Assembly (NCBI GenBank): GCA_045544995.1
Contig: JAZQAE010000119.1
Span: forward strand, 1,857 to 65,856
Source of the DNA: Eubacteriales bacterium
Lineage (GTDB): Bacteria; Bacillota; Clostridia; Oscillospirales; QAKW01
Length of the DNA: 64,000 nt
Direction of reading: 5' to 3'
Shown piece after piece: positions 1 through 64,000 of this stretch. Positions within the stretch are counted from its first letter, which is position 1. The number at the start of each line of letters is the position of its first letter. Position numbers and translations under genes: made by a program. The notes under the pieces were generated by a model that was given only the letters and a program-made list of their open reading frames with translations, did not search any database and was not told the origin of the DNA.

Positions 1-270
1 ATTAAGAAACGTGTGAAGCAAGCTTTTTGGTGTGATGTGATTGGCTATCTTATGTTTTTCTGTATTATTACAATATCGCCAATATATGTTTTCCTCGCTT
101 CTGGAGAAGAGATTTTTACACTTATTGCATTTGTTTTGATACTACTTATTGAATATGCAGAATCTACCTACGTGATTAAAATCGAAAATTCTCATGAAGC
201 CTTATTAAATAGTGTAAAATCTTCAATAAAACATATAGATGAATACAACGAACAACATAACCCTGATTAA
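1..270 (+). CDS. small hydrophobic (membrane) protein, possibly 5'-partial at the window edge
   Basis: The ORF is open from base 1 in frame with the tracked 13..270 ORF. The N-terminal half is hydrophobic. No recognisable family. Confidence 0.4.
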   Translation: MKKRVKQAFWCDVIGYLMFFCIITISPIYVFLASGEEIFTLIAFVLILLIEYAESTYVIKIENSHEALLNSVKSSIKHIDEYNEQHNPD

Positions 271-284
271 ACAAGAGGTATGAT

Positions 285-629
285 ATGAATTTGCTAAAAA
301 AAATAAAAAAGTGGTTAAAGAAAAACAAGAAAAAATTCATAATATGTGGAACCGCAGCCTTAGCCATCGTTGGCTCGGGTATAGGATTGGTGCTTTATAA
401 AAACAATAAAATCTCCTTTTTGGATTGGCTAAAAATAGCTTCTAGAGAGGAATTAGAAGAGGCCTATGAAAAACTTCGTTTGAGTTTTTGTGAAACCGGA
501 ACTAGACCATATGGGATGGAACAAATAGGACAGGAATTAGGAGAAAGGGGCGCAAAAGAATGGTTTAAAAAACATCCTCCTATTCCTGATACAAGATGGA
601 CTGATGCTAATAGATGGGAAAAGGATTAA
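285..629 (+). CDS. hypothetical protein with a Lys-rich N-terminus and a single TM anchor
   Basis: ATG preceded by agaggt. Lys-rich N-terminus followed by the FIICGTAALAIVGSGIGLVLY helix. A terminator follows the gene. Confidence 0.5.
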   Translation: MNLLKKIKKWLKKNKKKFIICGTAALAIVGSGIGLVLYKNNKISFLDWLKIASREELEEAYEKLRLSFCETGTRPYGMEQIGQELGERGAKEWFKKHPPIPDTRWTDANRWEKD

Positions 630-640
630 AAATTGAAATG

Positions 641-678
641 CACCGCAGACCGATCCACATTGGTCTGCGGTGTTTTTA
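641..678 (+). terminator. rho-independent terminator
   Basis: Stem caccgcagacc / ggtctgcggtg followed by ttttt. Confidence 0.7.
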
Positions 679-784
679 TATGCGAAAGTCAATTCCACAC
701 ATTCACAAAGGAAATCTCCCTTGCTACAACATAGGCAAATATGATATAATAACCTCAAATCAAAAGCGCACGGGAGGTCTAACA

Positions 785-1285
785 ATGAAAAAGACATTGA
801 TTGTAGTCGATATGCAAAACGATTTTATTACTATGGCGCTCGGCACCAAAGAGGCGGTCGCCATCGTTCCTAAGGTCAAGGCAAAGATTCAGGAATACGC
901 CCAAAACGGCGATGAGATCATTTTCACAAGAGATACCCATTTTGAGAATTATCTCGATACCACAGAGGGCAAACATCTTCCCGTCCCTCATTGCATTAAG
1001 GGCACGAAGGGCTGGGAAATTGCCGATGGCCTTTACGTCGAGGGCGCGAAGATTATTGATAAGCCTAACTTTGGTTGGCCCCATTGGGATAAGGAAACGC
1101 TTGAAAGCGTGGAGCTGATCGGTCTTTGCACCGATATTTGTGTGGTTTCCAATGCGCTCATCATCAAAGCAACCTTCCCCGATGCGCAGGTGAAAGTCGA
1201 TTCTGCTTGTTGCGCCGGTGTTACCCCCGAGAGCCACGAAGCTGCTTTGAAAACCATGCAAATGTGTCAGGTGGAAGTGGTATAA
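785..1285 (+). CDS. isochorismatase-family cysteine hydrolase, nicotinamidase (PncA)-like
   Basis: Starts MKKTLIVVDMQNDF (catalytic Asp). Also has IDKPNFG (Lys) and GLCTDICV (Cys). TRDTH...PHC resembles the PncA metal site. The tracked ORF start at 614 is an unlikely extension, since it runs across the terminator. Confidence 0.8.
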   Translation: MKKTLIVVDMQNDFITMALGTKEAVAIVPKVKAKIQEYAQNGDEIIFTRDTHFENYLDTTEGKHLPVPHCIKGTKGWEIADGLYVEGAKIIDKPNFGWPHWDKETLESVELIGLCTDICVVSNALIIKATFPDAQVKVDSACCAGVTPESHEAALKTMQMCQVEVV

Positions 1286-1306
1286 GGTGGAAAATGGAGA
1301 AATAAG

Positions 1307-1795
1307 ATGCAAAAAGTTATGGTTATAGGTTGTCCCGGTGCCGGTAAAAGCACTTTTTCAAGAGCACTGTGCGACAAGATCGGTTTGCCGCTTTTCCATT
1401 TGGATATGTTGTTTTGGAATGCCGATAAAACCAATGTTTCCCGCAAGGAATTTGACCAAAAGCTTTCCGACATTCTAAAACAAGATAAATGGATAATCGA
1501 CGGCAATTACGGCAGAACGCTTGAAATGCGCCTAAAGGAATGTGATACCGTTTTCTTGCTTGATTTTCCTGTTTCGGTTTGCCTTTCGGGCGTAGAATCA
1601 CGTATTGGAAAACCGAGAGAGGATATGCCTTGGATAGAGCAGGAATTTGATGCGGAATTTAAAGAGTGGATCATCGATTTTCCTAAAAAAGAGCTGCCGC
1701 ACGTATATGAGCTGCTTGAAAAATATAAAGATAAGAACGTTATTATTTTCAAATCTCATAATGAAATAGATAGTTATTTGGAGTCGATACTATGA
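1307..1795 (+). CDS. P-loop NMP-kinase-like ATPase (adenylate kinase / topology-modulation family)
   Basis: Walker A GCPGAGKST at the N-terminus. Size about 160 aa. Confidence 0.75.
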   Translation: MQKVMVIGCPGAGKSTFSRALCDKIGLPLFHLDMLFWNADKTNVSRKEFDQKLSDILKQDKWIIDGNYGRTLEMRLKECDTVFLLDFPVSVCLSGVESRIGKPREDMPWIEQEFDAEFKEWIIDFPKKELPHVYELLEKYKDKNVIIFKSHNEIDSYLESIL

Positions 1796-2187
1796 GAAAA
1801 CTAAAAGGATTGATCATTATGCTTTCAATTTTAGCTTCTTTATTTGGTATGACCGCTTGTTCCAATGACGGCGCCAACTCTTATGAGCAAATCACGCCCG
1901 AACAGGCAAAGACGATTATGGACACCGAAAGCGATTATATCATCATCGATGCTCGCACCGACGAAGAATTTGCCGAAGGGCATATTGCGGACGCGATTCT
2001 CATCCCCGAATACGAGATCGCCGACCGCGCCGAAAAGGAATTGCCCGATAAGGATGCGCTAATTCTCGTGTATTGCCGCAGCGGCAGACGAAGCAAGATC
2101 GCCTCCGAAGAACTGGTCAAGCTCGGTTATACCAACGTCAAAGAATTTGGCGGCATCATCGACTGGCCGTATGAAGTTGTGAAGTGA
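1792..2187 (+). CDS. rhodanese-domain lipoprotein (sulfurtransferase-like)
   Basis: Lipobox FGMTAC. Active-site loop CRSGRRS. Overlaps the upstream stop codon. Confidence 0.85.
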   Translation: MRKLKGLIIMLSILASLFGMTACSNDGANSYEQITPEQAKTIMDTESDYIIIDARTDEEFAEGHIADAILIPEYEIADRAEKELPDKDALILVYCRSGRRSKIASEELVKLGYTNVKEFGGIIDWPYEVVK

Positions 2188-2197
2188 GGATACTGCG

Positions 2198-2569
2198 ATG
2201 AACAATTATGATGCAGAAGTAAAACAACGCTGGGGCGAAACGGACGCCTATAAAGAACATGCAGAAAAGACTGCAAACTACAGCAAAGAGAAATGGAAAG
2301 CCGTCACCGACGGACTGATGACCGTCCTCGCCAAATTCGCCGCGTGTATGAAAGCCGGACACACAGCCGACTCAAACGAGGCGCAGGAGCTGGTAAAGGA
2401 ACTGCAAAATTACATTACTGAGAACTATTACACCTGCACCGACGAAATCCTCGCCGGCCTTGGCCAAATGTACGTTGCCGACGAGCGTTTCAAAAACAAC
2501 ATCGACAAACACGCCACTGGCACCGCCGCCTTTATTAACGAATCCATCGCCACCTATTATAGGAAATAA
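2198..2569 (+). CDS. TipAS antibiotic-recognition-domain protein
   Basis: The N-terminal YDAEVKQRWGETDAYKEH and the C-terminal FINESIATYY pattern are typical of stand-alone TipAS domains. Confidence 0.7.
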   Translation: MNNYDAEVKQRWGETDAYKEHAEKTANYSKEKWKAVTDGLMTVLAKFAACMKAGHTADSNEAQELVKELQNYITENYYTCTDEILAGLGQMYVADERFKNNIDKHATGTAAFINESIATYYRK

Positions 2570-2581
2570 CACCAAAACACA

Positions 2582-2625
2582 GCCGCCACTCGGTTCAAGC
2601 TCGAGTGGCGGCTTCAGCATTTTTA
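2582..2625 (+). terminator. probable terminator
   Basis: Stem gccgccactcg / cgagtggcggc. The T-run is a few nt downstream. Confidence 0.5.
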
Positions 2626-2722
2626 TAGGTACTGATATATCTGCTCATATGGAAATGGTTACTCAAATTGACAAAAGAAAACAAGAAAACTACTGCGATC
2701 GCAAGATTTTTGCTGAAAACTG

Positions 2723-2751
2723 TTGAGATGTGCGATCAGATGTGGTATATT
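2723..2751 (+). promoter_or_regulatory. sigma-A-like promoter for the HTH controller/methylase operon
   Basis: TTGAGA, 17-nt spacer, TATATT, with a TG extended -10. Confidence 0.45.
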
Positions 2752-2798
2752 AGAAATAATGATACTATTTGAAAATAAAAACTATTTTGAGGTGTATT

Positions 2799-3008
2799 AT
2801 GGCTGCAAGTTACAAGAAGTTATTCAAACTCTTAATCGACTGCGATATGAAAAAGAAAGATTTGGCGGAGAAAGCTGGTGTCAGCATCGCCACCATTACC
2901 AAAATGGGCAAAGACGGCGCCGTTGTCTCAAGCGACGTTCTCGTTAAAATCTGTTCTGCTCTTTGCTGTACAATGGATGATATTGTTGAAATTGTGCCCG
3001 AGAAATAA
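2799..3008 (+). CDS. XRE/Cro-type HTH protein, controller (C-protein)-like
   Basis: MKKKDLAEKAGVSIATITKMGKD helix-turn-helix. About 69 aa. Sits directly upstream of the methyltransferase. RBS gaggtg. Confidence 0.75.
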   Translation: MAASYKKLFKLLIDCDMKKKDLAEKAGVSIATITKMGKDGAVVSSDVLVKICSALCCTMDDIVEIVPEK

Positions 3009-3070
3009 CTGTCCGTTTTATGGGACGATAAAGCTATTATAATTTTTCTGTAAAATGGATGAGGTGTATT

Positions 3071-4384
3071 ATGGGAACCTATAACTTTAGATTTATTGAT
3101 TTGTTTTGTGGTATCGGCGGCTTTCATCAAGCCATGACCCCTCTTGGAGGCAAATGCGTATTTGCCAGCGATATTAACGAACAATGCCGTGAGGTATACA
3201 AAAAGAATTTTGCTCCAAACGACGAATTTGTCGTATATGGAGACATCAACAAGGCCATCAAAGAAAAAGTGATTCCAGAGTTTGAAGTGTTGTGTGGCGG
3301 CTTCCCCTGCCAGACATTTTCAAAAGCAGGAAATCAGAATGGTTTTGAAATTGTTGAAAAAGTAAACGGACAAAAAGATGAACGCGGCCAACTTTTTTAT
3401 CGTATTATTGATATTTTAAAAGAACACCCGGAATGCAAATATGTCGTTCTTGAGAATGTAAGAAATCTCGCAGATAAAAAAGATAACTGGGATATCATTT
3501 GCAAAGAACTTAAAGAACAAGGGTTCATAATAACCGAAGAACCAATCATTGAATCCCCGCATCATTTTGGTGTTCCGCAAGTTCGTGAACGAGTGTTTAT
3601 TCTTGGTGTCAGAGAAGAAGCTTTTGACGGCAGAAAAACACTTCCCAAAGGCTATTTGACAAGAGATATTCTCGGCATTGATGAACAAGTTAATAGATGC
3701 CCGGAAAAAGGTAATTGCTTGCCTGATATTATGGAAAAGAATGTCGATTCCAAATACTATGTTGCAGAAGAAATAGAAAAACTTTTGGAAGCGTGGGAAG
3801 AATTCCGCGCAAATGTAAAAGGTTTGTGCAGTCCCTTCTGGTTACACAAGGCGGGCATTGGCATCTATGATCGCGAACAATATTATCGTGATGAAAAGAT
3901 TGGCTATCAAGATATGCCAGAGTGGAAGAAAGTAATGGTAATGCGCAGTCGTGTTATGTACGAAAACAATTCCGAGTTTATCGATGCTTGGATTAAAAAA
4001 CACGATATGCAAGCCAAGATTTTAATACATCAAAAATTCGAGTGGAACTGCGGAAAGGATTGTAAATCTATAAAAGACGGTATTATCCAGATCCGTCAAT
4101 CCGGAGTACGTGTAAAACGCCCCAACTATTTCCCGTCACTTGTCGCAATGAATAATACTCCAATTATTTGGGATGAAGAAGTATGCAAATTTAGATACTT
4201 CACGCCAAAAGAGTCTGCAAAGTTGCAGAGTTTTAAGGAAGACTACTTGTTTAGTGAATTGGATGTTGTTACATACAGACAGCTGGGTAACTCTGTAAAC
4301 GTTAAACTAGTACGGATGTTTGCTGAATCGCTATTCAAATTCGGCAAAAAGAGCACTCTTACAGGAGGTAAGAAAAATGGCTAA
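3071..4384 (+). CDS. DNA (cytosine-5)-methyltransferase
   Basis: Motif I DLFCGIGGF, motif IV GGFPCQTFS, ENV, QVRERVF and motif X QLGNSVNV are all present. Confidence 0.95.
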   Translation: MGTYNFRFIDLFCGIGGFHQAMTPLGGKCVFASDINEQCREVYKKNFAPNDEFVVYGDINKAIKEKVIPEFEVLCGGFPCQTFSKAGNQNGFEIVEKVNGQKDERGQLFYRIIDILKEHPECKYVVLENVRNLADKKDNWDIICKELKEQGFIITEEPIIESPHHFGVPQVRERVFILGVREEAFDGRKTLPKGYLTRDILGIDEQVNRCPEKGNCLPDIMEKNVDSKYYVAEEIEKLLEAWEEFRANVKGLCSPFWLHKAGIGIYDREQYYRDEKIGYQDMPEWKKVMVMRSRVMYENNSEFIDAWIKKHDMQAKILIHQKFEWNCGKDCKSIKDGIIQIRQSGVRVKRPNYFPSLVAMNNTPIIWDEEVCKFRYFTPKESAKLQSFKEDYLFSELDVVTYRQLGNSVNVKLVRMFAESLFKFGKKSTLTGGKKNG

Positions 4385-5990
4385 ATTTAATTTCTCTGAG
4401 TTTTTTTCGAAGCAAAAAAACGTAACCGCCACTGATGATGGAGATTTCGAATTAAATATTCAACCTCAAGCAAGCGTATTGGGCGTTTTTTCCCGACTTA
4501 ATTACAAGGCATGGTATGCTATCGCTGAGTTTGTTGATAATTCCACAGAATCGTTCTATTCTAACGAATCCGAATTAAAAGCAAATGGAATCTCTACCGT
4601 AACTGTCAACGTCAATTATGATTTTGAAAAGAATATTTTGACAATAACAGACGATGCATTTGGCATGGAACTGGAGGACTTTTCTCGTGCAGTTTTGCTT
4701 GATTCAAAGCCCGAAAGACAGGGTGGTAGAAACGAATTTGGCATGGGATTAAAAACGGCAGCCAGCTGGTTTGGTAATGTTTGGTCTGTGACAAGCACGC
4801 AGTTTGGTTCTACAAACAAGTATTTAACTGAAGTTAATATTCAAGAACTTAAAGAGAAAAAAGCGAACACTGTAAAAATCAAAAAAGAAACCTGTTCAGA
4901 AACGGAACATGGCACAACCATAGTTATTCGCGATGTGACAAAGAAAATAGATGCTGCTCGTACTAAGGGTAAGATCATTCAACTTTTGGAAAGTATGTAT
5001 CGTCGTGATTTGAATTCTGGAAAAGTTAATATTTGGTTTAATGATTTATCTCTTCATTTCGATGAATATGGATGTTTGCAGTTTAGAGAAAAAACTTGGA
5101 AAAAGGAATTGGATTTCGATTTTGAGTTTGACGGAGAAAAACATCGTGTTACCGGATTTGTGGGTATTCTCGCAAACGGTGGATTTGGTAAGGCTGGATT
5201 TGCTTTGTTCAGACGTGGACGTGTAGTTGTAGGTGGCGAAGATCAAAACTATAAACCCGAATACATATTCCATCAAGCTCAAAGCCCCATTTCCCACAAA
5301 TTATTTGGCGAACTTGATTTAGATGATTTTCCTGTAAACCAAGCTAAAGATGGTTTCGTGTGGGATGACGGTTTGGAAATCGTTTTTCTAGAGACGCTAA
5401 AAAGCAATATTCAAGAATATATCGACATCGCAAAAATGACCAACAAGGAAAGAGCCAAAGAGGAGGAGTTTTCTCAGGCGTCTTCGAAAACGGTCGAGGA
5501 AAGTGTACAATCCTTTGCTAATGCGTTATCAAATGCAAATCAATCTACAGAGTCTAAAAACGATGACACAAAAAGCGAAGAACCGGCAAATAGCAATAGC
5601 GAAATAGCGCAATTTGAAGAGTATTTGCACAACACAAATAGTACTGAAGAGAAGATTGTTGGCGATAAAAGAAAATATCCTATCCAGATAAACGAAGCCA
5701 TCAAAAAGAATTTTGTTGTTGAATGGTCTATTGGAAACAAAGCTTACTGGATCAACGTTGAAGAGTCCGAAGACGGGCAAGAAGTATACATTATAATTAA
5801 CATAAATCATCCGTTCTTCAAGCCTTATACCAACAACGAAGATTTCAAGATTGTCCTTGAAAAGTTTGTGATTTCCTTCGTTGTGGCGGAACAACAAGCA
5901 AAACTCACTTCCGACAAAGATGGATATATTCGTGCGTCCACTATTCGTCATAAGATGAATGAATTTTTGTCTAAAGTATCGGAGGATTAA
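4377..5990 (+). CDS. GHKL-superfamily ATPase (HATPase_c_3, MutL/MORC-like)
   Basis: Bergerat-fold motifs AEFVDNSTES (N-box), ITDDAFGM (G1) and EFGMGLKTA (G2). The start overlaps the methylase stop codon. Confidence 0.85.
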   Translation: MAKFNFSEFFSKQKNVTATDDGDFELNIQPQASVLGVFSRLNYKAWYAIAEFVDNSTESFYSNESELKANGISTVTVNVNYDFEKNILTITDDAFGMELEDFSRAVLLDSKPERQGGRNEFGMGLKTAASWFGNVWSVTSTQFGSTNKYLTEVNIQELKEKKANTVKIKKETCSETEHGTTIVIRDVTKKIDAARTKGKIIQLLESMYRRDLNSGKVNIWFNDLSLHFDEYGCLQFREKTWKKELDFDFEFDGEKHRVTGFVGILANGGFGKAGFALFRRGRVVVGGEDQNYKPEYIFHQAQSPISHKLFGELDLDDFPVNQAKDGFVWDDGLEIVFLETLKSNIQEYIDIAKMTNKERAKEEEFSQASSKTVEESVQSFANALSNANQSTESKNDDTKSEEPANSNSEIAQFEEYLHNTNSTEEKIVGDKRKYPIQINEAIKKNFVVEWSIGNKAYWINVEESEDGQEVYIIININHPFFKPYTNNEDFKIVLEKFVISFVVAEQQAKLTSDKDGYIRASTIRHKMNEFLSKVSED

Positions 5991-5993
5991 TTC

Positions 5994-8138
5994 ATGGAAA
6001 AATATACGTTTGCAACGACAGACGAAAATGACGTTTCTGTAAAATTAGGAGATTATTATAACCAAGTTCATGCTAAGCATATCGATGCTTATGGCCAACT
6101 TGGAGCAGATAACATTGTTGAAAACATCGTAGAAACATACAGACAAATTCAGATGCAAATGAGCGCAGATAACAAGAATAATAATGTTTTGCTTGTTGGT
6201 AAGGTTCAATCTGGTAAAACCTCTAATCTAGAGATGCTCACAGCATTGGCTTTTGATAATGGCTATAATATTTTGGTTATTTATGGCGGCTACGACACTA
6301 GTTTGTTAAAACAAACCACAGACAGATTTAAAGAAACCTTTGATGTTACTGGCGAAGTGACTTATGACGATGAAGGCCCCGCTATATTTACAACAGATGA
6401 TAGCACTCAGATTTTAAGCATAGATGATGAAATAATGACCGATCTTTTGGAGAATAACAAACCTGTTATTTTTGTATCTATGAAACGTCCAGTGGCTATG
6501 CGAAAAATCAACGCTTTGTTCAAGCGTCTTGACAAATCAGAATTTAAAGCTTTTATCATTGATGATGAGGGCGATCAGGCTAGTTTAAATACAGCCAAAG
6601 ACAAAAAAGAGAATGCTTCCGCAACCTACAAAGAAATTGTTGAGATGAAGAATTTGCTTGAAGATCCGATGTATCTTTCGGTTACTGCCACACCACAAGC
6701 CAATATTTTCTTGGATGAATGGAGTGCTTTACGCCCGGATTCTATTCGTCTAATTCAGCCAGGAAAAGGATATGACGGCGCAGAGGTGTACCACTTATAT
6801 GAGAATGATATTGTAACTTTGGTGTCAGAAGAGGATCATGCGGAATTAGCAGATGGAAAAATACCTGAATCTCTTTGGGAGGCTGTACGTTACTTCATCG
6901 TAGCAAGTGCTATTAAATGTAAGCGTGCCACAAAAACAAAAGAGCGCTTCAGCGATATGATCGTGCATGCGTTTCGTGAGGTGTTGCAACATAGTAGCAT
7001 CTATACCTCTATAGAAAGTTATATCGATTGCCTGAAGAACTCCTTTGAGTATGAGGATGACGATATGGAGGGCTATTTGCTAGAATTTGAAAATTGTTTC
7101 AACAAGTATGTCTCTGATGAAATTAAGTCATCCTTTACTTTTGAGGAGATTAAATCCGAAGTCATCACCGTTGTCAGAAAAACCAAAGTCATATTAAAAA
7201 ACGGAATTGGTAAAACAACCCAAGGCAACGAAAAACTCAAGTGGCATAAAATTTATATTGGCGGAGATTTGTTACAAAGAGGATTGACGTTTTCTAATTT
7301 GATAACTACTTATTTCACTCGCTGGGCTACTGGCGGTGGAAATATGGACACGAATTTGCAACGAGCTCGTTGGTTTGGATATCGTAGTAAATACATCGAT
7401 ATTTGTAAAATTTTCACCACTTCCGAAATAGCTCAAGAATTCACTAATCTTGCAGAAATCGAGGATGACTTGTGGGATCAATTTGCAGATGTTGAGAATG
7501 GTGTGTTAGCAATTGACGATATTCTTATTCAGTCCGAAAAAACCAAGCAAAGTCCCACTAGCAAACAGCGCGTAAACTATGAGAAAGTATCTTTTAAGAA
7601 TCGTTGGTTAAAACAAAGATTCTTGGTAACTGACGAAAACAAAATTGCTGAAAACGACAATAGAATTAAGGCTTTAATAGATTCAGTACAGTGGGAACCT
7701 ACAACTGCCGGAAGTAAAATAGGTGCGAAAACAGCTCAATACGCCTATTTTGATTCCAAGACATTGAAGGATCTTATCAACGTAATTTATGGCGTGTTTG
7801 ATTATGAACCTTTCCAAAAGAAGGCTCTAACAGATCTTTTAGGCCAAGATAACATTCCCGTTATTTTAATGGGCGCTGATAAAGAGCCGCGTAAGCGTAG
7901 TATTTATAAGGCGGACTTTAGAATTAAAGCATTACTTCAAGGTGCCGATTCTACAATCTCCGAAAAAGTAACATACGTTGGTGATAGTGGTGTAGTAATC
8001 GATAAAGATTGTATAAACATTCAAATACACAGGGTTTTACCTCGTGAAGACAAAACAACTGTGATGAAAGAAAAAGAACAATATATGTTTGCAATCTATA
8101 TACCAAAAGAAAAAACATATTTTGTAAAGGGGAACTAG
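5994..8138 (+). CDS. Z1-domain P-loop/helicase-like ATPase
   Basis: Walker A GKVQSGKTSN, Walker B IIDDEGDQAS, SVTATP, and an arginine-finger-like QRARWFGYR. Confidence 0.85.
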   Translation: MEKYTFATTDENDVSVKLGDYYNQVHAKHIDAYGQLGADNIVENIVETYRQIQMQMSADNKNNNVLLVGKVQSGKTSNLEMLTALAFDNGYNILVIYGGYDTSLLKQTTDRFKETFDVTGEVTYDDEGPAIFTTDDSTQILSIDDEIMTDLLENNKPVIFVSMKRPVAMRKINALFKRLDKSEFKAFIIDDEGDQASLNTAKDKKENASATYKEIVEMKNLLEDPMYLSVTATPQANIFLDEWSALRPDSIRLIQPGKGYDGAEVYHLYENDIVTLVSEEDHAELADGKIPESLWEAVRYFIVASAIKCKRATKTKERFSDMIVHAFREVLQHSSIYTSIESYIDCLKNSFEYEDDDMEGYLLEFENCFNKYVSDEIKSSFTFEEIKSEVITVVRKTKVILKNGIGKTTQGNEKLKWHKIYIGGDLLQRGLTFSNLITTYFTRWATGGGNMDTNLQRARWFGYRSKYIDICKIFTTSEIAQEFTNLAEIEDDLWDQFADVENGVLAIDDILIQSEKTKQSPTSKQRVNYEKVSFKNRWLKQRFLVTDENKIAENDNRIKALIDSVQWEPTTAGSKIGAKTAQYAYFDSKTLKDLINVIYGVFDYEPFQKKALTDLLGQDNIPVILMGADKEPRKRSIYKADFRIKALLQGADSTISEKVTYVGDSGVVIDKDCINIQIHRVLPREDKTTVMKEKEQYMFAIYIPKEKTYFVKGN

Positions 8139-8139
8139 A

Positions 8140-9075
8140 ATGCTTGAAACGATAAAATGTGCGATAGTTACAACCCCAAAAGATGGCGCAATTTATTTAG
8201 TTAAAAAGTTATCTGAGAACACCGGCTTTTTTGTGACGAATGGTCATTTGTTATATCTTGTATATAACTTTGAAGACATTACGCATAAAAGTATGCAAAC
8301 AGATTACTTGTCACTGAATACCGATGTGGAAATTCACTCTTTCAAGAACAACCAAAAGTTTCCGTCTGGTAAATATAATGTTTTAGATTTTTTGCCTACT
8401 GAAAAAGGCTATGATGAAAACAATTTGGAGTCCTTTGTTAATTTATGCGTTTCTCACACGGAATTGATGGAAGGAAAATCGTTCGTGAAGTTTTTCTTCT
8501 CATTGAGTGAGTTGTTCCAGGATCCGAAAAGTCAGGAATATAAAAATCTTGTGGGCTTTTTTGGGGAATTATCCTTTTTGAAGTTTCTTTGCGAAAACAC
8601 CTCGTTAGACTTATCTGATCGCTGGCATAAGGGCGGTAGCAAAGACAAGTATGAGATTACATTAGAAACAAAGAATCTGGAAATTAAAACAACCGCAGCT
8701 TTTGATGAAGAAGTAACTATAAAGCATAGTCAGTTGTTTAATGCAGACCAGAATTATTTGGTTGTGGTTTGTATTGAGGAGAATAGCGCTGGACAAACTT
8801 TGAATCAACTCATTAGTGATATGCAGAAAGACCCAAGTCATTATAATAATTATAATTTTGCGCTAAATGTCCAACGGGAAAAAATGCGAGTGTCTCCTGT
8901 TGAAGCCGAAAGTAGGATCTTTTCTGTTAAAGGTATCGTTATTTACAAAGCAGAAGATATTGACCCGTTTGGAGAAATTCCGGATAGCGTTTCTCACCTT
9001 ACTTATAAGCTGGATTTGCTTGACAAGAAATATTTACCACTAAATTGTTGGGAAAAGGAGTTTAATGATGTTTAA
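8140..9075 (+). CDS. PD-(D/E)XK-motif (restriction-endonuclease-fold) protein
   Basis: GELSFL ... SKDKYEI ... LEIKT fits a D...ExK core. Sits 1 nt after the Z1 stop codon. Confidence 0.7.
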   Translation: MLETIKCAIVTTPKDGAIYLVKKLSENTGFFVTNGHLLYLVYNFEDITHKSMQTDYLSLNTDVEIHSFKNNQKFPSGKYNVLDFLPTEKGYDENNLESFVNLCVSHTELMEGKSFVKFFFSLSELFQDPKSQEYKNLVGFFGELSFLKFLCENTSLDLSDRWHKGGSKDKYEITLETKNLEIKTTAAFDEEVTIKHSQLFNADQNYLVVVCIEENSAGQTLNQLISDMQKDPSHYNNYNFALNVQREKMRVSPVEAESRIFSVKGIVIYKAEDIDPFGEIPDSVSHLTYKLDLLDKKYLPLNCWEKEFNDV

Positions 9076-9370
9076 GACTTATGATTTGTTTGACCATAGA
9101 AATATAAATGATCTGGTACCTGAAATAGTTTACTATTATCTATTCAAGGGATTAAGTTTAACAGCCATTGAAGTGAAATTATTTAAAACTGAAGATTATC
9201 ACGGCTGGCTTAGCAAAACCTTTCTAAATTACTATGGCATTGATACAGAAAAAGAAAACAAAGGCATTTATGCAGATAAAACGGTTCCAGAAGTGGTAGA
9301 AGAACTTTATAAAAGTTCTAATATTGCTCACGTGCGTGTTGCTAAACTCTTGAAAGAAAAGTATCTGTGA
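9065..9370 (+). CDS. hypothetical 101-aa protein
   Basis: Overlaps the upstream stop codon. RBS aaggag. No recognised family. A possible small HTH around GLSLTAIEVKLF is weak. Confidence 0.6.
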   Translation: MMFKTYDLFDHRNINDLVPEIVYYYLFKGLSLTAIEVKLFKTEDYHGWLSKTFLNYYGIDTEKENKGIYADKTVPEVVEELYKSSNIAHVRVAKLLKEKYL

Positions 9371-9372
9371 TT

Positions 9373-9786
9373 ATGATAAAAGAAGTAATTCACGATCCGA
9401 TTTTTCTTGGAGTTAAATCGGAGGCGGCGACAAAAGAAGATTTGCAGGTGGCACAGGATTTATTGGACACGTTGATTGCCAATAAGGACGGCTGCGTTGG
9501 AATAGCGGCGAATATGATCGGTGCGCGCAAGCGGATCATTGTTTTTGATAATGAGGGTACATATATGACGATGTTTAACCCTGAAATTATCAAAAAGTCC
9601 GGGCCGTACGACACTGAGGAAGGTTGTCTTTCTCTTCTAGGTGGTCCCCGCCCGTGTAAGCGATATAAATCCATCAAAGTCCAGTGGCAAACCGCCGATT
9701 TTCAAACTCGTATTAAAACCTTCACCGGTTGGTCAGCACAGATCATTCAGCATGAGATTGATCATTGTAACGGGATTTTAATTTAG
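9373..9786 (+). CDS. def: peptide deformylase paralogue (short form)
   Basis: Motifs GIAANMIG, EGCLS and QHEIDH. About 137 aa. Starts 3 nt after the upstream stop codon. Confidence 0.85.
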   Translation: MIKEVIHDPIFLGVKSEAATKEDLQVAQDLLDTLIANKDGCVGIAANMIGARKRIIVFDNEGTYMTMFNPEIIKKSGPYDTEEGCLSLLGGPRPCKRYKSIKVQWQTADFQTRIKTFTGWSAQIIQHEIDHCNGILI

Positions 9787-9798
9787 AGGTGTACCCAC

Positions 9799-10665
9799 AT
9801 GAACAAAAAAGCCATAGAGAAGTTTCATAAAACTTGTATAGAATCGAACACTGTTGAATTGGAAAGATTATGGAATAATGCATCTCCAAAAACATTGGTG
9901 AAGTTCTATCCAGCTCGGTATTTACCTGATGGTCATAATTATTCTGTGGACAGCATCATTAATAAAAAATTATGGATTTCTTCTCCTCGACAGTTTAATG
10001 ATCCTTTTGACAGTGTGATGAATATAGATTATCGACCTGAATTATCGGTGCTAGCATCGCAAGTTATGGTAGACTTATTTGGAGAACAGAGGGCTCATGA
10101 ATTGATGGACACTTCCATCTTTAAAGCTGCGATTCAGTCGGCACATATACAAATTCAAACCGGATTGGCTCAACGGAATTCAGAAATAGAACAAGGCGTT
10201 TTAGTTTCATGCTTTACAGAAAAAGAGAATATTAGTTCCACATGTATGTGGGCGCATTATGCCGATAACCACTCTGGATTTTGTGCGGAATTTGAATTTA
10301 ACGATATCAAGAATGTTGGTGATTACGGTTGTCTTCCAATTAAATACTCAGATGAGTATATTTTACATGACAACCCTTCCTCATTGCAGGAGGGTATAGA
10401 GTTTTTGTTAAATTTAGTTTTCACGAAATCTAAATCGTGGAAAAACGAAAAAGAATGGAGAATCATACGGCTTCAAGAAGAAGTCAATAGCAATGGGGAA
10501 TTGATTGATTTTGTCTTGCCAAAGAGTATTTATTTGGGCTGTAAAGTTAAAGATAGATTAAAGAAAGATCTTTGCTCATTCTGTCGTGAGAATAAAATAC
10601 CAATATATCAAATGAGTTTAAAACCGGGAAGTTTTAATATAAAAAAAGAAAAACTCGATGTTTAA
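9799..10665 (+). CDS. DUF2971-family protein
   Basis: MWAHYADNHSGFCAEF is the signature block I associate with DUF2971. RBS gaggtg. Confidence 0.7.
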   Translation: MNKKAIEKFHKTCIESNTVELERLWNNASPKTLVKFYPARYLPDGHNYSVDSIINKKLWISSPRQFNDPFDSVMNIDYRPELSVLASQVMVDLFGEQRAHELMDTSIFKAAIQSAHIQIQTGLAQRNSEIEQGVLVSCFTEKENISSTCMWAHYADNHSGFCAEFEFNDIKNVGDYGCLPIKYSDEYILHDNPSSLQEGIEFLLNLVFTKSKSWKNEKEWRIIRLQEEVNSNGELIDFVLPKSIYLGCKVKDRLKKDLCSFCRENKIPIYQMSLKPGSFNIKKEKLDV

Positions 10666-11030
10666 TTTCAAATTGCGTACCATATAAACGACAATATACG
10701 ACAAAATTAGCAACAAAGTGGAGGATGATTTCGAAACAAAAATGCGAGATTGTCCTTTTCGCTTTTATATTTTTATTTGCAGATCTTCACTGTTTTCTAT
10801 TTGAATGGTGGTAATGTTCAAAACTTTAACAATGAAAATATATGAATGATATATGAAAAACATATGTAATCAAAATATTTAAAAGAATAGCTTGAATCTT
10901 AACATTTATTGGGTTATATTGAGCAATTTCATAAATCAAACAATTGATTTTCTCCATCAACGAAATATTTAAACGCTCAAGAAAAAATGCGTATGTTTTT
11001 TATATGTTTTGAATATATCTCGCTTTTCTA

Positions 11031-11059
11031 TTGACAATAGCGCTTCTTTGTACTATAAT
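11031..11059 (+). promoter_or_regulatory. consensus sigma-A promoter
   Basis: TTGACA, 17-nt spacer, TATAAT, about 30 nt upstream of the 11090 start. Confidence 0.55.
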
Positions 11060-11089
11060 ATAGGTGTAAAATTATATTGAGGTGGTATT

Positions 11090-11461
11090 ATGGAATTTAA
11101 TTTCGACTTTACCTATCTTAAAAATGGCGCTCCGATAGTGACTTTGAGCTCATTGGGTATTGCATTCAATAAAGGTGCTGTTGATTTACTTGGCGCTCCG
11201 GAACAAATCAATGTTGGCTTTGATGAAGAAAAATGCGCCATAGGTGTCCGCAAGCATGATCCAACCAGTAATGCACCCGTTTATGATTTCGCTTCACGTG
11301 TAAAAAATGATTGGGTTCGCATTGGAGCCAAGGATTTTATGCGCTATTTATCAAAGGTAAGCAGAATTGATTTTCTAACAAAAGCTAAGCAATTCCTTCC
11401 TGAATTTGATGAGAACACAAAAACCTTAATCATTCAGGTTGATGAATTGCATGCTAAATAG
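11090..11461 (+). CDS. hypothetical 123-aa protein
   Basis: RBS gaggtgg. Own promoter and terminator. The N-terminal beta-rich VTLSSLGIAFNKGAVDLLG segment is vaguely AbrB/SpoVT-like; this is a weak resemblance. Confidence 0.65.
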   Translation: MEFNFDFTYLKNGAPIVTLSSLGIAFNKGAVDLLGAPEQINVGFDEEKCAIGVRKHDPTSNAPVYDFASRVKNDWVRIGAKDFMRYLSKVSRIDFLTKAKQFLPEFDENTKTLIIQVDELHAK

Positions 11462-11482
11462 GTACAAAACAGAAAAAGAAAA

Positions 11483-11525
11483 AAGCAATATTTTACGACT
11501 GGTACTCGTAAAATATTGCTTTCTG
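11483..11525 (+). terminator. probable terminator
   Basis: 15-bp stem aagcaatattttacg / cgtaaaatattgctt. Short T-run. Confidence 0.55.
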
Positions 11526-11687
11526 TGCCAATGCAAAGAACAACGGAACGATACTTAGCATTATTTCAACACATGATAATAATATCACGTTTTGATTTTT
11601 TTTGCAAGAGGGTTTATTTTGTGTTAATGATTCTTTTTGGCACAATATCTTGATTCTGTTTGTAAATAAATTTGAAAGGTGATTTTT

Positions 11688-12593
11688 ATGAAAATCAGAA
11701 AAACAATAATTCGAAACCCAGAACCATATCTTGCAGAAGTTGGAGTTGGCGAAGACTTCTATGTAGTTGCCGTAAATGTTTCTACAAAGAAGAACATTTT
11801 CGAACGATATGGGCTATCCACTGACGGTAAACTGAGGGTACCGATTGGCAGAGGTAATGCAACTCGTTTTAATGCAGATGGTAAGTTTGTAGTCAACCGC
11901 AAACTACCCAAAGTAGAAAAAGTCTTTGAACGTGCGTATCATATCATAGATTGGCACGGTGACGATCACTACGGAACGTGCTTTCAACGACGTATGTGTT
12001 ATCAAAAGGATTATATTTTTCCTCCTAATGTTGGCTTTTTCTATGAAGAGAACTGCTTATTTTCGGAGAAAATGAATAACACAGCCAACAATTATAAAAA
12101 CATCAAATCAGCAATTAATGTTGCCTTAGAGATGTTTGGAGAGTGTGAAATATGGTCGAAGGATAAGTCACCTATTATCCCTAACATACCTGAAATAACC
12201 GTCCCGTGGGAAATACTTCGCAAGGGGACCAAAGATTCAGCTGCTTGGGATAAATATTTAAATAACACCCTAAAAGGGAAAACCAAATCGCAGCAAACAA
12301 TAATTCGTAATCGCCACGAATTCATTCATGATTTAAATCCTAGCTATAGGGTGTTAGGTTCACAGAATTTTTATGGCTATGTTGTTTACGCGTTTGAAGA
12401 TGAAAACCTTTTCGTTTTTGAGTGTAATAGCATAAATAATGCCACTTACTTTTTCAAGGGCGATTGGAAAGAAGTTTCGCAATTAAGTAAGACACAAATC
12501 TTAACTGGGAATCTTCAGTACGCTCGAGTTTTTCACACTGAAAATTGGCGTGAGAAAGTTGAAAAACTCATTCTCTCCAAAAAGGAGGTGTAA
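11688..12593 (+). CDS. hypothetical 301-aa protein
   Basis: ATG after aaaggtga. No family recognised. Confidence 0.7.
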   Translation: MKIRKTIIRNPEPYLAEVGVGEDFYVVAVNVSTKKNIFERYGLSTDGKLRVPIGRGNATRFNADGKFVVNRKLPKVEKVFERAYHIIDWHGDDHYGTCFQRRMCYQKDYIFPPNVGFFYEENCLFSEKMNNTANNYKNIKSAINVALEMFGECEIWSKDKSPIIPNIPEITVPWEILRKGTKDSAAWDKYLNNTLKGKTKSQQTIIRNRHEFIHDLNPSYRVLGSQNFYGYVVYAFEDENLFVFECNSINNATYFFKGDWKEVSQLSKTQILTGNLQYARVFHTENWREKVEKLILSKKEV

Positions 12594-12595
12594 TA

Positions 12596-12820
12596 ATGGG
12601 TAAGAATCAACATGTTACTCATCGTCCCGATGGAAACTGGCAGGTGAAAGGCGCAGGAAATTCCAAGGCTACATTTATAACCTCAACGCAAAAAGAAGCT
12701 ATTAAAATAGCCACCGGAATTGCTAAGAGCCAAAAATCCGAACTATTAATTCACGGAAAAAACGGAAGAATTCGAGAAAAGAATTCGTATGGCAACGATA
12801 ACTTTCCGCCGAAAGGATAA
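12596..12820 (+). CDS. DUF2188-family small protein
   Basis: HVTHRPDGNWQVKGAGNSKA...TQKEAI..A..IA.....ELLIHGKNGRIREKNSYGND.FPPKG matches the DUF2188 pattern. RBS aggaggtg. Confidence 0.8.
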   Translation: MGKNQHVTHRPDGNWQVKGAGNSKATFITSTQKEAIKIATGIAKSQKSELLIHGKNGRIREKNSYGNDNFPPKG

Positions 12821-12889
12821 GTTAAAGCAAAAACTGTTGTGTACCAGGCAACACTTCCTGCTTTTTAACGGCACCCAATAAGGACTGAA

Positions 12890-12932
12890 CATCTCCGCAT
12901 AACATATTCAAATGTTATGCGGAGATGTTTTC
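12890..12932 (+). terminator. rho-independent terminator
   Basis: 16-bp stem catctccgcataacat / atgttatgcggagatg followed by tttt. Confidence 0.75.
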
Positions 12933-13028
12933 TTTCACCCTTTTTCACATTCTTTCGACAAAAAAGTACGTTTTATCGTACACTACTTATTTTATAATAG
13001 AATCATAAAATAAAGGAGTGTGATAAAA

Positions 13029-13817
13029 ATGTCAAAAGATTTACTTGCCATGGACCGATTGACGACGATGGAGGAACTGAAAAAGTTCTTTAAGGAGAAC
13101 GACTGGACGAGCATGAAGATGGATGACCCGGCTCAGAGAACGGCGGAGGAACGGGCCGAGGTTGCGTATGTAGTCGGTGTAATGGACAAGGAGTTTGAAA
13201 AGCAAGCTCGTAAGAAGGGACGGAAATCTGCCAAGAAGTATTACGGCAAAGATAATCCGTTGATTGCTTTGCAGACAAATACCGAGGATTTGGTTGCGAG
13301 CGCGGTCGTTAAGATTGCCAACGATGATGCGTTGTTAGACGGTGTTCTCTCGCAGTTTGATTTCACCGATCCGGATCTTGACAAGAAAGCGGACGCGTTT
13401 TTGCACAACGCGGTGGATACGATGCTCAACGTAATGGATTACGAGCAGATGGCAGCGATCATTCACGAGGATTCCAGCGAAGAAGATTTCAACACCAGCA
13501 TCGAAAACAACTTCCGATACAAAGATCACATTCGCCGTGTGGAACATACCGATGCGAAAACCGAAAACATTCTCTGCCCTGACCCAGAAGCCAAACTTAG
13601 AGAAGCAGAAACTTCAGTAGAGGATGAAGCGTTGCAAAACGTTTTGGCAGAACAGTTTATGGCAACGCTTGACGAAACCGATAAGAAAATATTCGCGATG
13701 AAACGCCTTGGCTACACGCAAAAAGATATCGCCGAAGCGGTTGGGTTTAGCGGTAATGCAGCCGTTTCAAAACGGCTCGCCATCATGAAAGAAAACTTCC
13801 ATAAAATGCTCCAATAA
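13029..13817 (+). CDS. sigma-70 region-4-like HTH protein (MGE regulator)
   Basis: C-terminal KKIFAMKRLGYTQKDIAEAVGFSGNAAVSKRL resembles a sigma region 4 / LuxR-type HTH. Confidence 0.65.
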   Translation: MSKDLLAMDRLTTMEELKKFFKENDWTSMKMDDPAQRTAEERAEVAYVVGVMDKEFEKQARKKGRKSAKKYYGKDNPLIALQTNTEDLVASAVVKIANDDALLDGVLSQFDFTDPDLDKKADAFLHNAVDTMLNVMDYEQMAAIIHEDSSEEDFNTSIENNFRYKDHIRRVEHTDAKTENILCPDPEAKLREAETSVEDEALQNVLAEQFMATLDETDKKIFAMKRLGYTQKDIAEAVGFSGNAAVSKRLAIMKENFHKMLQ

Positions 13818-13893
13818 AAAAATTTTAGAAATTTTTAAATTTTATGAATATTTTGTATATACTTCCCGCGTTACATAGTAAAGGGGTAAAAGA

Positions 13894-13930
13894 CCCGCAC
13901 TCATCAATTTGAAGAGTGCGGGATTTTTTA
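13894..13930 (+). terminator. rho-independent terminator
   Basis: Stem cccgcactc / gagtgcggg followed by attttttat. Confidence 0.7.
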
Positions 13931-14125
13931 TGCCCAAAATCACGAAAAGGAAGTAACAAAATGTTCTTAACGGACAGGCTCAAAGAGCCTTAGCGGGGAT
14001 GGCATCACTTCGTGATGGCATCGGTCTCGCAAGCATCGTGTTTGGATATCCCCAAACACACCCTTTAGGGGTTTCACCCCTAACACCCTGAATAAAAAAT
14101 AAATGAAGAAAGAAGGAAAAACATT

Positions 14126-14437
14126 ATGGCACATAAAATGAAAGGTTTTATTTTGAGACTCTCGGATGAGGAATTTGCAAAGCTGAACAAGCGGGCGAAA
14201 AACACCGGTTTGACGCGACAGGATTATCTCCGCTATTTATGCAGAGGTATTCGTTTCAAACCTTGCCCCGACGAAGAACTGAAGGAAGTGGGCGCAGAGA
14301 TTTGCGCTGTCAGCAACGAAATCAATCGCATCGCAATGGTGGCAAATTCCACCGGTGTAGTCGATGAACTCGCTTACGTGAAAGCCTTGGAGCGGTTGCG
14401 CATCGCCCTGGATAAAATCGTTGAGTATGACCCGTAA
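14126..14437 (+). CDS. MobC-like ribbon-helix-helix relaxosome accessory protein
   Basis: KGFILRLSDEEFAKLNKRAKNTGLTRQDYLRYL is a typical MobC/RHH N-terminus. Confidence 0.7.
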   Translation: MAHKMKGFILRLSDEEFAKLNKRAKNTGLTRQDYLRYLCRGIRFKPCPDEELKEVGAEICAVSNEINRIAMVANSTGVVDELAYVKALERLRIALDKIVEYDP

Positions 14438-14446
14438 GGAGCGCGT

Positions 14447-14770
14447 ATGAATCATAAGCAAAAAGGATTTATCTTTCGGTTGTCCGACGAGGATTTTGCC
14501 GATCTGAACCACAAGGTCAAAATGACGCAGATGGATCGACAGAAATATATGCGCATGATTATCGGAGGCGGCAAACCCAGCGCGGCTCCATCGGAGGGAC
14601 TACGCGTGATCCTTCACCTGTTTAATAAAATCCTCAACAACCTATGGCAGTTGGAACAGGTATATAGGAAACGTGGCGATCTGAGATGGACGCGATTCAA
14701 GCACGACTACGATAATCTACAACGATTGGAATGTGACTTTATTGGTCGTCGCGTAAAATGGAAAATTTAG
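14447..14770 (+). CDS. MobC-like ribbon-helix-helix protein (paralogue 2)
   Basis: KGFIFRLSDEDFADLNHKVKMTQMDRQKYMRMI. Confidence 0.7.
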   Translation: MNHKQKGFIFRLSDEDFADLNHKVKMTQMDRQKYMRMIIGGGKPSAAPSEGLRVILHLFNKILNNLWQLEQVYRKRGDLRWTRFKHDYDNLQRLECDFIGRRVKWKI

Positions 14771-14967
14771 AAAAGGAGAAAAGTATTTTGAAAGACAGTA
14801 TTGTGATTTTTCGGGCAAGTGAGCTCGAAAAACAACGCATTCAGCAACAAGCAAATCGATACGGTATGACCGTATCCAAGTATTTACGGCAATTGGCAGT
14901 GTCCGATGAGAAGGCAGGACTCTTGGAGGGTCCTGCCTTCCGTTTTGCCCAAAAGAAGAAGGAGTGA
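14758..14967 (+). CDS. short RHH protein (paralogue 3)
   Basis: IVIFRASELEKQRIQQQANRYGMTVSKYLRQLA. An alternative TTG start at 14788 after aaggag is possible. Confidence 0.55.
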   Translation: MENLEKEKSILKDSIVIFRASELEKQRIQQQANRYGMTVSKYLRQLAVSDEKAGLLEGPAFRFAQKKKE

Positions 14968-14971
14968 TTAA

Positions 14972-15895
14972 ATGAGTAGTAAATTTAAGTCTGTAGAAGG
15001 GATGCTGACTAGCGTGGATAGTTTGTTTACCACGCAGGCGGAGCGGGATGACATGGCAAAGCCGAAAGTTGAGGAGATTAGCTTAGATCTCATTGACGGG
15101 TTTGAGGGGCATCCCTTTTCGGTGAAGGACGACGAGGATATGCAAAAGCTTTTGCAGAGCATTGCCGAGCGTGGCGTGTTGGTACCGTGTTTGGCGCGGC
15201 AAAACGGAGAGCGGTATGAACTGATTTCCGGACATCGGCGCAAGGCGGCGTGCCGGACGCTTGGGATATCCACCTTGCCTGTCATTGTCAAGGATATGTC
15301 CCGCGAGGAAGCCATTATCACGATGGTGGACAGCAATGTGCAACGAGAGCATATTCTGCCCAGTGAAAAAGCAATGGCTTATAAGATGAAGATGGATGCA
15401 CTTACACACCAAGGTAAAACTTCTCGCCAAGTTGGCGAGAAGTGGAGCGTAACACAAGTGAGCGAAGCCACAAACGATAGCGAACGGCAAGTCCAACGCT
15501 ATATCCGTTTAACCCATCTCAACAAACCGCTGTTGGATATGGTAGATGAGGGGCGGATTGCGTTCACACCGGCGGTGGAGCTGTCGTATCTCAACGAGAT
15601 CGAGCAACAGGATTTGGTGGAGGCTATTGCCGTTTGCGAGTGCACCCCGAATCTGTCGCAGGCGTGCCGATTAAAAGCTATCAGTCAAACCGACAAGGGC
15701 TTAAGCCCCGAAGACATCACCGCCATTATGAGCGAGCAAAAAGCCAACCAAAAACCGATGTTTAAGATTCGGCTTGAAAAGCTACGTGAGGTGGCACCCA
15801 AGATCAAGGACAACGAGTTTGAGTCATTCGTCATCAAGGCGTGCGACCACTATTACAAGTACCAACAAAAAGAGAAAAAGAGAGAAGCGAGGTAA
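14972..15895 (+). CDS. ParB/Srx N-terminal-domain protein
   Basis: HPFSV...LLQSIAERGVLVPCLAR...YELISGHRRKAACRTLG is a ParB-box motif. Confidence 0.85.
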   Translation: MSSKFKSVEGMLTSVDSLFTTQAERDDMAKPKVEEISLDLIDGFEGHPFSVKDDEDMQKLLQSIAERGVLVPCLARQNGERYELISGHRRKAACRTLGISTLPVIVKDMSREEAIITMVDSNVQREHILPSEKAMAYKMKMDALTHQGKTSRQVGEKWSVTQVSEATNDSERQVQRYIRLTHLNKPLLDMVDEGRIAFTPAVELSYLNEIEQQDLVEAIAVCECTPNLSQACRLKAISQTDKGLSPEDITAIMSEQKANQKPMFKIRLEKLREVAPKIKDNEFESFVIKACDHYYKYQQKEKKREAR

Positions 15896-15900
15896 TAAAA

Positions 15901-16254
15901 ATGAACGTTTTAAGTGTATTGAAATTCTTTATGATCTACGTCATCACTGACAAGCGCGGTGAGTACAAATTCATCGTCAAGGGGCGCGAGGTGGAGGCAA
16001 GCTTTACCGAACAGCCCAACCCTGACATCGTCCCGCAACTGAAAACCATTCTGTTAGGCGATGCCAATCCCCCTGCTTACAAGAGAGCCAAGCGTGAGAA
16101 AAAAGAGGAGCGCACCTGGAACATTGATATGGATCGCGTGCGGTCCGCCATCCCCGCCGAGATTCCCGACGAGGAGATGGAGGCTTATACCGAAAAGGCG
16201 CTGGAGTATTACCAGCAATTGTTGCAAAAAAAGAAAGCGAGGGATGCTCGATGA
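15901..16254 (+). CDS. hypothetical protein
   Basis: ATG 5 nt after the ParB-like stop codon. No family recognised. Confidence 0.6.
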   Translation: MNVLSVLKFFMIYVITDKRGEYKFIVKGREVEASFTEQPNPDIVPQLKTILLGDANPPAYKRAKREKKEERTWNIDMDRVRSAIPAEIPDEEMEAYTEKALEYYQQLLQKKKARDAR

Positions 16255-16336
16255 ATCGGCACATTCATTCGCTTAGGTCGCACAATCGACAAAACGGGTA
16301 CCCCCTCGTTACAATTAGCACAAAGGAGGTGATGTA

Positions 16337-17293
16337 ATGGCAAAACGAGTATGCTGTTTGTACCGCGTGTCCACCGGCAAACAGGTGGACTACAACGGCA
16401 ACAACGAAGCCGATATCCCGATGCAACGCAAAGCGTGCCACAAATTCGCGCTGGAAAAGGGCTGGAACATCGTGCACGAGGAACAGGAGGACGGTGTTTC
16501 AGGTCATAAGATTCGCGCCGAAAACCTCGATAAAATCCAAATCATCAAGGAACTGGCACGCAAGAAACAATTCGATATTCTGCTGGTGTTTATGTTCGAC
16601 CGTATCGGCAGAATCGCGGACGAAACACCCTTTGTGGTGGAATGGTTTGTCAAAAACGGCGTGGAGGTATGGAGTACCCAAGAGGGCGAGCAACGGTTCG
16701 ACAACCACACCGACAAGCTCTTAAACTATATCCGCTTTTGGCAAGCGGACGGCGAGAGCGAGAAAACCTCGGTGCGTACCAAAACGAGCTTGGGTCAGAT
16801 TGTGGAGTCGGGTCACTACAAGGGCGGCGGTGCCGCCTATGGCTACGACCTTGTGAAAAACGGGCGCACCAATAAGAAAAAGCACGAACTCTTTGACCTG
16901 CAAGTGAATGCCGATTACAGCAAGGCGAGTGATAACCTCGCCTTGCTCAAAGCCGAGGTGGTGAAATCCATTCGGGGTGAGGGTTCCTTTTCTACCGAGA
17001 TGCTGTCGGATCTCATTCGCGAAGCGGAGAGCGAATGTGCGCATTTGGAGGAACAATGCGACGATGCAAGGCGGGACGTGAAAGACACCGAAAATCTGCT
17101 CCGTCAGCTCAGCGACCATTTCGACGAATTGATCTCTTGGGCGGAACTGTACGACAGCGCCAGCTTGGAGAAAAAGAAGATGGTGGTCAACGCCCTCATT
17201 AACCGCATTGAGGTGTTCCGCGATTATAAAGTTAAGATTGATTTTAATTTTGACTTTGAGCAATTTACGCAAGGCTTAGACATCGCAGCATAA
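16337..17293 (+). CDS. large serine recombinase with an apparent in-frame internal deletion (probably inactive)
   Basis: The resolvase catalytic domain is intact (YRVSTGKQ, DGVSG, FDRIGR). After YGYDLV the sequence jumps straight to the C-terminal coiled-coil. No recombinase or zinc-ribbon domain is visible. Length is 318 aa versus the roughly 500+ aa usual for this family. Confidence 0.7.
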   Translation: MAKRVCCLYRVSTGKQVDYNGNNEADIPMQRKACHKFALEKGWNIVHEEQEDGVSGHKIRAENLDKIQIIKELARKKQFDILLVFMFDRIGRIADETPFVVEWFVKNGVEVWSTQEGEQRFDNHTDKLLNYIRFWQADGESEKTSVRTKTSLGQIVESGHYKGGGAAYGYDLVKNGRTNKKKHELFDLQVNADYSKASDNLALLKAEVVKSIRGEGSFSTEMLSDLIREAESECAHLEEQCDDARRDVKDTENLLRQLSDHFDELISWAELYDSASLEKKKMVVNALINRIEVFRDYKVKIDFNFDFEQFTQGLDIAA

Positions 17294-17305
17294 CATGAGA
17301 AAAGC

Positions 17306-17334
17306 CGAGCAGAGCGTGATTTGCGCTCTGCTCG
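17306..17334. terminator. hairpin between convergent genes
   Basis: 11-bp stem cgagcagagcg / cgctctgctcg. Weak U-tracts on both strands. Confidence 0.45.
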
Positions 17335-17345
17335 TCGAATTGTCT

Positions 17346-17897
17346 TTATTTCATTCTCTTTACAAAGTGGAACATTTCGTCGGGGCCTTCGTTCGGGTCG
17401 TGTTCTTCGTCGTCCGGCATTGAGTGCGAAGATTGAAAATGCTCGCACCAAAACTCGTCGATTTGGAAGCCGCATTTATTGACGTAGAAATGGATATTTC
17501 GTTTTTCAAAATACGGGGTGCAGGTTTCCCACACTTCCGTTTCGGGGTGGAGGGCTTCCACTGCCTGCCACGCACCGTAGCCGATGCCTTTGGTGTGCTC
17601 TTCGGGAGAAACGAACAGGATTTCCAGTTCGTTGTGGTGGGTCTCGTTATTGATTTTGAGAATCACACCGCCGACCTTTCTTCCGTCCAACATAATGCGG
17701 TAGGTCTCGTTGTGGGGATCGTCGATACAATGCTTGATGGTTCTGCGGGAAATGATCTCGCCGTCATCGTCGATATGGTCGTCCCGTTCGCCGAATTCTT
17801 CCAGCGCACCATACTTAAACGACCATTGATTATCGAGGATAAACTGCTCCCGATCGTCGGCAGTCAAGGGAACAAGGGTAACCTTTGTATTTTTCAT
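17346..17897 (-). CDS. GNAT-family N-acetyltransferase
   Basis: About 183 aa. Block ELEILFVSPEEHTKGIGYGAWQ (Q/RxxGxG/A-like). RBS aggaggtac. Confidence 0.8.
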   Translation of the reverse strand: MKNTKVTLVPLTADDREQFILDNQWSFKYGALEEFGERDDHIDDDGEIISRRTIKHCIDDPHNETYRIMLDGRKVGGVILKINNETHHNELEILFVSPEEHTKGIGYGAWQAVEALHPETEVWETCTPYFEKRNIHFYVNKCGFQIDEFWCEHFQSSHSMPDDEEHDPNEGPDEMFHFVKRMK

Positions 17898-17908
17898 AAG
17901 TACCTCCT

Positions 17909-17953
17909 AAAAAAGAAAAAGGCTCCGGCTATTGTGTGCACAATAACCCGAGC
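17909..17953 (-). terminator. terminator downstream of pnuC copy 1
   Basis: On the minus strand: stem gctcgggttattgtg / cacaatagccggagc followed by a tttttcttttt run. Confidence 0.6.
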
Positions 17954-18056
17954 TCACTCGGACACCTAATCCGGCAATATGAGCACTACGGTGCTCTGCC
18001 TCCGGTGACGTATTTTTTAATATTATAAAGGGAAATGCGTAAAAAGTCAATCGGTA

Positions 18057-18737
18057 TTATTGGTTTTCGCTCTGGCGCACTTTCATTTTTTGCCAGCTGA
18101 GATAGCCGTAGATATCGTTGACCAAAAAGGCAACAAAGCACACGACAACCGAGATATAGCGAGTGTCAGACACGCTCGCCAACACCCACAAAACAATCAA
18201 CACCACGTCGTTGGAAGCGTAGGCAAGGGCAAAGAGAGGACTTCTGCGGAAAGTGAGATAGACAGCGACAAAGCTTGTGGTAACGGAAAGGGTGCTGGGG
18301 AGGATATTGGCGGTATGGAAATGCGCCAAGATGAAATAAAACACAGCGGTAACAAGGGTGGTGCCGACCCACATCCATACCGTTTCCGCTTTGCTGATGG
18401 TGTTAACCTTAACCTCCGCTTTGTTGCCCTTATAGGGATTGCGGAGCCACGAGATGAGGGCAAAGACCGCCATCGGCATAGTCATGCCGAGATAGGTGAT
18501 CATTTCTCCGTAATAAGCAAAGCTATAGGAAATGATGCCATACAGCAAGCTGAACACCACCATCAGCACTTGCCCGAAAGGGTTTCCTTTGGCATTAAAG
18601 ATCAGCGAGGTAACGCCGATGAGAGAGGCGATCAAGGTCAGAATGTTTTCACGGTCAAAAAGGCAAAAGGAGCCCACGATCAACAAGACAGACGAAGACC
18701 ATAACGTAATTTCTAATTTTGAAAAATAGTGTTTCAA
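18057..18737 (-). CDS. pnuC: PnuC-family (nicotinamide riboside-type) transporter, copy 1
   Basis: LIFNAKGNPFGQ, YGEMITYLGMTMPMA and WLRNPY are PnuC hallmarks. TTG start 7 nt after ggagg, homologous to the copy-2 start. Confidence 0.85.
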   Translation of the reverse strand: MKHYFSKLEITLWSSSVLLIVGSFCLFDRENILTLIASLIGVTSLIFNAKGNPFGQVLMVVFSLLYGIISYSFAYYGEMITYLGMTMPMAVFALISWLRNPYKGNKAEVKVNTISKAETVWMWVGTTLVTAVFYFILAHFHTANILPSTLSVTTSFVAVYLTFRRSPLFALAYASNDVVLIVLWVLASVSDTRYISVVVCFVAFLVNDIYGYLSWQKMKVRQSENQ

Positions 18738-18749
18738 GGCAAGTCCTCC

Positions 18750-18835
18750 AAAAAAATAAGCATCCGTACACACGTCTTCAAAGACCTAACGACGTGCAAA
18801 CGAATGCATTAGCATTTCACTACCCGGTGGCAGTT
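18750..18835 (-). promoter_or_regulatory. conserved structured leader (terminator/antiterminator) upstream of pnuC copy 1
   Basis: About 87% identical by eye to 30963-31048. Long hairpin plus U-run, with a competing small hairpin aatgc/gcatt. The cacGtc/gaCgtg versus cacAtc/gaTgtg change is compensatory. Confidence 0.6.
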
Positions 18836-18863
18836 TTAACGATATTTAGTATGTCTAACCGCT

Positions 18864-18892
18864 ATTATAACGGCAAATATCTAAAATGTCAA
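18864..18892 (-). promoter_or_regulatory. consensus sigma-A promoter for the pnuC-1 leader
   Basis: Minus strand: TTGACA, 17-nt spacer, TATAAT. Confidence 0.6.
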
Positions 18893-18894
18893 TG

Positions 18895-18921
18895 AAAAAA
18901 GCCGAGCAGGGACTGCTCGGC
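18895..18921 (-). terminator. rho-independent terminator after the 48-codon ORF
   Basis: Minus strand: gccgagcag tccc ctgctcggc followed by tttttt. Confidence 0.75.
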
Positions 18922-18931
18922 GGATTGGAAT

Positions 18932-19078
18932 TTATTTATCTTTTAAAAAACATCCAATTACAGCAATAACTACACCTACAAAAGCGCAGCCTACAGCAAT
19001 TGGATGAGCATTGGGTTGCATCGTAATGCCCAACAGTCCCATACAAATTCCTACGAATGCTATTTTAATACCTCTCAC
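18932..19078 (-). CDS. 48-aa hydrophobic peptide (two predicted TM segments), not in the ORF track
   Basis: GTG start 9 nt after aaggag. Translation: VRGIKIAFVGICMGLLGITMQPNAHPIAVGCAFVGVVIAVIGCFLKDK. Bracketed by a riboswitch and a terminator. Confidence 0.4.
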   Translation of the reverse strand: MRGIKIAFVGICMGLLGITMQPNAHPIAVGCAFVGVVIAVIGCFLKDK

Positions 19079-19141
19079 AATAAATCGCTCCTTTCAAATA
19101 TTATAAGGGTACAGAATTATCTGCACCCAATTTTCAGTTGT

Positions 19142-19288
19142 AAAAAAACATGAGGCACCCCATAGGGAATGCCTCATGTACAAAATCCTTGTATATGACT
19201 TCCTACGACGGCATTATCCGCATCAGGTTAAAGGGTCAAAGTTTGATTACTTTCTCTCAGCCTGCAAATACAAACTCCCCCGTGTTTA
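19142..19288 (-). promoter_or_regulatory. TPP (THI-box) riboswitch with a terminator expression platform
   Basis: Minus strand reads cacgggggag...ggctgagag...accctttaacctgatgcggataatgccgtcgtaggaag, which is the TPP aptamer consensus. It is followed by a 9-10-bp hairpin (19148-19179) and a T7 run. Confidence 0.85.
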
Positions 19289-19447
19289 TTTTATTAATTA
19301 TAATACACTTTTTTTCAATAATTGCATGTGCTTCTGATAACGGTTAGATATACTCTTATTTATTGAATTAATAATGCAACAAAAATAATCATATCGGTTG
19401 ATAGTTTATGCATGCATTTAGATATCTGTACGCTTGAATAGTACTTT

Positions 19448-19876
19448 TTATAAACTGTATTGTCTTATTGCATTTACAATACTGTTAGTATCCCAATTAA
19501 CCATCTTATCAGCCACACGCATGACTTCAACAGGCATAATTTGAGCACCGCGTGGTTTTATTGCAATGATGGGCTTCCCCATTTGTTTTGCTAGATTAAT
19601 TTCACACTGCATCCATTTTCGATAATTGGTATACATTCCGGAAATAACCAAAACGCAACTACAAGGTTGGATTTTTCGTTCTATTGCAGCTTTAATTTGA
19701 TATGCAGAATTAACATCGGTTGCATCAAGATTATGTAATGGCTTATCTTTTGGTGCTGAATAGTTACAGTAACTAAAGTTATTGGCTAAATCTAAAAGAT
19801 TAATCAGGCGACTATATTCATCGCCATACTTCCATGCATGGCTTATAAAAATATTGTATTGTCTTAAATATGGCAT
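19448..19876 (-). CDS. TIR-like domain protein (DUF1863/ThsB-like)
   Basis: The N-terminal YNIFISHAWKYGDEY and a conserved Glu in WMQCEINLA fit a stand-alone bacterial TIR. Confidence 0.7.
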   Translation of the reverse strand: MPYLRQYNIFISHAWKYGDEYSRLINLLDLANNFSYCNYSAPKDKPLHNLDATDVNSAYQIKAAIERKIQPCSCVLVISGMYTNYRKWMQCEINLAKQMGKPIIAIKPRGAQIMPVEVMRVADKMVNWDTNSIVNAIRQYSL

Positions 19877-19880
19877 ATAA

Positions 19881-20306
19881 TTACTCCTTTTTTATATATT
19901 CTTTTTGGTTAAGGCTTTTCCACGAATTGCGTTCGGATTCCATAATACTTTCACAGTTAATTATAAATGCATCCATAGAAGCATCTTTATATCTATCCGC
20001 AGAACTTAAAAACAAAACCTTTTCCTTTTTCAGTTTTTCATACGTGTCCCGATAATTGATCCAAGTTTCCTTGGTTTTCCTTAATAATTGTAAGCTTGAT
20101 AATATGGAGGCAGCTGCACTCATTGTAGCAATAATGTATTTTAGAAACCCAGAAGTATCAAGTCCGATTGATAAAACGGGAATAATTGCATTAAAAACAA
20201 TCATTATACTTGACAAAATATAATATTCTCGACGAAGCCTGACTGATTTGTTGTGATAATAATCCATTTGTTTTTCGAGTCGCTCTTTGATGTAATCAAA
20301 TTCCAT
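19881..20306 (-). CDS. SLATT/DUF4231-like two-TM protein
   Basis: N-terminal helix, then two TM helices (YYILSSIMIVFNAIIPVLSI, YIIATMSAAASILSSL), then a WINYRDTYEKLKKE tail. A consensus promoter inside the longer tracked ORF supports the 20306 start. Confidence 0.6.
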   Translation of the reverse strand: MEFDYIKERLEKQMDYYHNKSVRLRREYYILSSIMIVFNAIIPVLSIGLDTSGFLKYIIATMSAAASILSSLQLLRKTKETWINYRDTYEKLKKEKVLFLSSADRYKDASMDAFIINCESIMESERNSWKSLNQKEYIKKE

Positions 20307-20322
20307 TAAATCACCCTTTATA

Positions 20323-20351
20323 ATTGTACAACATACAGTGGCGATTGTCAA
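20323..20351 (-). promoter_or_regulatory. sigma-A promoter for the SLATT-TIR pair
   Basis: Minus strand: TTGACA, 17-nt spacer, TACAAT. Confidence 0.55.
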
Positions 20352-20474
20352 CGAGAAACACAACATATCGTGATTTTTATTATCTCGACAAAGATGGGCT
20401 CAATTCTTTTAGTGTTAACGTTTCTACGGTAAAATGAAAATAGTTTTTATGTGCAGTAGCATTGATTAGTTAAG

Positions 20475-20625
20475 GCGGTAACTCTGCGTTCTCGGTTTTC
20501 GTCGACCGCTCCGAGCGGTGACGACGAAACCGTCGTACTCGAGACACGGCAGTCCCCAAAGCCTATCGCGGCTTTAGGGCTGCCTCAACGAACTTTTTTG
20601 ACAGAGTCAAAAAAGTTCAATCCCG
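20475..20625 (-). repeat. structured repeat copy A (about 150 nt), homologous to 61937-62085
   Basis: Roughly 80-85% identical by eye to copy B. Four stems are maintained by compensatory changes. G-U pairs indicate minus-strand polarity. Confidence 0.6.
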
Positions 20626-20642
20626 CGGGATCTGCGCCAAAA

Positions 20643-20667
20643 CAAAAAGCACACCTTTCGGTGTGCC
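20643..20667 (-). terminator. terminator after tRNA-Ala
   Basis: Stem ggcacacc / ggtgtgc followed by ttttt on the minus strand. Confidence 0.7.
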
Positions 20668-20676
20668 TTTTCGTTT

Positions 20677-20752
<76 letters not shown>

Positions 20753-20904
20753 ATATTTGGTTTCTTTGCGGAATGCTTGATTATTATAACAAAGGGAAAT
20801 TCATTTGTCAATGGTTTTTTACTGATTTTTTTAGGGTTCTTTATGGTTGCGAGGTGTCGACATTTATTGTATAATAGAAGGAGCAAAGACAAAGAGGTGC
20901 CTGG

Positions 20905-21825
20905 ATGAAAAAGATTCTTTCGCTTATACTATTGATTTTTATGGTTTTATTGCTGGGATGTTGTGCGCCGGCGACGGAACCGGCAGGGGTTCCGGAAGTT
21001 GAAGGAACACAAACACCGGAACCGGAATTTTCTCCATTACTGAAACCGGAACCGTCGAAAGCACAAACCCTGACGGTGTTGATGTATCATCACTTTGAAG
21101 AGCAGGGAAACGGGTTTTCGGTGGTATCTCGGGAGCGGTTTCGGGAGCAATTGACGGCTTTGAAACAGGATGGTTATCAATCGATAACCTTAGAGCAGTT
21201 ATTGGCTTTTGAAGAGTATGGAGAGCCATTGCCGAAAAAGCCGTTACTGATTACCATGGACGACGGTTACACCAGTAATTTAACGATCGCCGGACCGGTT
21301 TTGGAAGAACTTTCCATGCACGGCGTGGTCTTTGTGATCGGCATTAACGAAGGGGAAGAGCGGTATGCTCATTCCGGAGAAATATTGGGACCACCTCGGT
21401 TTTCCTATCAAGAGATTGAGCCTTGGATTCAAAAAGGGGTTTTAGATGCCCAAAGCCATACTTATGACTTTCATCAATTGAAAAGTTATGGATTTAGCGG
21501 ACGGGACGGTGTCTTGCCTTTGGAGGGGGAGACGGCGGAAAAGCATCGTGAAATTCTTCTGCAGGATTGCAAGGCTTTCAGACAGCGCAGAGAAGGGAAA
21601 GTCTCTACGGAATTGACCGCCATTGCATATCCTTTTGGATATCACACTCCGGAGATCGATACTGTTTTGAAGGATGAATTTAAAATATCGTTTACCACGA
21701 AAGAGCATTTGAATCGGGTAATTCCGGGGGACAAGTCCACCTTGCGGATGTTGGGACGGTTTAACGTGAGCGGGGAGATGACCGGAGCAGAACTGGTCGC
21801 TAAACTGCAAAACCAAAAAGATTAG
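20905..21825 (+). CDS. polysaccharide deacetylase (NodB-family) lipoprotein
   Basis: Lipobox LLLGCC. LMYHHF and ITMDDGY motifs. Confidence 0.85.
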   Translation: MKKILSLILLIFMVLLLGCCAPATEPAGVPEVEGTQTPEPEFSPLLKPEPSKAQTLTVLMYHHFEEQGNGFSVVSRERFREQLTALKQDGYQSITLEQLLAFEEYGEPLPKKPLLITMDDGYTSNLTIAGPVLEELSMHGVVFVIGINEGEERYAHSGEILGPPRFSYQEIEPWIQKGVLDAQSHTYDFHQLKSYGFSGRDGVLPLEGETAEKHREILLQDCKAFRQRREGKVSTELTAIAYPFGYHTPEIDTVLKDEFKISFTTKEHLNRVIPGDKSTLRMLGRFNVSGEMTGAELVAKLQNQKD

Positions 21826-21894
21826 TTGACTTTTTAAGGTGTAAGGGACATAATAAAATATAAGGAATACCGATTTTAAAAAAGGAGAAAAAAT

Positions 21895-22842
21895 ATGGAA
21901 TTTATCATTATCCCTCTTGTATTGATTTTAGTGATTCTGATCGCAAACATTAAGATCGTGCCGCAGGCGCATGAGTTTGTGATTGAACTCTTGGGCAAGT
22001 ACCGGACGACCTGGTCAGCCGGGATCCATATCAAGATCCCTCTTTTGGAGAGGGTGGCGAAACGGGTGACCCTCAAGGAGCAGGTTTTGGACTCTCCTCC
22101 GCAGCCGGTCATCACCAAAGATAACGTCACCATGCAGATCGACACGGTAATTTATTTTGCCATTTACGATGCTAAGCTCTATGCTTACGGTGCTGTTAAT
22201 CCTATTTCTGCCTTGGAAAACCTGGCAGCTACAACGCTCAGAAACTTGGTGGGTGAATTGGAGCTGGACGGAACTTTGACCTCGCGCGACACCATCAATG
22301 CTAAGATGACGGAGATCCTGGACGAAGCCACCGATAAGTGGGGCATCAAGGTCAATCGGGTGGAACTGAAAAACATCATTCCCCCTGCCGAAATTCAAAA
22401 CGCCATGGAAAAGCAGATGAAGGCGGAGCGTGATCGCCGAGAGACCATGCTGCAAGCAGAGGGACATAAAGCCGCCGCTATCACCCGTGCCGAGGGTGAT
22501 AAGCAAGCCATGATCCTGGCCGCCGAGGGTGAACGGGATGCGCGCATTGCCCGTGCCGAGGGTGAAGCCAAGGCAATCTTCCTCTCCAAAAAGGCGGAGG
22601 CCGACGGCTTGAAGGCTTTGAAGGAGGCCGGTGTTGATCCTGCCGTTCTGGAACTGAAAAAGTATGAGGCGTTGGTGGCAATGTCCGACGGCAAGGCGGC
22701 GAAGATCATCGTTCCCACCGATGCGGTGGAGATGACCAAGCAAAACGTCCTCTTTGCCGAGACCTCCGGATTGGGCGACACCACCGCTCCTGCTCCGGAA
22801 GTCTCTACTCCGAAAAAGAAATCTGACCCTTGTTGTGAATAA
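21895..22842 (+). CDS. SPFH/band-7 (stomatin-like) membrane protein
   Basis: N-terminal TM followed by an SPFH core (ITKDNV..., LRNLVGELELD), then an Ala/Glu-rich coiled coil. Confidence 0.9.
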   Translation: MEFIIIPLVLILVILIANIKIVPQAHEFVIELLGKYRTTWSAGIHIKIPLLERVAKRVTLKEQVLDSPPQPVITKDNVTMQIDTVIYFAIYDAKLYAYGAVNPISALENLAATTLRNLVGELELDGTLTSRDTINAKMTEILDEATDKWGIKVNRVELKNIIPPAEIQNAMEKQMKAERDRRETMLQAEGHKAAAITRAEGDKQAMILAAEGERDARIARAEGEAKAIFLSKKAEADGLKALKEAGVDPAVLELKKYEALVAMSDGKAAKIIVPTDAVEMTKQNVLFAETSGLGDTTAPAPEVSTPKKKSDPCCE

Positions 22843-22843
22843 A

Positions 22844-22882
22844 GAGAACGCCACGGCAGAAATCCCGTGGCGTTCTCTTTTA
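22844..22882 (+). terminator. rho-independent terminator
   Basis: 13-bp stem gagaacgccacgg / ccgtggcgttctc followed by tttt. Confidence 0.8.
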
Positions 22883-22959
22883 TAAAAAAATATTGCAAAT
22901 ATCTATGTTTTATAATATAATAAATTCATCTATATCCATTTTTAGCGAGGTTAAAAGAA

Positions 22960-23730
22960 ATGCGTGTTGTTGTCAAGGTGGGGACGTCCACCCTCACCCA
23001 TAAAACAGGAAACATGAACATCCGCCACGTGGAGATCCTTTGCCGGGTGCTGAGCGATCTAAAAAATGCGGGGCATGAGGTCATTTTGGTGTCCTCCGGT
23101 GCCATTGGCATGGGCGTGGGAAAACTCTCTTTGGGGAGCCGTCCTACGGATATGCCCACCAAGCAGGCGGCGGCGGCCGTGGGCCAGTGCGAACTGATGT
23201 ATACCTATGACCGTCTGTTTTCCAAATATAATCATACGGTGGCGCAGATCCTCATCACCGGAGAAGATATGAACCATGCGGATCGGTATGAAAATTTCCG
23301 TAATACCTTGCATCGGCTTTTGGAGCTGGGAGCATTGCCCATCATCAACGAGAACGATACCGTTTCCACTGCCGAGATCGCCGTGGGCGATAACGATACG
23401 CTGGGTGCCATTGTGGCACGGACGGCGGAGGCAGAACTTTTGGTATTGCTGACGGATATTGACGGACTTTATACAGCAGATCCCCGGAACGACCCCGACG
23501 CCAAGCTGATCCCGGTGGTGGAGGAGATCACGCCGGAACTGCTGGCGATGGCCGGCGGAAAGGGCTCCGCCTTAGGTACCGGCGGGATGGCAACCAAACT
23601 AAACGCTGCAGAACTTTGCATGGTGGAAGGAATTTCTACCGTTATTGCCAATAGCGACGATCCGGAAATTCTTTACGATATTTTTGAAGGGAAGCCGGTA
23701 GGCACCCTCTTTAAAGGAGCAAAAGCATGA
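22960..23730 (+). CDS. proB: glutamate 5-kinase (short form, no PUA domain)
   Basis: VVKVGTSTLT, VSSGAIG and NENDTV motifs. Confidence 0.95.
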   Translation: MRVVVKVGTSTLTHKTGNMNIRHVEILCRVLSDLKNAGHEVILVSSGAIGMGVGKLSLGSRPTDMPTKQAAAAVGQCELMYTYDRLFSKYNHTVAQILITGEDMNHADRYENFRNTLHRLLELGALPIINENDTVSTAEIAVGDNDTLGAIVARTAEAELLVLLTDIDGLYTADPRNDPDAKLIPVVEEITPELLAMAGGKGSALGTGGMATKLNAAELCMVEGISTVIANSDDPEILYDIFEGKPVGTLFKGAKA

Positions 23731-24959
23731 CGACCCATGAGATTTTAGAACGGGCTGTCTGCGCCCGTCAGCAATTGGCGGTGTTGCAGTCGGCAGATAA
23801 AGACCGGGCGCTTCTTGCCATGGCGGATCGCCTGGTAGAAGCGACGGAAAATATCCTTTCTGCGAACCAAGAGGATTTAGAGAAATACGGCGGCACCATG
23901 ACCGTTGTGATGCAGGACCGTCTGCGTCTTACGGTGGAGCGGATCGCTGATATGGCAAAAGGCATTCGGGAAGTAGTGGAACTGCCGGACCCGGTGGGTG
24001 CGGTGCTGGAGCGTGTGGAGCGTCCCAACGGCATGGTCATCGAAAAGACCGCCGTCCCCATGGGTGTGGTGGCGATCATCTACGAAAGCCGTCCCAACGT
24101 GACCAGTGATGCGGCAGCGCTTGCCTTTAAGAGCGGAAACGTCTGTATCCTCCGGAGCGGAAAGGAAGCCTGGAATTCTGCTAAGGCCATTACCGATGCC
24201 CTGCGCAAGGGGCTTCAGGATGCCGGACTGCCGGAAGACGGCGTTCAGTTGATCGAAGATACCACCCGGCAGAGTGCCCGGGAACTGATGGAAGCGGTGG
24301 GATATGTAGATCTCTTGATCCCCCGGGGCGGACCCGGACTTATCAACGCTTGCCTGGAAGGAGCAAAAGTGCCTGTCATCCAGACCGGTACCGGCATCTG
24401 CCATATTTACGTGGATGAAACCGCAGATTTTGAAAAGGCATTGAATATTATAGAAAATGCCAAGACCAGCCGGCCGTCTGTTTGTAATGCGGCGGAGGTT
24501 TGTATCGTACATGAAAAGATTGCCGAGGAATTTTTGCCCCGGCTTAAGGCTAAATTAAGTCAAGTGGAATTTCGGTGCGATCCGGCGGCGCAGGGAATCA
24601 TGCAGGCAACGCCGGCCGGAGCGCAGGACTTCGACACCGAATTTTTGGACTACGTTATGGCGGTGAAAACGGTGGCGGACGTCAAAGAAGCGATCGCTCA
24701 TATTGCCGCTCATTCCACCGGCCATAGCGAGGCTATTATCACGGAGAATGAAGAAAATGCCCGTCTGTTTACGGCGATGGTAGACAGTGCGGCGGTATAC
24801 GTCAACGTGTCCACTCGGTTTACCGACGGCGGTCAGTTCGGACTGGGATGCGAGATGGGCATCTCCACCCAGAAGCTTCATGCCAGAGGCCCTATGGGTC
24901 TTCGGGAACTGACGACCTATAAGTACGTTATCCGAGGGAACGGACAGATCAGGGGGTAA
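23727..24959 (+). CDS. proA: gamma-glutamyl phosphate reductase
   Basis: IYESRPNVT, RSGKEA and CNAAE motifs. Overlaps the proB stop codon. Confidence 0.95.
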   Translation: MTTHEILERAVCARQQLAVLQSADKDRALLAMADRLVEATENILSANQEDLEKYGGTMTVVMQDRLRLTVERIADMAKGIREVVELPDPVGAVLERVERPNGMVIEKTAVPMGVVAIIYESRPNVTSDAAALAFKSGNVCILRSGKEAWNSAKAITDALRKGLQDAGLPEDGVQLIEDTTRQSARELMEAVGYVDLLIPRGGPGLINACLEGAKVPVIQTGTGICHIYVDETADFEKALNIIENAKTSRPSVCNAAEVCIVHEKIAEEFLPRLKAKLSQVEFRCDPAAQGIMQATPAGAQDFDTEFLDYVMAVKTVADVKEAIAHIAAHSTGHSEAIITENEENARLFTAMVDSAAVYVNVSTRFTDGGQFGLGCEMGISTQKLHARGPMGLRELTTYKYVIRGNGQIRG

Positions 24960-24964
24960 AAACG

Positions 24965-25759
24965 ATGTTATACGGATTTATCGGTTGCGGAAATATGGGC
25001 GGAGCCCTTGCAACTGCTGCCGCTAAGGCGGTGGGCGGAAGTGCTCTTCTTTTGGCGGATGCCGATCCGCAAAAAGCGGCGGACTTGGCGGAAAAACTGG
25101 GTGCCTATGCTTCCACCAATCGGGAGATCGCTAAAAAATGCGATTATATTATTTTGGGCGTTAAGCCTCAGGTGATGGCAGGCGTCCTGCAGGAATTTAA
25201 AGAACTGATCCCGGCGAACCATAAACCGGTAATGGTCAGCATGGCGGCCGGTCTCAGTCTGGATACCTTAAAAGAGCAGTTTGGACGGGAGTGCCCTTGG
25301 ATCCGGATGATGCCCAATACTCCGGTGCAGGTGGGTGAGGGACGAATTCTCTATACCGCCGAAGCCGATGAGACACAGATCGAAGAGTTTTGCAATCTTT
25401 TCGCAGAGGCGGGAAAGCTTTTTGCCTTGGATGAAAAACTCATTGATGCAGGAAGTGCGCTCTCCGGTTGCGGTCCGGCCTTTGTCTATCTCTTTGTGGA
25501 GGCGTTGGCAGACGGCGGCGTTGCCTGCGGACTGCCCCGTCAGATCGCCATGGATTTGGCGGCAGGAACGGTATTGGGCAGTGCCAAGACGGTGCTGGAG
25601 ACCGGGATCCATCCCGGCGCATTGAAAGATGCGGTCTGCAGTCCCGGCGGAAGTACCATCGAAGGGGTGAAGGCTTTGGAGGAAGGCGGATTCCGTGCCG
25701 CAGCCATCGACGCCGTTGTGAAAGCCTTTGAAAGAACAAAAGAATTAGGAAAAAAGTAA
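24965..25759 (+). CDS. proC: pyrroline-5-carboxylate reductase
   Basis: GFIGCGNMG Rossmann motif and C-terminal SPGGSTIEG. Confidence 0.92.
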
Positions 25760-25772
25760 AGGAGAACGAACA

Positions 25773-27017
25773 ATGCTTTTAGAAAAGAACATGGATTTTA
25801 TTAAAGAGATGGACGCTGAGGTGGGTGCCGCCATTCAGGCGGAGTATCAGCGCCAGCAAGACGGCATCGAGCTGATCGCCTCGGAGAACTTTGCTTCTCC
25901 TGCGGTGATGGCGGCGATGGGTACCGTCCTCACCAATAAATATGCCGAAGGCTATCCGGCAAAGCGTTACTACGGCGGGTGCCATTGCGTGGACGTAGTG
26001 GAGGAATTGGCACGCAAGCGTGCTTGTGAGCTCTTCGGTGCAGAGCACGCCAACGTCCAGCCCCATAGCGGTGCCCAGGCAAATATGGCAGTCTACTTTG
26101 CTTTCCTGAAGCCCGGCGATACCGTTCTGGGTATGAGCCTGGCTCATGGCGGACATCTGACCCACGGCAGTCCGGTGAATATGTCCGGTGCGTTCTTTAA
26201 TTTCGTTCCCTACGGCGTTTCTGCCGAAACCGGTCGGATCGACTATGAAGAACTGGAAAAGCTGGCAAAAGAGCATCAGCCCAAACTGATCGTGGCCGGT
26301 GCATCTGCTTATCCCCGTACCATTGATTTTGAAAAGATCAGCAAGATCGCCAAGAGCGTAGGCGCACTCTTTATGGTGGATATGGCTCATATCGCAGGTC
26401 TGGTGGCGGCAGGGCTGCATCCCTCTCCTGTTCCTTATGCAGATGTCGTGACCACCACCACCCATAAGACCCTGCGCGGTCCCCGTGGCGGTATGATCCT
26501 TTGTAAAGAAGAGTATGCCAAGGCCATCGATAAGGCGATCTTCCCCGGTACGCAGGGCGGTCCCCTGGAGCATATCATCGCCGCTAAGGCAGTCTGCTTG
26601 GGTGAGGCACTGAAGCCGGAATTCAAGGAGTATCAGAAGCAGGTCATCGCCAACGCTAAGGCGCTGGAGAAGAAACTTTTGGCAGAGGGCGTGAACCTGG
26701 TATCCGGCGGTACGGATAACCATCTGCTCCTTTTGGATCTCAGAACCAACGGCATTACCGGTAAGGAACTGGAGCGTCGGTTGGATGAGGTGCATATCAC
26801 CGCCAATAAAAATGCTATCCCCGATGATCCCGAGAAGCCCTTTGTGACCAGCGGAATCCGTGTGGGTGCTCCTGCGGTCACCACCCGTGGCTTCAAGGAA
26901 GCGGAGATGGAAAAGATCGGCGGATGGATCAAAGACGTCATTACAGATTTTGAGGGGAATAAAGAACGTGTTCTGGCCGAGGTGTTGGAGCTTTGCAAGA
27001 AATTCCCTCTCTATTAA
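25773..27017 (+). CDS. glyA: serine hydroxymethyltransferase
   Basis: [22 protein letters not shown] (PLP lysine). Confidence 0.97.
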
Positions 27018-27029
27018 GGAGTTTTTCAG

Positions 27030-27512
27030 GTGAATAAGAAACTTTTGAAATTATTGAATAAAAATGCCCGTTATTCTTTGGAGGAACTGGCGGTTATGGC
27101 CGGAATCTCTGTGGAAGAGGCGGCAGAAGGCCTGGACGAACTGGAAAAAAGCGGAATCGTCCGTGGCTATAAGCCGGTCATCGACTGGGAACGGGTGGAC
27201 GAAGCCAACGTTTCGGCTTTGATCGAATTGAAGGTCACCCCCAAGGCCGGCCGCGGCTTCGAAGAGGTGGCTGAAAAGGTGATGAAGTATCCGGAGGTAG
27301 AGAGCGTTTATCTCATGTCCGGCGGCTATGACCTTTGCGTGATCGTTAAGGGTAAGACCTTCCAGGGTGTTGCCATGTTCGTTGCCAAGGAGCTTTCTAC
27401 CTTGGAGAATGTTAATTCTACCGCTACGCACTTTGTACTCCGGCGTTACAAAGAGTTGGACGTGGAACTCTGCGATGCAGAGCCGGATGATCGGGGTCTC
27501 TTCTCCCTCTGA
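27030..27512 (+). CDS. Lrp/AsnC-family transcriptional regulator
   Basis: N-terminal HTH (LLNKNARYSLEELAVMAGIS) plus an AsnC-type ligand domain. GTG start. Confidence 0.85.
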   Translation: MNKKLLKLLNKNARYSLEELAVMAGISVEEAAEGLDELEKSGIVRGYKPVIDWERVDEANVSALIELKVTPKAGRGFEEVAEKVMKYPEVESVYLMSGGYDLCVIVKGKTFQGVAMFVAKELSTLENVNSTATHFVLRRYKELDVELCDAEPDDRGLFSL

Positions 27513-28678
27513 TGGACTATAATAAATTGCTTAATCCGGAGGTGCTGAAGATTCAGCCTTCCAGCATCCGTAAGTTTTTTGATCTTGCGGAAACGATGCA
27601 GGACGTCATCTCTCTGGGTGTGGGTGAGCCGGATTTTCCCACCCCCTGGCAGATTCGCAAGGCCGGCATTCTCTCCTTGGAAGAGGGGAAGACCCGTTAT
27701 TCTTCCAATTCCGGGTTGCAGGCTCTGCGTGAGACCATTGCCTCGTATCTGAAACGTAAATATGAATTAAGCTATGATCCCCTTGCGGAGATCTTGGTGA
27801 CGGTAGGCGGAAGCGAAGCCATCGACGGATGTATCCGTGCGGTGGTCTCTCCCGGGGAGGAAGTCATTATCCCTCAGCCCAGCTACGTCTGCTATGAGCC
27901 GATTACCCGTCTGGCCGGGGGTGTTCCGGTCATTATCGAGACCAAAGCGGAGGATCAATTTAAACTGACCTCGGAAGCCTTGAAGGCGGCTATCACCCCG
28001 AAAACAAAATTATTGATCCTGCCTTATCCCTGTAACCCCACCGGGGCTATCATGGAACGGGAAGATCTGGAAAGAATCGCAGAAGTCCTTCGGGGAACGG
28101 ATATTTTAGTCCTCTCGGATGAGATCTATGCCGAATTGACCTTTGGCGGAAAACGCCACGTTTCCATCGCTTCCTTGCCCGGAATGCGGGAGAGAACGTT
28201 GGTGGTCAACGGATTTTCCAAGGCGTTTTCTATGACCGGTTGGCGGCTTGGCTATGCTTGCGGTCCGCAGGAGATCCTCTCTCAGGTGACCAAGATCCAT
28301 CAGTTTGCCATTATGTGTGCGCCTACCACGTCTCAGTATGCGGCGGTGGCGGCGATGACCGTTTGCGACGATGCGGTGGCGGAGATGGCGGAGGAATACG
28401 ATGCCAGACGCCGCTTGATCGTGGATGGATTTAATAAATTAGGGTTGACCTGTCGGGATCCCAAGGGTGCTTTTTATGCTTTTCCGTCCATTCAAAAGAC
28501 CGGACTCACCAGTGAGGAATTCTGCCAGCAGCTTTTGGAGAAAAAGCACGTGGCGGTGGTTCCCGGCCCGGCCTTTGGTCAAGGCGGAGAAGGGTTTATC
28601 CGTGCGTCCTACTGTTATTCTACGGCGCATATCAAAGAAGCCCTCAAGCGCATCGGCGAATTTTTAGAAGAATTATAA
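27512..28678 (+). CDS. class I/II PLP-dependent aminotransferase
   Basis: LGVGEPDF, PCNPTG and NGFSKAFSMTGWRLGY (PLP lysine). Confidence 0.9.
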   Translation: MDYNKLLNPEVLKIQPSSIRKFFDLAETMQDVISLGVGEPDFPTPWQIRKAGILSLEEGKTRYSSNSGLQALRETIASYLKRKYELSYDPLAEILVTVGGSEAIDGCIRAVVSPGEEVIIPQPSYVCYEPITRLAGGVPVIIETKAEDQFKLTSEALKAAITPKTKLLILPYPCNPTGAIMEREDLERIAEVLRGTDILVLSDEIYAELTFGGKRHVSIASLPGMRERTLVVNGFSKAFSMTGWRLGYACGPQEILSQVTKIHQFAIMCAPTTSQYAAVAAMTVCDDAVAEMAEEYDARRRLIVDGFNKLGLTCRDPKGAFYAFPSIQKTGLTSEEFCQQLLEKKHVAVVPGPAFGQGGEGFIRASYCYSTAHIKEALKRIGEFLEEL

Positions 28679-28683
28679 TTTAA

Positions 28684-28710
28684 AAAGACGGTTGCATCGC
28701 AACCGTCTTT
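28684..28710. terminator. bidirectional terminator between convergent genes
   Basis: aaagacggttgc atc gcaaccgtcttt, with A/T runs on both sides. Confidence 0.75.
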
Positions 28711-28712
28711 CT

Positions 28713-29492
28713 TTATAATTCTTCGGTCATGCCGTCGTGGCAGATGAGGATGGAGAGGGTGTCGGACGCATATTCTTTCGTCAAGGCTTCTGCAGCGCCA
28801 CGGTCCCCTAAAATCTCCCGACCGTGGTGGTTGAAACGCAACCGATCCACATTCTTTCCTGCGATATATTGGCAGACGTCTTCTACCTTATGATGTCCGG
28901 TCTCCATGATCAAAAGATCGCAATGCTCTCCGAGTAAGGATTCCAGTTCCGTCGGTTTTTTGACGTCGCCGGAAAAGACGACCCGTTTTCCCTCCGCCTC
29001 GATCAGGAAGGAGTAGGAATGCCAACCCTTGGAGCCATCTTCCCTAAGATGGGTATTATGCAGGGCAGTGATCCGTACGTTTTCATCCTCATAGAGCAGT
29101 CCGTCCGCCATTTCGTGTTCCTTTAATTCAAAGCGGAAGGGGGCGGTGAAGCCACAGCTTGTTACAGCTTTTACCGCCTCTAAGAGTTTGAGGCCGGGGA
29201 AGAAGACTTCCAAGGTGTTCTCGTGGATCAGTTTTTTATCATATTGACGGTTTAGTTTATTCATGACGGAGAACAGGTTGGCCAGACCTCCAATATGGTC
29301 AATGTGGGGATGGGAAACGAAGAGAACGCGGGTCTTCATAATATCCAAGCCCATATTATAGGCGGTGTGACTGCAACATTCACCGGCATCAAACCAGTAG
29401 AAGCAATCGTGGACTTCAATAATTAAAGAACAATGGTGGGTACCGGGCATCGGTTCCGTACCGGAACAGGTACCGAGAAAATGAATTTTCAT
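28713..29492 (-). CDS. MBL-fold metallo-hydrolase
   Basis: SHPHIDHIGG (HxHxDH) motif. ATG 9 nt after aaggag. Confidence 0.85.
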   Translation of the reverse strand: MKIHFLGTCSGTEPMPGTHHCSLIIEVHDCFYWFDAGECCSHTAYNMGLDIMKTRVLFVSHPHIDHIGGLANLFSVMNKLNRQYDKKLIHENTLEVFFPGLKLLEAVKAVTSCGFTAPFRFELKEHEMADGLLYEDENVRITALHNTHLREDGSKGWHSYSFLIEAEGKRVVFSGDVKKPTELESLLGEHCDLLIMETGHHKVEDVCQYIAGKNVDRLRFNHHGREILGDRGAAEALTKEYASDTLSILICHDGMTEEL

Positions 29493-29563
29493 GGTGATCA
29501 ACTCCTTTATAACATTTTATCATACCAAAAGAAAAATACAATAGAATTTTTTGCCGAAAAAAG

Positions 29564-29592
29564 TTGCAAAGCCTCGATAAATGTGGTATTAT
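29564..29592 (+). promoter_or_regulatory. sigma-A promoter for the ZIP transporter gene
   Basis: TTGCAA, 17-nt spacer, TATTAT, with a TG extended -10. Confidence 0.5.
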
Positions 29593-29620
29593 CTGCATAC
29601 AAAAGAGAAAGGATGTAACG

Positions 29621-30460
29621 ATGAGTAGCATAGAAGCGTTATTGATCACCACAGCAATTGCAGGGGTTGTGGGAACCGGGCTCGGCGGTTTGATCGGTGC
29701 TCTGCTCCAAAAAGAGTCCAACCGTACCGTCAGCCTGTTGCTGAGTTTTGCGGCCGGGGTGATGCTGAGTGTGGTCTGTTTTGACCTTGTGGTGGAAGCA
29801 ATCGAAACCAATACCGGTATCTTTACCGTAATTTTATCCATTGCATTGGGCGTTGCGGTTACCTTTTTACTGAATTATATCATTGACCGCAAGACGGCTC
29901 CTGAAATCGAGCATCTCGATGAAAACCATCCCAAGACCGCTGACCATCTAAATGAATTGATCCATAGCGACCATTGGGAGCATCACGCAGGAAAAAATGA
30001 TACGAAGCTTTCCCTCTTTGTGGCCGGTATCGTAATGGCTTGCGCTATCGCCCTTCATAACGTGCCGGAGGGAATGACCATCGGTGCCTCTTATGCGGTG
30101 GAAGACGTGGTGTTTGGAGGAGCATCTCTTGTGTTGGCAATTCTCATTGGTTTACATAATATCCCGGAAGGAATGGCAGTCTCTGTGCCCCTTATCACCG
30201 GAGGAATGAAGAAGACCAAAGCCGTCTTGATTACAGCCTCCACCGGCATCCCCACCATCTTGGGTGCCTTGTTTGGCTTTTGGCTCGGTGAGATCGGACC
30301 TTTGGGTCTGACGCTTAGTTTGGGATTCGCCAGCGGTGCTATGCTCTACGTGGTGTTCGGTGAGATCTTACCGCAGTCGATCTTGATGTATCATAGCAAA
30401 GCCCCTGCTTTTTCGGCCATCGTGGGAATGTTGGTTGGCTTGCTGATCATCTTTGTGTGA
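29621..30460 (+). CDS. ZIP-family divalent metal transporter (ZupT-like)
   Basis: Repeated HNVPEGM / HNIPEGMAV motifs. Multi-TM. His-rich loop. Confidence 0.85.
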   Translation: MSSIEALLITTAIAGVVGTGLGGLIGALLQKESNRTVSLLLSFAAGVMLSVVCFDLVVEAIETNTGIFTVILSIALGVAVTFLLNYIIDRKTAPEIEHLDENHPKTADHLNELIHSDHWEHHAGKNDTKLSLFVAGIVMACAIALHNVPEGMTIGASYAVEDVVFGGASLVLAILIGLHNIPEGMAVSVPLITGGMKKTKAVLITASTGIPTILGALFGFWLGEIGPLGLTLSLGFASGAMLYVVFGEILPQSILMYHSKAPAFSAIVGMLVGLLIIFV

Positions 30461-30476
30461 TTTCGAGGGTTTGAAT

Positions 30477-30953
30477 ATGTTCAGAGAAGTTGCCAGAAAA
30501 AAGCAAAGCTTGGATCGGCCTCGGATCATTGAGATTCTGAAGCAGGAAAAACGAGGTGTTTTGTCGGTCCACGGGGAAGACGGTTATCCTTACGGGTTGC
30601 CGATCAATTATTGGTATAACGAAGAAAATGGCTATCTTTATTTCCACAGTGGAAAAACCGGTCATAAGGTCGATGCGATCCATGCAGATCATAAAGTTTC
30701 CTTCTGTGTCTATGATGAAGGCTTCAGAAGAGACGGAGAATGGGCGTTAAATATCAGCAGTGTGGTAGTTTTCGGAAAGATGTACCCGGTAGAAGATACG
30801 GAAAAGGCAACGGAGATCTTCCGTCGCCTGAGTCTGAAGTTTACCTCGGATCTGGACTATATTGAGGGGGAAATAAAGCAATTTGCTAAAGCTACGCTTT
30901 GCTATGAGCTTCGTCCCGATCATATCACGGGAAAGATCGTGAATGAATCATAA
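30477..30953 (+). CDS. pyridoxamine 5'-phosphate oxidase-family (FMN-binding split barrel) protein
   Basis: GVLSVHGEDGYPYGLPINY...YFHSGKTGHK pattern. Confidence 0.8.
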   Translation: MFREVARKKQSLDRPRIIEILKQEKRGVLSVHGEDGYPYGLPINYWYNEENGYLYFHSGKTGHKVDAIHADHKVSFCVYDEGFRRDGEWALNISSVVVFGKMYPVEDTEKATEIFRRLSLKFTSDLDYIEGEIKQFAKATLCYELRPDHITGKIVNES

Positions 30954-30962
30954 AAAATAATG

Positions 30963-31048
30963 AACTGCCACCGGGTAGTGTAATGCAAAAAGCATTCGTT
31001 TACACATCGTTAGGTCTTTGAAGATGTGTATGCGGATGCTTCTTTTTT
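30963..31048 (+). promoter_or_regulatory. conserved structured leader (terminator/antiterminator) upstream of pnuC copy 2
   Basis: Small hairpin ctgcc/ggtag. Hairpin aatgc(30982-6)/gcatt(30992-6) competes with a long terminator stem gcattcg+tacacatc / gatgtgta+cggatgc, followed by ttcttttt. Confidence 0.6.
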
Positions 31049-31061
31049 AGGAGGAATGAAG

Positions 31062-31739
31062 GTGAAATACTATTTTTCAAAATTGGAGATCATGTTATGG
31101 AGCTCGTCCGTAGGGGTGATCCTTTTGTCTTTTTGCATTTTTGACAGAGAAAACTATCTCACGTTAACCGCATCGCTCATTGGGGTGACGTCGCTGATTT
31201 TTAATGCAAAAGGCAATCCTTTTGGTCAATTATTAATGGTCGTGTTCAGTGTGCTGTATGGCGTGATCTCCTATACCTTTTCCTATTACGGGGAAATGAT
31301 TACCTATCTGGGCATGACCATGCCGATGGCGATCTTGGCATTGATCTCTTGGCTGAGAAATCCCTATGATGGGAATAAAGCGGAAGTCAAGGTTAATACC
31401 ATCGGTAAGAGGGAGACGGGATGGATGTGGATCCTTACCGTGGGAGTGACGCTCCTCTTTTACTTTATTTTAGCCCATTTCAATACCGCCAACCTTATTC
31501 CAAGCACCCTCTCGGTTACGACCAGTTTTCTTGCAGTGTATCTGACTTTTCGCAGAAGCCCCTATTTTGCATTGGCTTATGCGGCGAACGACGTTGTTTT
31601 GATCGTCTTATGGGTCCTCGCCAGTGCGACGAATATGCGATATCTTTCCGTTGTGGTCTGTTTTGTGGCATTCCTTTTTAATGATATTTACGGATATGTC
31701 AGTTGGCAGAAGATGAAAAATCGGCAGAATAAAAAATAG
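31062..31739 (+). CDS. pnuC: PnuC-family transporter, copy 2
   Basis: About 73% aa identity by eye to copy 1. GTG start 7 nt after aggagg. Confidence 0.85.
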   Translation: MKYYFSKLEIMLWSSSVGVILLSFCIFDRENYLTLTASLIGVTSLIFNAKGNPFGQLLMVVFSVLYGVISYTFSYYGEMITYLGMTMPMAILALISWLRNPYDGNKAEVKVNTIGKRETGWMWILTVGVTLLFYFILAHFNTANLIPSTLSVTTSFLAVYLTFRRSPYFALAYAANDVVLIVLWVLASATNMRYLSVVVCFVAFLFNDIYGYVSWQKMKNRQNKK

Positions 31740-31763
31740 CACCCCGAAGGGTGCTATTTTTTT
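31737..31763 (+). terminator. rho-independent terminator
   Basis: tagcaccc cgaa gggtgcta followed by ttttttt. Confidence 0.8.
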
Positions 31764-31778
31764 GGTGCGGGCGACAGG
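31763..31778 (-). repeat. duplicated 3' end of tRNA-Leu (att-like direct repeat)
   Basis: tggtgcgggcgacagg is identical to 31968-31983. The match extends into the preceding T-run and a similar hairpin. Confidence 0.7.
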
Positions 31779-31933
31779 CCCCGCCTTGCTTCGCAATGCT
31801 GACTGCTTGCCGACCGCTCCGCACTGCTCGCAGTACCCGGCTACGCACCTCGTTGCTAAAAAACAGTCGCACCGGACTGTTTTTCTTAACGCAACGAGCC
31901 TTCTTAAGGTTCAAGTCCTTCCCGATTCAACAC

Positions 31934-31960
31934 AAAACAAAACACCCCCAAAGGGGTGTT
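31934..31960 (-). terminator. terminator after tRNA-Leu
   Basis: acacccc tttg ggggtgt followed by ttttgtttt on the minus strand. Confidence 0.7.
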
Positions 31961-31967
31961 TTTATTT

Positions 31968-32050
31968 TGGTGCGGGCGACAGGACTTGAACCTGCACGCT
32001 TTGGGCAATAGATCCTAAATCTATCGTGTCTGCCATTCCACCACGCCCGC
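31968..32050 (-). tRNA. tRNA-Leu (anticodon UAG), long variable arm
   Basis: Hand-folded: GCGGGCG acceptor stem, anticodon loop UUUAGGA, long extra arm, GGTTCAAGTCC T-arm, CCA. Confidence 0.93.
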
Positions 32051-32218
32051 GCATATAAAATTGTAGATTAAAAGAGATTGTACAACAAGACGTTTGCAAC
32101 ATCGAAAAATTCGTCGCAAGCCGTTGTTTGCTCGATATTTTCCGTGTTGCGGCACCTGCTAATTTGCATAGCCTGTTTATTGTATCGCTTTCTAAGTGGT
32201 TTGTCAAGTTTATTGTTA

Positions 32219-32237
32219 TTACGAAAAAGTTTCGTAA
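32219..32237. promoter_or_regulatory. 19-bp palindrome, candidate repressor operator
   Basis: TTACGAAA-aag-TTTCGTAA, about 70 nt upstream of the 32306 start. Confidence 0.35.
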
Positions 32238-32305
32238 CCGTTTTTATTGAAAAGAAAAAAGGGGCGTGATAAGATTTTAGTATAATCATTATAAAATGAA
32301 GGAGC

Positions 32306-33802
32306 ATGGCGATGAGCAAGTTTTTAGTCGGCTGGGCGGAAGAGAGCCTAGTACCCGAGAAAAAGGTTTCCATTCCCGGCCAGTTTTATGAGCGTATTTC
32401 TGAATATGTGGAAGATCCCATCTCCGCTACAGCGATGGCAGTAGAGTCCGGGGATCAGCAGGCAATTTTTGTTTCCTGTGACTTGACCGGCTTGGGTTCG
32501 ACTATGGTTCCGGCGGTGCGCAAGGAGTTTGCGAAGTTGACCGATGAGGTGGATCCGCAAAAACTGATTATCAACTGTACCCATACCCATACTTCTGTTG
32601 GATTTACTTTGCACGCTGTTCCTTTGGGACAGAATATTCTGGAGGAGTTCCTGCCGGAAGGCGCCCATTATGAAGAACTGGTCAAGGTCAACGAGGAAGT
32701 CATCAGCAGAGCGGAAGCATTGACATTCCTTTCCAAGCGGATCGCTTTGGCGGCCTATAAAGCTTGGCAGAACCGTGAAGAGGCAATGTATGCCAACGGG
32801 TTTGGCCGTGCGGTGGTCGGCTTCTGCCGTCGTGTTGTTTATGACGATGGTACTGCTCAGATGTGGGGCGATACCAATACCGCCAACTTTGAGGCGATGG
32901 AAGGCGGAAACGACTCCGGGGTAGAGCTTCTTTATATGTTCAATAAAGAGAAGAAATTGACCGGCGTTGTGGCCAATATTGCTTGCCCTTCCCAGATTTT
33001 GGAACATCGCAGTTTTCTTTCTGCCGACTATTGGGGCAAGGTAAAGGAAAACCTGCGGAAAGAGTGGGGCAACCATATTTATCTTTTGGCCCTCGGTGGA
33101 GCCGGCGGCGACCAGTGCCCCAGAGACCTGGTGCGTTGGGTAGAGCCGGAGACCCCCATCAACGACCCTAATATCAAGCGTCCCGACGTGATTGATCGGG
33201 TGGCAGACCCCTCTATGTTCGACCTTTCCGGCTGCCGTCGGGTGGGTAAGAGAGTGGCGCATGAGATCATCGACGTTTTTGAGGAACTGGGCGAGCCGAA
33301 AGCCGAGCCCATCTTCAAGCATGAGGTTTATACCTTGGATCTCCCGCTCCGCAAGGCTACCATCACCCAGTATAATGAGGCGGTTCGTGAGATCGAGCTT
33401 TACATAGCAAAGAATAGTAAGAAAAAAGCCTTTAATTATGTGGATAAAGCGGCGCTTCACGTGCAGACCGGTCTGATCGCCCGTTACCGTCAGCAACATA
33501 ATCAGGAGACCGTCCCCACCGAGGTACACATTCTGCGGCTGGGCGACGTAGCCTTTGCCACTAACCCCTTTGAATTGTTCCTGGATTACGGCAACCGTAT
33601 CAAAGCACGCAGCCGTGCCAAGCAGACCTTTATTACCCAGCTTTGCTGCGGCGGTCTTGGCTATCTGCCTACTGAAAAAGCAGAAAAAGGCGGTCACTAC
33701 AGCGCCTATATTTCCAGCGGTAACGTGGGTCATATCGGCGGCGACCAGCTGGTGCGGAAATCTGTCCAAGAGATCAATAAACTTTTTGAGGAGGAAGAAT
33801 AA
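32306..33802 (+). CDS. neutral-ceramidase-superfamily-like hydrolase (function unknown)
   Basis: CTHTHTSVG resembles the His-x-His metal motif of the ceramidase_alk fold. A 498-aa soluble protein. Confidence 0.55.
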   Translation: MAMSKFLVGWAEESLVPEKKVSIPGQFYERISEYVEDPISATAMAVESGDQQAIFVSCDLTGLGSTMVPAVRKEFAKLTDEVDPQKLIINCTHTHTSVGFTLHAVPLGQNILEEFLPEGAHYEELVKVNEEVISRAEALTFLSKRIALAAYKAWQNREEAMYANGFGRAVVGFCRRVVYDDGTAQMWGDTNTANFEAMEGGNDSGVELLYMFNKEKKLTGVVANIACPSQILEHRSFLSADYWGKVKENLRKEWGNHIYLLALGGAGGDQCPRDLVRWVEPETPINDPNIKRPDVIDRVADPSMFDLSGCRRVGKRVAHEIIDVFEELGEPKAEPIFKHEVYTLDLPLRKATITQYNEAVREIELYIAKNSKKKAFNYVDKAALHVQTGLIARYRQQHNQETVPTEVHILRLGDVAFATNPFELFLDYGNRIKARSRAKQTFITQLCCGGLGYLPTEKAEKGGHYSAYISSGNVGHIGGDQLVRKSVQEINKLFEEEE

Positions 33803-35145
33803 TGAGAGCAGCATTCGTTGGCTTCGGTGAGGTCAATACCCCCATCGACATTATTATTAATAAATGCAAAGGCGCAGAAGAAGCCTTGAAAAAGGAAGGC
33901 TTAGACCTTTTGAGCGTCTATCCTGTAACCGATGATTACGAAGAAAAGGATATTAAGAAAGCTGTCGCTGCTTTGGAGAATCAAAGCTTTGACGTGCTGA
34001 TCTGTTGTATCGCCGGCTGGATCCCCACCCACGCCGTCGTGAAGGTGACGGAGCATTTTCGTCATAAGCCGATGGTGCTTTGGGGTCTTTGCGGCTGGAC
34101 AGAGGGCGATCGTCTGGTAACTACCGCCGATCAGGCCGGTACCACCGCTCTCAGAAAGACCTTCTACGATCTGGGCTATGATTTCAAGTATATCTATGAT
34201 ATTATCGGTCTTCCCACCAACTCCAAAAAGGTCTATCGCTATGCCGTAGCGGCTGCCGCCAAAGCAAAATTGCGTCATGCCCGTGCCGGCCAGGCCGGTT
34301 ACCGGGATATGAACCTGTACGGCACCCTTTATGACGGCGGTTCTCTCAAGAGAGAGATCGGCCCCGAGATCGAGACCTTTGAAATGCTGGAGATCGAGCA
34401 ACGGTATCAAAAGCTGACCGAGGCCGAGATTCAAAAAGTCATCGACGAATGTATGTCCAAGTGGAATTTCCTGAAACCTGCCAATCCCGAAAGTATGAAA
34501 AAAGCGGCTGGCTATTACTTGGCTATCAAGTCCATCTGTGATGAGCGGGGCTATGATGCCATCTCTCTTAAAGACGTAGACGGCATGAAGAAACTTTTGG
34601 GCTTTCCTCCGGCACCCATCTTTATGCTTTTGGCCGATGAGGCCGGTCTTTGCACCGTACCGGAGAATGACTCTCTCGGCAATATTACCCAGTTGATGGT
34701 TAAATATCTGACCGGCCAGTGTGCCTTCTATCTGGAGTTCTATGAGTTCTTCCAGGATCGGGTTCTGGCAGGCGTACCGGACTACGTTCCGGCCGAAGTG
34801 GTAGACGGTCAGGTGACCGTCATGCCGGCAGCCTTCGGCGAACTTTCCGAGGGTATTCTGAACGTCAGCAAGGTCAAGACCGGAACGGTTACCATGTGCC
34901 GTCTGACCTGTATTGACGGTGTTTATTATATGCATATGGTCAAGGGTGAGGGCATCACTCCCCGGAAGTGGGAAGAAGCCGGATGGACTCAACCTGCTCC
35001 CCAGCTCCCCGGTCTGGAGATCCTTCTGGACGACGTGGAGGACTTTGCAGAGAAGGTGATGTGCCAGCATTATATCATCTCTTATGGTGATAATACCGAG
35101 ATCATCACGGATCTTTGCAATATGCTGGGCATCGAGATCATCTAA
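33802..35145 (+). CDS. L-fucose/L-arabinose isomerase-family-like protein
   Basis: Size and N-terminal FVGFGEVNTP...swivel-like layout resemble the FucI/AraA superfamily. Start overlaps the upstream stop codon. Confidence 0.6.
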   Translation: MRAAFVGFGEVNTPIDIIINKCKGAEEALKKEGLDLLSVYPVTDDYEEKDIKKAVAALENQSFDVLICCIAGWIPTHAVVKVTEHFRHKPMVLWGLCGWTEGDRLVTTADQAGTTALRKTFYDLGYDFKYIYDIIGLPTNSKKVYRYAVAAAAKAKLRHARAGQAGYRDMNLYGTLYDGGSLKREIGPEIETFEMLEIEQRYQKLTEAEIQKVIDECMSKWNFLKPANPESMKKAAGYYLAIKSICDERGYDAISLKDVDGMKKLLGFPPAPIFMLLADEAGLCTVPENDSLGNITQLMVKYLTGQCAFYLEFYEFFQDRVLAGVPDYVPAEVVDGQVTVMPAAFGELSEGILNVSKVKTGTVTMCRLTCIDGVYYMHMVKGEGITPRKWEEAGWTQPAPQLPGLEILLDDVEDFAEKVMCQHYIISYGDNTEIITDLCNMLGIEII

Positions 35146-35157
35146 AATTTCAAAAAA

Positions 35158-35191
35158 TGCAGAAAATCCATTGGATTTTCTGCATTTTTTC
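35158..35191 (+). terminator. rho-independent terminator
   Basis: 12-bp stem tgcagaaaatcc / ggattttctgca followed by tttttt. Confidence 0.8.
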
Positions 35192-35221
35192 TTTATAATA
35201 GAGATATAGGAGGAATGAACC

Positions 35222-35893
35222 ATGGAAATCAAAGATATTCTAAGAAAAGTAGATCATACGTTATTGAAGCCGGAGTCCACCTGGCAAGGGATCAAAGAGA
35301 TTATCGACGACGGCATCCGCTATGAGACCGCCTCGGTCTGTATTCCGGCGTCCTTTGTGAAGGATGCGGCGGAGTATGCCAAGGGAAAAGTGGCGATCTG
35401 CACGGTAATTGGATTTCCTTGCGGTTATTCCACCACCGCCGCCAAGTGCTTCGAGGCAGAGGATGCCGTCCGTAACGGTGCCGACGAAGTGGATATGGTC
35501 ATCAACATTGGCTGGGCAAAGGAACAGAAATGGGATGCCCTTTTGGCGGAGATCAAGGCGGTGAAGCAAGCCTGCCACGGCAAACTTTTGAAGGTCATCA
35601 TTGAAACCTGCCTTTTGAGTGAGGAAGAAAAGATCAAAATGTGTGAGATCGTCAGCGCCTCCGGGGCAGACTTCATTAAAACGTCCACCGGTTTTTCCAC
35701 CGGCGGTGCCACCCGGGAGGATATTGCCCTCTTTGCGAAAAACGTGAAAGGCATTAAGATCAAAGCCGCCGGCGGGATCCGTTCTCTGCAGGATGCGGAG
35801 GATATGATCGATCTGGGCGCAGAACGGTTGGGAACCAGCGCCATTGTAAAACTCATTAAGGAGGATAAAAGCAATGTCAACACCGCATATTGA
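35222..35893 (+). CDS. deoC: deoxyribose-phosphate aldolase
   Basis: DHTLLKP and FIKTSTGF (Schiff-base lysine). Confidence 0.93.
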
Positions 35894-36578
35894 TGCTAAA
35901 GTAGGCGATTTTGCCAAAACGGTCCTTATGCCCGGCGATCCTTTACGGGCAAAGTTTATTGCAGAGCATTATCTGAAAAATGCTGAACTGGTCAATAACG
36001 TCCGGGGAATTCAAGGCTATACCGGCACCTATAAAGGAGAAAAGGTCTCGGTGATGGCCAGCGGCATGGGAATGCCCTCCATGGGGATCTATAGCTATGA
36101 ATTGTTCAATTTCTTTGAGGTGGATCGGATCCTGCGGATCGGTTCTGCCGGCTCCATTCGGGAGGACGTGAAGCTGCGGGAGCTGGTGCTTGGTGCCGGT
36201 GCTTGTACCAATTCGGATTATGCCAAGCAGTATCATCTGCGGGGAACCTATGCCCCCATCGCTGATTTCGCGCTTTTGCGTACCGCTGCAGAGGAAGCGG
36301 AAAAACTGGGGTTGACTTATCACGTGGGTAATCTTCTTTCCTCCGATACCTTCTATGATGCGGGGGAGGATACCCTTTCCTGGAACAAACTGGGTGTCAT
36401 GGCGGTGGAAATGGAGGCGGCGGCCCTCTATATGAATGCGGCCTATGCAAAGAAACAAGCGTTGGCCATCTGTACGATTTCCGATTCCATTGTTACCGGC
36501 GAGGCGACCTCTGCTGCGGAACGGCAGAACACCTTCACCGATATGATGGAACTGGCTTTGAATGTGGCGATAAAATGA
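35874..36578 (+). CDS. deoD: purine nucleoside phosphorylase, DeoD type
   Basis: [24 protein letters not shown] and [10 protein letters not shown]. Confidence 0.93.
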
Positions 36579-37711
36579 GAGTATTTTTAATTGTTTTAGA
36601 CAGTGTGGGTGCCGGAGCGTTGCCGGATGCAAAGGAGTTTGGAGATGCGAGCGCCCATACCATAAAGAGTATTTCCAAAAGTCCTCGGTTTGCCATCCCC
36701 AATCTTTTGAAATTGGGGCTTGGCAATATTGAGGGGTTGGAGTTTTTAGGGACGGCATCGGCGCCCCTGGCTTCTTATGGCCGTGCCAAGGAGGCCTCCC
36801 GGGGAAAGGACACCACCGTGGGGCATTGGGAACTGGCCGGTGTGGTATCGGCAAAGCCGTTGCCTACTTTTCCGGATGGCTTCCCTGAAGACCTTTTGAA
36901 AAAGTTTACAGAAGTGACCGGTCGGGGCGTCCTTTGTAATCTGCCTTATTCCGGGACAGAAGTCATCAAGGATTATGGCGAGGAGTCGGTCAAGACCGGA
37001 AAGGTCATCGTCTATACCTCGGCGGACAGCGTTTTTCAGATTGCCGCCCATGAGGAAGTGGTTCCCTTGGAAGAACTTTATGAGATCTGCCGGAAAGCCC
37101 GGAAGCTTCTGGTGGGAGACTGGGGTGTTGGTCGGGTTATTGCACGTCCCTTCATCGGGGAGCCGGGGCAGTATACCCGGACGGCGAACCGTCGGGATTT
37201 TTCCTTGGAACCTACCGGCAAGACGGTGCTGGATGCGTTGACCGAAGCCGGAATTACCACCATTTCGGTGGGAAAGATCGCAGATATTTTTGCCGGACGG
37301 GGGATCGCCCGTTCCATTCCTACCCATGGAAATGAAGAGGGAATGGCGGTGACCTTGAAGCTGGCAGAGGAAGAGTTTGAGGGATTGGCTTTTGTCAACC
37401 TGGTGGACTTTGATATGCTTTACGGTCATCGGCAGGATCGGGACGGGTATGCGGCGGCACTTTCCGCCTTTGATGCCTGGCTGCCCGGATTTATGGCAAA
37501 ACTTAAAGCCGAGGATCGGCTGATCATTACCGCCGACCATGGATGTGATCCGGCGGATGAGAGCACCGACCATACCCGGGAATATATCCCCATTTTGATC
37601 TACGGAGAGGAACCGCAAAACCTTGGAACAAGGGAGAGCTTCTGCGACGTAGGCAAGACGGTGGCAGGATGGTTCGGCGTAGATTTAGACCAAGGAGAGG
37701 CGATGCTATGA
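36575..37711 (+). CDS. deoB: phosphopentomutase
   Basis: VLDSVGAG, GKDTTVGHWE and ITADHGCDP. Confidence 0.93.
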   Translation: MRVFLIVLDSVGAGALPDAKEFGDASAHTIKSISKSPRFAIPNLLKLGLGNIEGLEFLGTASAPLASYGRAKEASRGKDTTVGHWELAGVVSAKPLPTFPDGFPEDLLKKFTEVTGRGVLCNLPYSGTEVIKDYGEESVKTGKVIVYTSADSVFQIAAHEEVVPLEELYEICRKARKLLVGDWGVGRVIARPFIGEPGQYTRTANRRDFSLEPTGKTVLDALTEAGITTISVGKIADIFAGRGIARSIPTHGNEEGMAVTLKLAEEEFEGLAFVNLVDFDMLYGHRQDRDGYAAALSAFDAWLPGFMAKLKAEDRLIITADHGCDPADESTDHTREYIPILIYGEEPQNLGTRESFCDVGKTVAGWFGVDLDQGEAML

Positions 37712-38100
37712 GAAGTTTATTAGATCGGGCTTTAGAGGCCAGAGCCCATGCCTATGCGCCCTATTCCGGCTATCGGGTCGGTGCGGCGCTTTTGGCAGAG
37801 GATGGACAGATCTTTACCGGCAGTAACGTAGAGAACGCCTCCTACGGGGCGACCCTTTGCGCTGAGCGCAACGCTTTTTCCGCCGCCGTTCATGCCGGGG
37901 CACGCAACTTTAAGGCAATCGCCATCGCCGGCGGAAAAGGCGAGACGGCGGATGCCGTAGTGTCGCCCTGCGGGATTTGCCGGCAGGTGATGGCGGAGTT
38001 TTGTACCGCTGATTTTAAGATCATTTTGGGAAATGAAGAGACACTGACGGAATATACCTTGGAGCAGTTGCTTCCTTTGAGTTTCCGTCTGGAGGATTGA
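37708..38100 (+). CDS. cdd: cytidine deaminase
   Basis: CAERNA and PCGICRQ zinc motifs. ATGA overlap with deoB. Confidence 0.9.
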   Translation: MRSLLDRALEARAHAYAPYSGYRVGAALLAEDGQIFTGSNVENASYGATLCAERNAFSAAVHAGARNFKAIAIAGGKGETADAVVSPCGICRQVMAEFCTADFKIILGNEETLTEYTLEQLLPLSFRLED

Positions 38101-38102
38101 GG

Positions 38103-39407
38103 ATGCGAGCAGTCGATCTGATTGAAAAAAAGAAGCGGGGCGAAGCGCTGAGCGAACGCGAACTTCGTTTTCTGATAGAAGGCTATACCAAGGGGGAACT
38201 TCCCGATTATCAACTGTCTGCTTTTGCTATGGCGGTGTGTTTTCAGGGGATGACCCATGAGGAGACAGCCTCTTTGACCCTGGCGATGGCGGAGAGCGGA
38301 GATCAGGTGGATCTTTCTTCTCTTGGCAGTAAGACGGTGGATAAGCACAGTACCGGCGGAGTGGGGGATAAGACCACCCTCATCGTCACGCCCATTGTGG
38401 CCAGTCTTGGCGGTGTGGTCGCCAAAATGAGCGGACGGGGCTTAGGGCATACCGGGGGAACGGTGGATAAATTGGAGTCCATCCCCGGCTATCGGACGGA
38501 ATTGACGCCGGAAGAATTTATGCATTGCGCCCAAAACTGCGGTCTGGTGGTGGCCGGGCAGAGCGGAAATCTGGCACCGGCAGATAAAAAACTGTACGCC
38601 CTGCGGGACGTGACCGCCACGGTGGATTCCATCCCGTTGATCGCCTCCAGTATTATGAGTAAGAAACTGGCCGCCGGTTCCCGTTCCATCGTACTCGATG
38701 TGAAATGCGGAAGCGGTGCCTTTATGAAGACTCCGGAGGAAGCCTCCCGTCTGGCGGAGGAGATGGTGGCCATCGGTACCGCCTGCGGACGAAAGGTTTC
38801 GGCGCTGATCACCAATATGGATCTGCCTTTGGGACTGGCCGTGGGGAACGCTTTGGAAGTGGAAGAGGCGTTGGCAGTATTATCGGGAGAAGGCCCGGAG
38901 GATCTCAAAGAGGTTTGCCTTGCCTTGGCATCGGAGATGCTGACCCTCTGCAACGGCTGGACACCGGAAGAGGCGGAGCAACAAGCAAGAGAGGCATTGC
39001 AAAGCGGAAAAGCCATGGCAAAGATGCAGGAATGGATCACCGCCCAAGGGGGCGATCTTTCTGCCTTTTTGGAAGGACGAAAAAAAGCAGTCGCTTCCTA
39101 TGAAGTTCTTTCACCGGAAGAGGGATATCTCGTTCAGATGGATGCGGAGAAGATCGGACTTTCCGCCATGCTTCTCGGCGCCGGTCGGGCAACCAAAGAA
39201 GACCAAATCGACTTTGATGCCGGCTTGAAAATTTTGAAAAAGACCGGTGACCGGATCGAAAAAGGGGAGCCTGTGGCGATCCTGTATACCGCAACCGATC
39301 GGGATTTTGAGACGGCGGCTAAGTGCTATCTTTCTGCATTAAAGATCGGGCAGGAAAAGCCCATGGCGCAACCGTTGGTTTACCGTCGGATCGGAGGCAA
39401 TCGATGA
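38103..39407 (+). CDS. pdp: pyrimidine-nucleoside phosphorylase
   Basis: DKHSTGGVGDK and SGRGLGHTGGT. Confidence 0.93.
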   Translation: MRAVDLIEKKKRGEALSERELRFLIEGYTKGELPDYQLSAFAMAVCFQGMTHEETASLTLAMAESGDQVDLSSLGSKTVDKHSTGGVGDKTTLIVTPIVASLGGVVAKMSGRGLGHTGGTVDKLESIPGYRTELTPEEFMHCAQNCGLVVAGQSGNLAPADKKLYALRDVTATVDSIPLIASSIMSKKLAAGSRSIVLDVKCGSGAFMKTPEEASRLAEEMVAIGTACGRKVSALITNMDLPLGLAVGNALEVEEALAVLSGEGPEDLKEVCLALASEMLTLCNGWTPEEAEQQAREALQSGKAMAKMQEWITAQGGDLSAFLEGRKKAVASYEVLSPEEGYLVQMDAEKIGLSAMLLGAGRATKEDQIDFDAGLKILKKTGDRIEKGEPVAILYTATDRDFETAAKCYLSALKIGQEKPMAQPLVYRRIGGNR

Positions 39408-40216
39408 CTCTTTGTTGCCCTGTCTGCGGAGAACCGTTGCAAAAAGAGGAACGGCGGTACCTTTGCCCGAAGGGTCATTCCTTTGACCGGGCAAAGCAGG
39501 GGTACGTCAATCTCCTGCAAAGTCAACGGTCTTCGGATCGAAACCACGGCGATGACCGAGAGATGGTCACCGCCCGCCGGGAGTTTTTGGAGAAGGGATA
39601 TTATGCCCCTTTGCGGGATCTTCTGACGGAGAAAGTTTGCGCTTATACCTCAAAAAACGGCGTCGTTGCCGATGCCGGATGCGGAGAAGGCTGGTATACC
39701 GAGGGGGTCGCCCTCAGCCTGCCGGAAGCCACCGTCATTGGCTTTGATATTTCTAAAGAAGCCCTCAAATGGGCGGCAAAACGGCAGGGAATGGATCATC
39801 TGGCGGTGGCCAGTTGCTATCGGATGCCCTTGGAAGAGGAAAGTGTGGATGCGCTCCTCAACTTCTTTTCTCCCCTGGCGGCAGAGGAGTATGCAAGGGT
39901 CTTAAAATCCGGCGGACACCTTTTTCGGGCGGTACCGGGAACCCATCATTTATGGGAGCTGAAATCGGCGGTGTACGAGACGCCGAAGCCCAATCTTCCG
40001 GAGCCGGAAACCCTGCCGGGGCTGACCCTTTTGGAGCGTTGCCCCATCCAAAATGAAATTCACTTGGAGTCCAATGAGGAATTGCAAGCCCTCTTTAAAA
40101 TGACCCCCTATTACTATCGTACCTCACCCGGGGATAAGGCAAAATTAGCGCACTACCCCACCTTTACCACCCGGACAGAATTTACATTATTGATCTATAA
40201 AAAAGACGAACGGTGA
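39404..40216 (+). CDS. 23S rRNA (guanine-N1)-methyltransferase RlmA-like
   Basis: N-terminal zinc ribbon CPVCGEPL...YLCPKGHSFD..KQGYVNLL plus the SAM motif DAGCGEGWY. Confidence 0.85.
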   Translation: MTLCCPVCGEPLQKEERRYLCPKGHSFDRAKQGYVNLLQSQRSSDRNHGDDREMVTARREFLEKGYYAPLRDLLTEKVCAYTSKNGVVADAGCGEGWYTEGVALSLPEATVIGFDISKEALKWAAKRQGMDHLAVASCYRMPLEEESVDALLNFFSPLAAEEYARVLKSGGHLFRAVPGTHHLWELKSAVYETPKPNLPEPETLPGLTLLERCPIQNEIHLESNEELQALFKMTPYYYRTSPGDKAKLAHYPTFTTRTEFTLLIYKKDER

Positions 40217-40234
40217 TCAACCGTTCGTCTTTTC

Positions 40235-40870
40235 TTATAAAATATCCAATAATTCCAGAGGTTTTCGGATGACAAAGTCGGCGGTTTTGACCTGCTCTTC
40301 GCCGCCGAGGCCCCAGGTGCAACCCACGGAGCGGACACCGGCATTTTTTGCCACGTCCACGTCGAAGTGCATATCCCCCACGTAGAGACATTCCTCTTTT
40401 TCCACCCCGTTTTCCTCGAGGATCTGGTGGAGGGCGGTGGGGTCCGGCTTCATGGGGATGCCCTCTCGCTGACCGTAGACTTCATCCAAAAGTCCCGGGA
40501 GCTTTTTACCACAGATCAAAAGGGTCTGAGCATGGGGGCGGTTGGAGAGCACCACCCGGCGAATGCCTTTTTCACCTAAGGTACGGAGCATCTCTTCGAT
40601 GCCCTCATAGAGATCCACCAAGGGGGAGGGGTCTTCATCGTAGAGACTGCTGTAGTAGGCATTGATCTCTTCAATATCGACCGAGAGACCGCATTCGCCC
40701 ATGACCCCTTTCAAAAGATTTTTGGCTCCATGCCCCACGTGGCAGAGGATCCGCTCCGCCGGAAGAGGGTCTTTGCCGTAATGGGCGATGGTTTTATTCA
40801 CAATGGCCGGAATCATCCGGGTGGTATCGGTGAGGGTACCGTCCATATCAAAAGCGATCAGTTTAATCAT
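40235..40870 (-). CDS. HAD-family hydrolase (phosphoglycolate phosphatase-like)
   Basis: MIKLIAFDMDGTLTDT (DxDG motif I) and VGDMHFDV motif. The longer tracked ORF extension lacks an RBS. Confidence 0.85.
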   Translation of the reverse strand: MIKLIAFDMDGTLTDTTRMIPAIVNKTIAHYGKDPLPAERILCHVGHGAKNLLKGVMGECGLSVDIEEINAYYSSLYDEDPSPLVDLYEGIEEMLRTLGEKGIRRVVLSNRPHAQTLLICGKKLPGLLDEVYGQREGIPMKPDPTALHQILEENGVEKEECLYVGDMHFDVDVAKNAGVRSVGCTWGLGGEEQVKTADFVIRKPLELLDIL

Positions 40871-40981
40871 ATTGCGACTTCCTTTTTGATTTTTCCTCAT
40901 TCTATCATAAAGAGGGGTGGAATTCAAGGGGAATGTGTGGTATACTGAATTTATAAAGACAAGAGAAAGGAGGCGTTGCCC

Positions 40982-42784
40982 ATGGAGTTCCCCAAAAAAG
41001 TAACCGATAAGCTGGCGGTACTGACCGCCCGTCCCGGCGTCTATTTGATGAAAGACCGGGAGGGGACGATCATTTACGTGGGCAAGGCCAAAAATCTCAA
41101 AAATCGGGTGTCCACCTATTTCACCGGCATCAAAAGCCATACCGCCAAGGTGATGGCCATGGTGGAAAAGGTGGCGGATTTTGATTATATCTGCGTCAAT
41201 TCCGAGATGGAAGCCTTGATTTTGGAAAACGTCCTCATCAAGGAGCACAGCCCGAAATATAATATCCTTTTAAAGGATGATAAAACCTATCCTTACGTGG
41301 CAATTGATCTGCGGGAGGCATACCCTCGGTTAAAGGTCCTGCGTCAGGAAAGCCAGGAGGGAAAGCGTCTTTTCGGCCCCTTTCCTCAAAACGGAGCGGC
41401 GGCGGAGATCGTCCGTACTGCCAACGATCTGTTTGGTCTTGCCACCTGTAACCGGCAGTTTCCCCGGGATTTTCGTAAAGGGCGCCCTTGCCTGCGGCAC
41501 CATATTGGGTGTTGCGTCGGGGTCTGTACCGGAAAGGTAACGAAGGAGCAGTACCGGGAACGGCTGGAGGAGGCCATGGACTTCCTTAAAGGGGACTATA
41601 AAGCCTTGGTGGCGGAATTGACCCGGAAGATGCAACAGGCGGCCGAGGACTTGCAGTTTGAAAAAGCCGCTTCTCTTCGGGATCGCATCCGCAAGATCGA
41701 GAAATTAGGGCAAAGCCAGATCATCACCGGCAAAGAGGACTTGGATCGGGACGTTTTGGACGCCGTTCGTCTGGGCGATCTTTTGGCGGTGGGGGTATTG
41801 GTCATTCGGGGCGGAAGGATCCTCATGCAGGACACCGCTTTGATTCGGGACAGTCTGGAAGAAAACTGGGTAGGCCCCTTCCTCCAACGCTATTATCAGC
41901 AAAAGGAGCAGTTACCCAAAGAACTGTTACTGCCCCATCCGCCGGAGGACGAAGAACTCTTAAAAGAATATCTTTCCGATCTCAGAGGGGGAGCGGTGCA
42001 GTTCCGTTATCCTCAGCGAGGGAAGGGAACGGAGCTTTTGGCGCTCTGCCGTAAAAACGCCACGGAGAAACTGGCGGAACGGGAGGCGGCAGGAGATCGC
42101 ACCCGGAAGATGGCGATCCTTATCGCCGAGGTTCTGGGGCTTTCCGAACCGCCTCGACGGATCGAGATGTATGATATTTCCAATTTTGGCGCCGAGTCGA
42201 TGGTGGGTGGTATGATCGTCTGGGAAGAGGGGCGGTTCAAGCGGAGTGCCTATCGAAAATTTGAAATTCGTGAACAGCTTCTTCAGGATGACTACGCCGC
42301 CACACGGCAGATGCTGGAACGCCGGCTGTCCCATTTGGAGGAGGAAGAGTTTGGCGGAAAGCCGGATCTCATCCTGATGGACGGCGGATTGCAACACATT
42401 CAGGCGGTGTTGGATCTCTGCGGATCCATTCCGGTCTTTGGCCTGGTCAAGGATCGCCGTCACCGGACCCGGGGATTGGTCTCTCCCAACGGGGGAGAGC
42501 TGGATCTTCGCACCGATCCGGCGCTTTACGGCTTTTTTGCCTCTTTGCAAGAGGAGGTGCACCGCTACGCCATCACCTATATGAAAAAGAAGCATACCAA
42601 AAAGATGACCCGTTCCCCCTTGCTGGATCTGCCCGGCATGGGCGAGGCACGGTTCAAGAAATTCAAAAAAGCCTATCCCAAAGGCATCGGCGAGGACACC
42701 TGGGAGGAGATCCGGCAAAAGGCCGGTCTGCCGGAGAGCGTGGCGCAAGCGGTGTGGGAGTACTATAAAGGAGAAAATCTATGA
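40982..42784 (+). CDS. uvrC: excinuclease ABC subunit C
   Basis: GIY-YIG motifs (GVYLMKD...IIYVGKAKNL), UVR domain and C-terminal HhH. Confidence 0.97.
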   Translation: MEFPKKVTDKLAVLTARPGVYLMKDREGTIIYVGKAKNLKNRVSTYFTGIKSHTAKVMAMVEKVADFDYICVNSEMEALILENVLIKEHSPKYNILLKDDKTYPYVAIDLREAYPRLKVLRQESQEGKRLFGPFPQNGAAAEIVRTANDLFGLATCNRQFPRDFRKGRPCLRHHIGCCVGVCTGKVTKEQYRERLEEAMDFLKGDYKALVAELTRKMQQAAEDLQFEKAASLRDRIRKIEKLGQSQIITGKEDLDRDVLDAVRLGDLLAVGVLVIRGGRILMQDTALIRDSLEENWVGPFLQRYYQQKEQLPKELLLPHPPEDEELLKEYLSDLRGGAVQFRYPQRGKGTELLALCRKNATEKLAEREAAGDRTRKMAILIAEVLGLSEPPRRIEMYDISNFGAESMVGGMIVWEEGRFKRSAYRKFEIREQLLQDDYAATRQMLERRLSHLEEEEFGGKPDLILMDGGLQHIQAVLDLCGSIPVFGLVKDRRHRTRGLVSPNGGELDLRTDPALYGFFASLQEEVHRYAITYMKKKHTKKMTRSPLLDLPGMGEARFKKFKKAYPKGIGEDTWEEIRQKAGLPESVAQAVWEYYKGENL

Positions 42785-43332
42785 TGCGGATCATCGCCGG
42801 CACCCGGCGTGGTAAAAAACTAGAAACATTGGAGGGAGAACACACCCGTCCGACATTGGAACGGCTGAAGCAGGCTCTTTTTTCCGCCATTCAGTTTGAA
42901 TTGGCCGACCGCTACGTACTGGATCTTTTTGCAGGGAGCGGTCAGTTGGGGCTGGAAGCCCTCTCCAGAGGAGCGTCTTTCTGCTGGTTCAACGATGGGA
43001 GCAACGCTGCTTTGGCGGTGGTGCATCGGAATATAAAATCCTGTAATTTCGAAAAAGAATCAAAAGAAACTTGCATCGACTATAAGATGTGTGTTAAAAT
43101 GATAGAAAGAGAGCAAAAACGCCCGGATCTGATCTTTTTAGACCCCCCTTACGGCAAGGGAATGGCGGAGGATGCTCTTTTGGCGCTGGAACCCCTTTTG
43201 CCCCAAGGCGCTTTGGTGGCGGTGGAGACCGGCGCAGAGGAGACCTTTTCTTTCGGCGGTCTTTCCCTTCGGAAAGAGTACCGGCAGGGAACGGTGAAGA
43301 TTACCCTTTTGGAAAAGAGGAATGAAGCATGA
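42781..43332 (+). CDS. rsmD: 16S rRNA (guanine966-N2)-methyltransferase
   Basis: RIIAG..RG..L....TRPT..R.K.ALF, DLFAGSG and DPPY. Confidence 0.9.
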
Positions 43333-43820
43333 AGATCGCAATTTGCCCCGGATCCTTTGATCCGGTGACCTTGGGACATCTGGATATTATCTCCCGGTCG
43401 GCGAAGTTATTTGATAAGGTCTACGTGGCGGTGCTGGTAAACAGCACCAAAAGACCGATGTTTACGGTGGAGGAACGGATCGAGCTCTTGGAGCGTTGCC
43501 TGACTGATCTGCCCAACGTGGAAGTCATCACCTTTGCAGGCCTTTTGGTGGACTGCGCCCGGGAGTACGAAGCGGTGGCCATCGTTAAGGGTCTCAGAGC
43601 CGTGACGGACTTTGAATATGAGTTCCAGATGGCGCTCATCAATAAGAAACTCAATCGGGACGTGGAAACGCTGTTCCTCAATACCAATGCTAAATTTATG
43701 TATCTTTCTTCCAGCATCGTCAAGGAAGTGGCCAAAAACGGCGGGGATATTACCGATTTTGTCCATCCGGCGGTGGCGGAAGATATTAAAAAAAGATTTT
43801 TAAAGGAGATTGAAGGATGA
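43329..43820 (+). CDS. coaD: phosphopantetheine adenylyltransferase
   Basis: [16 protein letters not shown] (HxGH) and ISSSIVKEV. Confidence 0.95.
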
Positions 43821-44269
43821 AGATCGAAGAAATTCTGGTAGCGATGGAAGACCTTTTGGAGGATGCCTGGAACTTTCCGATGAGCGGTGGTAAGCGGGTT
43901 GTCAATGCCACCGAACTGCAGGAGTTGATCACCGATCTCAGAGCCTCTTTGCCGGAAGAGATCCGTGCCAGTAACGACATTATTGCCCGTCGGGATAAGA
44001 TCATTCTCCAGGGACGGGAAGAAGCAGACCTGACCATTCAGACTGCCCGTGCCAAGGCGGAGAAATTGGTTTCTCAGGAGGCCGTTTATCAAGAAGCGCA
44101 GCACCAGGCACAGGAGATCATCGCTCAGGCGCAGAAGAAGGCCCGGGAGATGAACAATGCCACCGTTGAGTATTGCGATACCATCCTGGCCCGGGCTGCC
44201 GACAGTATGACTAAGAGCAGTCAGGCTTTGGAGGAGACCCGTAAATCCATCCGTAAGCAACAAGCATGA
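43817..44269 (+). CDS. coiled-coil protein of unknown function
   Basis: Translationally coupled to coaD. Gln/Glu/Ala-rich helices. Confidence 0.65.
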
Positions 44270-44997
44270 GCGGAAAAGAGCGTATCTACGCCCTGGACTG
44301 GATCCGGGGCATCGCCGTATGGGGCATGATCTTGCATCATGCCCTTTTCGCCTTTGAACAGGTGGCGTGGATCTTTGGCTGGGATATGGAGTTCTGGGTG
44401 CTGGACACCTGGGTGTTTTGGGCGTTGCAGGAATTATTTGTGGGCGCCTTTTTGCTGGTGAGCGGAATTTGTACCGCCTTTTCCAGAAACGTATTGCGCC
44501 GGGGGGCGATCATCTCCAGTGCCGCTCTGTTAATTACCTTAGTGACCGGTGTTCTTTTGCCGGCGGTGGGGGTAACGGGGCTTCAGATCTGGTTTGGCGT
44601 TCTGCATATGTTCGGGCTTTCCATGCTTCTTTACGGCCTCTTTACCTGCAAAAAACGCTGGGTTCCTGTTGCGACGGGGGCAGTGCTGTTTTGCCTCTAT
44701 CTGGCCATCGTTACCTGCCGTGGAATGGACTGGGTCAACTGGCCTCTGACGATCCTCGGATTTCCGTTCGAGGGGTTTTATTCGGCGGATTATTATCCCA
44801 TCTTTCCGTATTTCTTTCTCTTTTTGGCCGGAACCTTTTTGGGTCCCTTGGTCAAAGAGCATCGGTTCCCGGCGTGGTTTTATACCGCCCGGTTTAAGCC
44901 GGCTGAATGGACGGGACGCCACTCTCTGTGGGTCTATCTTTTGCATCAGCCCCTGTTGTTTGGCTTGATCGCCGCCGGATTTTATTTATTTGGATAA
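44266..44997 (+). CDS. DUF1624-like membrane acyltransferase-family protein
   Basis: RIYALDWIRGIAVWGMILHH N-terminus. Multi-TM. Confidence 0.7.
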   Translation: MSGKERIYALDWIRGIAVWGMILHHALFAFEQVAWIFGWDMEFWVLDTWVFWALQELFVGAFLLVSGICTAFSRNVLRRGAIISSAALLITLVTGVLLPAVGVTGLQIWFGVLHMFGLSMLLYGLFTCKKRWVPVATGAVLFCLYLAIVTCRGMDWVNWPLTILGFPFEGFYSADYYPIFPYFFLFLAGTFLGPLVKEHRFPAWFYTARFKPAEWTGRHSLWVYLLHQPLLFGLIAAGFYLFG

Positions 44998-45002
44998 AAA
45001 GA

Positions 45003-45029
45003 AAAGGCACCCAACGGGTGCCTTTTTTT
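45003..45029. terminator. bidirectional terminator
   Basis: aaaaggcaccc aac gggtgcctttt. Confidence 0.8.
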
Positions 45030-45034
45030 ATTGG

Positions 45035-45550
45035 TTAGTTTTCGCTTCGGATCAGTCCGTACTGACCGTCCTTCCGGCGGTAGACCACGCTGACCTTTTC
45101 GGTCTCGCTGTCTAAGAACATAAAGAAGTTATGATCCAAAAGGTTCATCTGCATGATGGCTTCCGTGAGATCCATCGGACGGAGAAAGACTTCCTTGGTG
45201 CGGACCAGATGAAAGTCCTCTTCACCCTCTTCCCAAGGCTCGAAGCCCGGATCCTCAGCATAGAGCGTTTTGGAAAGGCGGGTCTTATTCTTTCGTACCT
45301 GGCGGATCAAGAGGTCGATGATCTCGTCCAACGCCATCATCTTATCCACGGCGGAGCGTTCACCCCGGAAGATCATGCCGTGATCCTGCACCGTTACTTC
45401 CACGGTGACCTCATCCCGAATCACGGTAAAGGTCAGCGTGGCTTCCGCTTCAGCAGTGAAAAACTTATCCAGCCGGGTCAGTTTTTTCTCTACCAACTGC
45501 TTTTCCTTTTCCGAGAGGGTCAGTTTTTTGGTTACGTAGGTTGTTTTCAT
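45035..45550 (-). CDS. hpf: ribosome hibernation promoting factor (long form)
   Basis: N-terminal sigma-54-modulation/S30AE domain plus a C-terminal dimerisation domain (FFMFLDSETEKVSVVYRRKDGQYGLI). Confidence 0.93.
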   Translation of the reverse strand: MKTTYVTKKLTLSEKEKQLVEKKLTRLDKFFTAEAEATLTFTVIRDEVTVEVTVQDHGMIFRGERSAVDKMMALDEIIDLLIRQVRKNKTRLSKTLYAEDPGFEPWEEGEEDFHLVRTKEVFLRPMDLTEAIMQMNLLDHNFFMFLDSETEKVSVVYRRKDGQYGLIRSEN

Positions 45551-45746
45551 CGAGGTCACTCCTTTAAAATGTGATAGGATTTTTGCTACTTTTATTATAT
45601 CATGGGATTTTTAAAAAATATAGCGGTTATTGCAATTTCTACAAACCGCACAAACTTTCAGAAATTGAGTCATTTCAATTGACTTCGATGGTTGGTTTTG
45701 ATATAATTAAAAGGTAGTTTCGTAGGATACAATGGAGGCAAAAAAC

Positions 45747-46418
45747 ATGGCATTATCGGATTTTCCAAGGGTGTTGACCCATCTTAGAAAAGAGGCGGGA
45801 CTCTCCCAAAAGAAGGCATCGGAGGCTTTGGGGATCTCCCAGGCGCTCCTTTCCCATTATGAAAAGGGAATCCGGGAATGCGGACTTCTTTTTCTGGTTC
45901 GTGCCGCCGATTTTTACGGTGTTTCTGTGGATTATCTGTTGGGGCGTTCTTTGGAGAAAAACGGCTCCGCCATCCTCTTAGAAGAGGTTCCCGACGAGGA
46001 TGCCGCCGGTCAAGGAAATCGGGGTGCCGGAAGTTTACTGCCGATCCTTAATAAAAAGCTCATCTGCAATTCCGTGGCGGTGGTAGAGGATCTTCTGGGT
46101 TCCACCGGAGATAAAGAATTGATCAATAAAGTATCCCTTTATCTGCAGATCAGTGTTTACCAGATGTTTCGCCGGCTGTACGACGGCAACGAAGAAAATC
46201 CTCAGACCTTCTTTGGTGCCGAAAGTGACGTGGCCTTCCTGATGGCGGACGGCACCATGAAAAAACTGGAAGCGGAGATTCAAACCCGGCTGAAAAAAGT
46301 CAAGAAACTGCCGGCGATGGATGAAAATGCCATTCGGGAAAAATACCCGATGTTTGCGACCTCTATTTTTAATCTTCTGCAGAATGCAGAAACCGCCATC
46401 GGCGCACGGAAAAAGTAA
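45747..46418 (+). CDS. XRE-family HTH protein with a C-terminal domain of unknown function
   Basis: LRKEAGLSQKKASEALGISQALLSHYEKG. Confidence 0.75.
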   Translation: MALSDFPRVLTHLRKEAGLSQKKASEALGISQALLSHYEKGIRECGLLFLVRAADFYGVSVDYLLGRSLEKNGSAILLEEVPDEDAAGQGNRGAGSLLPILNKKLICNSVAVVEDLLGSTGDKELINKVSLYLQISVYQMFRRLYDGNEENPQTFFGAESDVAFLMADGTMKKLEAEIQTRLKKVKKLPAMDENAIREKYPMFATSIFNLLQNAETAIGARKK

Positions 46419-46447
46419 AGAAATTAAAAAATGGCTTGAGCTAATGC

Positions 46448-47215
46448 TCAAGCCATTTTAAACATTTTAAGGGCATTTTCGTCGGTGATACGCTCCACCT
46501 CTTCGGGAGTGATGCCCCGAAGACGGGCGATCTCCGCCGCCACGTAGGGGAGGTTCAAAGCGCAGTTGCGTTTTCCTCGGTTGGGTTCCGGTGCCAGGAA
46601 GGGACTGTCCGTTTCCAGCATCAGCCGGTCGAGGGGAACTTCCGCCGCCACTTCCTTGGCGACCCGGGCATTTTTAAAGGTGACAACTCCGCCTAAGGAG
46701 ATGGACCAACCTAATTTCAGGATCTCCCGAAGAGACTCTACCGAACCGCTGTAGCAATGGAGGATCCCACGGTTATTGGGATGTTCTTTGAGAATATCCA
46801 AGGTATCCTTCATGGCGTCCCGGGTATGGATCACGACCGGAAGGTCCAGTTCCTCCGCCAGGGTCAACTGGGCATGGAACCATTTCTTCTGTACCTCTCG
46901 GGATACATTTTCATAATAGTAATCCAGTCCGATCTCGCCGACGGCAACCACCTTGGGATGCTTTAACATTTCTTTAAGCTCTTCCCAGGCGGCATCTCCG
47001 CCCAGCTCCAGATCCGCCGCTTCCTGGGGGTGAACCCCGATGGCGGCGTAGATATAATCATGCTCTTCTGCCATTTTCAGCGTATCGTGGCAGGAGGCGA
47101 TGCAACAGCCGGAATTGATGAGCCGGCGGATGCCTTTATCTTTCAGTTCAAGGAGAACGGCTTCCCGATCCTCGTCGAATCGGGGGTCGTTCATATGGGC
47201 GTGTACGTCGATCAT
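46448..47215 (-). CDS. tatD: TatD-family metal-dependent hydrolase
   Basis: MIDVHAHM and GEIGLDYY motifs. Confidence 0.9.
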   Translation of the reverse strand: MIDVHAHMNDPRFDEDREAVLLELKDKGIRRLINSGCCIASCHDTLKMAEEHDYIYAAIGVHPQEAADLELGGDAAWEELKEMLKHPKVVAVGEIGLDYYYENVSREVQKKWFHAQLTLAEELDLPVVIHTRDAMKDTLDILKEHPNNRGILHCYSGSVESLREILKLGWSISLGGVVTFKNARVAKEVAAEVPLDRLMLETDSPFLAPEPNRGKRNCALNLPYVAAEIARLRGITPEEVERITDENALKMFKMA

Positions 47216-49161
47216 CGGATCACCGCACCGTTTTCCAGACTCTCGTCCAAGAAAATGACCTTGACGCCGTCTTTACTGTCTGCCGCCAAGAGCATTCCTT
47301 CGCTGAGGGTGCCACGGAGTTTGGCAGGAGCCAGGTTATCGACCAGAATTACCTTTTTCCCGATCAACTGGTCGGGGGTATAGTACTGGGCGATGCCGGA
47401 GAGGACTTGCTTGATTCCTTGGCCGTTATCTACGCTCATCACCAGCAGTTTATCGCTCTTGGGCAGAGGCTCGCAGGTCTTGATCTCTGCCACCCGGAGG
47501 GCAACCTTGGCAAAATCATCAATAGAGATGATGGCCACACCTTCCGGCTTTTCTTCTTTCTTCGGCTCTTTCTTGGCTTCTTTTTTTGCTTTGGCTTCGT
47601 TGGCGGCTTTGATTTCTTCCAACTTCTTAGGAATATCAATACGGGCAAAGAGGATCTCCGGTTTGCCTACGTGGCCGCCGACGGTCAGTTTGCCAAAGGT
47701 ACGGGCATCTTCCAAAGACTGGTCGCCGCAACCGATCTGCGTAAAGATCTTTTCGGCGGTTTCCGGCATGAAAGGCTTCAAGAGGGCGGCGCCGATGCGG
47801 ATACACTCCAAAAGGTTATACAGCACGGTGGCCAGGCGCTCATGGTCGCCGTCGGGCTTGCCCAGGATCCAGGGCTCGGTCTCGTCCACATATTTATTGG
47901 CACGGCGCAGGAGGGTGAAGATATCGTCGATGGCGTCTGCAATATGCATAGCATCCATGTGTTTTTCCACGGCATCGGGGGTGGCGGCAGCCACCGCTTT
48001 GAGATCCCGATCCAGTTCGGTCTCTTCACCCAAGGGGCGCAGTTCACCGCCGAAATACTTATTGGTCATGGAGACGGTTCGATTGACCAGGTTACCAAGG
48101 ATATTGGCCAGATCGGCATTGATCCGTTCCATCATCAGTTCATAGGAGATGATACCGTCATTGGCATAAGGAATCTCATGCAGGACGAAGTAACGGACGG
48201 CATCCACGCCGAAGAGATCCACCAGATCATCGGCATAAAGGACGTTGCCCTTGGATTTACTCATCTTTCCGTCGCTCATAATGAGCCAGGGATGACCAAA
48301 GACCTGCTTGGGCAGTTCCTCGCCGAGGGCCATCAGGATGCAGGGCCAGTAGATGGTATGGAATCGCACGATGTCTTTCCCGATCAGGTGCAGATCGGCA
48401 GGCCAGTAGTGCTTATACTCCTCGGAATGGTTCCCATCGGGATCGTAGCCGGCGAAGGTGATATAGTTGGAGAGGGCGTCGATCCAGACGTAGACCACGT
48501 GACCCGGATCAAAATCCACGGGGATGCCCCAAGTGAAGGAGGTTCTGGAAACGCAGAGATCCTGCAGACCCGGCTTGATGAAGTTGTTGATCATCTCGTT
48601 TTTACGGGCGGGAGGCCAGATAAACTCCGGATTCTTTTCGATATGCTCCGCCAAGCGGTCTGCATATTTGGAGAGCTTGAAGAAATAGGCCTCTTCCTTG
48701 GCGGGATGTACTTCCCGTCCGCAGTCCGGACACTTGCCGTCCACTAACTGAGATTCGGTAAAGAAGGACTCGCAAGGGGTGCAGTACATTCCTTCGTATT
48801 CACTCTTATAGATATCGCCCTGGTCGTAGAGTTTTTTGAAGATCTTTTGGATCTTCTTTTCATGCATGGGATCGGTGGTGCGGATAAAGCGGTCGTAGGT
48901 GGTGTTCATCAGATCCCAGATCCGCTTGATCTCTCCGGCAACGCCGTCCACGTATGCCTGGGGAGTGATTCCGGCAGCTTCCGCTTTGAGCTGGATCTTT
49001 TCACCGTGTTCGTCCGTACCGGTCTGGAATTTGACGTCGTATCCCTGCATTCTCTTGAAACGGGCAATGCTGTCCGCCAGAACGATCTCATAAGTGTTGC
49101 CGATATGAGGCTTGGCAGAGGTGTATGCAATGGCCGTGGTCATATAATATTTTTTGGACAT
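47212..49161 (-). CDS. metG: methionine--tRNA ligase with a C-terminal tRNA-binding domain
   Basis: HIGN-type signature (KPHIGNTYE), KMSKS, and a C-terminal EMAP/Trbp111-like domain. Confidence 0.97.
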   Translation of the reverse strand: MSKKYYMTTAIAYTSAKPHIGNTYEIVLADSIARFKRMQGYDVKFQTGTDEHGEKIQLKAEAAGITPQAYVDGVAGEIKRIWDLMNTTYDRFIRTTDPMHEKKIQKIFKKLYDQGDIYKSEYEGMYCTPCESFFTESQLVDGKCPDCGREVHPAKEEAYFFKLSKYADRLAEHIEKNPEFIWPPARKNEMINNFIKPGLQDLCVSRTSFTWGIPVDFDPGHVVYVWIDALSNYITFAGYDPDGNHSEEYKHYWPADLHLIGKDIVRFHTIYWPCILMALGEELPKQVFGHPWLIMSDGKMSKSKGNVLYADDLVDLFGVDAVRYFVLHEIPYANDGIISYELMMERINADLANILGNLVNRTVSMTNKYFGGELRPLGEETELDRDLKAVAAATPDAVEKHMDAMHIADAIDDIFTLLRRANKYVDETEPWILGKPDGDHERLATVLYNLLECIRIGAALLKPFMPETAEKIFTQIGCGDQSLEDARTFGKLTVGGHVGKPEILFARIDIPKKLEEIKAANEAKAKKEAKKEPKKEEKPEGVAIISIDDFAKVALRVAEIKTCEPLPKSDKLLVMSVDNGQGIKQVLSGIAQYYTPDQLIGKKVILVDNLAPAKLRGTLSEGMLLAADSKDGVKVIFLDESLENGAVIR

Positions 49162-49319
49162 CAGGACTTCCTCCTTATATTTAAGCATTATTTTTTATTC
49201 TAACATAAAAAAATTTTATTTTCAATATATAAATTTGGCATAATTTAGGGTTGAAAAAAGGCGTGAGGTGGTGTAAAATAGAGTAAACTTTGAAAAATTA
49301 TGAAAGAAGGTATAAACCA

Positions 49320-49886
49320 ATGAACGTTTTAGTTGAAATGTCTGCTCGTCATGTCCATTTGACCGAAGAGGCTGTAGAGATCCTGTTTGGCAAGGGCGCT
49401 AAGCTGACCATGGTTCGTGAGCTTTCTCAGCCCGGCCAGTACCTCTCCGAAGAGCGTGTTGATCTGATTGGACCCAAGAAGACCCTGACCCACGTCAGCG
49501 TTCTCGGCCCCACCCGTCCTGAGAACCAGGTTGAGATCTCCTTGACCGATGCCCGTACTCTGGGTGTTGAGGCTCCCATCCGCATGAGCGGTGACGTAAA
49601 GGGTAGCGGTGCTATCACCATCAAGGGACCCTGCGGCGAAATCACCATCGAAGAGGGCGTTATCGCTGCTCAGCGTCATATCCATATGACCCCCGAGACT
49701 GCTGAAAAGGGCGGTTTCACCGATGGTCAGATCGTTTCCGTTAAGGTTGCCGGTCCTCGTGAAGTCATCTTTGGTGAGACGGTTCTGCGTGTTTCCCCCA
49801 AGTTTGCCGATGCAATGCACATCGATACCGATGAAGCAAACGCTGTGGCACTTCCCCGGAACGCTCAGGGCGAAATCATTAAATAA
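49320..49886 (+). CDS. pduL: phosphate propanoyl/acetyltransferase PduL
   Basis: Duplicated SARHVHL / AQRHIHM motifs. Confidence 0.85.
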   Translation: MNVLVEMSARHVHLTEEAVEILFGKGAKLTMVRELSQPGQYLSEERVDLIGPKKTLTHVSVLGPTRPENQVEISLTDARTLGVEAPIRMSGDVKGSGAITIKGPCGEITIEEGVIAAQRHIHMTPETAEKGGFTDGQIVSVKVAGPREVIFGETVLRVSPKFADAMHIDTDEANAVALPRNAQGEIIK

Positions 49887-49905
49887 GATTTTAATACATA
49901 AAAAC

Positions 49906-49936
49906 CCCGTCATGCCAAGCATGACGGGATTTTTTT
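49906..49936. terminator. bidirectional terminator
   Basis: cccgtcatgc caa gcatgacggg followed by ttttttt. Confidence 0.8.
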
Positions 49937-51659
49937 AGTAGTGAATGATCTCTACGGCGGGCCCCAGACCGGTGGTAATACATTGGGGAGAGCAGACCAG
50001 GAAATTGAGTGCGGTGCAAGTCTTGAGCGCCGAAGCATCGGTGACGCCGGTGCCGGAAATATCCAGCGTGACCAGCGTTTTATTGCCGGAAAGACAGGCG
50101 ACGTCGGTGATCTTGGTCTCTGCGGCAGTCAGGGTGGTCAGACCGGTTTGCGTACTCAAGGGGGAGAGATCGGCCAGCGGGTTTTTGCTGATATTCAGTT
50201 CAGTGACCTGTTTGCGGAAGGTGGAAAGAGAGGCGATCTCGTTTCCTTCTGCCATCAGAGCGGTCAGGGCTTTAAAGTCGTTGACCACGCTGAGGGAGGC
50301 TAATCCGCAGTCGGAAAGATCCAGCCGGGTCAAAGCGGGGAGGGAACTGAGGATCTTAACGTTATCAGGGCGATTGCCTCGCAGATACAGCTCTTCTAAG
50401 GCTTTGAGGCCGGAGAGCGGGGCAAGATCGGTGATGGCGTTGCCCGAAACATCCAGGTAAAGCAATTCGTTCAGCTCCGTGAGCCCGGATAGATCGTAAA
50501 GACCGTTTTCGGTCAGATGGAGATATTTTAACCGGGGAAAGGCGGAAACGTCGATCGTGGTGGTCAACTTATTATTGGAAGCGTTGAGAAATTCCAGATT
50601 TACCAGCTGGTCCAGTGCGGAAAGATCAGAGATCTTATTTCGGTTGATGCTGAGCTCTGTCAGGGCAGAAAGACTGCTGATATTATTGAGATCCTCATTG
50701 GAAAGTGCACATCCGGTCATGGAAAGGATCTGTAATTCCGTTAGAGCGGAGAGGGGGGTATAATCTTCGATCAGCAGTTCTTCGTTGATCCGAAGAACCT
50801 GCAGATGGGGGAGATATTCCAAATCCTTCAGGCTGCGGATCTCGCCTTCGATTTCGTCGTTATTCAACTCCGTGACAGAAGCTAATTGCGCTGCATAAAG
50901 ATCGCCGGTGGGCTGGTCTAATCTGGTGCGAACCATCTTTTCGATCTTACTGTCGGTGAACTCGATGGCTTCGTTGGCGTTATTGATCTCATAAGTGAGT
51001 TTCAACCGAGGGGAGACCAGTCCTTCTTCGCTGACGGCGATGGCAATCAGCGTACAGGAGGAACTGATGGTAATGGGTTCTTTATAGACCGGAGAGGCGA
51101 GGGAGGGCTCTTCGCCGTTGAGGGTGTAATATACCGTCTGACCGTCCGGCACTTGGATGGTCACTTTCTGCGCACGGCTGTAACTACCTTGCTGGGGCGT
51201 ATAATTTAGATCTGCCGGACGGGAATCTTGGATTTTTTTATTGATATAAGTATCTTCAATTCCGTCCAAAAAGGCTGCGGCAGCGCCGATCTTGCCGGCA
51301 TCCACCAAAGCCTCGGCCTTGGCCAGGTAAAGGATTTCTGCACCGCCCAGCCGGTCGATTCCCTGATCCAGGATTTCTGCCGCTTTGGTGTAGTCTTTCA
51401 GTTCGATCAAGGCTTCGCTGTATTTTAAATAGAGTTCCTCTCGATTCTTTTGAAATCTCAGAGCGGCGGAAAACTGCTCTGCCGCAGTGATATAATCGTG
51501 ATTTTGCAAGGCTTTTTCGCCCCGAGCCGTCAGCATTGATGCAAAGGGAGCACGGAGAAAAAGAAGAAAGATCAATCCTCCCAAAATCAGCGCCAATCCG
51601 CATCCTGCGCTGAATAAAAGCCATTTATTTTTCAGCCATGAAGGCCATTTTTCATACAT
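49935..51659 (-). CDS. membrane-anchored TPR + Fn3-associated + leucine-rich-repeat protein
   Basis: N-terminal TM. GQTVYYTLNGEEPS (chitobiase/Fn3-associated-like). A long array of LxxLxLxxNxIxDL repeats. Confidence 0.8.
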   Translation of the reverse strand: MYEKWPSWLKNKWLLFSAGCGLALILGGLIFLLFLRAPFASMLTARGEKALQNHDYITAAEQFSAALRFQKNREELYLKYSEALIELKDYTKAAEILDQGIDRLGGAEILYLAKAEALVDAGKIGAAAAFLDGIEDTYINKKIQDSRPADLNYTPQQGSYSRAQKVTIQVPDGQTVYYTLNGEEPSLASPVYKEPITISSSCTLIAIAVSEEGLVSPRLKLTYEINNANEAIEFTDSKIEKMVRTRLDQPTGDLYAAQLASVTELNNDEIEGEIRSLKDLEYLPHLQVLRINEELLIEDYTPLSALTELQILSMTGCALSNEDLNNISSLSALTELSINRNKISDLSALDQLVNLEFLNASNNKLTTTIDVSAFPRLKYLHLTENGLYDLSGLTELNELLYLDVSGNAITDLAPLSGLKALEELYLRGNRPDNVKILSSLPALTRLDLSDCGLASLSVVNDFKALTALMAEGNEIASLSTFRKQVTELNISKNPLADLSPLSTQTGLTTLTAAETKITDVACLSGNKTLVTLDISGTGVTDASALKTCTALNFLVCSPQCITTGLGPAVEIIHY

Positions 51660-51778
51660 TTGGAATCCTCCTTTTTTAGGTGTATTCTGCTTTGATTTTA
51701 TCATATGATGCGGATTATTTCAAGTATGACCGCATAGATATGGTAGAAACAGGCAAAAATGAAAACAGGAGGCATGAA

Positions 51779-51976
51779 ATGATGAAAAAACAAACCGTTT
51801 CCTATCGGGATGAACTGGTAGATCTTCGACAGAGAATGGCGAATTTGGAGACAAAATTATCCTTGATCAATGAGCCTTTACTGGTGGACGCTTTATCCTA
51901 TGAATTGTTAGGGTTAAAATCCCGGCTGAATTTCCTGATTGCCACGGCAAAGGCCGAGGAAAAAATGTCACAGTAG
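51779..51976 (+). CDS. DUF2508 (YaaL-like) small protein
   Basis: ATG after aggagg. ...LLVDALSYELLGLKSRLNFLIATAK pattern. Confidence 0.55.
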   Translation: MMKKQTVSYRDELVDLRQRMANLETKLSLINEPLLVDALSYELLGLKSRLNFLIATAKAEEKMSQ

Positions 51977-52126
51977 AATTGTCATAATGCACAAAACCGC
52001 ATCAAAAAGATTGGTTAGGATTGCTAATTTTATTTTTTTTCTTGAAGTAGGTATAAGGGTATGCTATACTATAACTGATATATTATATGTCGCTATGTCC
52101 TTAAGGCTAATTCAGGAGGTATTCAC

Positions 52127-54145
52127 ATGAAATTAAGAAAGATCCTGGCTGTGATGATGGTTGTTGCCGTTCTGCTGACTCTTGCAGGCTGTAACTATAT
52201 CCGTCGTCCCGCCGGTGTGGCAAACTATGGCGCTGATATCAGCGATAAGCTCAGCGCTTTGCTGATCATTCCGGACTATCAGTACGAAGATCAGCCGACG
52301 GAGGATAAAACCTTCTTTGAAGAACCGGAAGAGACTCCGCCGGAAAATAATGACGAGCCCTCTGAGCCGGATCCGGTCTATACGCCCTTTACTTCTACGT
52401 ACAACGCCGAGGAACTGCTGAGTAAGATCGAGAAGTTGATCTCCACCATGCGGGTAGAGCGGGGTGTGGCCAACAGCGCTACCGGTGTCAGCGATGAACT
52501 GCTGGCCGGCCGTGCCGTCAAGATCCTGGTTCCGGATAACTTCCCCGTAGACGAGGAAAACGAGGCGGTCAAGGCGATGACTGCGCAGTATGGCTGTGCC
52601 GTCAACGTCAGAAGAGTCGGCACCGGCTCTGCTTACGTCAATGCATGCCGTCGGGCTTACCTCTCCGGTGACGATGTGGATCTGATGTACGTAGATAACT
52701 CCATCTGGGGTGATGTACATAGCTTTACGCAAGCCGTAAACTCTTTCATTAATTTCGACCTGGCTGATAAACTGAATACCTTCTCTTCTTCTTTTTCTAA
52801 GAAATTTCACGTTGTGGATGACCTGGACGCAACCTTGATCTACTACCATGTAGCTTCCGGTATCGGCGCTCCTTATTTCTTGGCATACAATAAAGCCAAC
52901 GTTAAAGCAGGCGGCAAGTTGCCTGCCGAGACTTTGGTGGATGCCGCCGGGGTTGTGACCGAACTGCGGGAGATCGACGTGGTTGATCCTGTGGAGATGT
53001 ACAATAACCGCACCTGGAGCGTGAATGCTTTTACCGAGATGCTGAAGACCAGCACCGCCGGTTCTAACGTAGGTATTGCTTCCAAGATGGACGCCCTGAA
53101 TGGCTTGGATATTTGGTACGGCATGGAGGATTTTGCAGGATTTACCGTTAGCGCAAATACCGGTAAAGCCAACCTGACTACCGTGACCAATGTGGATTAT
53201 AGCAAAACGGCCGACGTGGTGCAGTCCTGGTATTGGACCGTTAAGGATGTTGCAAATGCAAACTACGTAGGCGCCTTTGAAAAGGCGCTCGCTTGGAAAG
53301 ACGGCGAAGCTTATGAAAAGCTCTTTAACATCTATGCCGGAAACGATTCCGTGAAATCTTATTCCTTCCTGGCCTGCGAATTGCCGGAGCTTCTGGACGT
53401 GGCTAAAGTAGCGGATCAGACAGTTTCCGAATGGGACTTCGTAGCTTATCCCTATGGTCAGACTTATGAGACCACCTATCGTGCCATGATGGCCGAGGAA
53501 TTTGAGCAAAAGGTTCAGGCTGAGCGTGAGAGCGCCGAAGCCGGCGAAGAGTATGAGAAAGAGATCATCACTCCCGTTGCCGGTTGGGCCGGCGGTTTCG
53601 CAGTGATGAAGACCTGCGAAAATCCCTCTGTGGCTCTGCGTGTGGCAGAAGAATATACCAAGATCTGGAAGGCAGAAAATGAGGCTCCCGTTCTGGAGGT
53701 TCTGACTGAAGAGCAACAGGCTCGGTACAATGATATGAAAGCCAATATCGGTCTTTCCTTTGTACGTGCTTGGGCCGAGAAGGCGGCTGACGTCAATGCG
53801 GTTTATCCCGATTGCGCCAACTACCTCTACGGTTCCGCCGTTGCGACCGGTTCCTCTTCTTCCGGTACCGGTAACATCACCGTGCAGAAGCCGGATGCTC
53901 ATGCCAGTGAACGGTCTCTCTTCTTGGGACTCAAGAATTTCGATAACAATGCAAACCTGGCTACCCACGCCATGTATCATAAGGACGAGGCTGCAACCCT
54001 CTACGATCCTGCGATCCATACCACCTTCAGTGCCTTTATGGAAGGTGCGCCCAGTGATACTGCAGAAGGTGCTTATGATAGTATCCGAGTGGCAAAGATC
54101 TTGAATTCTTCCTTGCTGCCTGGTACGGTATTGTTTAAGTGGTAA
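52127..54145 (+). CDS. large secreted lipoprotein, solute-binding-protein-like (function unknown)
   Basis: Lipobox LTLAGC. RBS aggagg. Acidic linker followed by a globular region of about 550 aa. Confidence 0.8.
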   Translation: MKLRKILAVMMVVAVLLTLAGCNYIRRPAGVANYGADISDKLSALLIIPDYQYEDQPTEDKTFFEEPEETPPENNDEPSEPDPVYTPFTSTYNAEELLSKIEKLISTMRVERGVANSATGVSDELLAGRAVKILVPDNFPVDEENEAVKAMTAQYGCAVNVRRVGTGSAYVNACRRAYLSGDDVDLMYVDNSIWGDVHSFTQAVNSFINFDLADKLNTFSSSFSKKFHVVDDLDATLIYYHVASGIGAPYFLAYNKANVKAGGKLPAETLVDAAGVVTELREIDVVDPVEMYNNRTWSVNAFTEMLKTSTAGSNVGIASKMDALNGLDIWYGMEDFAGFTVSANTGKANLTTVTNVDYSKTADVVQSWYWTVKDVANANYVGAFEKALAWKDGEAYEKLFNIYAGNDSVKSYSFLACELPELLDVAKVADQTVSEWDFVAYPYGQTYETTYRAMMAEEFEQKVQAERESAEAGEEYEKEIITPVAGWAGGFAVMKTCENPSVALRVAEEYTKIWKAENEAPVLEVLTEEQQARYNDMKANIGLSFVRAWAEKAADVNAVYPDCANYLYGSAVATGSSSSGTGNITVQKPDAHASERSLFLGLKNFDNNANLATHAMYHKDEAATLYDPAIHTTFSAFMEGAPSDTAEGAYDSIRVAKILNSSLLPGTVLFKW

Positions 54146-54170
54146 GCGAAAACTTAACATTATAATATAT

Positions 54171-54206
54171 AGGGGATGTGCTGAAAAGCGCATCCCCTAT
54201 TTTTTG
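54171..54206 (+). terminator. rho-independent terminator
   Basis: aggggatgtgc / gcgcatcccct followed by tttttt. Confidence 0.8.
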
Positions 54207-54220
54207 TAAGGAGACTGCCG

Positions 54221-55048
54221 ATGAAAAAAATACACGCTTCCAATGAAGAACATCGTGGAATTCTCTATGCAGTAATGACCTTTTTAATCTTTTTGGCGGG
54301 AATTATTTTAATCTTGGGCGGGCTTTATCTTTTTCATCGAAACGAAGACTTTTATGCGGTGTTTCGCCAACGGTTGAATGGAGGTTTTTATCTTTCTGCA
54401 TGGTTGGTGCTGGTATTTTCCTCCTTGCTTTACACTCCGTTTTCTTATGGGATCTCTCATTATTTCATTAAAGAGGGAGGGGGAATTAAGGAACTTTTCT
54501 TTTTGTTTCGTCAGCCCCTTTTAATGACGAAAGCGATTGCCGTCTCCTTTTTGAAAAAGGTCTTGATCTATGGGGAACGGTTGCTTCTTCTATTAGGAGC
54601 GGCGATTGTGGAGGTGGTTCTCTTTTTCTCTTTTTTACTGGTAACGGGAGAAAACGTCTTTTCCGTGCAGGAAAATCCTTTTCGGCTGGCGGCGGAGTTT
54701 ATGTTGCGCTCCCCTTGGCTGATTGCGCTTTCGATCATATTGTGGAGTCTTTTTTTATTGGGAATTCTATTGATTCATCTAAGGTATATTCTTTGCAAGT
54801 ACGTTTTGCTTCTTTATCCCGATGCCGGCGTTTTGCAGTCGTTACGGGTAGGAAGAGACGCCATTAAAGGAAATCTGATCCGGACGGTATTTTTTTATCT
54901 GCGGTACGGCGCTTACTGTGTTTTGGTGGTGTTGTCCTTTGGGATGGTCCGCCGGTTGCGCCATAAGCGGTTTTCTCAATATGCGTGCCAATTAACACGG
55001 TCGGGATGGCAGGATTATTGCCGAAAAAGGAGTTTGGGTTCAAAGTGA
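54221..55048 (+). CDS. integral membrane protein of unknown function
   Basis: Five to six hydrophobic helices. No family recognised. Confidence 0.65.
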   Translation: MKKIHASNEEHRGILYAVMTFLIFLAGIILILGGLYLFHRNEDFYAVFRQRLNGGFYLSAWLVLVFSSLLYTPFSYGISHYFIKEGGGIKELFFLFRQPLLMTKAIAVSFLKKVLIYGERLLLLLGAAIVEVVLFFSFLLVTGENVFSVQENPFRLAAEFMLRSPWLIALSIILWSLFLLGILLIHLRYILCKYVLLLYPDAGVLQSLRVGRDAIKGNLIRTVFFYLRYGAYCVLVVLSFGMVRRLRHKRFSQYACQLTRSGWQDYCRKRSLGSK

Positions 55049-55109
55049 GAATGACTTGCAAATTAATTGAAGGTTTGATATACTATATCTGTATATAGAT
55101 TTAAAGGAG

Positions 55110-57494
55110 ATGGATGTCTTGAAGAAGATATTTCATAAGATAAAAGAAAAGATCGTATCTTTCCTGCCGGAGCGGTTTCGCAGGGAAAGAGAAAAGAAGG
55201 AACGGAAGCCAATGCCGACGTGGGTTCGGAAGTCCGTCTGGGCTGTCTGCCTGACCGGGATCTTGACCTGCTTTTTTGTGGTGTTGGCCTTTGGTTGGTA
55301 CTCCTTTATTTATTTAGACGATGAATTTGATCTTTCGGCGGTAGATAGCGCCTTGAATTACACCTCGGTGGTCTATGGCTTGGAGGACGGCGCCTACGTG
55401 GAGGCAGAGACCCTGCACGCCAGCGAAAACCGCATCTGGGCCGATATTGGTGAGATTCCAAAGAATCTCCAGCACGCCTTCGTCGCCATTGAAGATGAGC
55501 GTTTTTATAAGCATAGCGGTGTGGACCTTTTGAGAACCGGTAAGGCGGTCTTGAACTTCGTCACCATGGGAAATAAGACCTTTGGCGGTTCCACCATTAC
55601 CCAGCAGGTGATCAAAAATATCACTGGTGACGACCAGCAGACCGTCTCTCGGAAAATTCAGGAGATCCGTCGGGCTTGGTACGTGGAACGGGAATATAAA
55701 AAGGATCAGATTTTGGAAGTTTATCTGAATACCATCTATCTTTCCCAGGGTTGTTACGGCGTTCAAACGGCGGCAGAGGTCTATTTCAATAAGACACTGG
55801 ATCAGTTGACGCTTTTTGAATGTGCCAGTATTGCTTCCATCACCAATCTTCCTACCTACTATGATCCCATCCAAAACCCGGATAATAACGTCCGTCGTGC
55901 CGGCTTTGTTATTGATAAAATGCTGGAGTTGGGCTATATCTCTGAGGCGGAGGCGAAAGCGGCCAAAGAGGAAAAACTGGAGCTTCACGTAGGAGAGTCC
56001 AATAAAAATGAGTCCGGTACCGAAGTGAATAGTTACTTTGTGGATCAGGTCGTCAAGGACGTTATTAAAGCCCTGGTGAATGAAAAAGGCTACAGCGAGG
56101 CTTATGCCCGTTCCTTGGTTTATTCCGGCGGAATTCAGATCTATTCTACCATGGATTTGGATGTCCAGAAGGCGGTCGATAAGATCTTTGAGGACCCCTC
56201 TAATTTCCCCAGAGTGACTGCGAACGGTCAGAGTCTGCAAAGCGCCATTACGGTCATTGATAATACCACCGGTGCGGTGGTCGGGATGTCCGGCGGTGTG
56301 GGCAAGAAAACGGTGGCCAGAGGCCTGAACCGTTCCACCCAATCCTACCGTCAGCCCGGTTCCTGCATGAAACCCATCGGCACCTTCGGCCCAGCCATTG
56401 AATATGGCACCAAGATCGACGGTGTACGGGTGGCGCCGGGAATGCTTTTGATGGATGACGGCGTCCGGGAGGACTCCAAAGGCAATCCCTGGCCGAAAAA
56501 CTATGACGATTGGACCAAAAAGATGATGTCGGTTCAGAGAGGCTTGGATCTCTCTAAAAATACCATCGCCGTACGGGTTCAAAATGCCTTGGGATCGAAA
56601 ACGGCCTTTAATTTCTTAAAGAACAATCTGGGAATCACGACCTTGGTGCCCGGTTCTGAGCATGATGAAAACGACCAGGCGATGGCGCTTGGCGGATTGA
56701 CCACCGGTATCAGCGTACAGGAAATCACCGCCGCTTATTCCGCTTTTGCCAACGACGGTACCTATACGAAGCCGTATACCTTTACCAAGATCCTGGATCA
56801 GAACGGACGGGTTTTACTGGAAAATAGAGTGGAATCCCAGACGGCGATGCAAAAAAATACCGCCGCAATGATCAACCAGATGTTGAAGCATGCAGCGGAG
56901 TTCGGTACCGGCACCAGCGGTCGGATCAGCGGCCAGGCGATGTGTGCCAAGACCGGTACCACCAGTGATGATAAAGACCGGTGGTACGTGGGTTATACCA
57001 AGTATTATTCTGCCGGCGTATGGGTGGGTTATGATAAACCGGCCACCATCGAATACGGCGGTGCCAACCCGGCGGCAGTTGCCTGGAAAAAAGTCATGAG
57101 CCAGGTTCATAACGGTCTGCCCAGAAAGGAATTCGATGGCCCCACCGGCTTGACCACGGTGGAGGTTTGTACGCAGACCGGTAAGCTTCCCACAGAGAAG
57201 TGTAAGGAAAAGGTGAGCGGACAGTTCTTCGCTTCCGGTGTCCCGTATCAATCCTGCGATTTTTGCGGAGTGCCGGGGGTTGATCCTGAGGTGCCCTTGG
57301 AGCCGGAGACTCCCGTGACGCCGGAAACCCCGGTCGTTCCGGAAACTCCCGTGACTCCGGAGACTCCCGTAACCCCGGAAACTCCTGTGGTACCGGAGAC
57401 CCCTGTGACCCCGGAGCCGTCTCCGGAACCTGCGCCGGAAACCCCGGTAGAGACTTCGCCTGAGAGTACCGAAACACCACCGACCCAATCATAA
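55110..57494 (+). CDS. class A penicillin-binding protein (PBP1A family)
   Basis: Glycosyltransferase motifs [20 protein letters not shown] and RKIQE. Transpeptidase motifs SCMKP (SxxK) and KTGTT. The start may instead be TTG at 55119. Confidence 0.95.
57303..57410 (+). repeat. six tandem 18-bp units encoding PETPV(T/V)
   Basis: The unit ccggaRacNccNgtNNNN is repeated head-to-tail in the PBP1A C-terminal tail. Confidence 0.85.
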
Positions 57495-57513
57495 GAATAG
57501 CGAGGGAATACAA

Positions 57514-59151
57514 ATGAAGACCAGCAAGACGTCACAACGTGTGTTACCGGGAATCACTTTGTATTCCCTCGTTTTTGTGCGCTATCTTTATTACGGTGTT
57601 CAATACTTTTATCAACTGGACGACTATATCCAGTATCATAACTATGCCTTTTTCAATGAGAATCTATGGAAATTGATCTGCGAAATGGGAATGCTTCAGG
57701 CACGTCCGGCGGCCGGCATGGCCGACGTCTTGCTCTGGAGCCGCTTCTTCCCGGTAATGATTTTGGCGGTGGCCATTCTTGCCGGTCTTTATACCGTAGC
57801 CGGATTGCTTTTGCGGCGTGTTTTTCAGCGCCATTTCCGGATCGGTTGGCTGTTTGCCGTCGTTTTTGCACTTCTGCCCTTAGGCTTTGAAGGCACCTAT
57901 TGGGTCAGTGCTTCTTCCCGTATCGTGATGGGGTTATTTTTTGCCTCTTTGGGGGCTTGGCTGTTTCAGCGTTATTTGGATGGGGCTTCTTGGGGCTGTC
58001 TTGCCGGTGCGCTGGCGCTACAATTTTTGGGCTCTTGTTTTTATGAACAGGCGCTGGTCTTTTCGGTGGCGTTGTTTGCGCTTTTAGGACTTTTGAATTT
58101 TCGCCAGTATCGGCGGAAGTGTTTATGGGCAGGATTTCCGATTTTTAATACGGCGCTTTACTTCTTGCTGACCTCTTTGATGCCCTCCGGAAACCTTTAT
58201 GCCGGCAGGATGAAGTTGGTTCTTCCGAATGATCCTTATTATTTCAAGGCCTTTCTCCCGGATCTTTTAGGACAGATCAAATCTGTTTTTTGGGACGGAA
58301 ATTGGCAAACCATCGGGAAAGGCTTTTGGCGTGGTGCAGAGATCTTGATTCAGGACGGAGCGGTATGGTTCGCTCTGTTGCTGGCGGGGCTTTGCTTTGC
58401 TTTTGGCTGGAGCATTCTCCGTTCTCAGAAGACAGAAACGGCGAAGAGCTCTTTGCCGATGGCTCTGTTGGTCGGGATACTGCTGACTGTGGCACCTATT
58501 GCACCGTTTTTTGTGTTGGAGAATCCCTGGTTTTCTTTCCGGGGTGCCGTTTTTAGTTTTTCGGGACTTGCCCTGACGGCGGACGTTCTTTTGACTGCAC
58601 TTTGGAGCCGATGGAAGAAGGGATGGATTGTTTCGTCGGCCGTTACGGCATCCATCGCATTGGTATTTTGCGTAGCAGGGATTTCAGAATTACACGACTA
58701 TAAGGAAACGATGGAAAACGATCACCGTGCGGTAGAAGCAATCATTAGTCAAATTGATCTTACGGATCCAAATAAAAGAATCGGAATCTTAGGGATGGAA
58801 AAAAGCTTTTTAGAGGATCAAAATTTCTTTTGGCATGAGCATATCCACGGCGTGACGGAAAGCGATTGGGCGTTGACCGGACTTCTTCAATATAAGACGA
58901 AGCAAGAGCAACTTCCCAAGATTGTTCCGCTTCAGTCGGCAGAGATCTATCGGGCTTGGAATTATCAAACCAACCGGATTGATGGATTCGATCAGCTTTA
59001 TTATTATCAGTACGAAAATAACACCCTTATCCCATTGCAGGCAAAGCAAACGGGGGAGAGAACCTTTGAACTTTATAACGAGGACGGGGCGTTGTTTGGC
59101 TATGTGACCGAAGCGGCCGGCCAAGCAAGCCTTGCTATTCAGGAAAAATAA
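57514..59151 (+). CDS. polytopic membrane protein, possibly a GtrII-like glycosyltransferase
   Basis: More than 10 TM helices plus a C-terminal soluble domain. [12 protein letters not shown] resembles the Glucos_trans_II N-terminus; this is tentative. Confidence 0.7.
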
Positions 59152-59182
59152 AAAAGCGGATCTCATAAGAGATCCGCTTTTG
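59152..59182. terminator. bidirectional terminator
   Basis: aaaagcggatctc ataa gagatccgctttt. Confidence 0.8.
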
Positions 59183-59197
59183 TAGCGTCAAACGAAA

Positions 59198-59386
59198 TTA
59201 TACAGCTCTTTCTACCTTGCCGGAGCGGAGACATCTGGAGCAAACATACACACGCTTGGGAGTGCCGTCTACAACCGCCTTGATACGCTTCACATTGGGC
59301 TTGAACGCCTTGTTGCTGCGACGATGAGAGTGGGACACCTTGATACCAAAGGTAACGCCCTTGCCGCATACTTCACATTTTGCCAT
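59198..59386 (-). CDS. rpmB: 50S ribosomal protein L28 (Cys-containing form)
   Basis: MAKCEVCGKG...SHSHRRSN..FKPN......CSRCLRSGKV. RBS aaggagg. Confidence 0.95.
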   Translation of the reverse strand: MAKCEVCGKGVTFGIKVSHSHRRSNKAFKPNVKRIKAVVDGTPKRVYVCSRCLRSGKVERAV

Positions 59387-59404
59387 GATGAACACCTCCT
59401 TTTT

Positions 59405-59682
59405 AAGAGTGGGTAAAGTAGTCCGAACTTGCCTCAATCCGGCATATTTCGGCGCTTTTTCCCCGATTTATTCTTGCAAGGCGACGGCCTTGCTTCGCCT
59501 AAATCTGAGAAAAATCCCTCGAAATCTTCTCGGATTGAGGTCGAAGATTTCAAAAAGTGCGGATTTTTGCTCGATCAAGGCATAAAACGCAGTCAATACT
59601 TAGTGTATTGGCGAGTATTTTAACGACGAGTGAGCAAAAATCCGCCTTATTGAAACAGGCTCGGATTACTTTACCCACTCTT
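59405..59682 (-). promoter_or_regulatory. long structured 5' leader of rpmB (unclassified)
   Basis: 22-bp closing stem 59405-59426/59661-59682. Internal stems 59432-41/59531-40, 59476-82/59487-93 and 59559-72/59632-45. A competing hairpin at 59521-29/59543-51. Confidence 0.5.
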
Positions 59683-59694
59683 CGTGCAACAGAT

Positions 59695-59723
59695 ATTTTA
59701 ACACAGTTTTTTCTGAAAAGCAA
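59695..59723 (-). promoter_or_regulatory. sigma-A promoter driving the rpmB leader
   Basis: Minus strand: TTGCTT, 17-nt spacer, TAAAAT, with a TG extended -10. Confidence 0.55.
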
Positions 59724-59755
59724 GTCTTTTTTTTATAAAAAATTAAACATTTTAT

Positions 59756-59784
59756 TTGCGTATATCATTACAATTTGGTATAAT
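59756..59784 (+). promoter_or_regulatory. sigma-A promoter for hprK
   Basis: TTGCGT, 17-nt spacer, TATAAT, with a TG extended -10. Confidence 0.5.
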
Positions 59785-59817
59785 GTGTATAATACGACGA
59801 TATAAGGAGGTGGCGGA

Positions 59818-60747
59818 ATGTCTCAAGAGAAGAAACTGACCCTTGCGGAAATGATGAAACGGATGGGTCTGGAAGCCATTTATATGCCCATCGGCGGCTT
59901 GGATACGGAGATCACGTCTACGGATATTAACCGTCCTGCCTTGCAGTTGGTGGGTTTTTTTGATTACTTTGATGAAAGCCGGATCCAGGTTCTGGGCAAG
60001 GTCGAGCATACCTATCTCGATCATTTTGATGAAGCGAAACGGCGGGAGATCTTTGAACGGCTGTTTGAATTCCGCTTCCCGGCACTTGTGATCACCCGAG
60101 GCCTCGAAGGGTATCCGGAACTCATTGAGATTGCGGAAAAATATAAAGTTCCTATTCTTAAAACGAATATGCACACCGCTCAGTTTGTCAGCGGAGCCAT
60201 CTTCTTTTTGAATGAGCGCTTAGGCCCTCAGATCACCACCCACGGCGTTTTGGTCGAGGTTTACGGTGAAGGTATCTTGCTGACCGGCGAAAGCGGTGTC
60301 GGTAAAAGTGAGACCGCTATCGAGTTGGTTAAGCGGGGCCATCGTCTGATCGCAGACGATGCGGTGGTCATCAAGCGGATCACCTCTACTTCTTTGAAAG
60401 GTACGTCTCCCTCTAATATCCAATATTTTATTGAGTTGAGGGGTATCGGAATTATCAATGTCCAGAAGATCTTCGGTATGGGTGCCGTCAAAGAGGATGC
60501 GATGATTGATATGGAGATCCATCTGGAAAACTGGGATCAGTCCAAGGTCTACGACCGCTTGGGGCTGGATACCGTCTATAATAATATCCTCGGCGTTGAC
60601 GTGCCGATCCTGACCATTCCCGTCAAACCCGGTCGAAACTTAGCGGTCATCATCGAGGTTGCGGCAATGAATAACCGTCAGAAACGGCTTGGTTACAATG
60701 CGGCAGAAGAAATCAATAAACTGATCATGGGCGAAATGGAGATGTAA
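59818..60747 (+). CDS. hprK: HPr kinase/phosphorylase
   Basis: HGVLVEVYGEGILLTGESGVGKSE (P-loop) and IELRGIGIINV. Confidence 0.95.
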   Translation: MSQEKKLTLAEMMKRMGLEAIYMPIGGLDTEITSTDINRPALQLVGFFDYFDESRIQVLGKVEHTYLDHFDEAKRREIFERLFEFRFPALVITRGLEGYPELIEIAEKYKVPILKTNMHTAQFVSGAIFFLNERLGPQITTHGVLVEVYGEGILLTGESGVGKSETAIELVKRGHRLIADDAVVIKRITSTSLKGTSPSNIQYFIELRGIGIINVQKIFGMGAVKEDAMIDMEIHLENWDQSKVYDRLGLDTVYNNILGVDVPILTIPVKPGRNLAVIIEVAAMNNRQKRLGYNAAEEINKLIMGEMEM

Positions 60748-61697
60748 TGATGTATTATTTAGGAATTGATCTGGGCGGTACCAATATTGCCGCCGGTATA
60801 GTAAACGAGCAGATGGAATTGGTCTATAAGACCAGTATTCCCACCAATGCTAAAAGCGGTGCGGAGACCGTTATTCAAAGAATGGCAGAAGTGGCGAATA
60901 AGGTAATGGAAGGTGCCAAAGTTTCGGTGGATGAGGTCAAGAGCATCGGGATCGGTTCCCCCGGTTCTATAGATCCGGAACGGGGGATGGTCATTTATGC
61001 CAATAATCTGGATTTCTATGATCTGCCGATGGCAGAGATGCTGGGTGAATATTTTCCCGGCAAGCCGATCTACGTGGAAAACGATGCCAACGTGGCGGCT
61101 TGGGCAGAGGCAAAATGCGGGGCTGCCGCAGGAGTGCGGGATAGTGTAACCATTACTTTGGGAACCGGTGTCGGTGGCGGAATGGTCATCATTGGCAAAC
61201 TTTATAGCGGATTTAACCATGCCGGTGCCGAGATGGGTCATATCGTCATCAAAGAGGGCGGCCGTCCCTGCACCTGCGGTCGGAAAGGCTGTTGGGAAGC
61301 CTATGCCTCCGTTACCGGTTTGATTAAGACTACCCAGGAGCATATGGAGGCGAATTTGGATTCCATGATGTGGAAAATCGCCGGCTCTTTGGATAAAGTC
61401 AACGGCCTGACTTCTTTCGACGCTATGCGTAAGGGAGATGAAGAGGCGAAAAAAGTGGTGGACGAATATCTCCACTCCGTAGCTACCGGGTTGGTGGATA
61501 TTATCAACGTTCTGCAGCCGGAAGTCCTCTGTATCGGCGGCGGAATCTCTAAAGAGGGAGATTACCTCTTGAAGCCGATTAAGGAACATGCGGAGAGGGA
61601 GATGTATGCACGGTATAATAAGGTGCGTACTGAGATCCGTATCGCAAAACTGGGCAACGATGCCGGAATTATCGGTGCCGCTCTCTTAGGGGTTTAA
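60747..61697 (+). CDS. ROK-family glucokinase
   Basis: GIDLGGTN and the ROK zinc motif GHIV....G..C.CG..GCWE. Confidence 0.9.
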   Translation: MMYYLGIDLGGTNIAAGIVNEQMELVYKTSIPTNAKSGAETVIQRMAEVANKVMEGAKVSVDEVKSIGIGSPGSIDPERGMVIYANNLDFYDLPMAEMLGEYFPGKPIYVENDANVAAWAEAKCGAAAGVRDSVTITLGTGVGGGMVIIGKLYSGFNHAGAEMGHIVIKEGGRPCTCGRKGCWEAYASVTGLIKTTQEHMEANLDSMMWKIAGSLDKVNGLTSFDAMRKGDEEAKKVVDEYLHSVATGLVDIINVLQPEVLCIGGGISKEGDYLLKPIKEHAEREMYARYNKVRTEIRIAKLGNDAGIIGAALLGV

Positions 61698-61703
61698 GTT
61701 AAA

Positions 61704-61737
61704 ATGCCGTCATCAATCGCTGGTGACGGCATTTTTG
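61704..61737 (+). terminator. rho-independent terminator
   Basis: atgccgtca / tgacggcat followed by ttttt. Confidence 0.8.
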
Positions 61738-61810
61738 ACTTTTTCATAAAAATGTTCTTGACAATTCAAAAGGAAATGCTTATAATAATCAAGTGACTTG
61801 AACCATATAT

Positions 61811-61886
61811 AGGGGTATAGCTCAGCTGGTAGAGCAGCGGTCTCCAAAACCGCGTGTCGTGGGTTCGATTCCTACTGCCCCTGCCA
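61811..61886 (+). tRNA. tRNA-Trp (anticodon CCA)
   Basis: Hand-folded cloverleaf. Anticodon loop CUCCAAA, GGTTCGATTCC T-arm, encoded CCA. Confidence 0.93.
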
Positions 61887-61888
61887 CA

Positions 61889-61922
61889 AAAACAGCCTTG
61901 GCTTCTGCCAAGGCTGTTTTTG
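61889..61922 (+). terminator. terminator after tRNA-Trp
   Basis: aacagccttgg cttctg ccaaggctgtt followed by ttt. Confidence 0.8.
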
Positions 61923-61936
61923 TATCATGGGCCTCG

Positions 61937-62085
61937 GAATTGAACTTTTTTGCTTTGCAAAAAAGTTCGTTGAGGCAGCCGTAAAGCCACGATAGGCTTT
62001 GCGGACTGCCGTGTCTCGAGCACGACGGTTTTGCTGCAAACGGCTTGGAGCCGTCGGCAAAAACCGAGAGCGCAGAGTTTCCTGC
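61937..62085 (+). repeat. structured repeat copy B (about 150 nt), homologous to 20475-20625
   Basis: Same order of stems as copy A, with compensatory substitutions. Plus-strand polarity by G-U pairs. Confidence 0.6.
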
Positions 62086-62255
62086 CCCCTAAAGTTTGCA
62101 GGAACTTCCCGATGTTGCAAAGGGGTAGATTCATATCACCCCCCCTGCAGAGTTCCCCATTCTCTTTGTTTTGAAGAAAACTATATACACCTAAACATAT
62201 TTGTGATATTATAAAATTAGGATGCTTCTATTTTGTGTGCGTGTGAGGTTTTACT

Positions 62256-63899
62256 ATGGCGATAAATAAAGTTGAAATCATGAAAAAACTAATACTGGGT
62301 ATAGGTGCTGTTTTATTTATTGGAATTATTATCTTTATAACCCGAGATACTACCGTTGATTTCAGCGGGACAGTTGAAGAAATTAAAAGAAGCGAAGACG
62401 GTAACGTTGCCTATGTTATTTCGGCAATAAACGGGGAACTTGCGATAATAGCTGACGGTAAAACAAAATACACACTTTATTCGGATCAAGAAATATTGGC
62501 AGACTATGTTTCGGTTGGTGATATCATAACCGGGGACTATAGGCTCTTTAATAAAGAGTGTGCAAAAAACATCTGTGTAACCCCACATAGCGGTGCGATT
62601 CAAAACAAGCAATATGCTTACGACAGCGTGGTGTATTCAATCCAACCGACAAGCTTTGTGAAAAAGAAACATATTGCAATAGAGGGTGAAGACAACGTTC
62701 TGTCAGAATATAATTATACTGCGGGAAATACTTGGGGATATCATAGTGATAACAAACTGAATTTTAAGAAGGATATTCTTACAGAGAAGAACTTTGATGA
62801 TTGTATAAAGGATAAGGAACTTGCAAAAAGCATCAGAAAAAATAATCTTAGCGCTTTTGCGGCAAGTGGCACATATCTTTTAGAGCAAAAAAACGGTGAT
62901 GTTTATTACTTCTCTAAAACGCTCCCTGACGGCGATATCAATAAAATTTATAAGCTTAAAGAGGTGGGAGATATTATCTCTGCCGAAAACGTGACTCTTG
63001 AAAAAGATATTGAATCATATTATAATGCCATGGTGTCCGGCGACGATAAAATGCCGAAATTTCAAACACAGATATCGGATCGATGCAAAGCGTATCTCGA
63101 GGGAAAGTTTGCATATCAGCGTGATACTGTTAAGTGGCTTGAACAAACAATTGACAAACCGACCGTCAAGCTTGAACGGGCAATTAAAAACGGTAATGTT
63201 ATTTTCTATACTGCAAGTACAAACTTTAAATATACGGTTCATACCACAACTGAATATGAGCGAAACCATACAGATAGAATTTACGTTTTGGTTGATTCGG
63301 ATGAAAACAAGATCATTGATTGGTATGTTTCGGGTAATCAGTACGAGGAACAAGTGCGAGGGGCAGTGTTTGAATTTGCGGACACTTCTACTTGGCTCGA
63401 AAACAGAACTTTGAATAACGCAGAAACATTTACCGCTCCCGTTTCCAACGAGATTTCTCCTAAGCCTGACTACAATAGAACTTATGTTAGTTACAATAAA
63501 GATACTATTGTCACCGAAGTAATGGGACTTGATTTTTCAACGGTTTATGATCCTCTGACCGACAATTATATAATCAACAACGGTGGAATGGGACAGCCTA
63601 AGGCGATTGATAAAATTGAGGTAACTAATACATATGTAAAGCTTTGGTTTACAAAAGGAAGTACGTTGCATGCGTGGATGACTGTTGATGAAGGTCCCGG
63701 CAGTATAGATGTCAATCAAGGTTATCATAAACAGATAGATGCGACAGGAGAAGCGTATTATCAAAGTTATAATGAATCCACGCCTTCCACTGTGACTTTT
63801 GGGGAAGAAAACGGGCAAGTAACAATGATGTTTAAATTTGATAAGCCGATTAATGATCCGATAACAGATTTCAGAATCAATTCCGGAAAGGTGGATTAA
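62256..63899 (+). CDS. hypothetical membrane-anchored 547-aa protein (AT-rich accessory gene)
   Basis: N-terminal TM (LILGIGAVLFIGIIIFI) followed by a large Asn/Lys/Tyr-rich extracytoplasmic region. No family recognised. Confidence 0.7.
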   Translation: MAINKVEIMKKLILGIGAVLFIGIIIFITRDTTVDFSGTVEEIKRSEDGNVAYVISAINGELAIIADGKTKYTLYSDQEILADYVSVGDIITGDYRLFNKECAKNICVTPHSGAIQNKQYAYDSVVYSIQPTSFVKKKHIAIEGEDNVLSEYNYTAGNTWGYHSDNKLNFKKDILTEKNFDDCIKDKELAKSIRKNNLSAFAASGTYLLEQKNGDVYYFSKTLPDGDINKIYKLKEVGDIISAENVTLEKDIESYYNAMVSGDDKMPKFQTQISDRCKAYLEGKFAYQRDTVKWLEQTIDKPTVKLERAIKNGNVIFYTASTNFKYTVHTTTEYERNHTDRIYVLVDSDENKIIDWYVSGNQYEEQVRGAVFEFADTSTWLENRTLNNAETFTAPVSNEISPKPDYNRTYVSYNKDTIVTEVMGLDFSTVYDPLTDNYIINNGGMGQPKAIDKIEVTNTYVKLWFTKGSTLHAWMTVDEGPGSIDVNQGYHKQIDATGEAYYQSYNESTPSTVTFGEENGQVTMMFKFDKPINDPITDFRINSGKVD

Positions 63900-64000
63900 A
63901 TCAAAAAGGTGTCGCAAAATAGACTGCTCCAATTTGTGTAGACAGCACAAAAAAGGCATCTATGGTAGCAAATATTAAATTTCAAGCAACATACTGACAT

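What the first reader, a model, noticed from the sequence alone, without database searches (positions are those of the whole stretch)
9065..10665. Three extra genes translationally fused to the restriction cassette: a 101-aa protein, a short peptide-deformylase paralogue and a DUF2971 protein
Seen in sequence:
- The 101-aa ORF overlaps the PD-(D/E)XK gene by 11 nt.
- The deformylase-like gene begins 3 nt after that ORF's stop codon.
- DUF2971 follows 12 nt later with its own gaggtg RBS.
- No terminator appears before the AT-rich gap at 10.67 kb, so all eight genes from 3071 to 10665 read as one transcription unit.

The Def paralogue is short (about 137 aa). It keeps the metal ligands (EGCLS, HEIDH), but motif 1 reads GIAANMIG, where canonical deformylases have a Gln (G-x-G-L-A-A-x-Q).

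A housekeeping-type enzyme family embedded in a defence-type operon next to DUF2971 (a family that recurs in accessory islands) is unusual. Possible roles: an effector or sensor acting on nascent or formylated peptides, an anti-anti-defence function, or an independent passenger module. I know of no described system with this composition.
Basis: partly seen in the sequence, partly recalled or inferred. Interest (0 to 1): 0.62.

Follow-up and report, generated by a model that had tools for sequence, protein, structure and literature searches.

The report
Three separate modules, not one add-on
The three genes behind the restriction cassette are real and tightly packed, but comparison with relatives shows they have separate histories: a small protein that belongs to the cassette, a widespread short "second" peptide deformylase, and a known type of single-protein anti-phage gene that travels with that deformylase.

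Summary
The three ORFs, their spacing and the deformylase motifs are confirmed. The reading "one eight-gene system" is not.

2. **The 137-aa deformylase** is an ordinary member of NCBIfam NF006670:
   - The family is short, ends in Ile137 like phage Vp16 PDF, and always has Met in place of the motif-1 Gln.
   - It is patchy (63 of 301 genomes of the order), intact in 86 of 86 loci, and under strong purifying selection (dN/dS about 0.07).
   - Its neighbours vary widely. At least about 15% of them are defence genes.
   - Homology with sister elements stops exactly at its start or stop codon.

3. **The DUF2971 protein** matches PADLOC PDC-S31 and belongs to the family of the validated Aristaios abortive-infection protein. 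All four close homologues tested (49-87% identity) directly follow the same deformylase. Only 1 of 86 deformylase loci holds a DUF2971 gene.

The window is therefore a mosaic joined at the deformylase gene. Whether the deformylase and DUF2971 work together remains open.

The parts
3059..9075 (+). [not shown]
   Evidence: Pfam and PADLOC hits. Relatives L089-L096, L187 and L097/98 have the same gene order.
9068..9370 (+). [not shown]
   Evidence: No hit in Pfam, NCBIfam, PHROGs or PADLOC. It sits directly after a DUF4420-cluster gene in 64 of 72 loci. It is 96% identical to L091 where the enzymes are 77-89%, and 80% identical to L097 where they are 34-54%. The AF2 model has pLDDT 79 and no PDB fold match.
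9373..9786 (+). Short accessory peptide deformylase of the NF006670 / PRK09218 type. It is 137 aa, has motif 1 CVGIAANMIG (Gln replaced by Met), motif 2 EGCLS and motif 3 QHEIDH, and ends in Ile137. Its GC is 0.437, higher than both neighbours.
   Evidence: DNA homology to L089-96 ends at its stop codon. Homology to L191-197 begins at its start codon.
9787..9798 (+). 12-nt spacer. Its GAGGTG ribosome-binding site overlaps the deformylase stop codon. The junction is conserved in L191, L194, L196 and L197.
9799..10665 (+). DUF2971 protein, 288 aa. It matches PADLOC candidate PDC-S31 and belongs to the family of the Aristaios abortive-infection protein, a predicted DarT-like ADP-ribosyltransferase. 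Invariant residues are FNDP66-69, W151, Y154, Y183, W214 and E217-x-E219-x-R221.
   Evidence: The AF2 model has pLDDT 94.7. Literature: PMC11381338 and PMC12522546.
10744..10762 (+). Terminator-like hairpin followed by a T-run. It is the probable end of the transcription unit and is conserved in relatives.
11031..11059 (+). Consensus TTGACA-17-TATAAT promoter of the next unit (p123 - p304 - DUF2188). That unit travels with the deformylase-DUF2971 pair in L191-L197.

Best explanation
The stretch 9065-10665 is a junction of separately inherited modules. They are packed head to tail in the cargo region of an integrative, probably mobilisable, element in a ruminant-gut Oscillospirales genome.

**Module 1: p101 belongs to the restriction cassette.**
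- It is the cassette's fifth and most conserved gene.
- It is translationally coupled to the DUF4420 nuclease gene.
- It is most likely a small accessory or regulatory subunit (inferred).

**Module 2: the 137-aa deformylase is an autonomous accessory gene of family NF006670.**
- It is a minimal, Vp16-like metal-dependent deformylase. It has all metal ligands and the catalytic Glu, and the family-wide Met in place of the motif-1 Gln.
- It moves horizontally, is kept under strong purifying selection, and needs no particular neighbour.
- I infer that it supplies a second deformylase activity, possibly inhibitor-tolerant. This would resemble other accessory deformylases on mobile elements, which protect against natural deformylase inhibitors.
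- Because the gene is so conserved, it also marks the point at which flanking cargo is exchanged by recombination (shown by the homology breakpoints).

**Module 3: the DUF2971 gene is an Aristaios / PDC-S31-type single-protein abortive-infection effector.**
- It is a predicted ADP-ribosyltransferase.
- It occupies the cargo slot directly after the deformylase gene.
- In this lineage it has been inherited together with the deformylase as a two-gene unit ending in a conserved terminator.

All eight genes are probably read through from upstream promoters (inferred from spacing). That is shared expression, not a shared mechanism.
For: **p101**
- It directly follows a DUF4420-cluster gene in 64 of 72 metagenome loci.
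- It stays with the cassette when housekeeping genes follow instead of a deformylase (L097/98).
- A deformylase follows it in 1 of 67 loci.
- It is more conserved than the cassette enzymes.

**Deformylase: family and conservation**
- NF006670 scores 191.5 bits against a cut-off of 162.
- N47-M48, EGCLS and QHEIDH are invariant in 86 of 86 sequences.
- The same signature occurs in Lachnospira eligens, Limosilactobacillus fermentum and Pusillibacter faecalis.
- It aligns co-linearly with the 137-aa Vp16 PDF (residues 22-137 to 22-137).
- The C-terminal Ile is conserved in 84 of 86 sequences. In Vp16 PDF that residue compensates for the missing C-domain (PMC5591237).
- It is intact in 86 of 86 loci, with median dN/dS of 0.07.
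- It is present in 63 of 301 genomes of the order and in 2 of 10 sampled congeners.
- The genome also has a canonical def gene with GLAAPQ.

**Deformylase: neighbours and breakpoints**
- Neighbours are hypervariable.
- Many neighbours give strong PADLOC hits, including DruB, GajA/B, Old, AriA, DRT, type I and II restriction enzymes and PDC families.
- All close relatives (88% identity or more) sit in defence hotspots of mobile elements.
- Homology to L089-96 stops at the deformylase stop codon. Homology to L191-197 starts at its start codon.
- L089 carries an apparently mosaic, frameshifted copy, and L090 carries a copy with a premature stop.
- GC is 0.437, against 0.314 and 0.344 for its neighbours.

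**Deformylase: function**
- Accessory deformylases on mobile elements confer actinonin tolerance (PMC12690207).
- Acquired second deformylases block prophage induction triggered by deformylase inhibitors (PMC12157366).
- TipAS, rhodanese, NUDIX, GNAT and MATE-efflux genes recur beside this deformylase.

**DUF2971**
- PDC-S31 matches at E = 4.8e-49 over the full length.
- Aristaios is a validated single-gene DUF2971 anti-phage protein.
- The Tyr and ExE motifs reported for the family are conserved.
- The cargo slot after the deformylase holds SIR2, an RT plus ATPase, HNH, DUF5677, Dcm plus GHKL, or PycTM in sister elements.
Against: - **Deformylase-DUF2971 linkage.** The pair is more persistent than a random cargo slot would predict. 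All four close DUF2971 homologues tested (87, 68, 65 and 49% identity) directly follow the 137-aa deformylase, although their outer flanks differ. Two other DUF2971 subfamilies lie next to a deformylase (L052) or one gene away from it (L181-186).
- **Deformylase-cassette linkage.** The cassette-p101-deformylase order is kept in at least 10 diverged contigs (about 78% nucleotide identity).
- **Enzyme activity is unproven.** The motif-1 Gln is near-universal in single-copy deformylases. Accessory 'type 3' deformylases of S. aureus and S. pneumoniae are reported inactive (PMC12690207).
- **No known resistance signature.** The actinonin-resistance change R97Y is absent. The equivalent position reads Pro92/Arg93 by alignment.
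- **ART fold not reproduced here.** Foldseek against the PDB gave no significant match for the DUF2971 model.
- **No transcript data**.
Confidence: 0.62

Rival explanations
1. The deformylase and the DUF2971 protein form a functional two-gene defence module. The deformylase-like protein would act as regulator, sensor or antidote for the ADP-ribosyltransferase-like effector. For example, it could read the formylation state of nascent chains during infection, or hold the effector in check.
For: - All four tested close homologues of this DUF2971 (49-87% identity) are directly preceded by the 137-aa deformylase at 1-12 nt, with unrelated genes further out.
- The junction and the terminator after DUF2971 are conserved.
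- Other DUF2971 subfamilies occur beside a deformylase in L052 and one gene away in L181-186.
- An earlier unverified note describes a SIR2/DUF2971 pair next to the same deformylase in another genome.
Against: - By a family HMM, only 1 of 86 deformylase loci has any DUF2971 gene within 10 kb.
- Deformylase alleles of 88% identity or more precede Dcm, PycTM, HAD or other genes instead.
- The deformylase is far more conserved (89-91%) than DUF2971 (65-87%), unlike partners that co-evolve.
- None of 11 distant DUF2971 homologues in the order lies next to a deformylase.
- Aristaios works as a single gene.
- PADLOC lists PDC-S31 as a single-gene candidate.
Confidence: 0.15
2. The short Gln-to-Met deformylase is itself a conflict gene: a defence, counter-defence or establishment factor of mobile elements. 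It would be kept at cargo hotspots, or in the first-transferred 'leading' region upstream of MobC/relaxase, because it acts during phage attack or element entry.
For: - Strong PADLOC hits occur among at least about 24 of 155 immediate neighbours. From general knowledge, well under 1% of genes in a typical genome are defence genes.
- All close-clade contexts are defence hotspots bounded by DUF6809, AAA_25, MobC/relaxase or integrase genes, and are co-oriented with them.
- Deformylase inhibition is a known trigger of prophage induction.
- Phages often carry minimal deformylases.
- Several independent first-stage notes report the same gene inside defence islands (unverified).
Against: - Many family members sit among housekeeping or metabolic genes, such as PTS, YidC, ribosomal protein S9, sugar hydrolases and transporters.
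- No PADLOC model covers it. The only hit is PDC-M66A at E = 0.008.
- No paper links deformylases to defence islands.
- Co-location in islands is also what a hitch-hiking resistance-type gene would show.
Confidence: 0.13
3. [not shown]
For: - Co-directional tight packing, and no terminator until 10744.
- The cassette-p101-deformylase order is retained in L089-96 and L187.
Against: - The cassette plus p101 occurs without the deformylase in 66 of 67 sampled loci.
- The deformylase occurs without the cassette in 84-85 of 86 loci.
- The slot after the deformylase varies even among near-identical cassettes.
- The deformylase is pseudogenised in L089 and L090 while the cassette is intact.
- GC content is mosaic.
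Confidence: 0.03
4. The deformylase is a catalytically dead or decaying passenger with no function of its own.
For: - The motif-1 Gln is lost.
- Accessory type 3 deformylases are reported inactive.
- Pseudogene copies occur in L089 and L090.
Against: - It is intact in 86 of 86 loci.
- The stop codon lies exactly after residue 137 in 84 of 86 loci.
- dN/dS is about 0.07.
- The metal ligands and catalytic Glu are invariant.
Confidence: 0.05

Closest known systems
NCBIfam NF006670 (PRK09218) 136-aa 'peptide deformylase' of Firmicutes, the second PDF of many Clostridia and Lactobacillales
   Same: - Scores above the curated cut-off.
- Same length.
- Same GMAANMIG motif 1, EGCLS and QHEIDH.
- Same C-terminal G-[IV]-x-I.
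   Different: Nothing at sequence level; it is an ordinary member. What is not part of the family description is the setting: this clade sits on integrative elements between swappable defence cassettes.
Phage Vp16 PDF (PDB 5mtc), the smallest active deformylase (PMC5591237)
   Same: - 137 aa, with no ribosome-binding C-terminal helix.
- The chain ends in Ile137 directly after motif 3.
- Alignment is co-linear, residues 22-137 to 22-137.
   Different: - The match is weak (E = 2e-11).
- Viral deformylases are described as fully conserving the three motifs. This family has Met in place of the motif-1 Gln.
- This gene is carried by a bacterial integrative element, not a Vibrio phage.
Accessory deformylases on mobile elements: Def2 of Vibrio cholerae and integron-cassette PDFs (PMC12690207); OrdE and acquired second PDFs (PMC12157366)
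   Same: - A second, horizontally mobile deformylase beside a canonical one.
- The proposed benefit is tolerance to natural deformylase inhibitors and to the prophage induction they cause.
   Different: - Those proteins are full-length, keep the Gln and carry R97Y. This one is minimal, has Met in place of Gln, and reads Pro/Arg at the equivalent place.
- The carriers here are Gram-positive integrative elements rather than plasmids or integrons.
- Activity and resistance are untested here.
Type 3 accessory deformylases (S. aureus and S. pneumoniae DefA; cited in PMC12690207)
   Same: A non-essential second copy with a substitution in a conserved motif.
   Different: - Whether NF006670 is the same lineage was not tested.
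- The strong purifying selection found here argues against a dead enzyme.
Aristaios (lactococcal plasmid single-gene abortive-infection system, DUF2971; PMC11381338) and PADLOC candidate PDC-S31
   Same: - PF11185 domain, about 290-320 aa, on mobile DNA.
- Full-length PDC-S31 match.
- Conserved Tyr and ExE motifs, as described for DUF2971 ARTs.
   Different: - Direct similarity to the Aristaios sequence was not tested.
- This subfamily is always preceded by the short deformylase.
- The ART fold was not recovered by Foldseek here.
[not shown]
   Different: - The MzaB and MzaC scores are far below the curated cut-offs (16 against 850, and 130 against 1500).
- There is no AIPR protein.
- The nuclease is DUF4420.
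- There is a conserved fifth 100-aa gene (p101) for which I found no description in the libraries and papers searched.

Membership tests
NF006670 / PRK09218 short peptide deformylase | Profile score above the curated cut-off (162 bits) over the full length | tested here: met
   191.5 bits, residues 3-139 matching profile positions 1-136 of 136.
NF006670 / PRK09218 short peptide deformylase | About 136-137 aa, ending just after motif 3, with motif 1 G-M/I-A-A-N-M | tested here: met
   86 of 86 sequences have N47-M48. 84 of 86 stop after residue 137. Members from cultured species share the signature.
Catalytically canonical peptide deformylase (motifs I-III of Giglione et al., as revised in PMC12690207) | Motif II EGCLS and motif III HExxH (metal ligands Cys, His, His plus the catalytic Glu) | tested here: met
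   E83-G-C85-L-S87 and Q126-H127-E128-I-D-H131 are invariant.
Catalytically canonical peptide deformylase (motifs I-III of Giglione et al., as revised in PMC12690207) | Motif I ends in Gln (E. coli Gln50) | tested here: not met
   Met48 aligns with the Gln in PDB homologues. The change is invariant in the family.
Catalytically canonical peptide deformylase (motifs I-III of Giglione et al., as revised in PMC12690207) | Deformylase activity / complementation of a def mutant | not testable with these tools
   Needs an enzyme assay or complementation, for example the PAL421Tr-pMAKdef strain used in PMC5591237.
Actinonin-tolerant accessory PDF (Def2 of V. cholerae type) | Tyr at the position of Arg97 | tested here: not met
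   By the HMMER alignments to PDB deformylases, the equivalent place reads Pro92/Arg93. The alignment is local, so the register is uncertain by one residue.
Pfam PF11185 DUF2971 / PADLOC PDC-S31 | Profile match above threshold | tested here: met
   PF11185 scores 39.8 bits against 22. PDLC04990 matches at E = 4.8e-49, residues 29-284 to profile positions 5-256 of 259.
DUF2971 as a DarT-like ADP-ribosyltransferase (PMC12522546); Aristaios (PMC11381338) | Conserved motif II Tyr and motif III ExE | tested here: met
   Y154, Y183 and E217-x-E219 are invariant across 46 homologues.
DUF2971 as a DarT-like ADP-ribosyltransferase (PMC12522546); Aristaios (PMC11381338) | ART fold recognisable by structure comparison | tested here: inconclusive
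   [not shown]
DUF2971 as a DarT-like ADP-ribosyltransferase (PMC12522546); Aristaios (PMC11381338) | Protects against phage as a single gene | not testable with these tools
   Needs a phage challenge.
[not shown]
   64 of 72 loci. Present with housekeeping genes downstream. The 8-nt overlap is kept.
Type II toxin-antitoxin pair (deformylase as antidote of DUF2971) | Partner specificity in both directions | tested here: not met
   DUF2971 to deformylase: 5 of 5 in the close subfamily. Deformylase to DUF2971: 1 of 86.
MZA anti-phage system | MzaB and MzaC equivalog scores | tested here: not met
   16 bits against 850, and 130 bits against 1500.

The most novel reading that the evidence does not exclude
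The NF006670 short deformylase (Gln replaced by Met, Vp16-like) is not a spare housekeeping enzyme. It would be a conserved working part of conflict islands on mobile elements in gut Firmicutes.

On this reading it is a fixed 'front gene' of an exchangeable effector slot. The DUF2971 ADP-ribosyltransferase would be its ancestral partner. The deformylase would couple the formylation state of nascent chains, or deformylase inhibition by phages or competitors, to the activity or expression of whatever effector sits behind it.
Probability: 0.15. Interest if true: 0.75.

Novelty: new variant of a known kind. Interest (0 to 1): 0.45.

Why it matters
**For annotation**
- Three different linkage groups were read as one operon-system. 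The report shows where the true module borders lie.

**For biology**
- About a fifth of Oscillospirales species carry a minimal deformylase lacking the 'essential' motif-1 Gln, yet it is under strong purifying selection.
- Its closest relatives sit at the exact recombination borders of defence-cargo slots on integrative elements.
- That makes an old question directly testable: what are the motif-variant 'type 3-like' second deformylases for? An activity assay, an inhibitor MIC and a phage or prophage challenge would address it.

**If the deformylase-DUF2971 pairing is functional**
- It would link N-terminal protein processing to abortive infection.

**If it is not**
- The gene is still a handy landmark for finding new cargo in gut mobile elements.

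Tried and rejected
**Searches that found nothing**
- p101 against Pfam, NCBIfam, PHROGs and PADLOC gave no hit.
- The p101 AF2 model against the PDB gave no fold match. Its function therefore stays inferred.
- No RNA-seq run holds the region. DNA runs hold at most 15% of its words; most are labelled bovine gut or gut metagenome.
- Foldseek of the confident DUF2971 model against the PDB returned only spurious GRP94 rows. The ART assignment therefore rests on the literature and on motifs.
- The IMG/VR scan for DUF2971 relatives found none.
- Full-text searches for deformylase with 'defense island', with 'integrative conjugative element', or with 'leading region' and 'anti-defence' found nothing relevant.

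**Ideas tested and dropped or weakened**
- *A conserved recombination site or repeat flanks the deformylase gene.* Beyond a ribosome-binding site, conservation starts at the ATG and ends at the stop codon.
- *The deformylase is a universal marker of defence islands.* The first three contexts suggested this. The 80 species-level loci weakened it: many neighbours are housekeeping or metabolic genes.
- *DUF2971 is merely random cargo in a variable slot.* All close homologues keep the deformylase upstream.
- *The 100-aa gene before the deformylase in L188-190 is a p101 homologue.* It is unrelated.
- *The promoter-like match at 9350-9377 drives the deformylase.* Its -10 hexamer overlaps the deformylase ATG, so it cannot.


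Full report
**1. What is there**

The + strand carries, in order:

| Gene | Coordinates |
|---|---|
| Dcm | 3059-4384 |
| GHKL ATPase | about 4380-5990 |
| DUF4420 nuclease | 8140-9075 |
| 101-aa ORF (p101) | 9065-9370 |
| 137-aa peptide deformylase | 9373-9786 |
| 288-aa DUF2971 protein | 9799-10665 |

- One refinement: homologues of the small ORF are 100 aa and start MFKTY. The start is therefore more likely the ATG at 9068, giving an 8-nt overlap.
- No + strand terminator-like site follows until 10744-10762.
- The block from about 2700 to 13000 has 0.31-0.39 GC, against about 0.5 in the rest of the window.
- To the right lie MobC-like ribbon-helix-helix genes, ParB and a serine recombinase. 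The setting is therefore an integrative, probably mobilisable, element.
- DNA runs holding parts of the stretch are mostly labelled bovine gut or gut metagenome.

**2. The small protein belongs to the cassette**

- p101 has no match in Pfam, NCBIfam, PHROGs or PADLOC.
- It does have hundreds of close relatives and a few dozen distant ones.
- In an independent sample of 80 metagenome loci, a DUF4420-cluster gene lies directly upstream in 64 of 72. A deformylase lies directly downstream in 1 of 67.
- It is the most conserved protein of the cassette. It is 96% identical where the enzymes are 77-89%, and 80% identical where they are 34-54%.
- The AF2 model is a small helical bundle (pLDDT 79) with no PDB counterpart.
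- I read it as a translationally coupled accessory or regulatory subunit of the nuclease. The linkage is shown; the role is inferred.
- A more distant version of the cassette (L046, about 30% identity) lacks it.

**3. The deformylase is an ordinary member of a known but unexplained family**

*Family membership and sequence*
- It passes the NF006670 equivalog cut-off (191.5 bits against 162).
- In 86 sequences the motif C-V-G-M/I-A-A-N-M-I-G is invariant at Asn47-Met48. So are EGCLS and QHEIDH.
- The same signature is seen in Lachnospira eligens, Limosilactobacillus fermentum and Pusillibacter faecalis.
- The genome's own canonical def (contig C23) has GLAAPQ and a C-terminal extension.
- The protein aligns residue for residue with the 137-aa phage Vp16 PDF and, like it, ends in Ile137. 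In Vp16 PDF that terminal Ile replaces the missing C-domain (PMC5591237).

*Selection and distribution*
- All 86 copies are intact. The stop codon follows residue 137 in 84 of them. Median pairwise dN/dS is 0.07.
- The family is present above cut-off in 63 of 301 genomes of the order, and in 2 of 10 sampled congeners. It is an accessory, horizontally moving gene under strong constraint.

*Published context*
- Second deformylases are common on mobile elements and can confer tolerance to actinonin (PMC12690207).
- Acquired second deformylases block prophage induction by a natural deformylase inhibitor (PMC12157366).
- Motif-variant 'type 3' copies in S. aureus and S. pneumoniae were reported inactive.
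- The R97Y resistance signature is not present here.

**4. Its neighbours**

- Gene clusters around the deformylase are hypervariable.
- The gene is usually co-directional and tightly spaced with its neighbours. The upstream gene is on the same strand in 71 of 84 loci, and the downstream gene in 60 of 83.
- Immediate neighbours are a mixture.
  - Housekeeping or small stress and drug-related genes: NUDIX, GNAT, MatE/MFS, AraC regulators, sugar enzymes and ribosomal protein S9.
  - Many strong defence hits: PDC-S53, S41, S11, S04 and S07, HEC-05, type I and II restriction enzymes, DruB, an RT of the DRT class, Old, GajA/GajB, AriA and PDC-S31. These cover at least about 24 of 155 neighbours.
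- In the close clade (88% identity or more), every context seen is a defence hotspot of an integrative or mobilisable element. The pattern is variable cargo, then the deformylase, then variable cargo. A conserved right border often follows: an 83-87-aa gene plus DUF6809, followed by AAA_25, MobC/relaxase or integrases.
- No conserved site flanks the gene. Conservation starts at the ATG and ends at the stop codon.
- Unverified first-stage notes from at least six other genomes describe the same Gln-to-Met deformylase inside defence or accessory blocks.

**5. The window is a hybrid joined at the deformylase gene**

*Left side*
- The window aligns with L089-L096 at about 78% nucleotide identity from the Dcm gene to the last codon of the deformylase, and no further.
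- In those sister elements the slot behind the deformylase holds one of DUF5677, HNH, an ATPase plus reverse transcriptase, or SIR2.
- Their deformylase is a different allele (68% identity). L089 carries an apparently mosaic, frameshifted copy, and L090 has a premature stop.

*Right side*
- The block runs: deformylase, DUF2971, terminator, consensus promoter, p123, p304, DUF2188.
- It recurs in L191, L194, L196 and L197 behind unrelated upstream genes. Protein identities to the window are:

| Protein | Identity to the window |
|---|---|
| Deformylase | 89-91% |
| DUF2971 | 65-87% |
| p123 | 90-97% |

- Homology starts at the deformylase start codon.
- The deformylase gene is also compositionally distinct: GC 0.437, against 0.314 for p101 and 0.344 for DUF2971.

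**6. The DUF2971 gene**

- It matches PADLOC candidate PDC-S31 over its whole length (E = 4.8e-49).
- DUF2971 is the domain of Aristaios, a validated single-gene abortive-infection system of lactococcal plasmids with a predicted ADP-ribosyltransferase fold (PMC11381338).
- It has also been classified as a DarT-like ART family with a conserved Tyr and an ExE motif (PMC12522546).
- In 46 homologues Y154, Y183 and E217-x-E219 are invariant.
- My own structural test did not reproduce the ART match. The model is confident (pLDDT 94.7), but Foldseek found nothing significant in the PDB.
- All four close homologues I could place (87, 68, 65 and 49% identity) directly follow a 137-aa deformylase. This includes L198, where both outer flanks differ.
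- A 27%-identical DUF2971 follows the deformylase in L052. Another subfamily lies one gene away in L181-186.
- In contrast, none of 11 distant homologues in the order is next to a deformylase.

**7. Reading**

  - cassette plus p101;
  - deformylase plus DUF2971, in this lineage only;
  - no conserved link between the two, apart from one element lineage.
- I therefore hold that the eight genes share transcription, not mechanism.
- For the deformylase I commit to an active or weakly active accessory enzyme. It would give back-up or inhibitor-tolerant deformylation to the element's host. Its high conservation also makes it a recombination border for cargo exchange.
  - The recombination border is shown by the breakpoints.
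  - The enzymatic benefit is inferred from conserved catalytic residues, purifying selection and the cited papers.
  - The lost Gln and the 'inactive type 3' precedent weaken it.
- Homologues of the window's own upstream TipAS and rhodanese genes recur next to this deformylase elsewhere. TipAS lies directly before it in L081. Rhodanese lies directly before it twice in L070. A rhodanese...NUDIX-deformylase array occurs in P. faecalis. MATE efflux genes lie beside it in two cultured species. This fits a drug or stress-tolerance setting into which defence cargo has been inserted.
- The main rival is a true deformylase-DUF2971 module. I give it 0.15 because the link is one-sided.
- A broader conflict role for the deformylase gets 0.13.

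**8. Verdict**

- Each part belongs to a named family, so this is not a new kind of system.
- I found no description of three points in the searches run here:
  - the position of the Gln-to-Met minimal deformylase at cargo-exchange borders of gut mobile elements;
  - the conserved deformylase-DUF2971 pair.
- Interest is moderate.

Noticed in passing
[not shown]
   Followed up: partly
window 11031-12820; L191, L194, L196, L197: The p123 - p304 - DUF2188 unit, with its consensus promoter, is conserved together with the deformylase-DUF2971 pair. p123 is 90-97% identical, and the promoter and ribosome-binding site are nearly invariant. No family match exists for p123 or p304. In L196 the unit is followed by DUF7695, a NikA-like gene and a relaxase.
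   Followed up: partly
L089 6303-6677, L090 6303-6680: In sister elements the deformylase gene is pseudogenised. It is frameshifted in L089, with a first part like the L091 allele and a later part like the window allele. L090 has an in-frame TAA before QHEIDH. The upstream cassette is intact in both.
   Followed up: partly
window 2716-2725 and 12830-12839: The 10-bp direct repeat AAAACTGTTG brackets the whole low-GC block, from the controller promoter to just after DUF2188. It has two matches in the window; 3 of 100 shuffles reach two. It could be a target-site duplication of a 10-kb insertion, or chance.
   Followed up: partly
L169 5001-6186: A diverged copy of the cassette plus p101 (74% identity) is followed after about 120 nt by a distant (24%) homologue of the window's p265 (13020-13817). 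There is no deformylase block in between.
   Followed up: no
genomes G298 (C2:91642 and 101398), G013, G184: Some genomes of the order carry two full-length NF006670 deformylase copies. In G298 they lie 10 kb apart on one contig.
   Followed up: no
L188-L190: A GmrSD type IV restriction gene is followed by an unrelated 100-aa helical-looking ORF and then the deformylase. Other small ORFs (56 aa in L005, 154 aa in L181, an HRDC domain of 134-142 aa in L003, L010 and L198) also sit directly before the deformylase.
   Followed up: partly
phage-collection records MT835506.1, MT839320.1, MT836927.1, MT835715.1: Unannotated 'Bacteriophage sp.' contigs from human faeces encode the same short deformylase at 56-71% identity. 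Whether these are true phages or mis-binned integrative elements was not checked.
   Followed up: no

Follow-up and report, generated by a model that had tools for sequence, protein, structure and literature searches.

Two leaders in the window (the whole 64,000-nt stretch of DNA that we analysed), each located just before a gene for a PnuC-like transporter, are very probably guanidine-IV riboswitches, which are transcriptional ON switches with a split aptamer. Copy 1 runs from 18837 to 18750 on the minus strand and copy 2 runs from 30961 to 31048 on the plus strand; each is 88 nt long. The guanidine-IV class was validated in 2020 (Salvail et al. 2020, mepA motif; Lenkeit et al. 2020, GGAM-1; PMC7736828; bioRxiv 10.1101/2020.10.21.349134). 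As far as sequence analysis reaches, membership in this family is established by sequence, structure, covariation, and regulon. Guanidine binding, the ON-switch logic, and the kissing loop would carry over by analogy from published experiments on other members. The original prediction was that these leaders are unclassified riboswitches. We agree that they are cis-acting riboswitches which act via an intrinsic terminator, but they are ordinary members of an already known class and are not new.

When the two leaders are aligned, 76 of 89 columns are identical (85%), while the two pnuC coding sequences are 73% identical at the DNA level (47% at third-codon positions). The encoded proteins are 80–81% identical. 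In the 100 nt that flank each leader-gene unit, on either side, identity is 41–45%, and the conservation of the leader begins abruptly at AACUGCC. So the leader is better conserved than the coding sequence, as had been estimated by eye (about 87% versus about 70%). The leader of copy 1 (18837 to 18750, minus strand) reads AAAACUGCCACCGGGUAGUGAAAUGCUAAUGCAUUCGUUUGCACGUCGUUAGGUCUUUGAAGACGUGUGUACGGAUGCUUAUUUUUUU and is followed by GGAGG and by the TTG start codon of the PnuC-family gene. Both leaders fold into a small 5' hairpin (P1) and a long terminator hairpin, and their folding energies are better than those of shuffled sequences (z = -2.5 and -4.1). Copy 1 has a linker of 11 nt and copy 2 has one of 12 nt; over 182 instances of the motif, linker length ranges from 3 to 27 nt. 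The features of the two leaders and the genes that they precede are as follows.

18864–18892, minus strand: putative promoter of copy 1, with -35 box TTGACA (18892–18887), a 17-nt spacer, and -10 box TATAAT (18869–18864); 12/12 match to the consensus.
18819–18834, minus strand: P1 hairpin of copy 1, ACUGCC-ACCG-GGUAGU, with loop ACCG at 18828–18825; predicted 5' half of the split guanidine aptamer (from the homologue alignment and covariation).
18803–18816, minus strand: linker hairpin of copy 1, AAUGC (18816–18812), loop UAAU, GCAUU (18807–18803); supported by covariation, with a putative role.
18760–18807, minus strand: terminator hairpin of copy 1, with base GCAUUCG/CGGAUGC, upper stem UGCACGUC/GACGUGUG, and a 14-nt apical loop (minimum free energy and centroid folds).
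18777–18790, minus strand: conserved apical loop of copy 1, GUUAGGUCUUUGAA; predicted 3' half of the split aptamer (from loop conservation and validated members).
18750–18759, minus strand: U-run of the intrinsic terminator of copy 1, UUAUUUUUUU; homologues also have a U-run.
18749–18745, minus strand: Shine-Dalgarno sequence GGAGG of copy 1, directly after the U-run.
18057–18737, minus strand: PnuC-like transporter gene 1, the regulated gene, 226 amino acids, TTG start (PF04973, E = 1.5e-33; TIGR01528).
30964–30979, plus strand: P1 hairpin of copy 2, ACUGCC-ACCG-GGUAGU, with its loop at 30970–30973 (covariance model, 107.9 bits).
30982–30996, plus strand: linker hairpin of copy 2, AAUGC (30982–30986), loop AAAAA, GCAUU (30992–30996).
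30992–31039, plus strand: terminator hairpin of copy 2, with the conserved apical loop GUUAGGUCUUUGAA at 31009–31022.
31040–31048, plus strand: U-run of copy 2, with GGAGG at 31050–31054.
31062–31739, plus strand: PnuC-like transporter gene 2, 225 amino acids, GTG start (PF04973, E about 1e-33; TIGR01528).

These features bear out the structure that was originally described. The hairpins CUGCC-ACCG-GGUAG, AAUGC/GCAUU (with a variable loop), and GCAUUCG/CGGAUGC (the base of the long hairpin) are all present and covary in homologues. Also present are the compensatory change between the copies (CACGUC/GACGUG versus CACAUC/GAUGUG), the U-run and then the Shine-Dalgarno sequence in both leaders, and the perfect promoter (TTGACA-17-TATAAT) at 18864–18892. 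For copy 2, we did not find any promoter-like site of its own; it begins 10 nt past the stop codon of a NimA-like gene.

To find homologues, we used a protein-guided scan with one genome per species. This gave 80 orthologues of the PnuC-like proteins (73–88% identical), all from metagenome-assembled genomes of Clostridia (Acutalibacteraceae, Oscillospiraceae, Lachnospiraceae, Christensenellales, and others). We built a covariance model (R1) from the leaders and used it on the window and on the 80 orthologous loci. Across the 64 kb of the window, the two copies scored 103 and 108 bits and all other matches were at or below 24 bits, so we found no further copies before other genes in the window; the two highest of the weak matches were to the opposite strand of the copies themselves. 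In 80 of 80 orthologous loci, R1 identified exactly one copy directly 5' of pnuC, although two of these were cut by contig ends. As the original prediction anticipated for a real element, the motif lies upstream of other pnuC genes in Clostridia, and a larger alignment (78 sequences) shows covariation that supports P1 and the terminator.

In that alignment, which was fitted to the model, P1 and the terminator are 98.8% paired and 10 pairs have double-sided changes. The terminator helix alone is 98.6% paired, with double-sided changes in 8 of its 16 pairs. The covariation score was reached by none of 500 shuffles, and it collapses if the partners are slid by 1–3 columns. The loop-closing pair of P1 covaries (C-G in 48 of the 78 homologues and U-A in 29). 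Among the same homologues, the P1 loop ACCG and the adjacent pairs are invariant, and so are UUAGGUC, G, and A within the terminator's apical loop of 14 nt (GUUAGGUCUUWGAA). Such invariant loops would be unnecessary in an ordinary terminator. Furthermore, ACC of the P1 loop is complementary to GGU of the terminator loop in both copies; this complementarity is invariant, with both loops fixed by the search pattern, and as the pattern held ACC and GGU constant, the loop-loop pairing lies outside the covariation test.

The genes downstream of the motif link it to guanidine. A search of metagenome contigs for CTGCYACCGRGYAG-N20-40-TCRTTAGGTCNNNGANG, a pattern that combines the invariant segments, yielded at least 120 loci. 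The downstream genes were mostly PnuC-like, but the motif also precedes MATE efflux pumps (six loci), SugE/SMR proteins (two loci), NimA-like proteins of the PNPOx family (four loci), GNAT acetyltransferases (two loci), and small EamA-like membrane proteins (two loci). At the non-PnuC loci, the stems differ and the two loops are unchanged. Except for the EamA-like genes, this set of genes is the published set of guanidine-IV associations. The genes downstream of GGAM-1 are SugE (31%), PnuC-like (25.2%), MATE (22.6%), NimA (10.5%), B3/B4 (5%), and GNAT (2.5%), so PnuC-like is the second most common (PMC7736828). Lenkeit et al. discussed the PnuC-class genes as possible new guanidine exporters (PMC7736828).

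One published locus can be matched directly. We compared 12 contig names with the accessible part of the published table of GGAM-1 loci and found one match, AUXO018711526.1. On this contig, our motif lies at 6444–6504 (minus strand), and the accessible part of the table lists GGAM-1 env-1490 at 6522–6417 (minus strand), followed by NMN_transporter. The leader at this locus scores 87.7 bits with R2, our model of the ON state, and is a close homologue of the leaders in the window.

The loops themselves are those of experimentally validated guanidine-IV members, which precede mepA (MATE) and sugE genes. We aligned ten sequences, including the window copies and validated members. The segment GCCACCGGGUAG from the P1 region of copy 1 is unchanged in the validated Clostridium botulinum riboswitch. 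Homologues of the window copies have both GCCACCGGGUAG (12/12) and UUAGGUCUUAG (11/11) in common with C. botulinum riboG; in place of UUAGGUCUUAG, the two copies in the window carry UUAGGUCUUUG. The L. lactis sequence (147 Lla) shares CCACCGGG and UAGGUCU..G.AGA with the window family. Side by side, the corresponding segments are UUGCCACCGGGUAGC and CCUUUAGGUCUUAGUAGG in the C. botulinum mepA riboswitch (a construct for smFRET), CUCCACCGGGAG and UCAGUAGGUCUGAGAAGA in the L. lactis sugE construct, and CUGCCACCGGGUAGU and UCGUUAGGUCUUUGAAGA in the window copies.

Mutations in the L. lactis riboswitch show which of these nucleotides matter. G66C, U67A, and G72C abolish the response to guanidine, and G62C greatly diminishes it, although the G62C construct also folds unlike the wild type. 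The equivalents of G62, G66, U67, and G72 are G18790, G18785, U18784, and G18779 in copy 1 and positions 31009, 31014, 31015, and 31020 in copy 2. All four are present in both copies and are invariant or nearly so in the 78 homologues. A sequence-only nhmmer profile of the window family also recovers the validated members: the L. lactis sequence scored 25.2 bits and the C. botulinum sequence scored 12.7 bits, while the best of 400 shuffles scored 3.4 bits. Overall, the window copies and their homologues resemble guanidine-IV in their P1 with the CC-ACCG-GG loop, their variable linker, the apical loop UAGGUCU..G.AG on the terminator, their location upstream of PnuC-like, MATE, SugE, NimA, and GNAT genes, and their occurrence in Firmicutes/Clostridia. 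None of the defining features of guanidine-IV differ in the window copies.

We also considered that the leaders might belong to a new, unclassified class that senses the cargo or product of PnuC (nicotinamide riboside, NMN, NAD+, thiamine, or a nucleoside) and represses an importer by termination. In favor of this reading, the annotation of the downstream genes is nicotinamide riboside transporter PnuC, a TPP riboswitch stands 350 nt upstream of copy 1, and there is no match in Rfam. However, the motif is also found before genes that are unrelated to NAD or thiamine (MATE, SugE, NimA-like, GNAT, and EamA-like); its loops exactly match those of RNAs shown by experiment to bind guanidine; and the PnuC-like proteins are only distant relatives of the characterised nicotinamide riboside transporter. 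The TPP riboswitch (RF00059; 19183–19291, minus strand) is a separate element upstream of another ORF, with its own terminators, and does not overlap the leader. When we searched the 80 orthologous loci with a simple two-box TPP pattern, none had such a neighbour upstream of pnuC; the sole match was on the opposite strand and over 1 kb from the pnuC-like gene. Given that it has no counterpart at these loci, we treat the thiamine link via the adjacent TPP riboswitch as coincidental. A new class is very unlikely. The ligands that the original prediction implied (NAD+, nicotinamide riboside, and thiamine) are not supported: both the regulon and the nucleotides of the loops indicate guanidine, and the element would act as an ON switch and not through feedback repression by a vitamin.

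The lack of a match in Rfam 15 turned out to be misleading. At the gathering score, the whole window gave only tRNAs, the one TPP riboswitch (elsewhere), and hairpin noise. At E ≤ 10, neither leader matched any riboswitch family; the only matches were noise from miRNA- or sRNA-like hairpins. (At one homologous locus, a second element between the riboswitch and pnuC was also unmatched in Rfam 15 at E ≤ 10.) This agrees with the original view that the leaders are not TPP, FMN, preQ1, ZTP, or NAD+-II (the streptococcal pnuC motif). But Rfam had also been put forward as the test for novelty, and for this purpose the absence of a match was a false negative: our copy of Rfam evidently has no model for the class. 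Loops identical to validated ones should have been picked up by any model of the class, so the negative apparently reflects a missing guanidine-IV model and not a difference in the RNA. We dropped it as evidence of novelty once the literature matched the motif to guanidine-IV. More broadly, a clean negative from Rfam 15 does not imply a new structured leader, as at least one class validated in 2020 is apparently not covered; here the class was identified via a regulon-based search and not by Rfam.

Three other known riboswitches share some feature with the leaders. We take the HMP-PP (thiS motif) family to be part of Rfam 15, and neither leader matched it at E ≤ 10. Like the HMP-PP riboswitch (PMC6478431), the leaders have aptamer nucleotides inside the hairpin of an intrinsic terminator, but the ligand and the regulon are different. 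This terminator-embedded architecture made both the HMP-PP and guanidine-IV classes easy to overlook. NAD+-II (RF03013; PMC7749635) is also found upstream of pnuC-annotated genes. Its structure includes an internal bulge and a pseudoknot that involves the ribosome-binding site, and it is proposed to block the initiation of translation (PMC7749635; PMC8632094); the window element differs in its conserved nucleotides and is a predicted ON switch based on a terminator. We rejected NAD+-II because the architecture differs and there was no match to RF03013 at either the gathering score or E ≤ 10. Finally, guanidine-II (mini-ykkC) also has a pair of hairpins, with a proposed kissing contact of their loops that encloses guanidinium, and the tetraloop-like ACCG resembles its ACGR. 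Unlike guanidine-II, the window element lacks conserved ACG trimers, which Lenkeit et al. also noted for the GGAM-1 class (PMC7736828); its second loop has 14 nt and lies on the terminator; and it has no match in Rfam.

Targets of ANTAR proteins have two small hairpins, the second of which overlaps a terminator. The leaders look superficially similar, so we asked if they could be attenuators whose conserved loops are read by a trans-acting RNA-binding protein (ANTAR-, PyrR-, or BglG-like). We ruled out a dual-hairpin target of the ANTAR type, as the loops do not fit: they are not A..G.. hexaloops, and the loop of the second small hairpin varies in both length and sequence. More generally, the element is found across several families of Clostridia, and guanidine-IV is published as occurring in six phyla. 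No regulator gene recurs in the flanks of the motif, where the neighbours differ among loci. And guanidine alone is enough to elicit a response from purified RNAs of the class. A protein-dependent attenuator seems extremely unlikely, and we favor guanidine-IV riboswitches that sense their ligand directly.

If the leaders are guanidine-IV riboswitches, then the PnuC-like proteins are presumably transporters of guanidine (or a derivative of guanidine) and not importers of nicotinamide riboside. The product of gene 1 is only a distant match to PnuC from N. mucosa (4QTN; E = 2e-14). Within the literature we searched, we did not find any report beyond the 2020 papers on a Clostridia pnuC riboswitch candidate, or on the substrate or characterisation of the guanidine-associated PnuC-like transporters. 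For annotation, we suggest labelling both leaders as guanidine-IV riboswitches, and flagging the two genes named "nicotinamide riboside transporter PnuC" as putatively guanidine-induced PnuC-like genes, with substrate unproven.

Proteins of the PnuC family normally carry larger organic cations than guanidine: the cargoes of PnuC, PnuT, and PnuX are nicotinamide riboside, thiamine, and riboflavin. The PnuC-associated members of the motif are also a tight sequence subgroup with their own linker hairpin. So the PnuC subgroup might be a specificity variant of guanidine-IV that binds another small cation or a substituted guanidine (methylguanidine, aminoguanidine, or agmatine), which would be the cargo of the PnuC-like protein. 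There would be a parallel in ykkC subtype-2 of guanidine-I, and in the published work the L. lactis RNA binds methyl- and aminoguanidine as well. However, known specificity switches in other riboswitch classes are changes in the binding core, while the conserved loop nucleotides of validated members are all unchanged in the PnuC subgroup, and in our set the MATE-, SugE-, NimA-, and GNAT-associated copies have the same loops as the PnuC-associated copies. We consider a change of specificity to be unlikely, and guanidine remains our preferred ligand.

Gene families from the published regulon adjoin both copies in the window:

30453–30953, plus strand: NimA-like gene of the pyridoxamine-5'-phosphate-oxidase family, which ends 10 nt before copy 2 (PF12900, E = 1e-18).
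17346–17897, minus strand: GNAT acetyltransferase gene, 160 nt downstream of pnuC gene 1 (PF00583).

The NimA family is published as associated with guanidine-IV; here, the NimA-like gene is upstream of the riboswitch. Orthologues of this gene are in the same position at two of the orthologous loci. At another three loci, the arrangement is riboswitch-NimA-riboswitch-PnuC, with two copies of the riboswitch, and two further loci hold the NimA gene of this arrangement. The GNAT gene next to pnuC gene 1 also belongs to a family published as guanidine-IV-associated, and it might be co-regulated with pnuC. At one orthologous locus, a GNAT orthologue (80% identical) lies directly upstream of the riboswitch-pnuC unit.

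How would the switch work? Members of the class from C. botulinum, L. lactis, and R. timonensis were shown to bind guanidine, with a KD of about 60–250 µM. In published members, guanidine protects the P1 loop and the terminator loop, and it raises read-through in vitro and reporter expression in vivo. Its effect requires that the lower stem of the terminator has not yet formed, which is proposed to reflect a competition between the loop-loop contact and the full stem for the length of the linker. By analogy, we propose that the P1 loop (CC-ACCG-GG) and the apical loop of the terminator (GUUAGGUCUUUGAA) jointly form the guanidinium site via a kissing contact. Without guanidine, the 7+1+8-bp hairpin would zip to its base beside the U-run, and transcription would terminate before the PnuC-like gene. 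With guanidine, the ACCG loop would dock with the GGUC loop while the RNA is still nascent, ahead of the formation of the terminator base. The docked loops would keep the base open, and RNA polymerase would read into the transporter gene. The 5' strand of the terminator base might instead pair with the linker (AAUGC/GCAUU), which would hold the anti-terminated state. The terminator of copy 2 probably also ends the upstream ZIP-NimA transcript; if so, then pnuC gene 2 would be a guanidine-gated extension of that operon.

For the C. botulinum member, a minimum linker of about 7–8 nt has been discussed. The 11–12 nt linkers in the window exceed this minimum, and therefore the published, purely steric model may not transfer to them unchanged. 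In the accessible portions of the guanidine-IV publications, the linker is treated as single-stranded and the class is said not to rely on overlapping sequences (PMC7736828; bioRxiv 10.1101/2020.10.21.349134). The PnuC-associated subgroup differs from guanidine-IV as described in those portions: its 11–12-nt linker pairs as a 5–7-bp hairpin. We view this linker hairpin as a candidate antiterminator. The original prediction was that the base of the long hairpin overlaps the 3' arm of the small hairpin. An overlap with a small hairpin is real, and the shared strand is GCAUU: in both copies, it is the 3' arm of the AAUGC/GCAUU linker hairpin and also the 5' strand of the terminator base GCAUUCG/CGGAUGC.

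Several lines of evidence point to a conserved linker hairpin. Among the homologues from genomes, 74 of 78 have a linker hairpin of 5–7 bp, with matched changes across all three strands: ACAUU always occurs with AAUGU and ...GU, and GCAUC always occurs with GAUGC. To keep the flanking positions free of selection for pairing, we used the constant AUG/CAU core as the anchor of the pairing test. If the shared nucleotide is A then its partner is U (13/13), and if the shared nucleotide is C then its partner is G (14/14). For the two variable pairs of the linker, Fisher's exact test gives p = 1e-7 and p = 5e-12, uncorrected for phylogeny. When we aligned 90 distinct metagenome sequences to the ON-state model R2, 5 of 5 linker pairs had double-sided changes and 94% of cells were paired, in an alignment that was fitted to R2. 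Compared to shuffled linkers, 75% of the 182 instances fold better (p ≤ 0.05).

The hairpin is not universal. At least 5 bp can form in 83% of the PnuC-associated copies; it is also frequent before NimA and GNAT genes and is found in most of the MATE examples. It is absent where P1 is long (9–10 bp) and the linker is only 3–6 nt. Of the validated members, the one from C. botulinum has no comparable linker hairpin, while the one from L. lactis has AUCGU-AUGA-ACGAU.

A covarying linker hairpin that overlaps the base of the terminator may be a refinement of the guanidine-IV class, and potentially new to its descriptions. Tentatively, and at somewhat less than even odds, we suggest that most of the PnuC-associated linkers, along with several of the NimA-, GNAT-, and MATE-associated ones, form a conventional, covarying antiterminator of 5–7 bp with the 5' strand of the terminator base. 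If this is true, it would contradict the published claim that the class can do without overlapping sequences, and would account for switching in members with long linkers (11–12 nt). And many members of the family would combine the loop-loop, steric mechanism with ordinary competition between strands.

The guanidine-IV (mepA/GGAM-1) motif comes in two architectural types, with five of the loci that carry it outside the window (L098, L107, L114, L133 and L147) set apart from most PnuC loci. In the short-P1 type, the first hairpin (P1) has 5–6 bp and is followed by a linker of 9–13 nt, and a linker hairpin, which pairs the linker with the 5' strand of the terminator base, is present. In the long-P1 type, P1 has 9–10 bp, the linker is 3–6 nt, and there is no linker hairpin; UAGGAAA, the sequence that extends P1, is found again in the upper terminator stem, on its 3' strand. 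No family in Rfam release 15 matches RNAs whose loops are identical to those of experimentally validated guanidine-IV riboswitches, and the class seems to be absent from the library as searched. Findings elsewhere in our scan that rest on Rfam negatives may therefore suffer from the same gap.

Two copies of the motif precede genes for 141-aa EamA-like membrane proteins:

L119 7155-7240, motif copy before an EamA-like gene
L175 963-1030 of the reverse complement (reverse strand), motif copy before an EamA-like gene

The six top gene associations published for guanidine-IV (PMC7736828) do not include EamA-like genes. Both copies lack a U-run terminator, and the start codon comes no more than about 30 nt downstream of the second hairpin's 3' arm. 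The two may be translational, not transcriptional, variants.

Three loci each carry a pair of guanidine-IV copies about 610 nt apart. The first riboswitch precedes a NimA-like gene, and the second stands between that gene and a PnuC-like gene:

L145 2678-3375, L148 527-1224 and L176 4337-5034, minus strand, double guanidine-IV arrangement

By contrast, L114 has only one riboswitch, ahead of NimA-PnuC. Another locus has an extra element:

L073 2784-3000, additional element of about 110 nt between the guanidine-IV riboswitch and pnuC

This element contains a nested hairpin (GUCCGUGCG...CGCACAUGGAC) as well as a second terminator-like hairpin and its U-run; a search of Rfam at E ≤ 10 gave no match to it. 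In five loci (L107, L108, L120, L152 and L180), the riboswitch copies are identical to one another, and downstream there is only an ORF of 43–56 aa, whose beginning resembles that of a PnuC-like protein (MSNPIKSLTKKEW...) but which is cut short. A pnuC-like gene has probably decayed here while its riboswitch was retained.

Within the window, a TPP riboswitch unit (18932-19291) lies next to guanidine-IV copy 1, which precedes the PnuC-like transporter gene pnuC-1; putative defence genes and a recombinase are also nearby:

19183-19291, minus strand, TPP riboswitch (63.5 bits)
19179-19148, minus strand, its own terminator
19078-18932, minus strand, 48-aa hydrophobic ORF
18921-18901, minus strand, second terminator, after the ORF
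within 19448-20366, minus strand, SLATT-domain gene (161 aa, DUF4231/SLATT_1)
within 19448-20366, minus strand, adjoining TIR-domain gene (142 aa, resembling Thoeris ThsB)
20680-20752, tRNA gene
16337-17293, plus strand, serine recombinase (Resolvase N-terminal domain), adjoining the GNAT/pnuC-1 unit

It is unusual for a TPP riboswitch to have a tiny membrane peptide as its sole cargo. The 48-aa ORF has no Pfam or NCBIfam matches; it may be what is left of a thiamine transporter gene. The SLATT and TIR genes, which lie between the TPP unit and the tRNA gene, look like a small anti-phage defence pair. Together, the serine recombinase, tRNA genes and defence genes point to the stretch around the GNAT/pnuC-1 unit as a possible mobile or variable island.

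Follow-up and report, generated by a model that had tools for sequence, protein, structure and literature searches.

The structured repeat of about 150 nt that follows tRNA-Trp and tRNA-Ala in the window (the whole stretch of 64,000 nucleotides analysed) most likely represents the core of a short DNA cassette without genes, which occupies the 3' ends of tRNA genes and is exchanged there. The units share one order of parts: the tRNA gene, a terminator hairpin, an inverted copy of the 3' end of that same tRNA (#2), a core of 137 nt with three hairpins, and a direct, decaying copy of the tRNA 3' end (#3). The whole unit covers about 200-300 nt and has no conserved ORF and no genes for integration or transfer. 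Small reading frames of the tail, read by eye from the sequences, were rejected, as none is conserved.

The repeat is real and folds into conserved hairpins. Copy B (61937-62085, plus strand) aligns with copy A (20477-20621, minus strand) at 86.3% identity over 146 nt (E = 5e-43), in keeping with the roughly 80-85% first estimated; no third full copy was found within the window. In a dinucleotide shuffle test, the two window copies scored z = -6.1 and -6.3, and none of 200 shuffles was as good. The extent of 150 nt given in the first-pass annotation was right as to a structured repeat, but the conserved core is narrower (137 nt in copy B, 138 nt in copy A) and the unit is wider, continuing on both sides into tRNA-derived segments (Table 1). 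The context had been read correctly: each copy lies after a tRNA (Trp; Ala-GGC) with its terminator hairpin and before AT-rich DNA. This variable DNA carries the SLATT/TIR defence pair at one copy and a 547-aa orphan at the other, and has a GC content of 34% (SLATT/TIR) and 38-39% (62-64 kb), compared to about 50-55% in the core genome. A distal repeat that would close either segment was looked for and not found.

Table 1. Positions of the cassette parts and related features in the window.
Feature	Position	Strand	Basis
Perfect promoter of tRNA-Trp, TTGACA-17-TATAAT	61758-61786		
tRNA-Trp (CCA); 3' part from T-loop to CCA = direct copy #1	61811-61886	+	ARAGORN; Rfam tRNA, 65 bits
Terminator hairpin 'A', CAAAAACAGCCTTGGC-TTCT-GCCAAGGCTGTTTTTG	61887-61922	+	sequence; ssDNA fold
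#2, inverted, partly decayed tRNA-Trp 3' end, TATCATGGGCCTCGGAATTGAAC	61923-61945	+	alignment; own tRNA is best match
Core, copy B	61942-62078	+	covariation; covariance model R1, 169.8 bits
Hairpin P1, copy B	61942-61968	+	
Hairpin P2, copy B	61974-62010	+	
Composite hairpin P3, copy B, ending GCGCAGAGT	62015-62078	+	
Core elements: closing stem, P2 loop CGAUA, junction CTGCCGUGUCUCGAG			
#3, direct, decayed tRNA-Trp T-loop end, T-stem and acceptor (TTCCT..GCCCCCT)	62079-62102	+	
Second, older att-like remnant: GATGTTGCAAAGGGGTA, then decayed tRNA-Trp 3' end (GATTCATATCACCCCCCCTGCA)	62111-62149	+	
Perfect promoter of tRNA-Ala	20811-20783		
tRNA-Ala (GGC), direct copy #1 of copy A	20677-20752	-	ARAGORN; Rfam tRNA
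Terminator hairpin of tRNA-Ala, GGCACACC-GAAA-GGTGTGC, then T run	20640-20676	-	sequence
#2 of copy A, inverted tRNA-Ala 3' end, TGGCGCAGATCCCGCGGGATTGAAC	20615-20639	-	
Core, copy A (138 nt)	20481-20618	-	covariance model R1, 157.8 bits
#3 of copy A, TACCGCCTTAACTAATCAA, about CCGCTTATCTCCACCAA of tRNA-Ala, and tail up to TTTTCATTTT	20431-20480	-	
Related, distinct element behind tRNA-Leu (TAG), including terminators 1 and 2	31740-31967	-	
Inverted T-loop/T-stem copy of tRNA-Leu	31907-31919	-	
Exact 16-nt direct repeat of tRNA-Leu 3' end	31763-31778	-	

At the tRNA-Trp locus, terminator 'A' forms the tip of a long palindrome between the tRNA 3' end #1 and the inverted copy #2, whose reverse complement reads T-loop, T-stem and acceptor. 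The direct copy #3 also includes a small hairpin (CCTGC..GCAGG). The module of the older remnant is present in loci L047, L058 and L055 of related genomes, and in L047 its last part is a 20-nt direct repeat that matches the tRNA-Trp 3' end exactly, with a terminator behind it. At the tRNA-Ala locus, #2 retains the T-loop/T-stem motif ATCCCGC, with a 12-nt inverted match to tRNA positions 53-64. A terminator scan called the tRNA-Ala hairpin on the plus strand only (20649-20666). The motif TTTTCATTTT marks the right edge of the conserved unit at copy A, where the promoter and gene of SLATT come next; TTTTCATTTT(G) is common to the copies at Trp loci, and just past it loci L028 and L040 diverge from each other.

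Base pairing was analysed by RNAalifold and pair counting in 11 copies from eight genomes. All four helices listed in the first-pass annotation were present in a fold of 52 base pairs, with 95.4% of cells paired, whereas slid controls reached just 38-49%. Both sides had changed in 17 pairs (44 cells), a result seen in 0 of 500 shuffles. The closing helix is formed between GGAA of #2 and TTCC of #3 (columns 23-26 with 173-176). The loops and junctions CTGCCGTGTCTC, GCAGAGT and CGAUA (P2 loop) are invariant, the conservation of the stretch covered by the exact 18-mer with which the copies were found being biased. In locus L037 the P2 stem has been replaced, and its loop CGAUA is still kept.

These features would also suit a functional ncRNA, a reading that we regard as unlikely. 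Read-through from the very strong tRNA promoter past the terminator would yield a structured RNA of about 150-200 nt, which could act in cis or in trans, e.g. by means of its segment antisense to the tRNA 3' end. Such an RNA is consistent with the strong covariation, the conserved loops and junctions, and a polarity that is always that of the tRNA, each tRNA having a consensus promoter. The tRNA-sense strand is favoured, short of proof, by the consensus fold energy (-56.3 kcal/mol forward, -46.0 kcal/mol reverse) and by 19 G-U cells in eight columns compared to four A-C cells in three columns; the earlier statement that G-U pairs occur only in this polarity was too strong. Against an RNA, sequences folded one by one reach equal energies on either strand, the unit comes immediately after a terminator hairpin with its T run, and the downstream genes differ at every locus, so the unit is not a leader. 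No sigma-70-like promoter was found in or before either copy, the nearest ones belonging to the tRNA and to the next gene, which makes a free-standing ncRNA gene with its own promoter and terminator the least supported of the options first proposed. Moreover, an RNA role alone would leave the inverted and direct copies of the tRNA end unexplained.

No known RNA family was recognised, in agreement with the first-pass annotation, which had been unable to match the repeat to one. At gathering score, Rfam 15 gave only the three tRNAs and a TPP riboswitch in the whole window, and at E <= 10 both copies had only weak chance matches (12-21 bits, where thresholds are 35-200), none of them a credible relative. 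Group II introns, retrons, IS110 bridge RNAs and IS200/IS605 omega RNAs were considered as well, and were rejected on finding no RT, TnpB or IS110 gene among the scanned proteins and no Rfam match.

Nine more full copies were detected in seven Clostridia/Eubacteriales MAGs, together with one copy cut by a contig end. This brings the total to 11 full copies in eight genomes, with 2-3 seen per genome; since the search used an exact 18-mer, copy number and host range are minimum values. All but one of the 11 full copies follow a tRNA gene or fragment at a distance of 45-60 nt, each time in the polarity of the tRNA, in agreement with the proposal of a structured repeat family tied to tRNA loci. 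The tRNAs ahead of these ten copies are Trp (five copies), Ala, Arg, Tyr, Pro and one cut tRNA; the eleventh copy (L034) lies behind a protein gene and has kept a Tyr-like inverted arm. In five loci the contig ends within about 500 nt of the element, as a dispersed repeat would lead one to expect. A search for orthologues of the tRNA-Ala locus by way of the upstream deacetylase gave a nearest relative of 63% identity, which is not syntenic and was discarded.

The first-pass annotation had missed that the core is bracketed by two copies of the 3' end of the adjacent tRNA, one inverted and one direct. The best match of the inverted arm is its own adjacent tRNA, and in permutations over five tRNA types the score was 2/120 for the inverted arm and 3/120 for the direct arm. 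In L035 and L067 the arm and the tRNA end are perfectly palindromic up to and including the acceptor. In core-bearing units the direct copy has decayed to a short stretch, with just 5-11 nt recognisable; related units have direct repeats that match the tRNA 3' end exactly, of 20 nt in L047 and 16 nt behind the tRNA-Leu of the window, and no such repeats were found in two loci without the cassette (L046 and L051). A full inverted tRNA gene as the insertion target was rejected, since the copies comprise no more than 3' halves. Across the terminator, the inverted arm pairs with the 3' end of the tRNA, and across the core with the direct copy. The ssDNA fold has z = -11, a value for the whole 306-nt segment including the core hairpins, and a recombinase site could not be delimited.

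Template switching creates and maintains hairpins. A passive event of this kind during replication, with snap-back at the terminator palindrome and at tRNA stem-loops, would triplicate the 3' half of the tRNA in direct-inverted-direct order, and the same templated repair would keep the hairpins, with no mobility and no function. Locus L058 is exactly such a minimal structure, without a core and with junctions at the terminator loop and a CACGCG/CGCGTG palindrome; the window copies have the same order with the core placed between the inverted and direct copies, and the inverted arm has its centre at the terminator loop. However, passive switching does not explain why the same 137-nt core, with unpaired junctions that do not vary, recurs at five or more tRNAs in eight genomes, why the identity of the block exceeds that of its flanks, or why modules are shuffled. 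Nor does that terminator appear a second time behind the third copy. That cores at different tRNAs might not be homologous is contradicted by the data. This origin is judged very unlikely.

The third tRNA of the window, tRNA-Leu, is followed by a related but different element that the first-pass annotation had not reported. Behind terminator 1 it has an inverted T-loop/T-stem copy (match 13/13, E = 8e-4), a hairpin-rich segment of ~130 nt, which shares CGGAGCGGTCGGCAA with the core, and then the direct repeat (16/16, E = 1e-5) and terminator 2. Covariance model R1 does not detect this element, and its overall fold is unremarkable (z = -1.4). It was rejected as a member of the core family, the anatomy being alike and the core absent.

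Comparison of related loci showed exchange of the unit in mosaic form. Between the tRNA-Trp locus of the window and L028, identity is 78% in the ROK gene, 64% in the upstream spacer and 91% in the core, and falls to 62% right after GCAGAGT, exactly at the start of #3 of copy B. The terminator together with #2 (59 nt) is 95% identical (56/59), in contrast to 64% in the spacer, which points to recent movement of the block and not to selection on an RNA. The terminator, core and tail segments each group the Trp loci differently, i.e. the units are mosaics. The core is missing from five ROK-linked tRNA-Trp loci (L046, L047, L051, L052 and L058) and partial in L055. In L056, whose contig ends inside the terminator concerned, tRNA-Trp is directly followed by the terminator that in L047 comes after an insert of ~430 nt. 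In L058 the displaced direct copy has the T-stem variant CTTAC and the working tRNA has CCTAC. No excised form of the core, no precise empty site in a close relative and no direct evidence of movement was seen in these loci.

The first-pass proposal of a terminal arm of tRNA-proximal islands turned out to be half right, in that the unit remains at the tRNA; what lies past it is different DNA in each genome. In a rival reading, the unit would be the attL-proximal arm or deletion scar of larger integrase islands, and the core a leftover with protein-binding sites. The AT-rich accessory DNA does begin right past the unit at both window copies, tRNA-Trp is an insertion hotspot in relatives (a TIR/relaxase island in L046, an attR-like half tRNA in L035), and the stacking of decayed elements at the ends of tRNAs is well documented (PMC5704250). 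Yet the unit is constant while the DNA beyond it differs at each locus, one core is combined with five or more tRNA ends, and arm-type binding sites would not yield hairpins with compensatory changes and conserved loops. The tyrosine integrase about 500 nt beyond the tail in L041 is the sole integrase near an element and would fit an island scar, but homologues of it adjoin neither tRNAs nor the element. An island scar is accordingly considered unlikely. As a dedicated partner of the cassette this integrase was rejected too, its 66-81% homologues sitting in contigs without tRNA and without the element; the window contains no homologue of it. A serine recombinase is encoded in the window at 16337-17293, 3 kb from copy A.

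Searches of phage, plasmid, viral and genome collections yielded no autonomous parent, and no collection searched contained a transposase-bearing relative. Sensitive blastn of the unit against phage and plasmid collections gave no match. In IMG/VR, two stricter patterns (19 and 22 bases) had zero matches, and two looser ones (16 and about 15.5 specified bases) had chance matches only, as judged by BLAST and the covariance model. A two-anchor pattern gave three matches in a JGI metagenome scan, all of them chance matches inside coding regions.

We give about even chances to a non-autonomous cassette that recombines site-specifically, with the core as the cis-acting part, probably folded as a single strand. 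Such a cassette would recombine within the T-loop/T-stem of the tRNA gene, presumably through a recombinase encoded elsewhere, as with cis-mobilizable remnants of integrative elements. On arrival it would restore the tRNA end and bring its own terminator, shifting the old tRNA end downstream, and later arrivals (other cassettes; SLATT/TIR and integrase/relaxase islands) would stack at the same place. The core and the inverted arm together would be the part acting in cis. In a putative single-stranded form, the inverted arm may pair with the direct tRNA end and thus rebuild a duplex target capped by the three-hairpin junction, a folded form that could be likened to CTX phage attP(+) or integron attC; any excision of the cassette is likewise putative. 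Two parts of this scheme have precedents: elements accrete in tandem, and cis-mobilizable remnants occur, at the 3' ends of tRNA genes (PMC5704250), and in CTX phage a functional single-stranded attP arises when inverted att sites fold (PMC3442271).

The core occurs next to at least five tRNA species, and its arms have been rewritten to fit each of them, for which simple att recombination is insufficient as an explanation; a classical tyrosine-integrase element targets one tRNA. A further reading, which we consider very unlikely, is a new kind of miniature mobile element that would reach many tRNA targets by carrying an inverted copy of the target 3' end and rewriting it at each move. In this reading the copy, as folded ssDNA or RNA, would be a programmable recognition arm on the conserved three-hairpin scaffold and would guide insertion at tRNA sites, with a recombinase acting in trans.

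The ends of tRNA genes are classic landing pads for genomic islands. Here, between the tRNA and the variable DNA, lies a structured and conserved cassette, which forms a hidden layer at such hotspots in a clade of uncultured gut Clostridia. If the cassette does move among tRNAs by copying the target into its inverted arm, this would be a new mode of insertion-site choice and possibly a compact scaffold for site-specific insertion. In practical terms, the cassette explains contig breaks beside tRNAs in MAGs, and the covariance model with the diagnostic motifs GTTGAGGCAG, CTGCCGTGTCTCGAG and GCAGAGT can be used to annotate the family. The case also cautions that sets of covarying hairpins are not always ncRNA genes.

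Among known systems, tRNA-linked RNAs (3' external transcribed spacer sRNAs, T-box leaders and tRNA-like structures) resemble the cassette in their position next to a tRNA, their polarity, a segment complementary to the tRNA 3' end and a cloverleaf-like four-way junction. The cassette differs in lying after and not before the terminator, in having no Rfam match and no fixed downstream gene, and in the absence of an NCCA-ended acceptor mimic from core-bearing copies. Tandem inversion duplications and quasi-palindrome switching share the direct-inverted-direct tRNA 3' half with junctions at natural palindromes (terminator and tRNA stems), but not a foreign conserved core between the inverted and direct copies that recurs at many tRNAs and genomes.

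MITE, REP, REPIN, ERIC and Correia repeats are likewise short, non-coding, multi-copy and hairpin-forming, lie in intergenic regions just past terminators and break short-read assemblies. The first-pass suggestion of a MITE/REP-like element holds as far as an exchangeable cassette that is more alike between species than its flanks are. It fails in the flanks, which are inverted and direct copies of the target, the inverted ones varying to match the neighbouring tRNA, and not fixed terminal inverted repeats with a short target duplication and an autonomous transposon; no related transposase or RAYT was found. The strict specificity for tRNA 3' flanks and the fixed polarity are further differences, and a 137-nt three-hairpin core in 2-3 copies per genome is not REP-like in look.

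CIMEs and decayed elements of the ICESt1/ICESt3 type (PMC5704250) come close in several respects: they have no genes and no integrase of their own, lie between direct repeats that derive from the 3' end of a tRNA gene, leave the tRNA intact and stack at one site beside incoming islands. The cassette, however, is just about 200-300 bp long and has an extra inverted copy of the target and a strongly conserved three-hairpin core. Nor does it keep to one target (Trp, Ala, Arg, Tyr and Pro), and no parent ICE or IME was identified, the L041 integrase being unassociated.

CTX attP(+) (PMC3442271) and integron attC (PMC6393395, PMC5027507) differ from the cassette in that their target is dif or attI and not a tRNA gene end, and in having an Xer or IntI partner, whereas no recombinase linked in sequence to the cassette was found; the single-stranded intermediate of the cassette is putative, and the R''/L''-L'/R' boxes and extrahelical bases of attC were not recognised in it. 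The likeness would lie in inverted copies of the target that may fold back within one strand and rebuild a duplex site, in an integrated layout of direct site, short loop, inverted site, element body and direct site, and in a strand preference with structure conserved over sequence.

The repeat is real, and belongs to a tRNA-flank-specific family of structured cassettes that is richer than first described. The two window copies, behind tRNA-Trp (copy B) and tRNA-Ala-GGC (copy A), are present as described in the first-pass annotation; aligned over 146 nt, they are 86.3% identical (E = 5e-43). No third full copy was present within the window. Neither copy matched Rfam at gathering score, so this is not a known RNA family, and at E <= 10 both gave weak chance matches only. 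Relatives were sought with an exact 18-mer taken from the core, the conserved stretch carrying hairpins P1 to P3. True relatives were found in seven MAG species of Clostridia/Eubacteriales (contigs L028, L029 with two copies, L034, L035, L036, L037, L040 and L041); the remaining matches were due to chance. The further copies that the annotation had asked for bring the count to 11 full copies and one (L067) interrupted by a contig end. A covariance model of the 11 full copies recovered these, the L067 copy and, in L029, a partial tandem piece, with no other match over about 570 kb of sequence. Phage and plasmid records, IMG/VR and JGI metagenomes yielded no family member. Copy number and host range are minimum estimates, since the search relied on an exact word; as far as seen, the family is confined to one clade among the uncultured gut Clostridia.

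Each window copy folded far better than shuffled sequence (z about -6). For the 11 copies, RNAalifold predicted a short closing stem enclosing P1 (13 bp), P2 (15 bp with a bulged A) and P3 (a composite hairpin). The proposal that sequence differences preserve the helices held in pair counting over the same copies: 95.4% of cells were paired across 52 pairs, and 17 pairs (44 cells) had changed on both sides. None of 500 shuffles attained the observed pairing and both-side-change values, and merely 38-49% of cells were paired in slid controls. Unpaired junctions and loops were invariant or nearly so (GTTGAGGCAG, CTGCCGTGTCTC and GCAGAGT), and L037 retained the P2 loop CGAUA despite a replaced stem. 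G-U pairs, said to occur only in the tRNA polarity, were in excess there, not exclusive to it (19 G-U versus 4 A-C cells). Consensus energy was -56.3 for the tRNA-sense strand versus -46.0 kcal/mol, and single-sequence folding energies were the same for both strands; the tRNA-sense strand is thus favoured, not proven.

Of the 11 full copies, ten sit 45-60 nt downstream of a tRNA gene or a fragment of one, invariably sharing its polarity and placed just beyond its terminator hairpin. The hosts are Trp (five loci, at one of which a further island has left just the tRNA 3' half), Ala, Arg, Tyr (after Thr) and Pro, besides one tRNA truncated at a contig end. The exception, L034, is preceded by a protein gene, yet keeps a Tyr-like inverted arm. 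Covariation and polarity would also agree with a read-through ncRNA, which we consider rather unlikely, since a terminator lies upstream and no promoter was found in or before the element at the window copies. Each window tRNA has a perfect TTGACA-17-TATAAT promoter, and SLATT, the next gene after copy A, has its own (TTGACA-17-TACAAT).

Copies of the tRNA end flank the core, an anatomy beyond the original description. The ~25 nt before P1 correspond to a tRNA 3' end in reverse complement (in the order TGG, acceptor, T-stem, T-loop), and match the neighbouring tRNA, not tRNAs generally (TGGCGGAGAG at Pro, TGGTGGGA at Tyr, GCGGGAT at Ala, GAAGAT at Arg). In L035 and L067 this arm and the tRNA end form a perfect palindrome through the acceptor. 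Directly 3' of GCAGAGT, the T-loop end and T-stem 3' strand of the own tRNA follow in direct orientation (TTCCTAC at Trp, ATCTTCT at Arg, ATCCAC at Tyr, CCGC..TTA.CT..CAA at Ala). Permutation over five tRNA types, leaving out T-loop and CCA, gave 2/120 for the inverted and 3/120 for the direct arm. The two arms pair mutually as the closing stem of the fold; the resulting order is direct, terminator, inverted, core, direct. A read-through ncRNA leaves the tRNA-end copies unexplained.

The third window tRNA, tRNA-Leu (TAG), carries its own small insert, so all three have such a unit. Its order is terminator 1, an inverted T-loop/T-stem copy (13/13), a different hairpin-rich segment having CGGAGCGGTCGGCAA in common with the core, a direct repeat matching the tRNA 3' end exactly over 16 nt, and terminator 2. 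At tRNA-Trp loci of related genomes, reached by way of the upstream ROK gene, every intermediate was seen: a plain terminator without arms (L051, L052), an island right after CCA (L046), a minimal direct-inverted-direct structure without core (L058), a ~430-nt hairpin-module stack closed by a direct repeat, exact over 20 nt, and a third terminator (L047), tRNA-Trp followed directly by that third terminator, inside which the contig stops (L056), and a mosaic containing no more of the core than its final 48 nt (L055). Copy B bears a second, older remnant (GATGTTGCAAAGGGGTA and a decayed tRNA end), which is the module terminating the L047 stack. Passive tandem inversion duplication accounts for the bare scaffold of L058, but is quite improbable, as it explains neither the common 137-nt core at many tRNAs nor cassette exchange.

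Identity between the window and L028 was 78% in the ROK gene and 64% in the spacer upstream of the tRNA, 95% in terminator and inverted arm, 91% in the core, and 62% in the first 45 nt after GCAGAGT. The excess in the terminator and arm is again at odds with a read-through ncRNA. The grouping of the Trp loci changes from segment to segment: window, L028 and L040 versus L035 and L041 for terminator and arm; window, L028, L040 and L035 for the core; L028, L040 and L041 for the first tail segment; and L028, L035 and L041 for the second. The mosaic breakpoints coincide with tRNA-derived segments. The T-stem variant of the displaced direct copy in L058 is CTTAC, that of the working tRNA CCTAC, a difference to be expected had the tRNA end been replaced by an incoming block. 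Contig ends lie <= about 500 nt from the element in five loci. The identity profile, regrouping, L058 variant and contig ends are evidence that the block may move.

The DNA past the unit is different at each locus: SLATT and a ThsB-like TIR gene beyond copy A, a 547-aa protein without Pfam match beyond copy B, radical-SAM/HD/SPFH genes (L040), a tyrosine integrase (L041), a DsbH-like gene (L035) and, by eye, a likely BirA gene (L029) and a likely LytTR regulator (L036). The AT-rich segment reported after each window copy was confirmed (GC about 50-55% to 34-39% at both), and L028 and L040 diverge right after TTTTCATTTTG. Since neighbours differ everywhere and GC drops, the unit is on the tRNA side of the boundary, and the variable DNA begins past its tail. 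A scar of larger islands would agree with the hotspot context; it is unlikely, because the unit is constant while its neighbours always differ, and it is at odds with the hairpin covariation.

The sole candidate partner was the L041 integrase, convergent and about 500 nt beyond the tail. It was rejected: 66-81% identical homologues occur in contigs without tRNA or element within 6 kb, and none in the window or other loci. Most likely it belongs to a separate island, and no recombinase was linked to the element by sequence.

Table. Coordinates of the cassette copies and of features at the same loci
Feature	Location	Strand	Remarks
Copy A	window 20477-20621	-	
Copy B	window 61937-62085	+	
Second remnant at copy B	window 62111-62149		
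tRNA-Leu insert	window 31740-31967	-	
16-nt direct repeat in it	window 31763-31778		
SLATT (DUF4231/SLATT_1) and ThsB-like TIR module	window 19448-20366	-	two genes, 34% GC; between copy A and TPP riboswitch; no repeat marks far end
TPP riboswitch	window 19183-19291	-	63.5 bits; just beyond SLATT/TIR pair
PnuC/NMN-transporter-family gene	window 18057-18773	-	downstream of riboswitch; probably thiamine-related transporter
547-aa ORF	window 62256-63899	+	38-39% GC DNA; hydrophobic N-terminal segment resembling signal or membrane anchor
AT-rich defence-type block	window 3059-10665, 14972-17293	+	32-38% GC; C5 DNA methylase, HATPase_c_3 protein, Z1/ResIII helicase-like protein, DUF4420 (PD-(D/E)XK), DUF2971, then ParB-like gene; comparable Z1/DUF4420/AIPR/methylase set in L061
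Serine recombinase (resolvase domain)	window 16337-17293		after ParB-like gene
Tandem piece	L029 158-330		element 3' half, tail and terminator-like hairpin, about 170-nt unit; after full copy behind tRNA-Tyr
Hairpin with conserved loop AGAACCGTCCCC	L029 58-69, 228-239, 2186-2197, 2230-2241; L040 276-287		just downstream of elements in two MAGs; stems differ, stay complementary (CAATCA/TGATTG vs AGACAG/CTGTCT); not present in window
tRNA-Trp 3' half (anticodon loop onward)	L035 3351-3395		before element; looks like attR end of another island in the anticodon loop, cassette outside it
RhuM, SWIM, DUF2971 genes	L035 451-3205		upstream of half-tRNA
Island with TIR, DUF2207_C, MOB relaxase, NikA-like genes	L046 11137-16795		immediately after tRNA-Trp CCA; close relative (ROK 91% identical); no cassette in sequence examined
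About six short hairpins of differing sequence	L047 11150-11330		also L048; directly after tRNA-Trp and terminator; e.g. CCGTTCC-TGCC-GGAACGG, CCACC-TGCG-GTGGG; linkers ATATCAT/GATATC-like, period about 28-30 nt; looks like another structured module

The best-supported reading, held at even confidence, is a non-autonomous cassette recombining at the T-loop/T-stem of tRNA genes. Such a cassette would bring its own copy of the tRNA end and its own terminator, so restoring that end, displace the old one, which would then decay, and stack with other such units and islands. Core and arm would act as a folded single strand, a model that would account for the conservation of structure over sequence and for the favoured strand. 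The chief difficulty for this reading is that the same core occurs behind five or more tRNA species, each time with arms that fit; this would call for arms rewritten on every move, or else for recombination via the universal T-loop sequence. An ordinary integrase element would not occupy so many tRNA species with matching arms. If the inverted arm were truly a rewritable targeting device, the interest would be far greater.

Cis-mobilizable remnants are described as stacking, and elements as accreting in tandem, at the 3' end of tRNA genes (PMC5704250), and stacking of the cassette would be similar. In CTX phage, the active attP(+) arises when the two inverted att sites fold up within one strand, and after integration these two sites remain beside the new dif (PMC3442271); the cassette order direct-loop-inverted-body-direct is the order left by this phage. 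Integron attC sites are described in PMC6393395 as recognised in the form of folded single strands. Judged from sequence, the cassette family is rated as akin to known kinds, such as miniature mobile repeats and att-site remnants, and not as categorically new.
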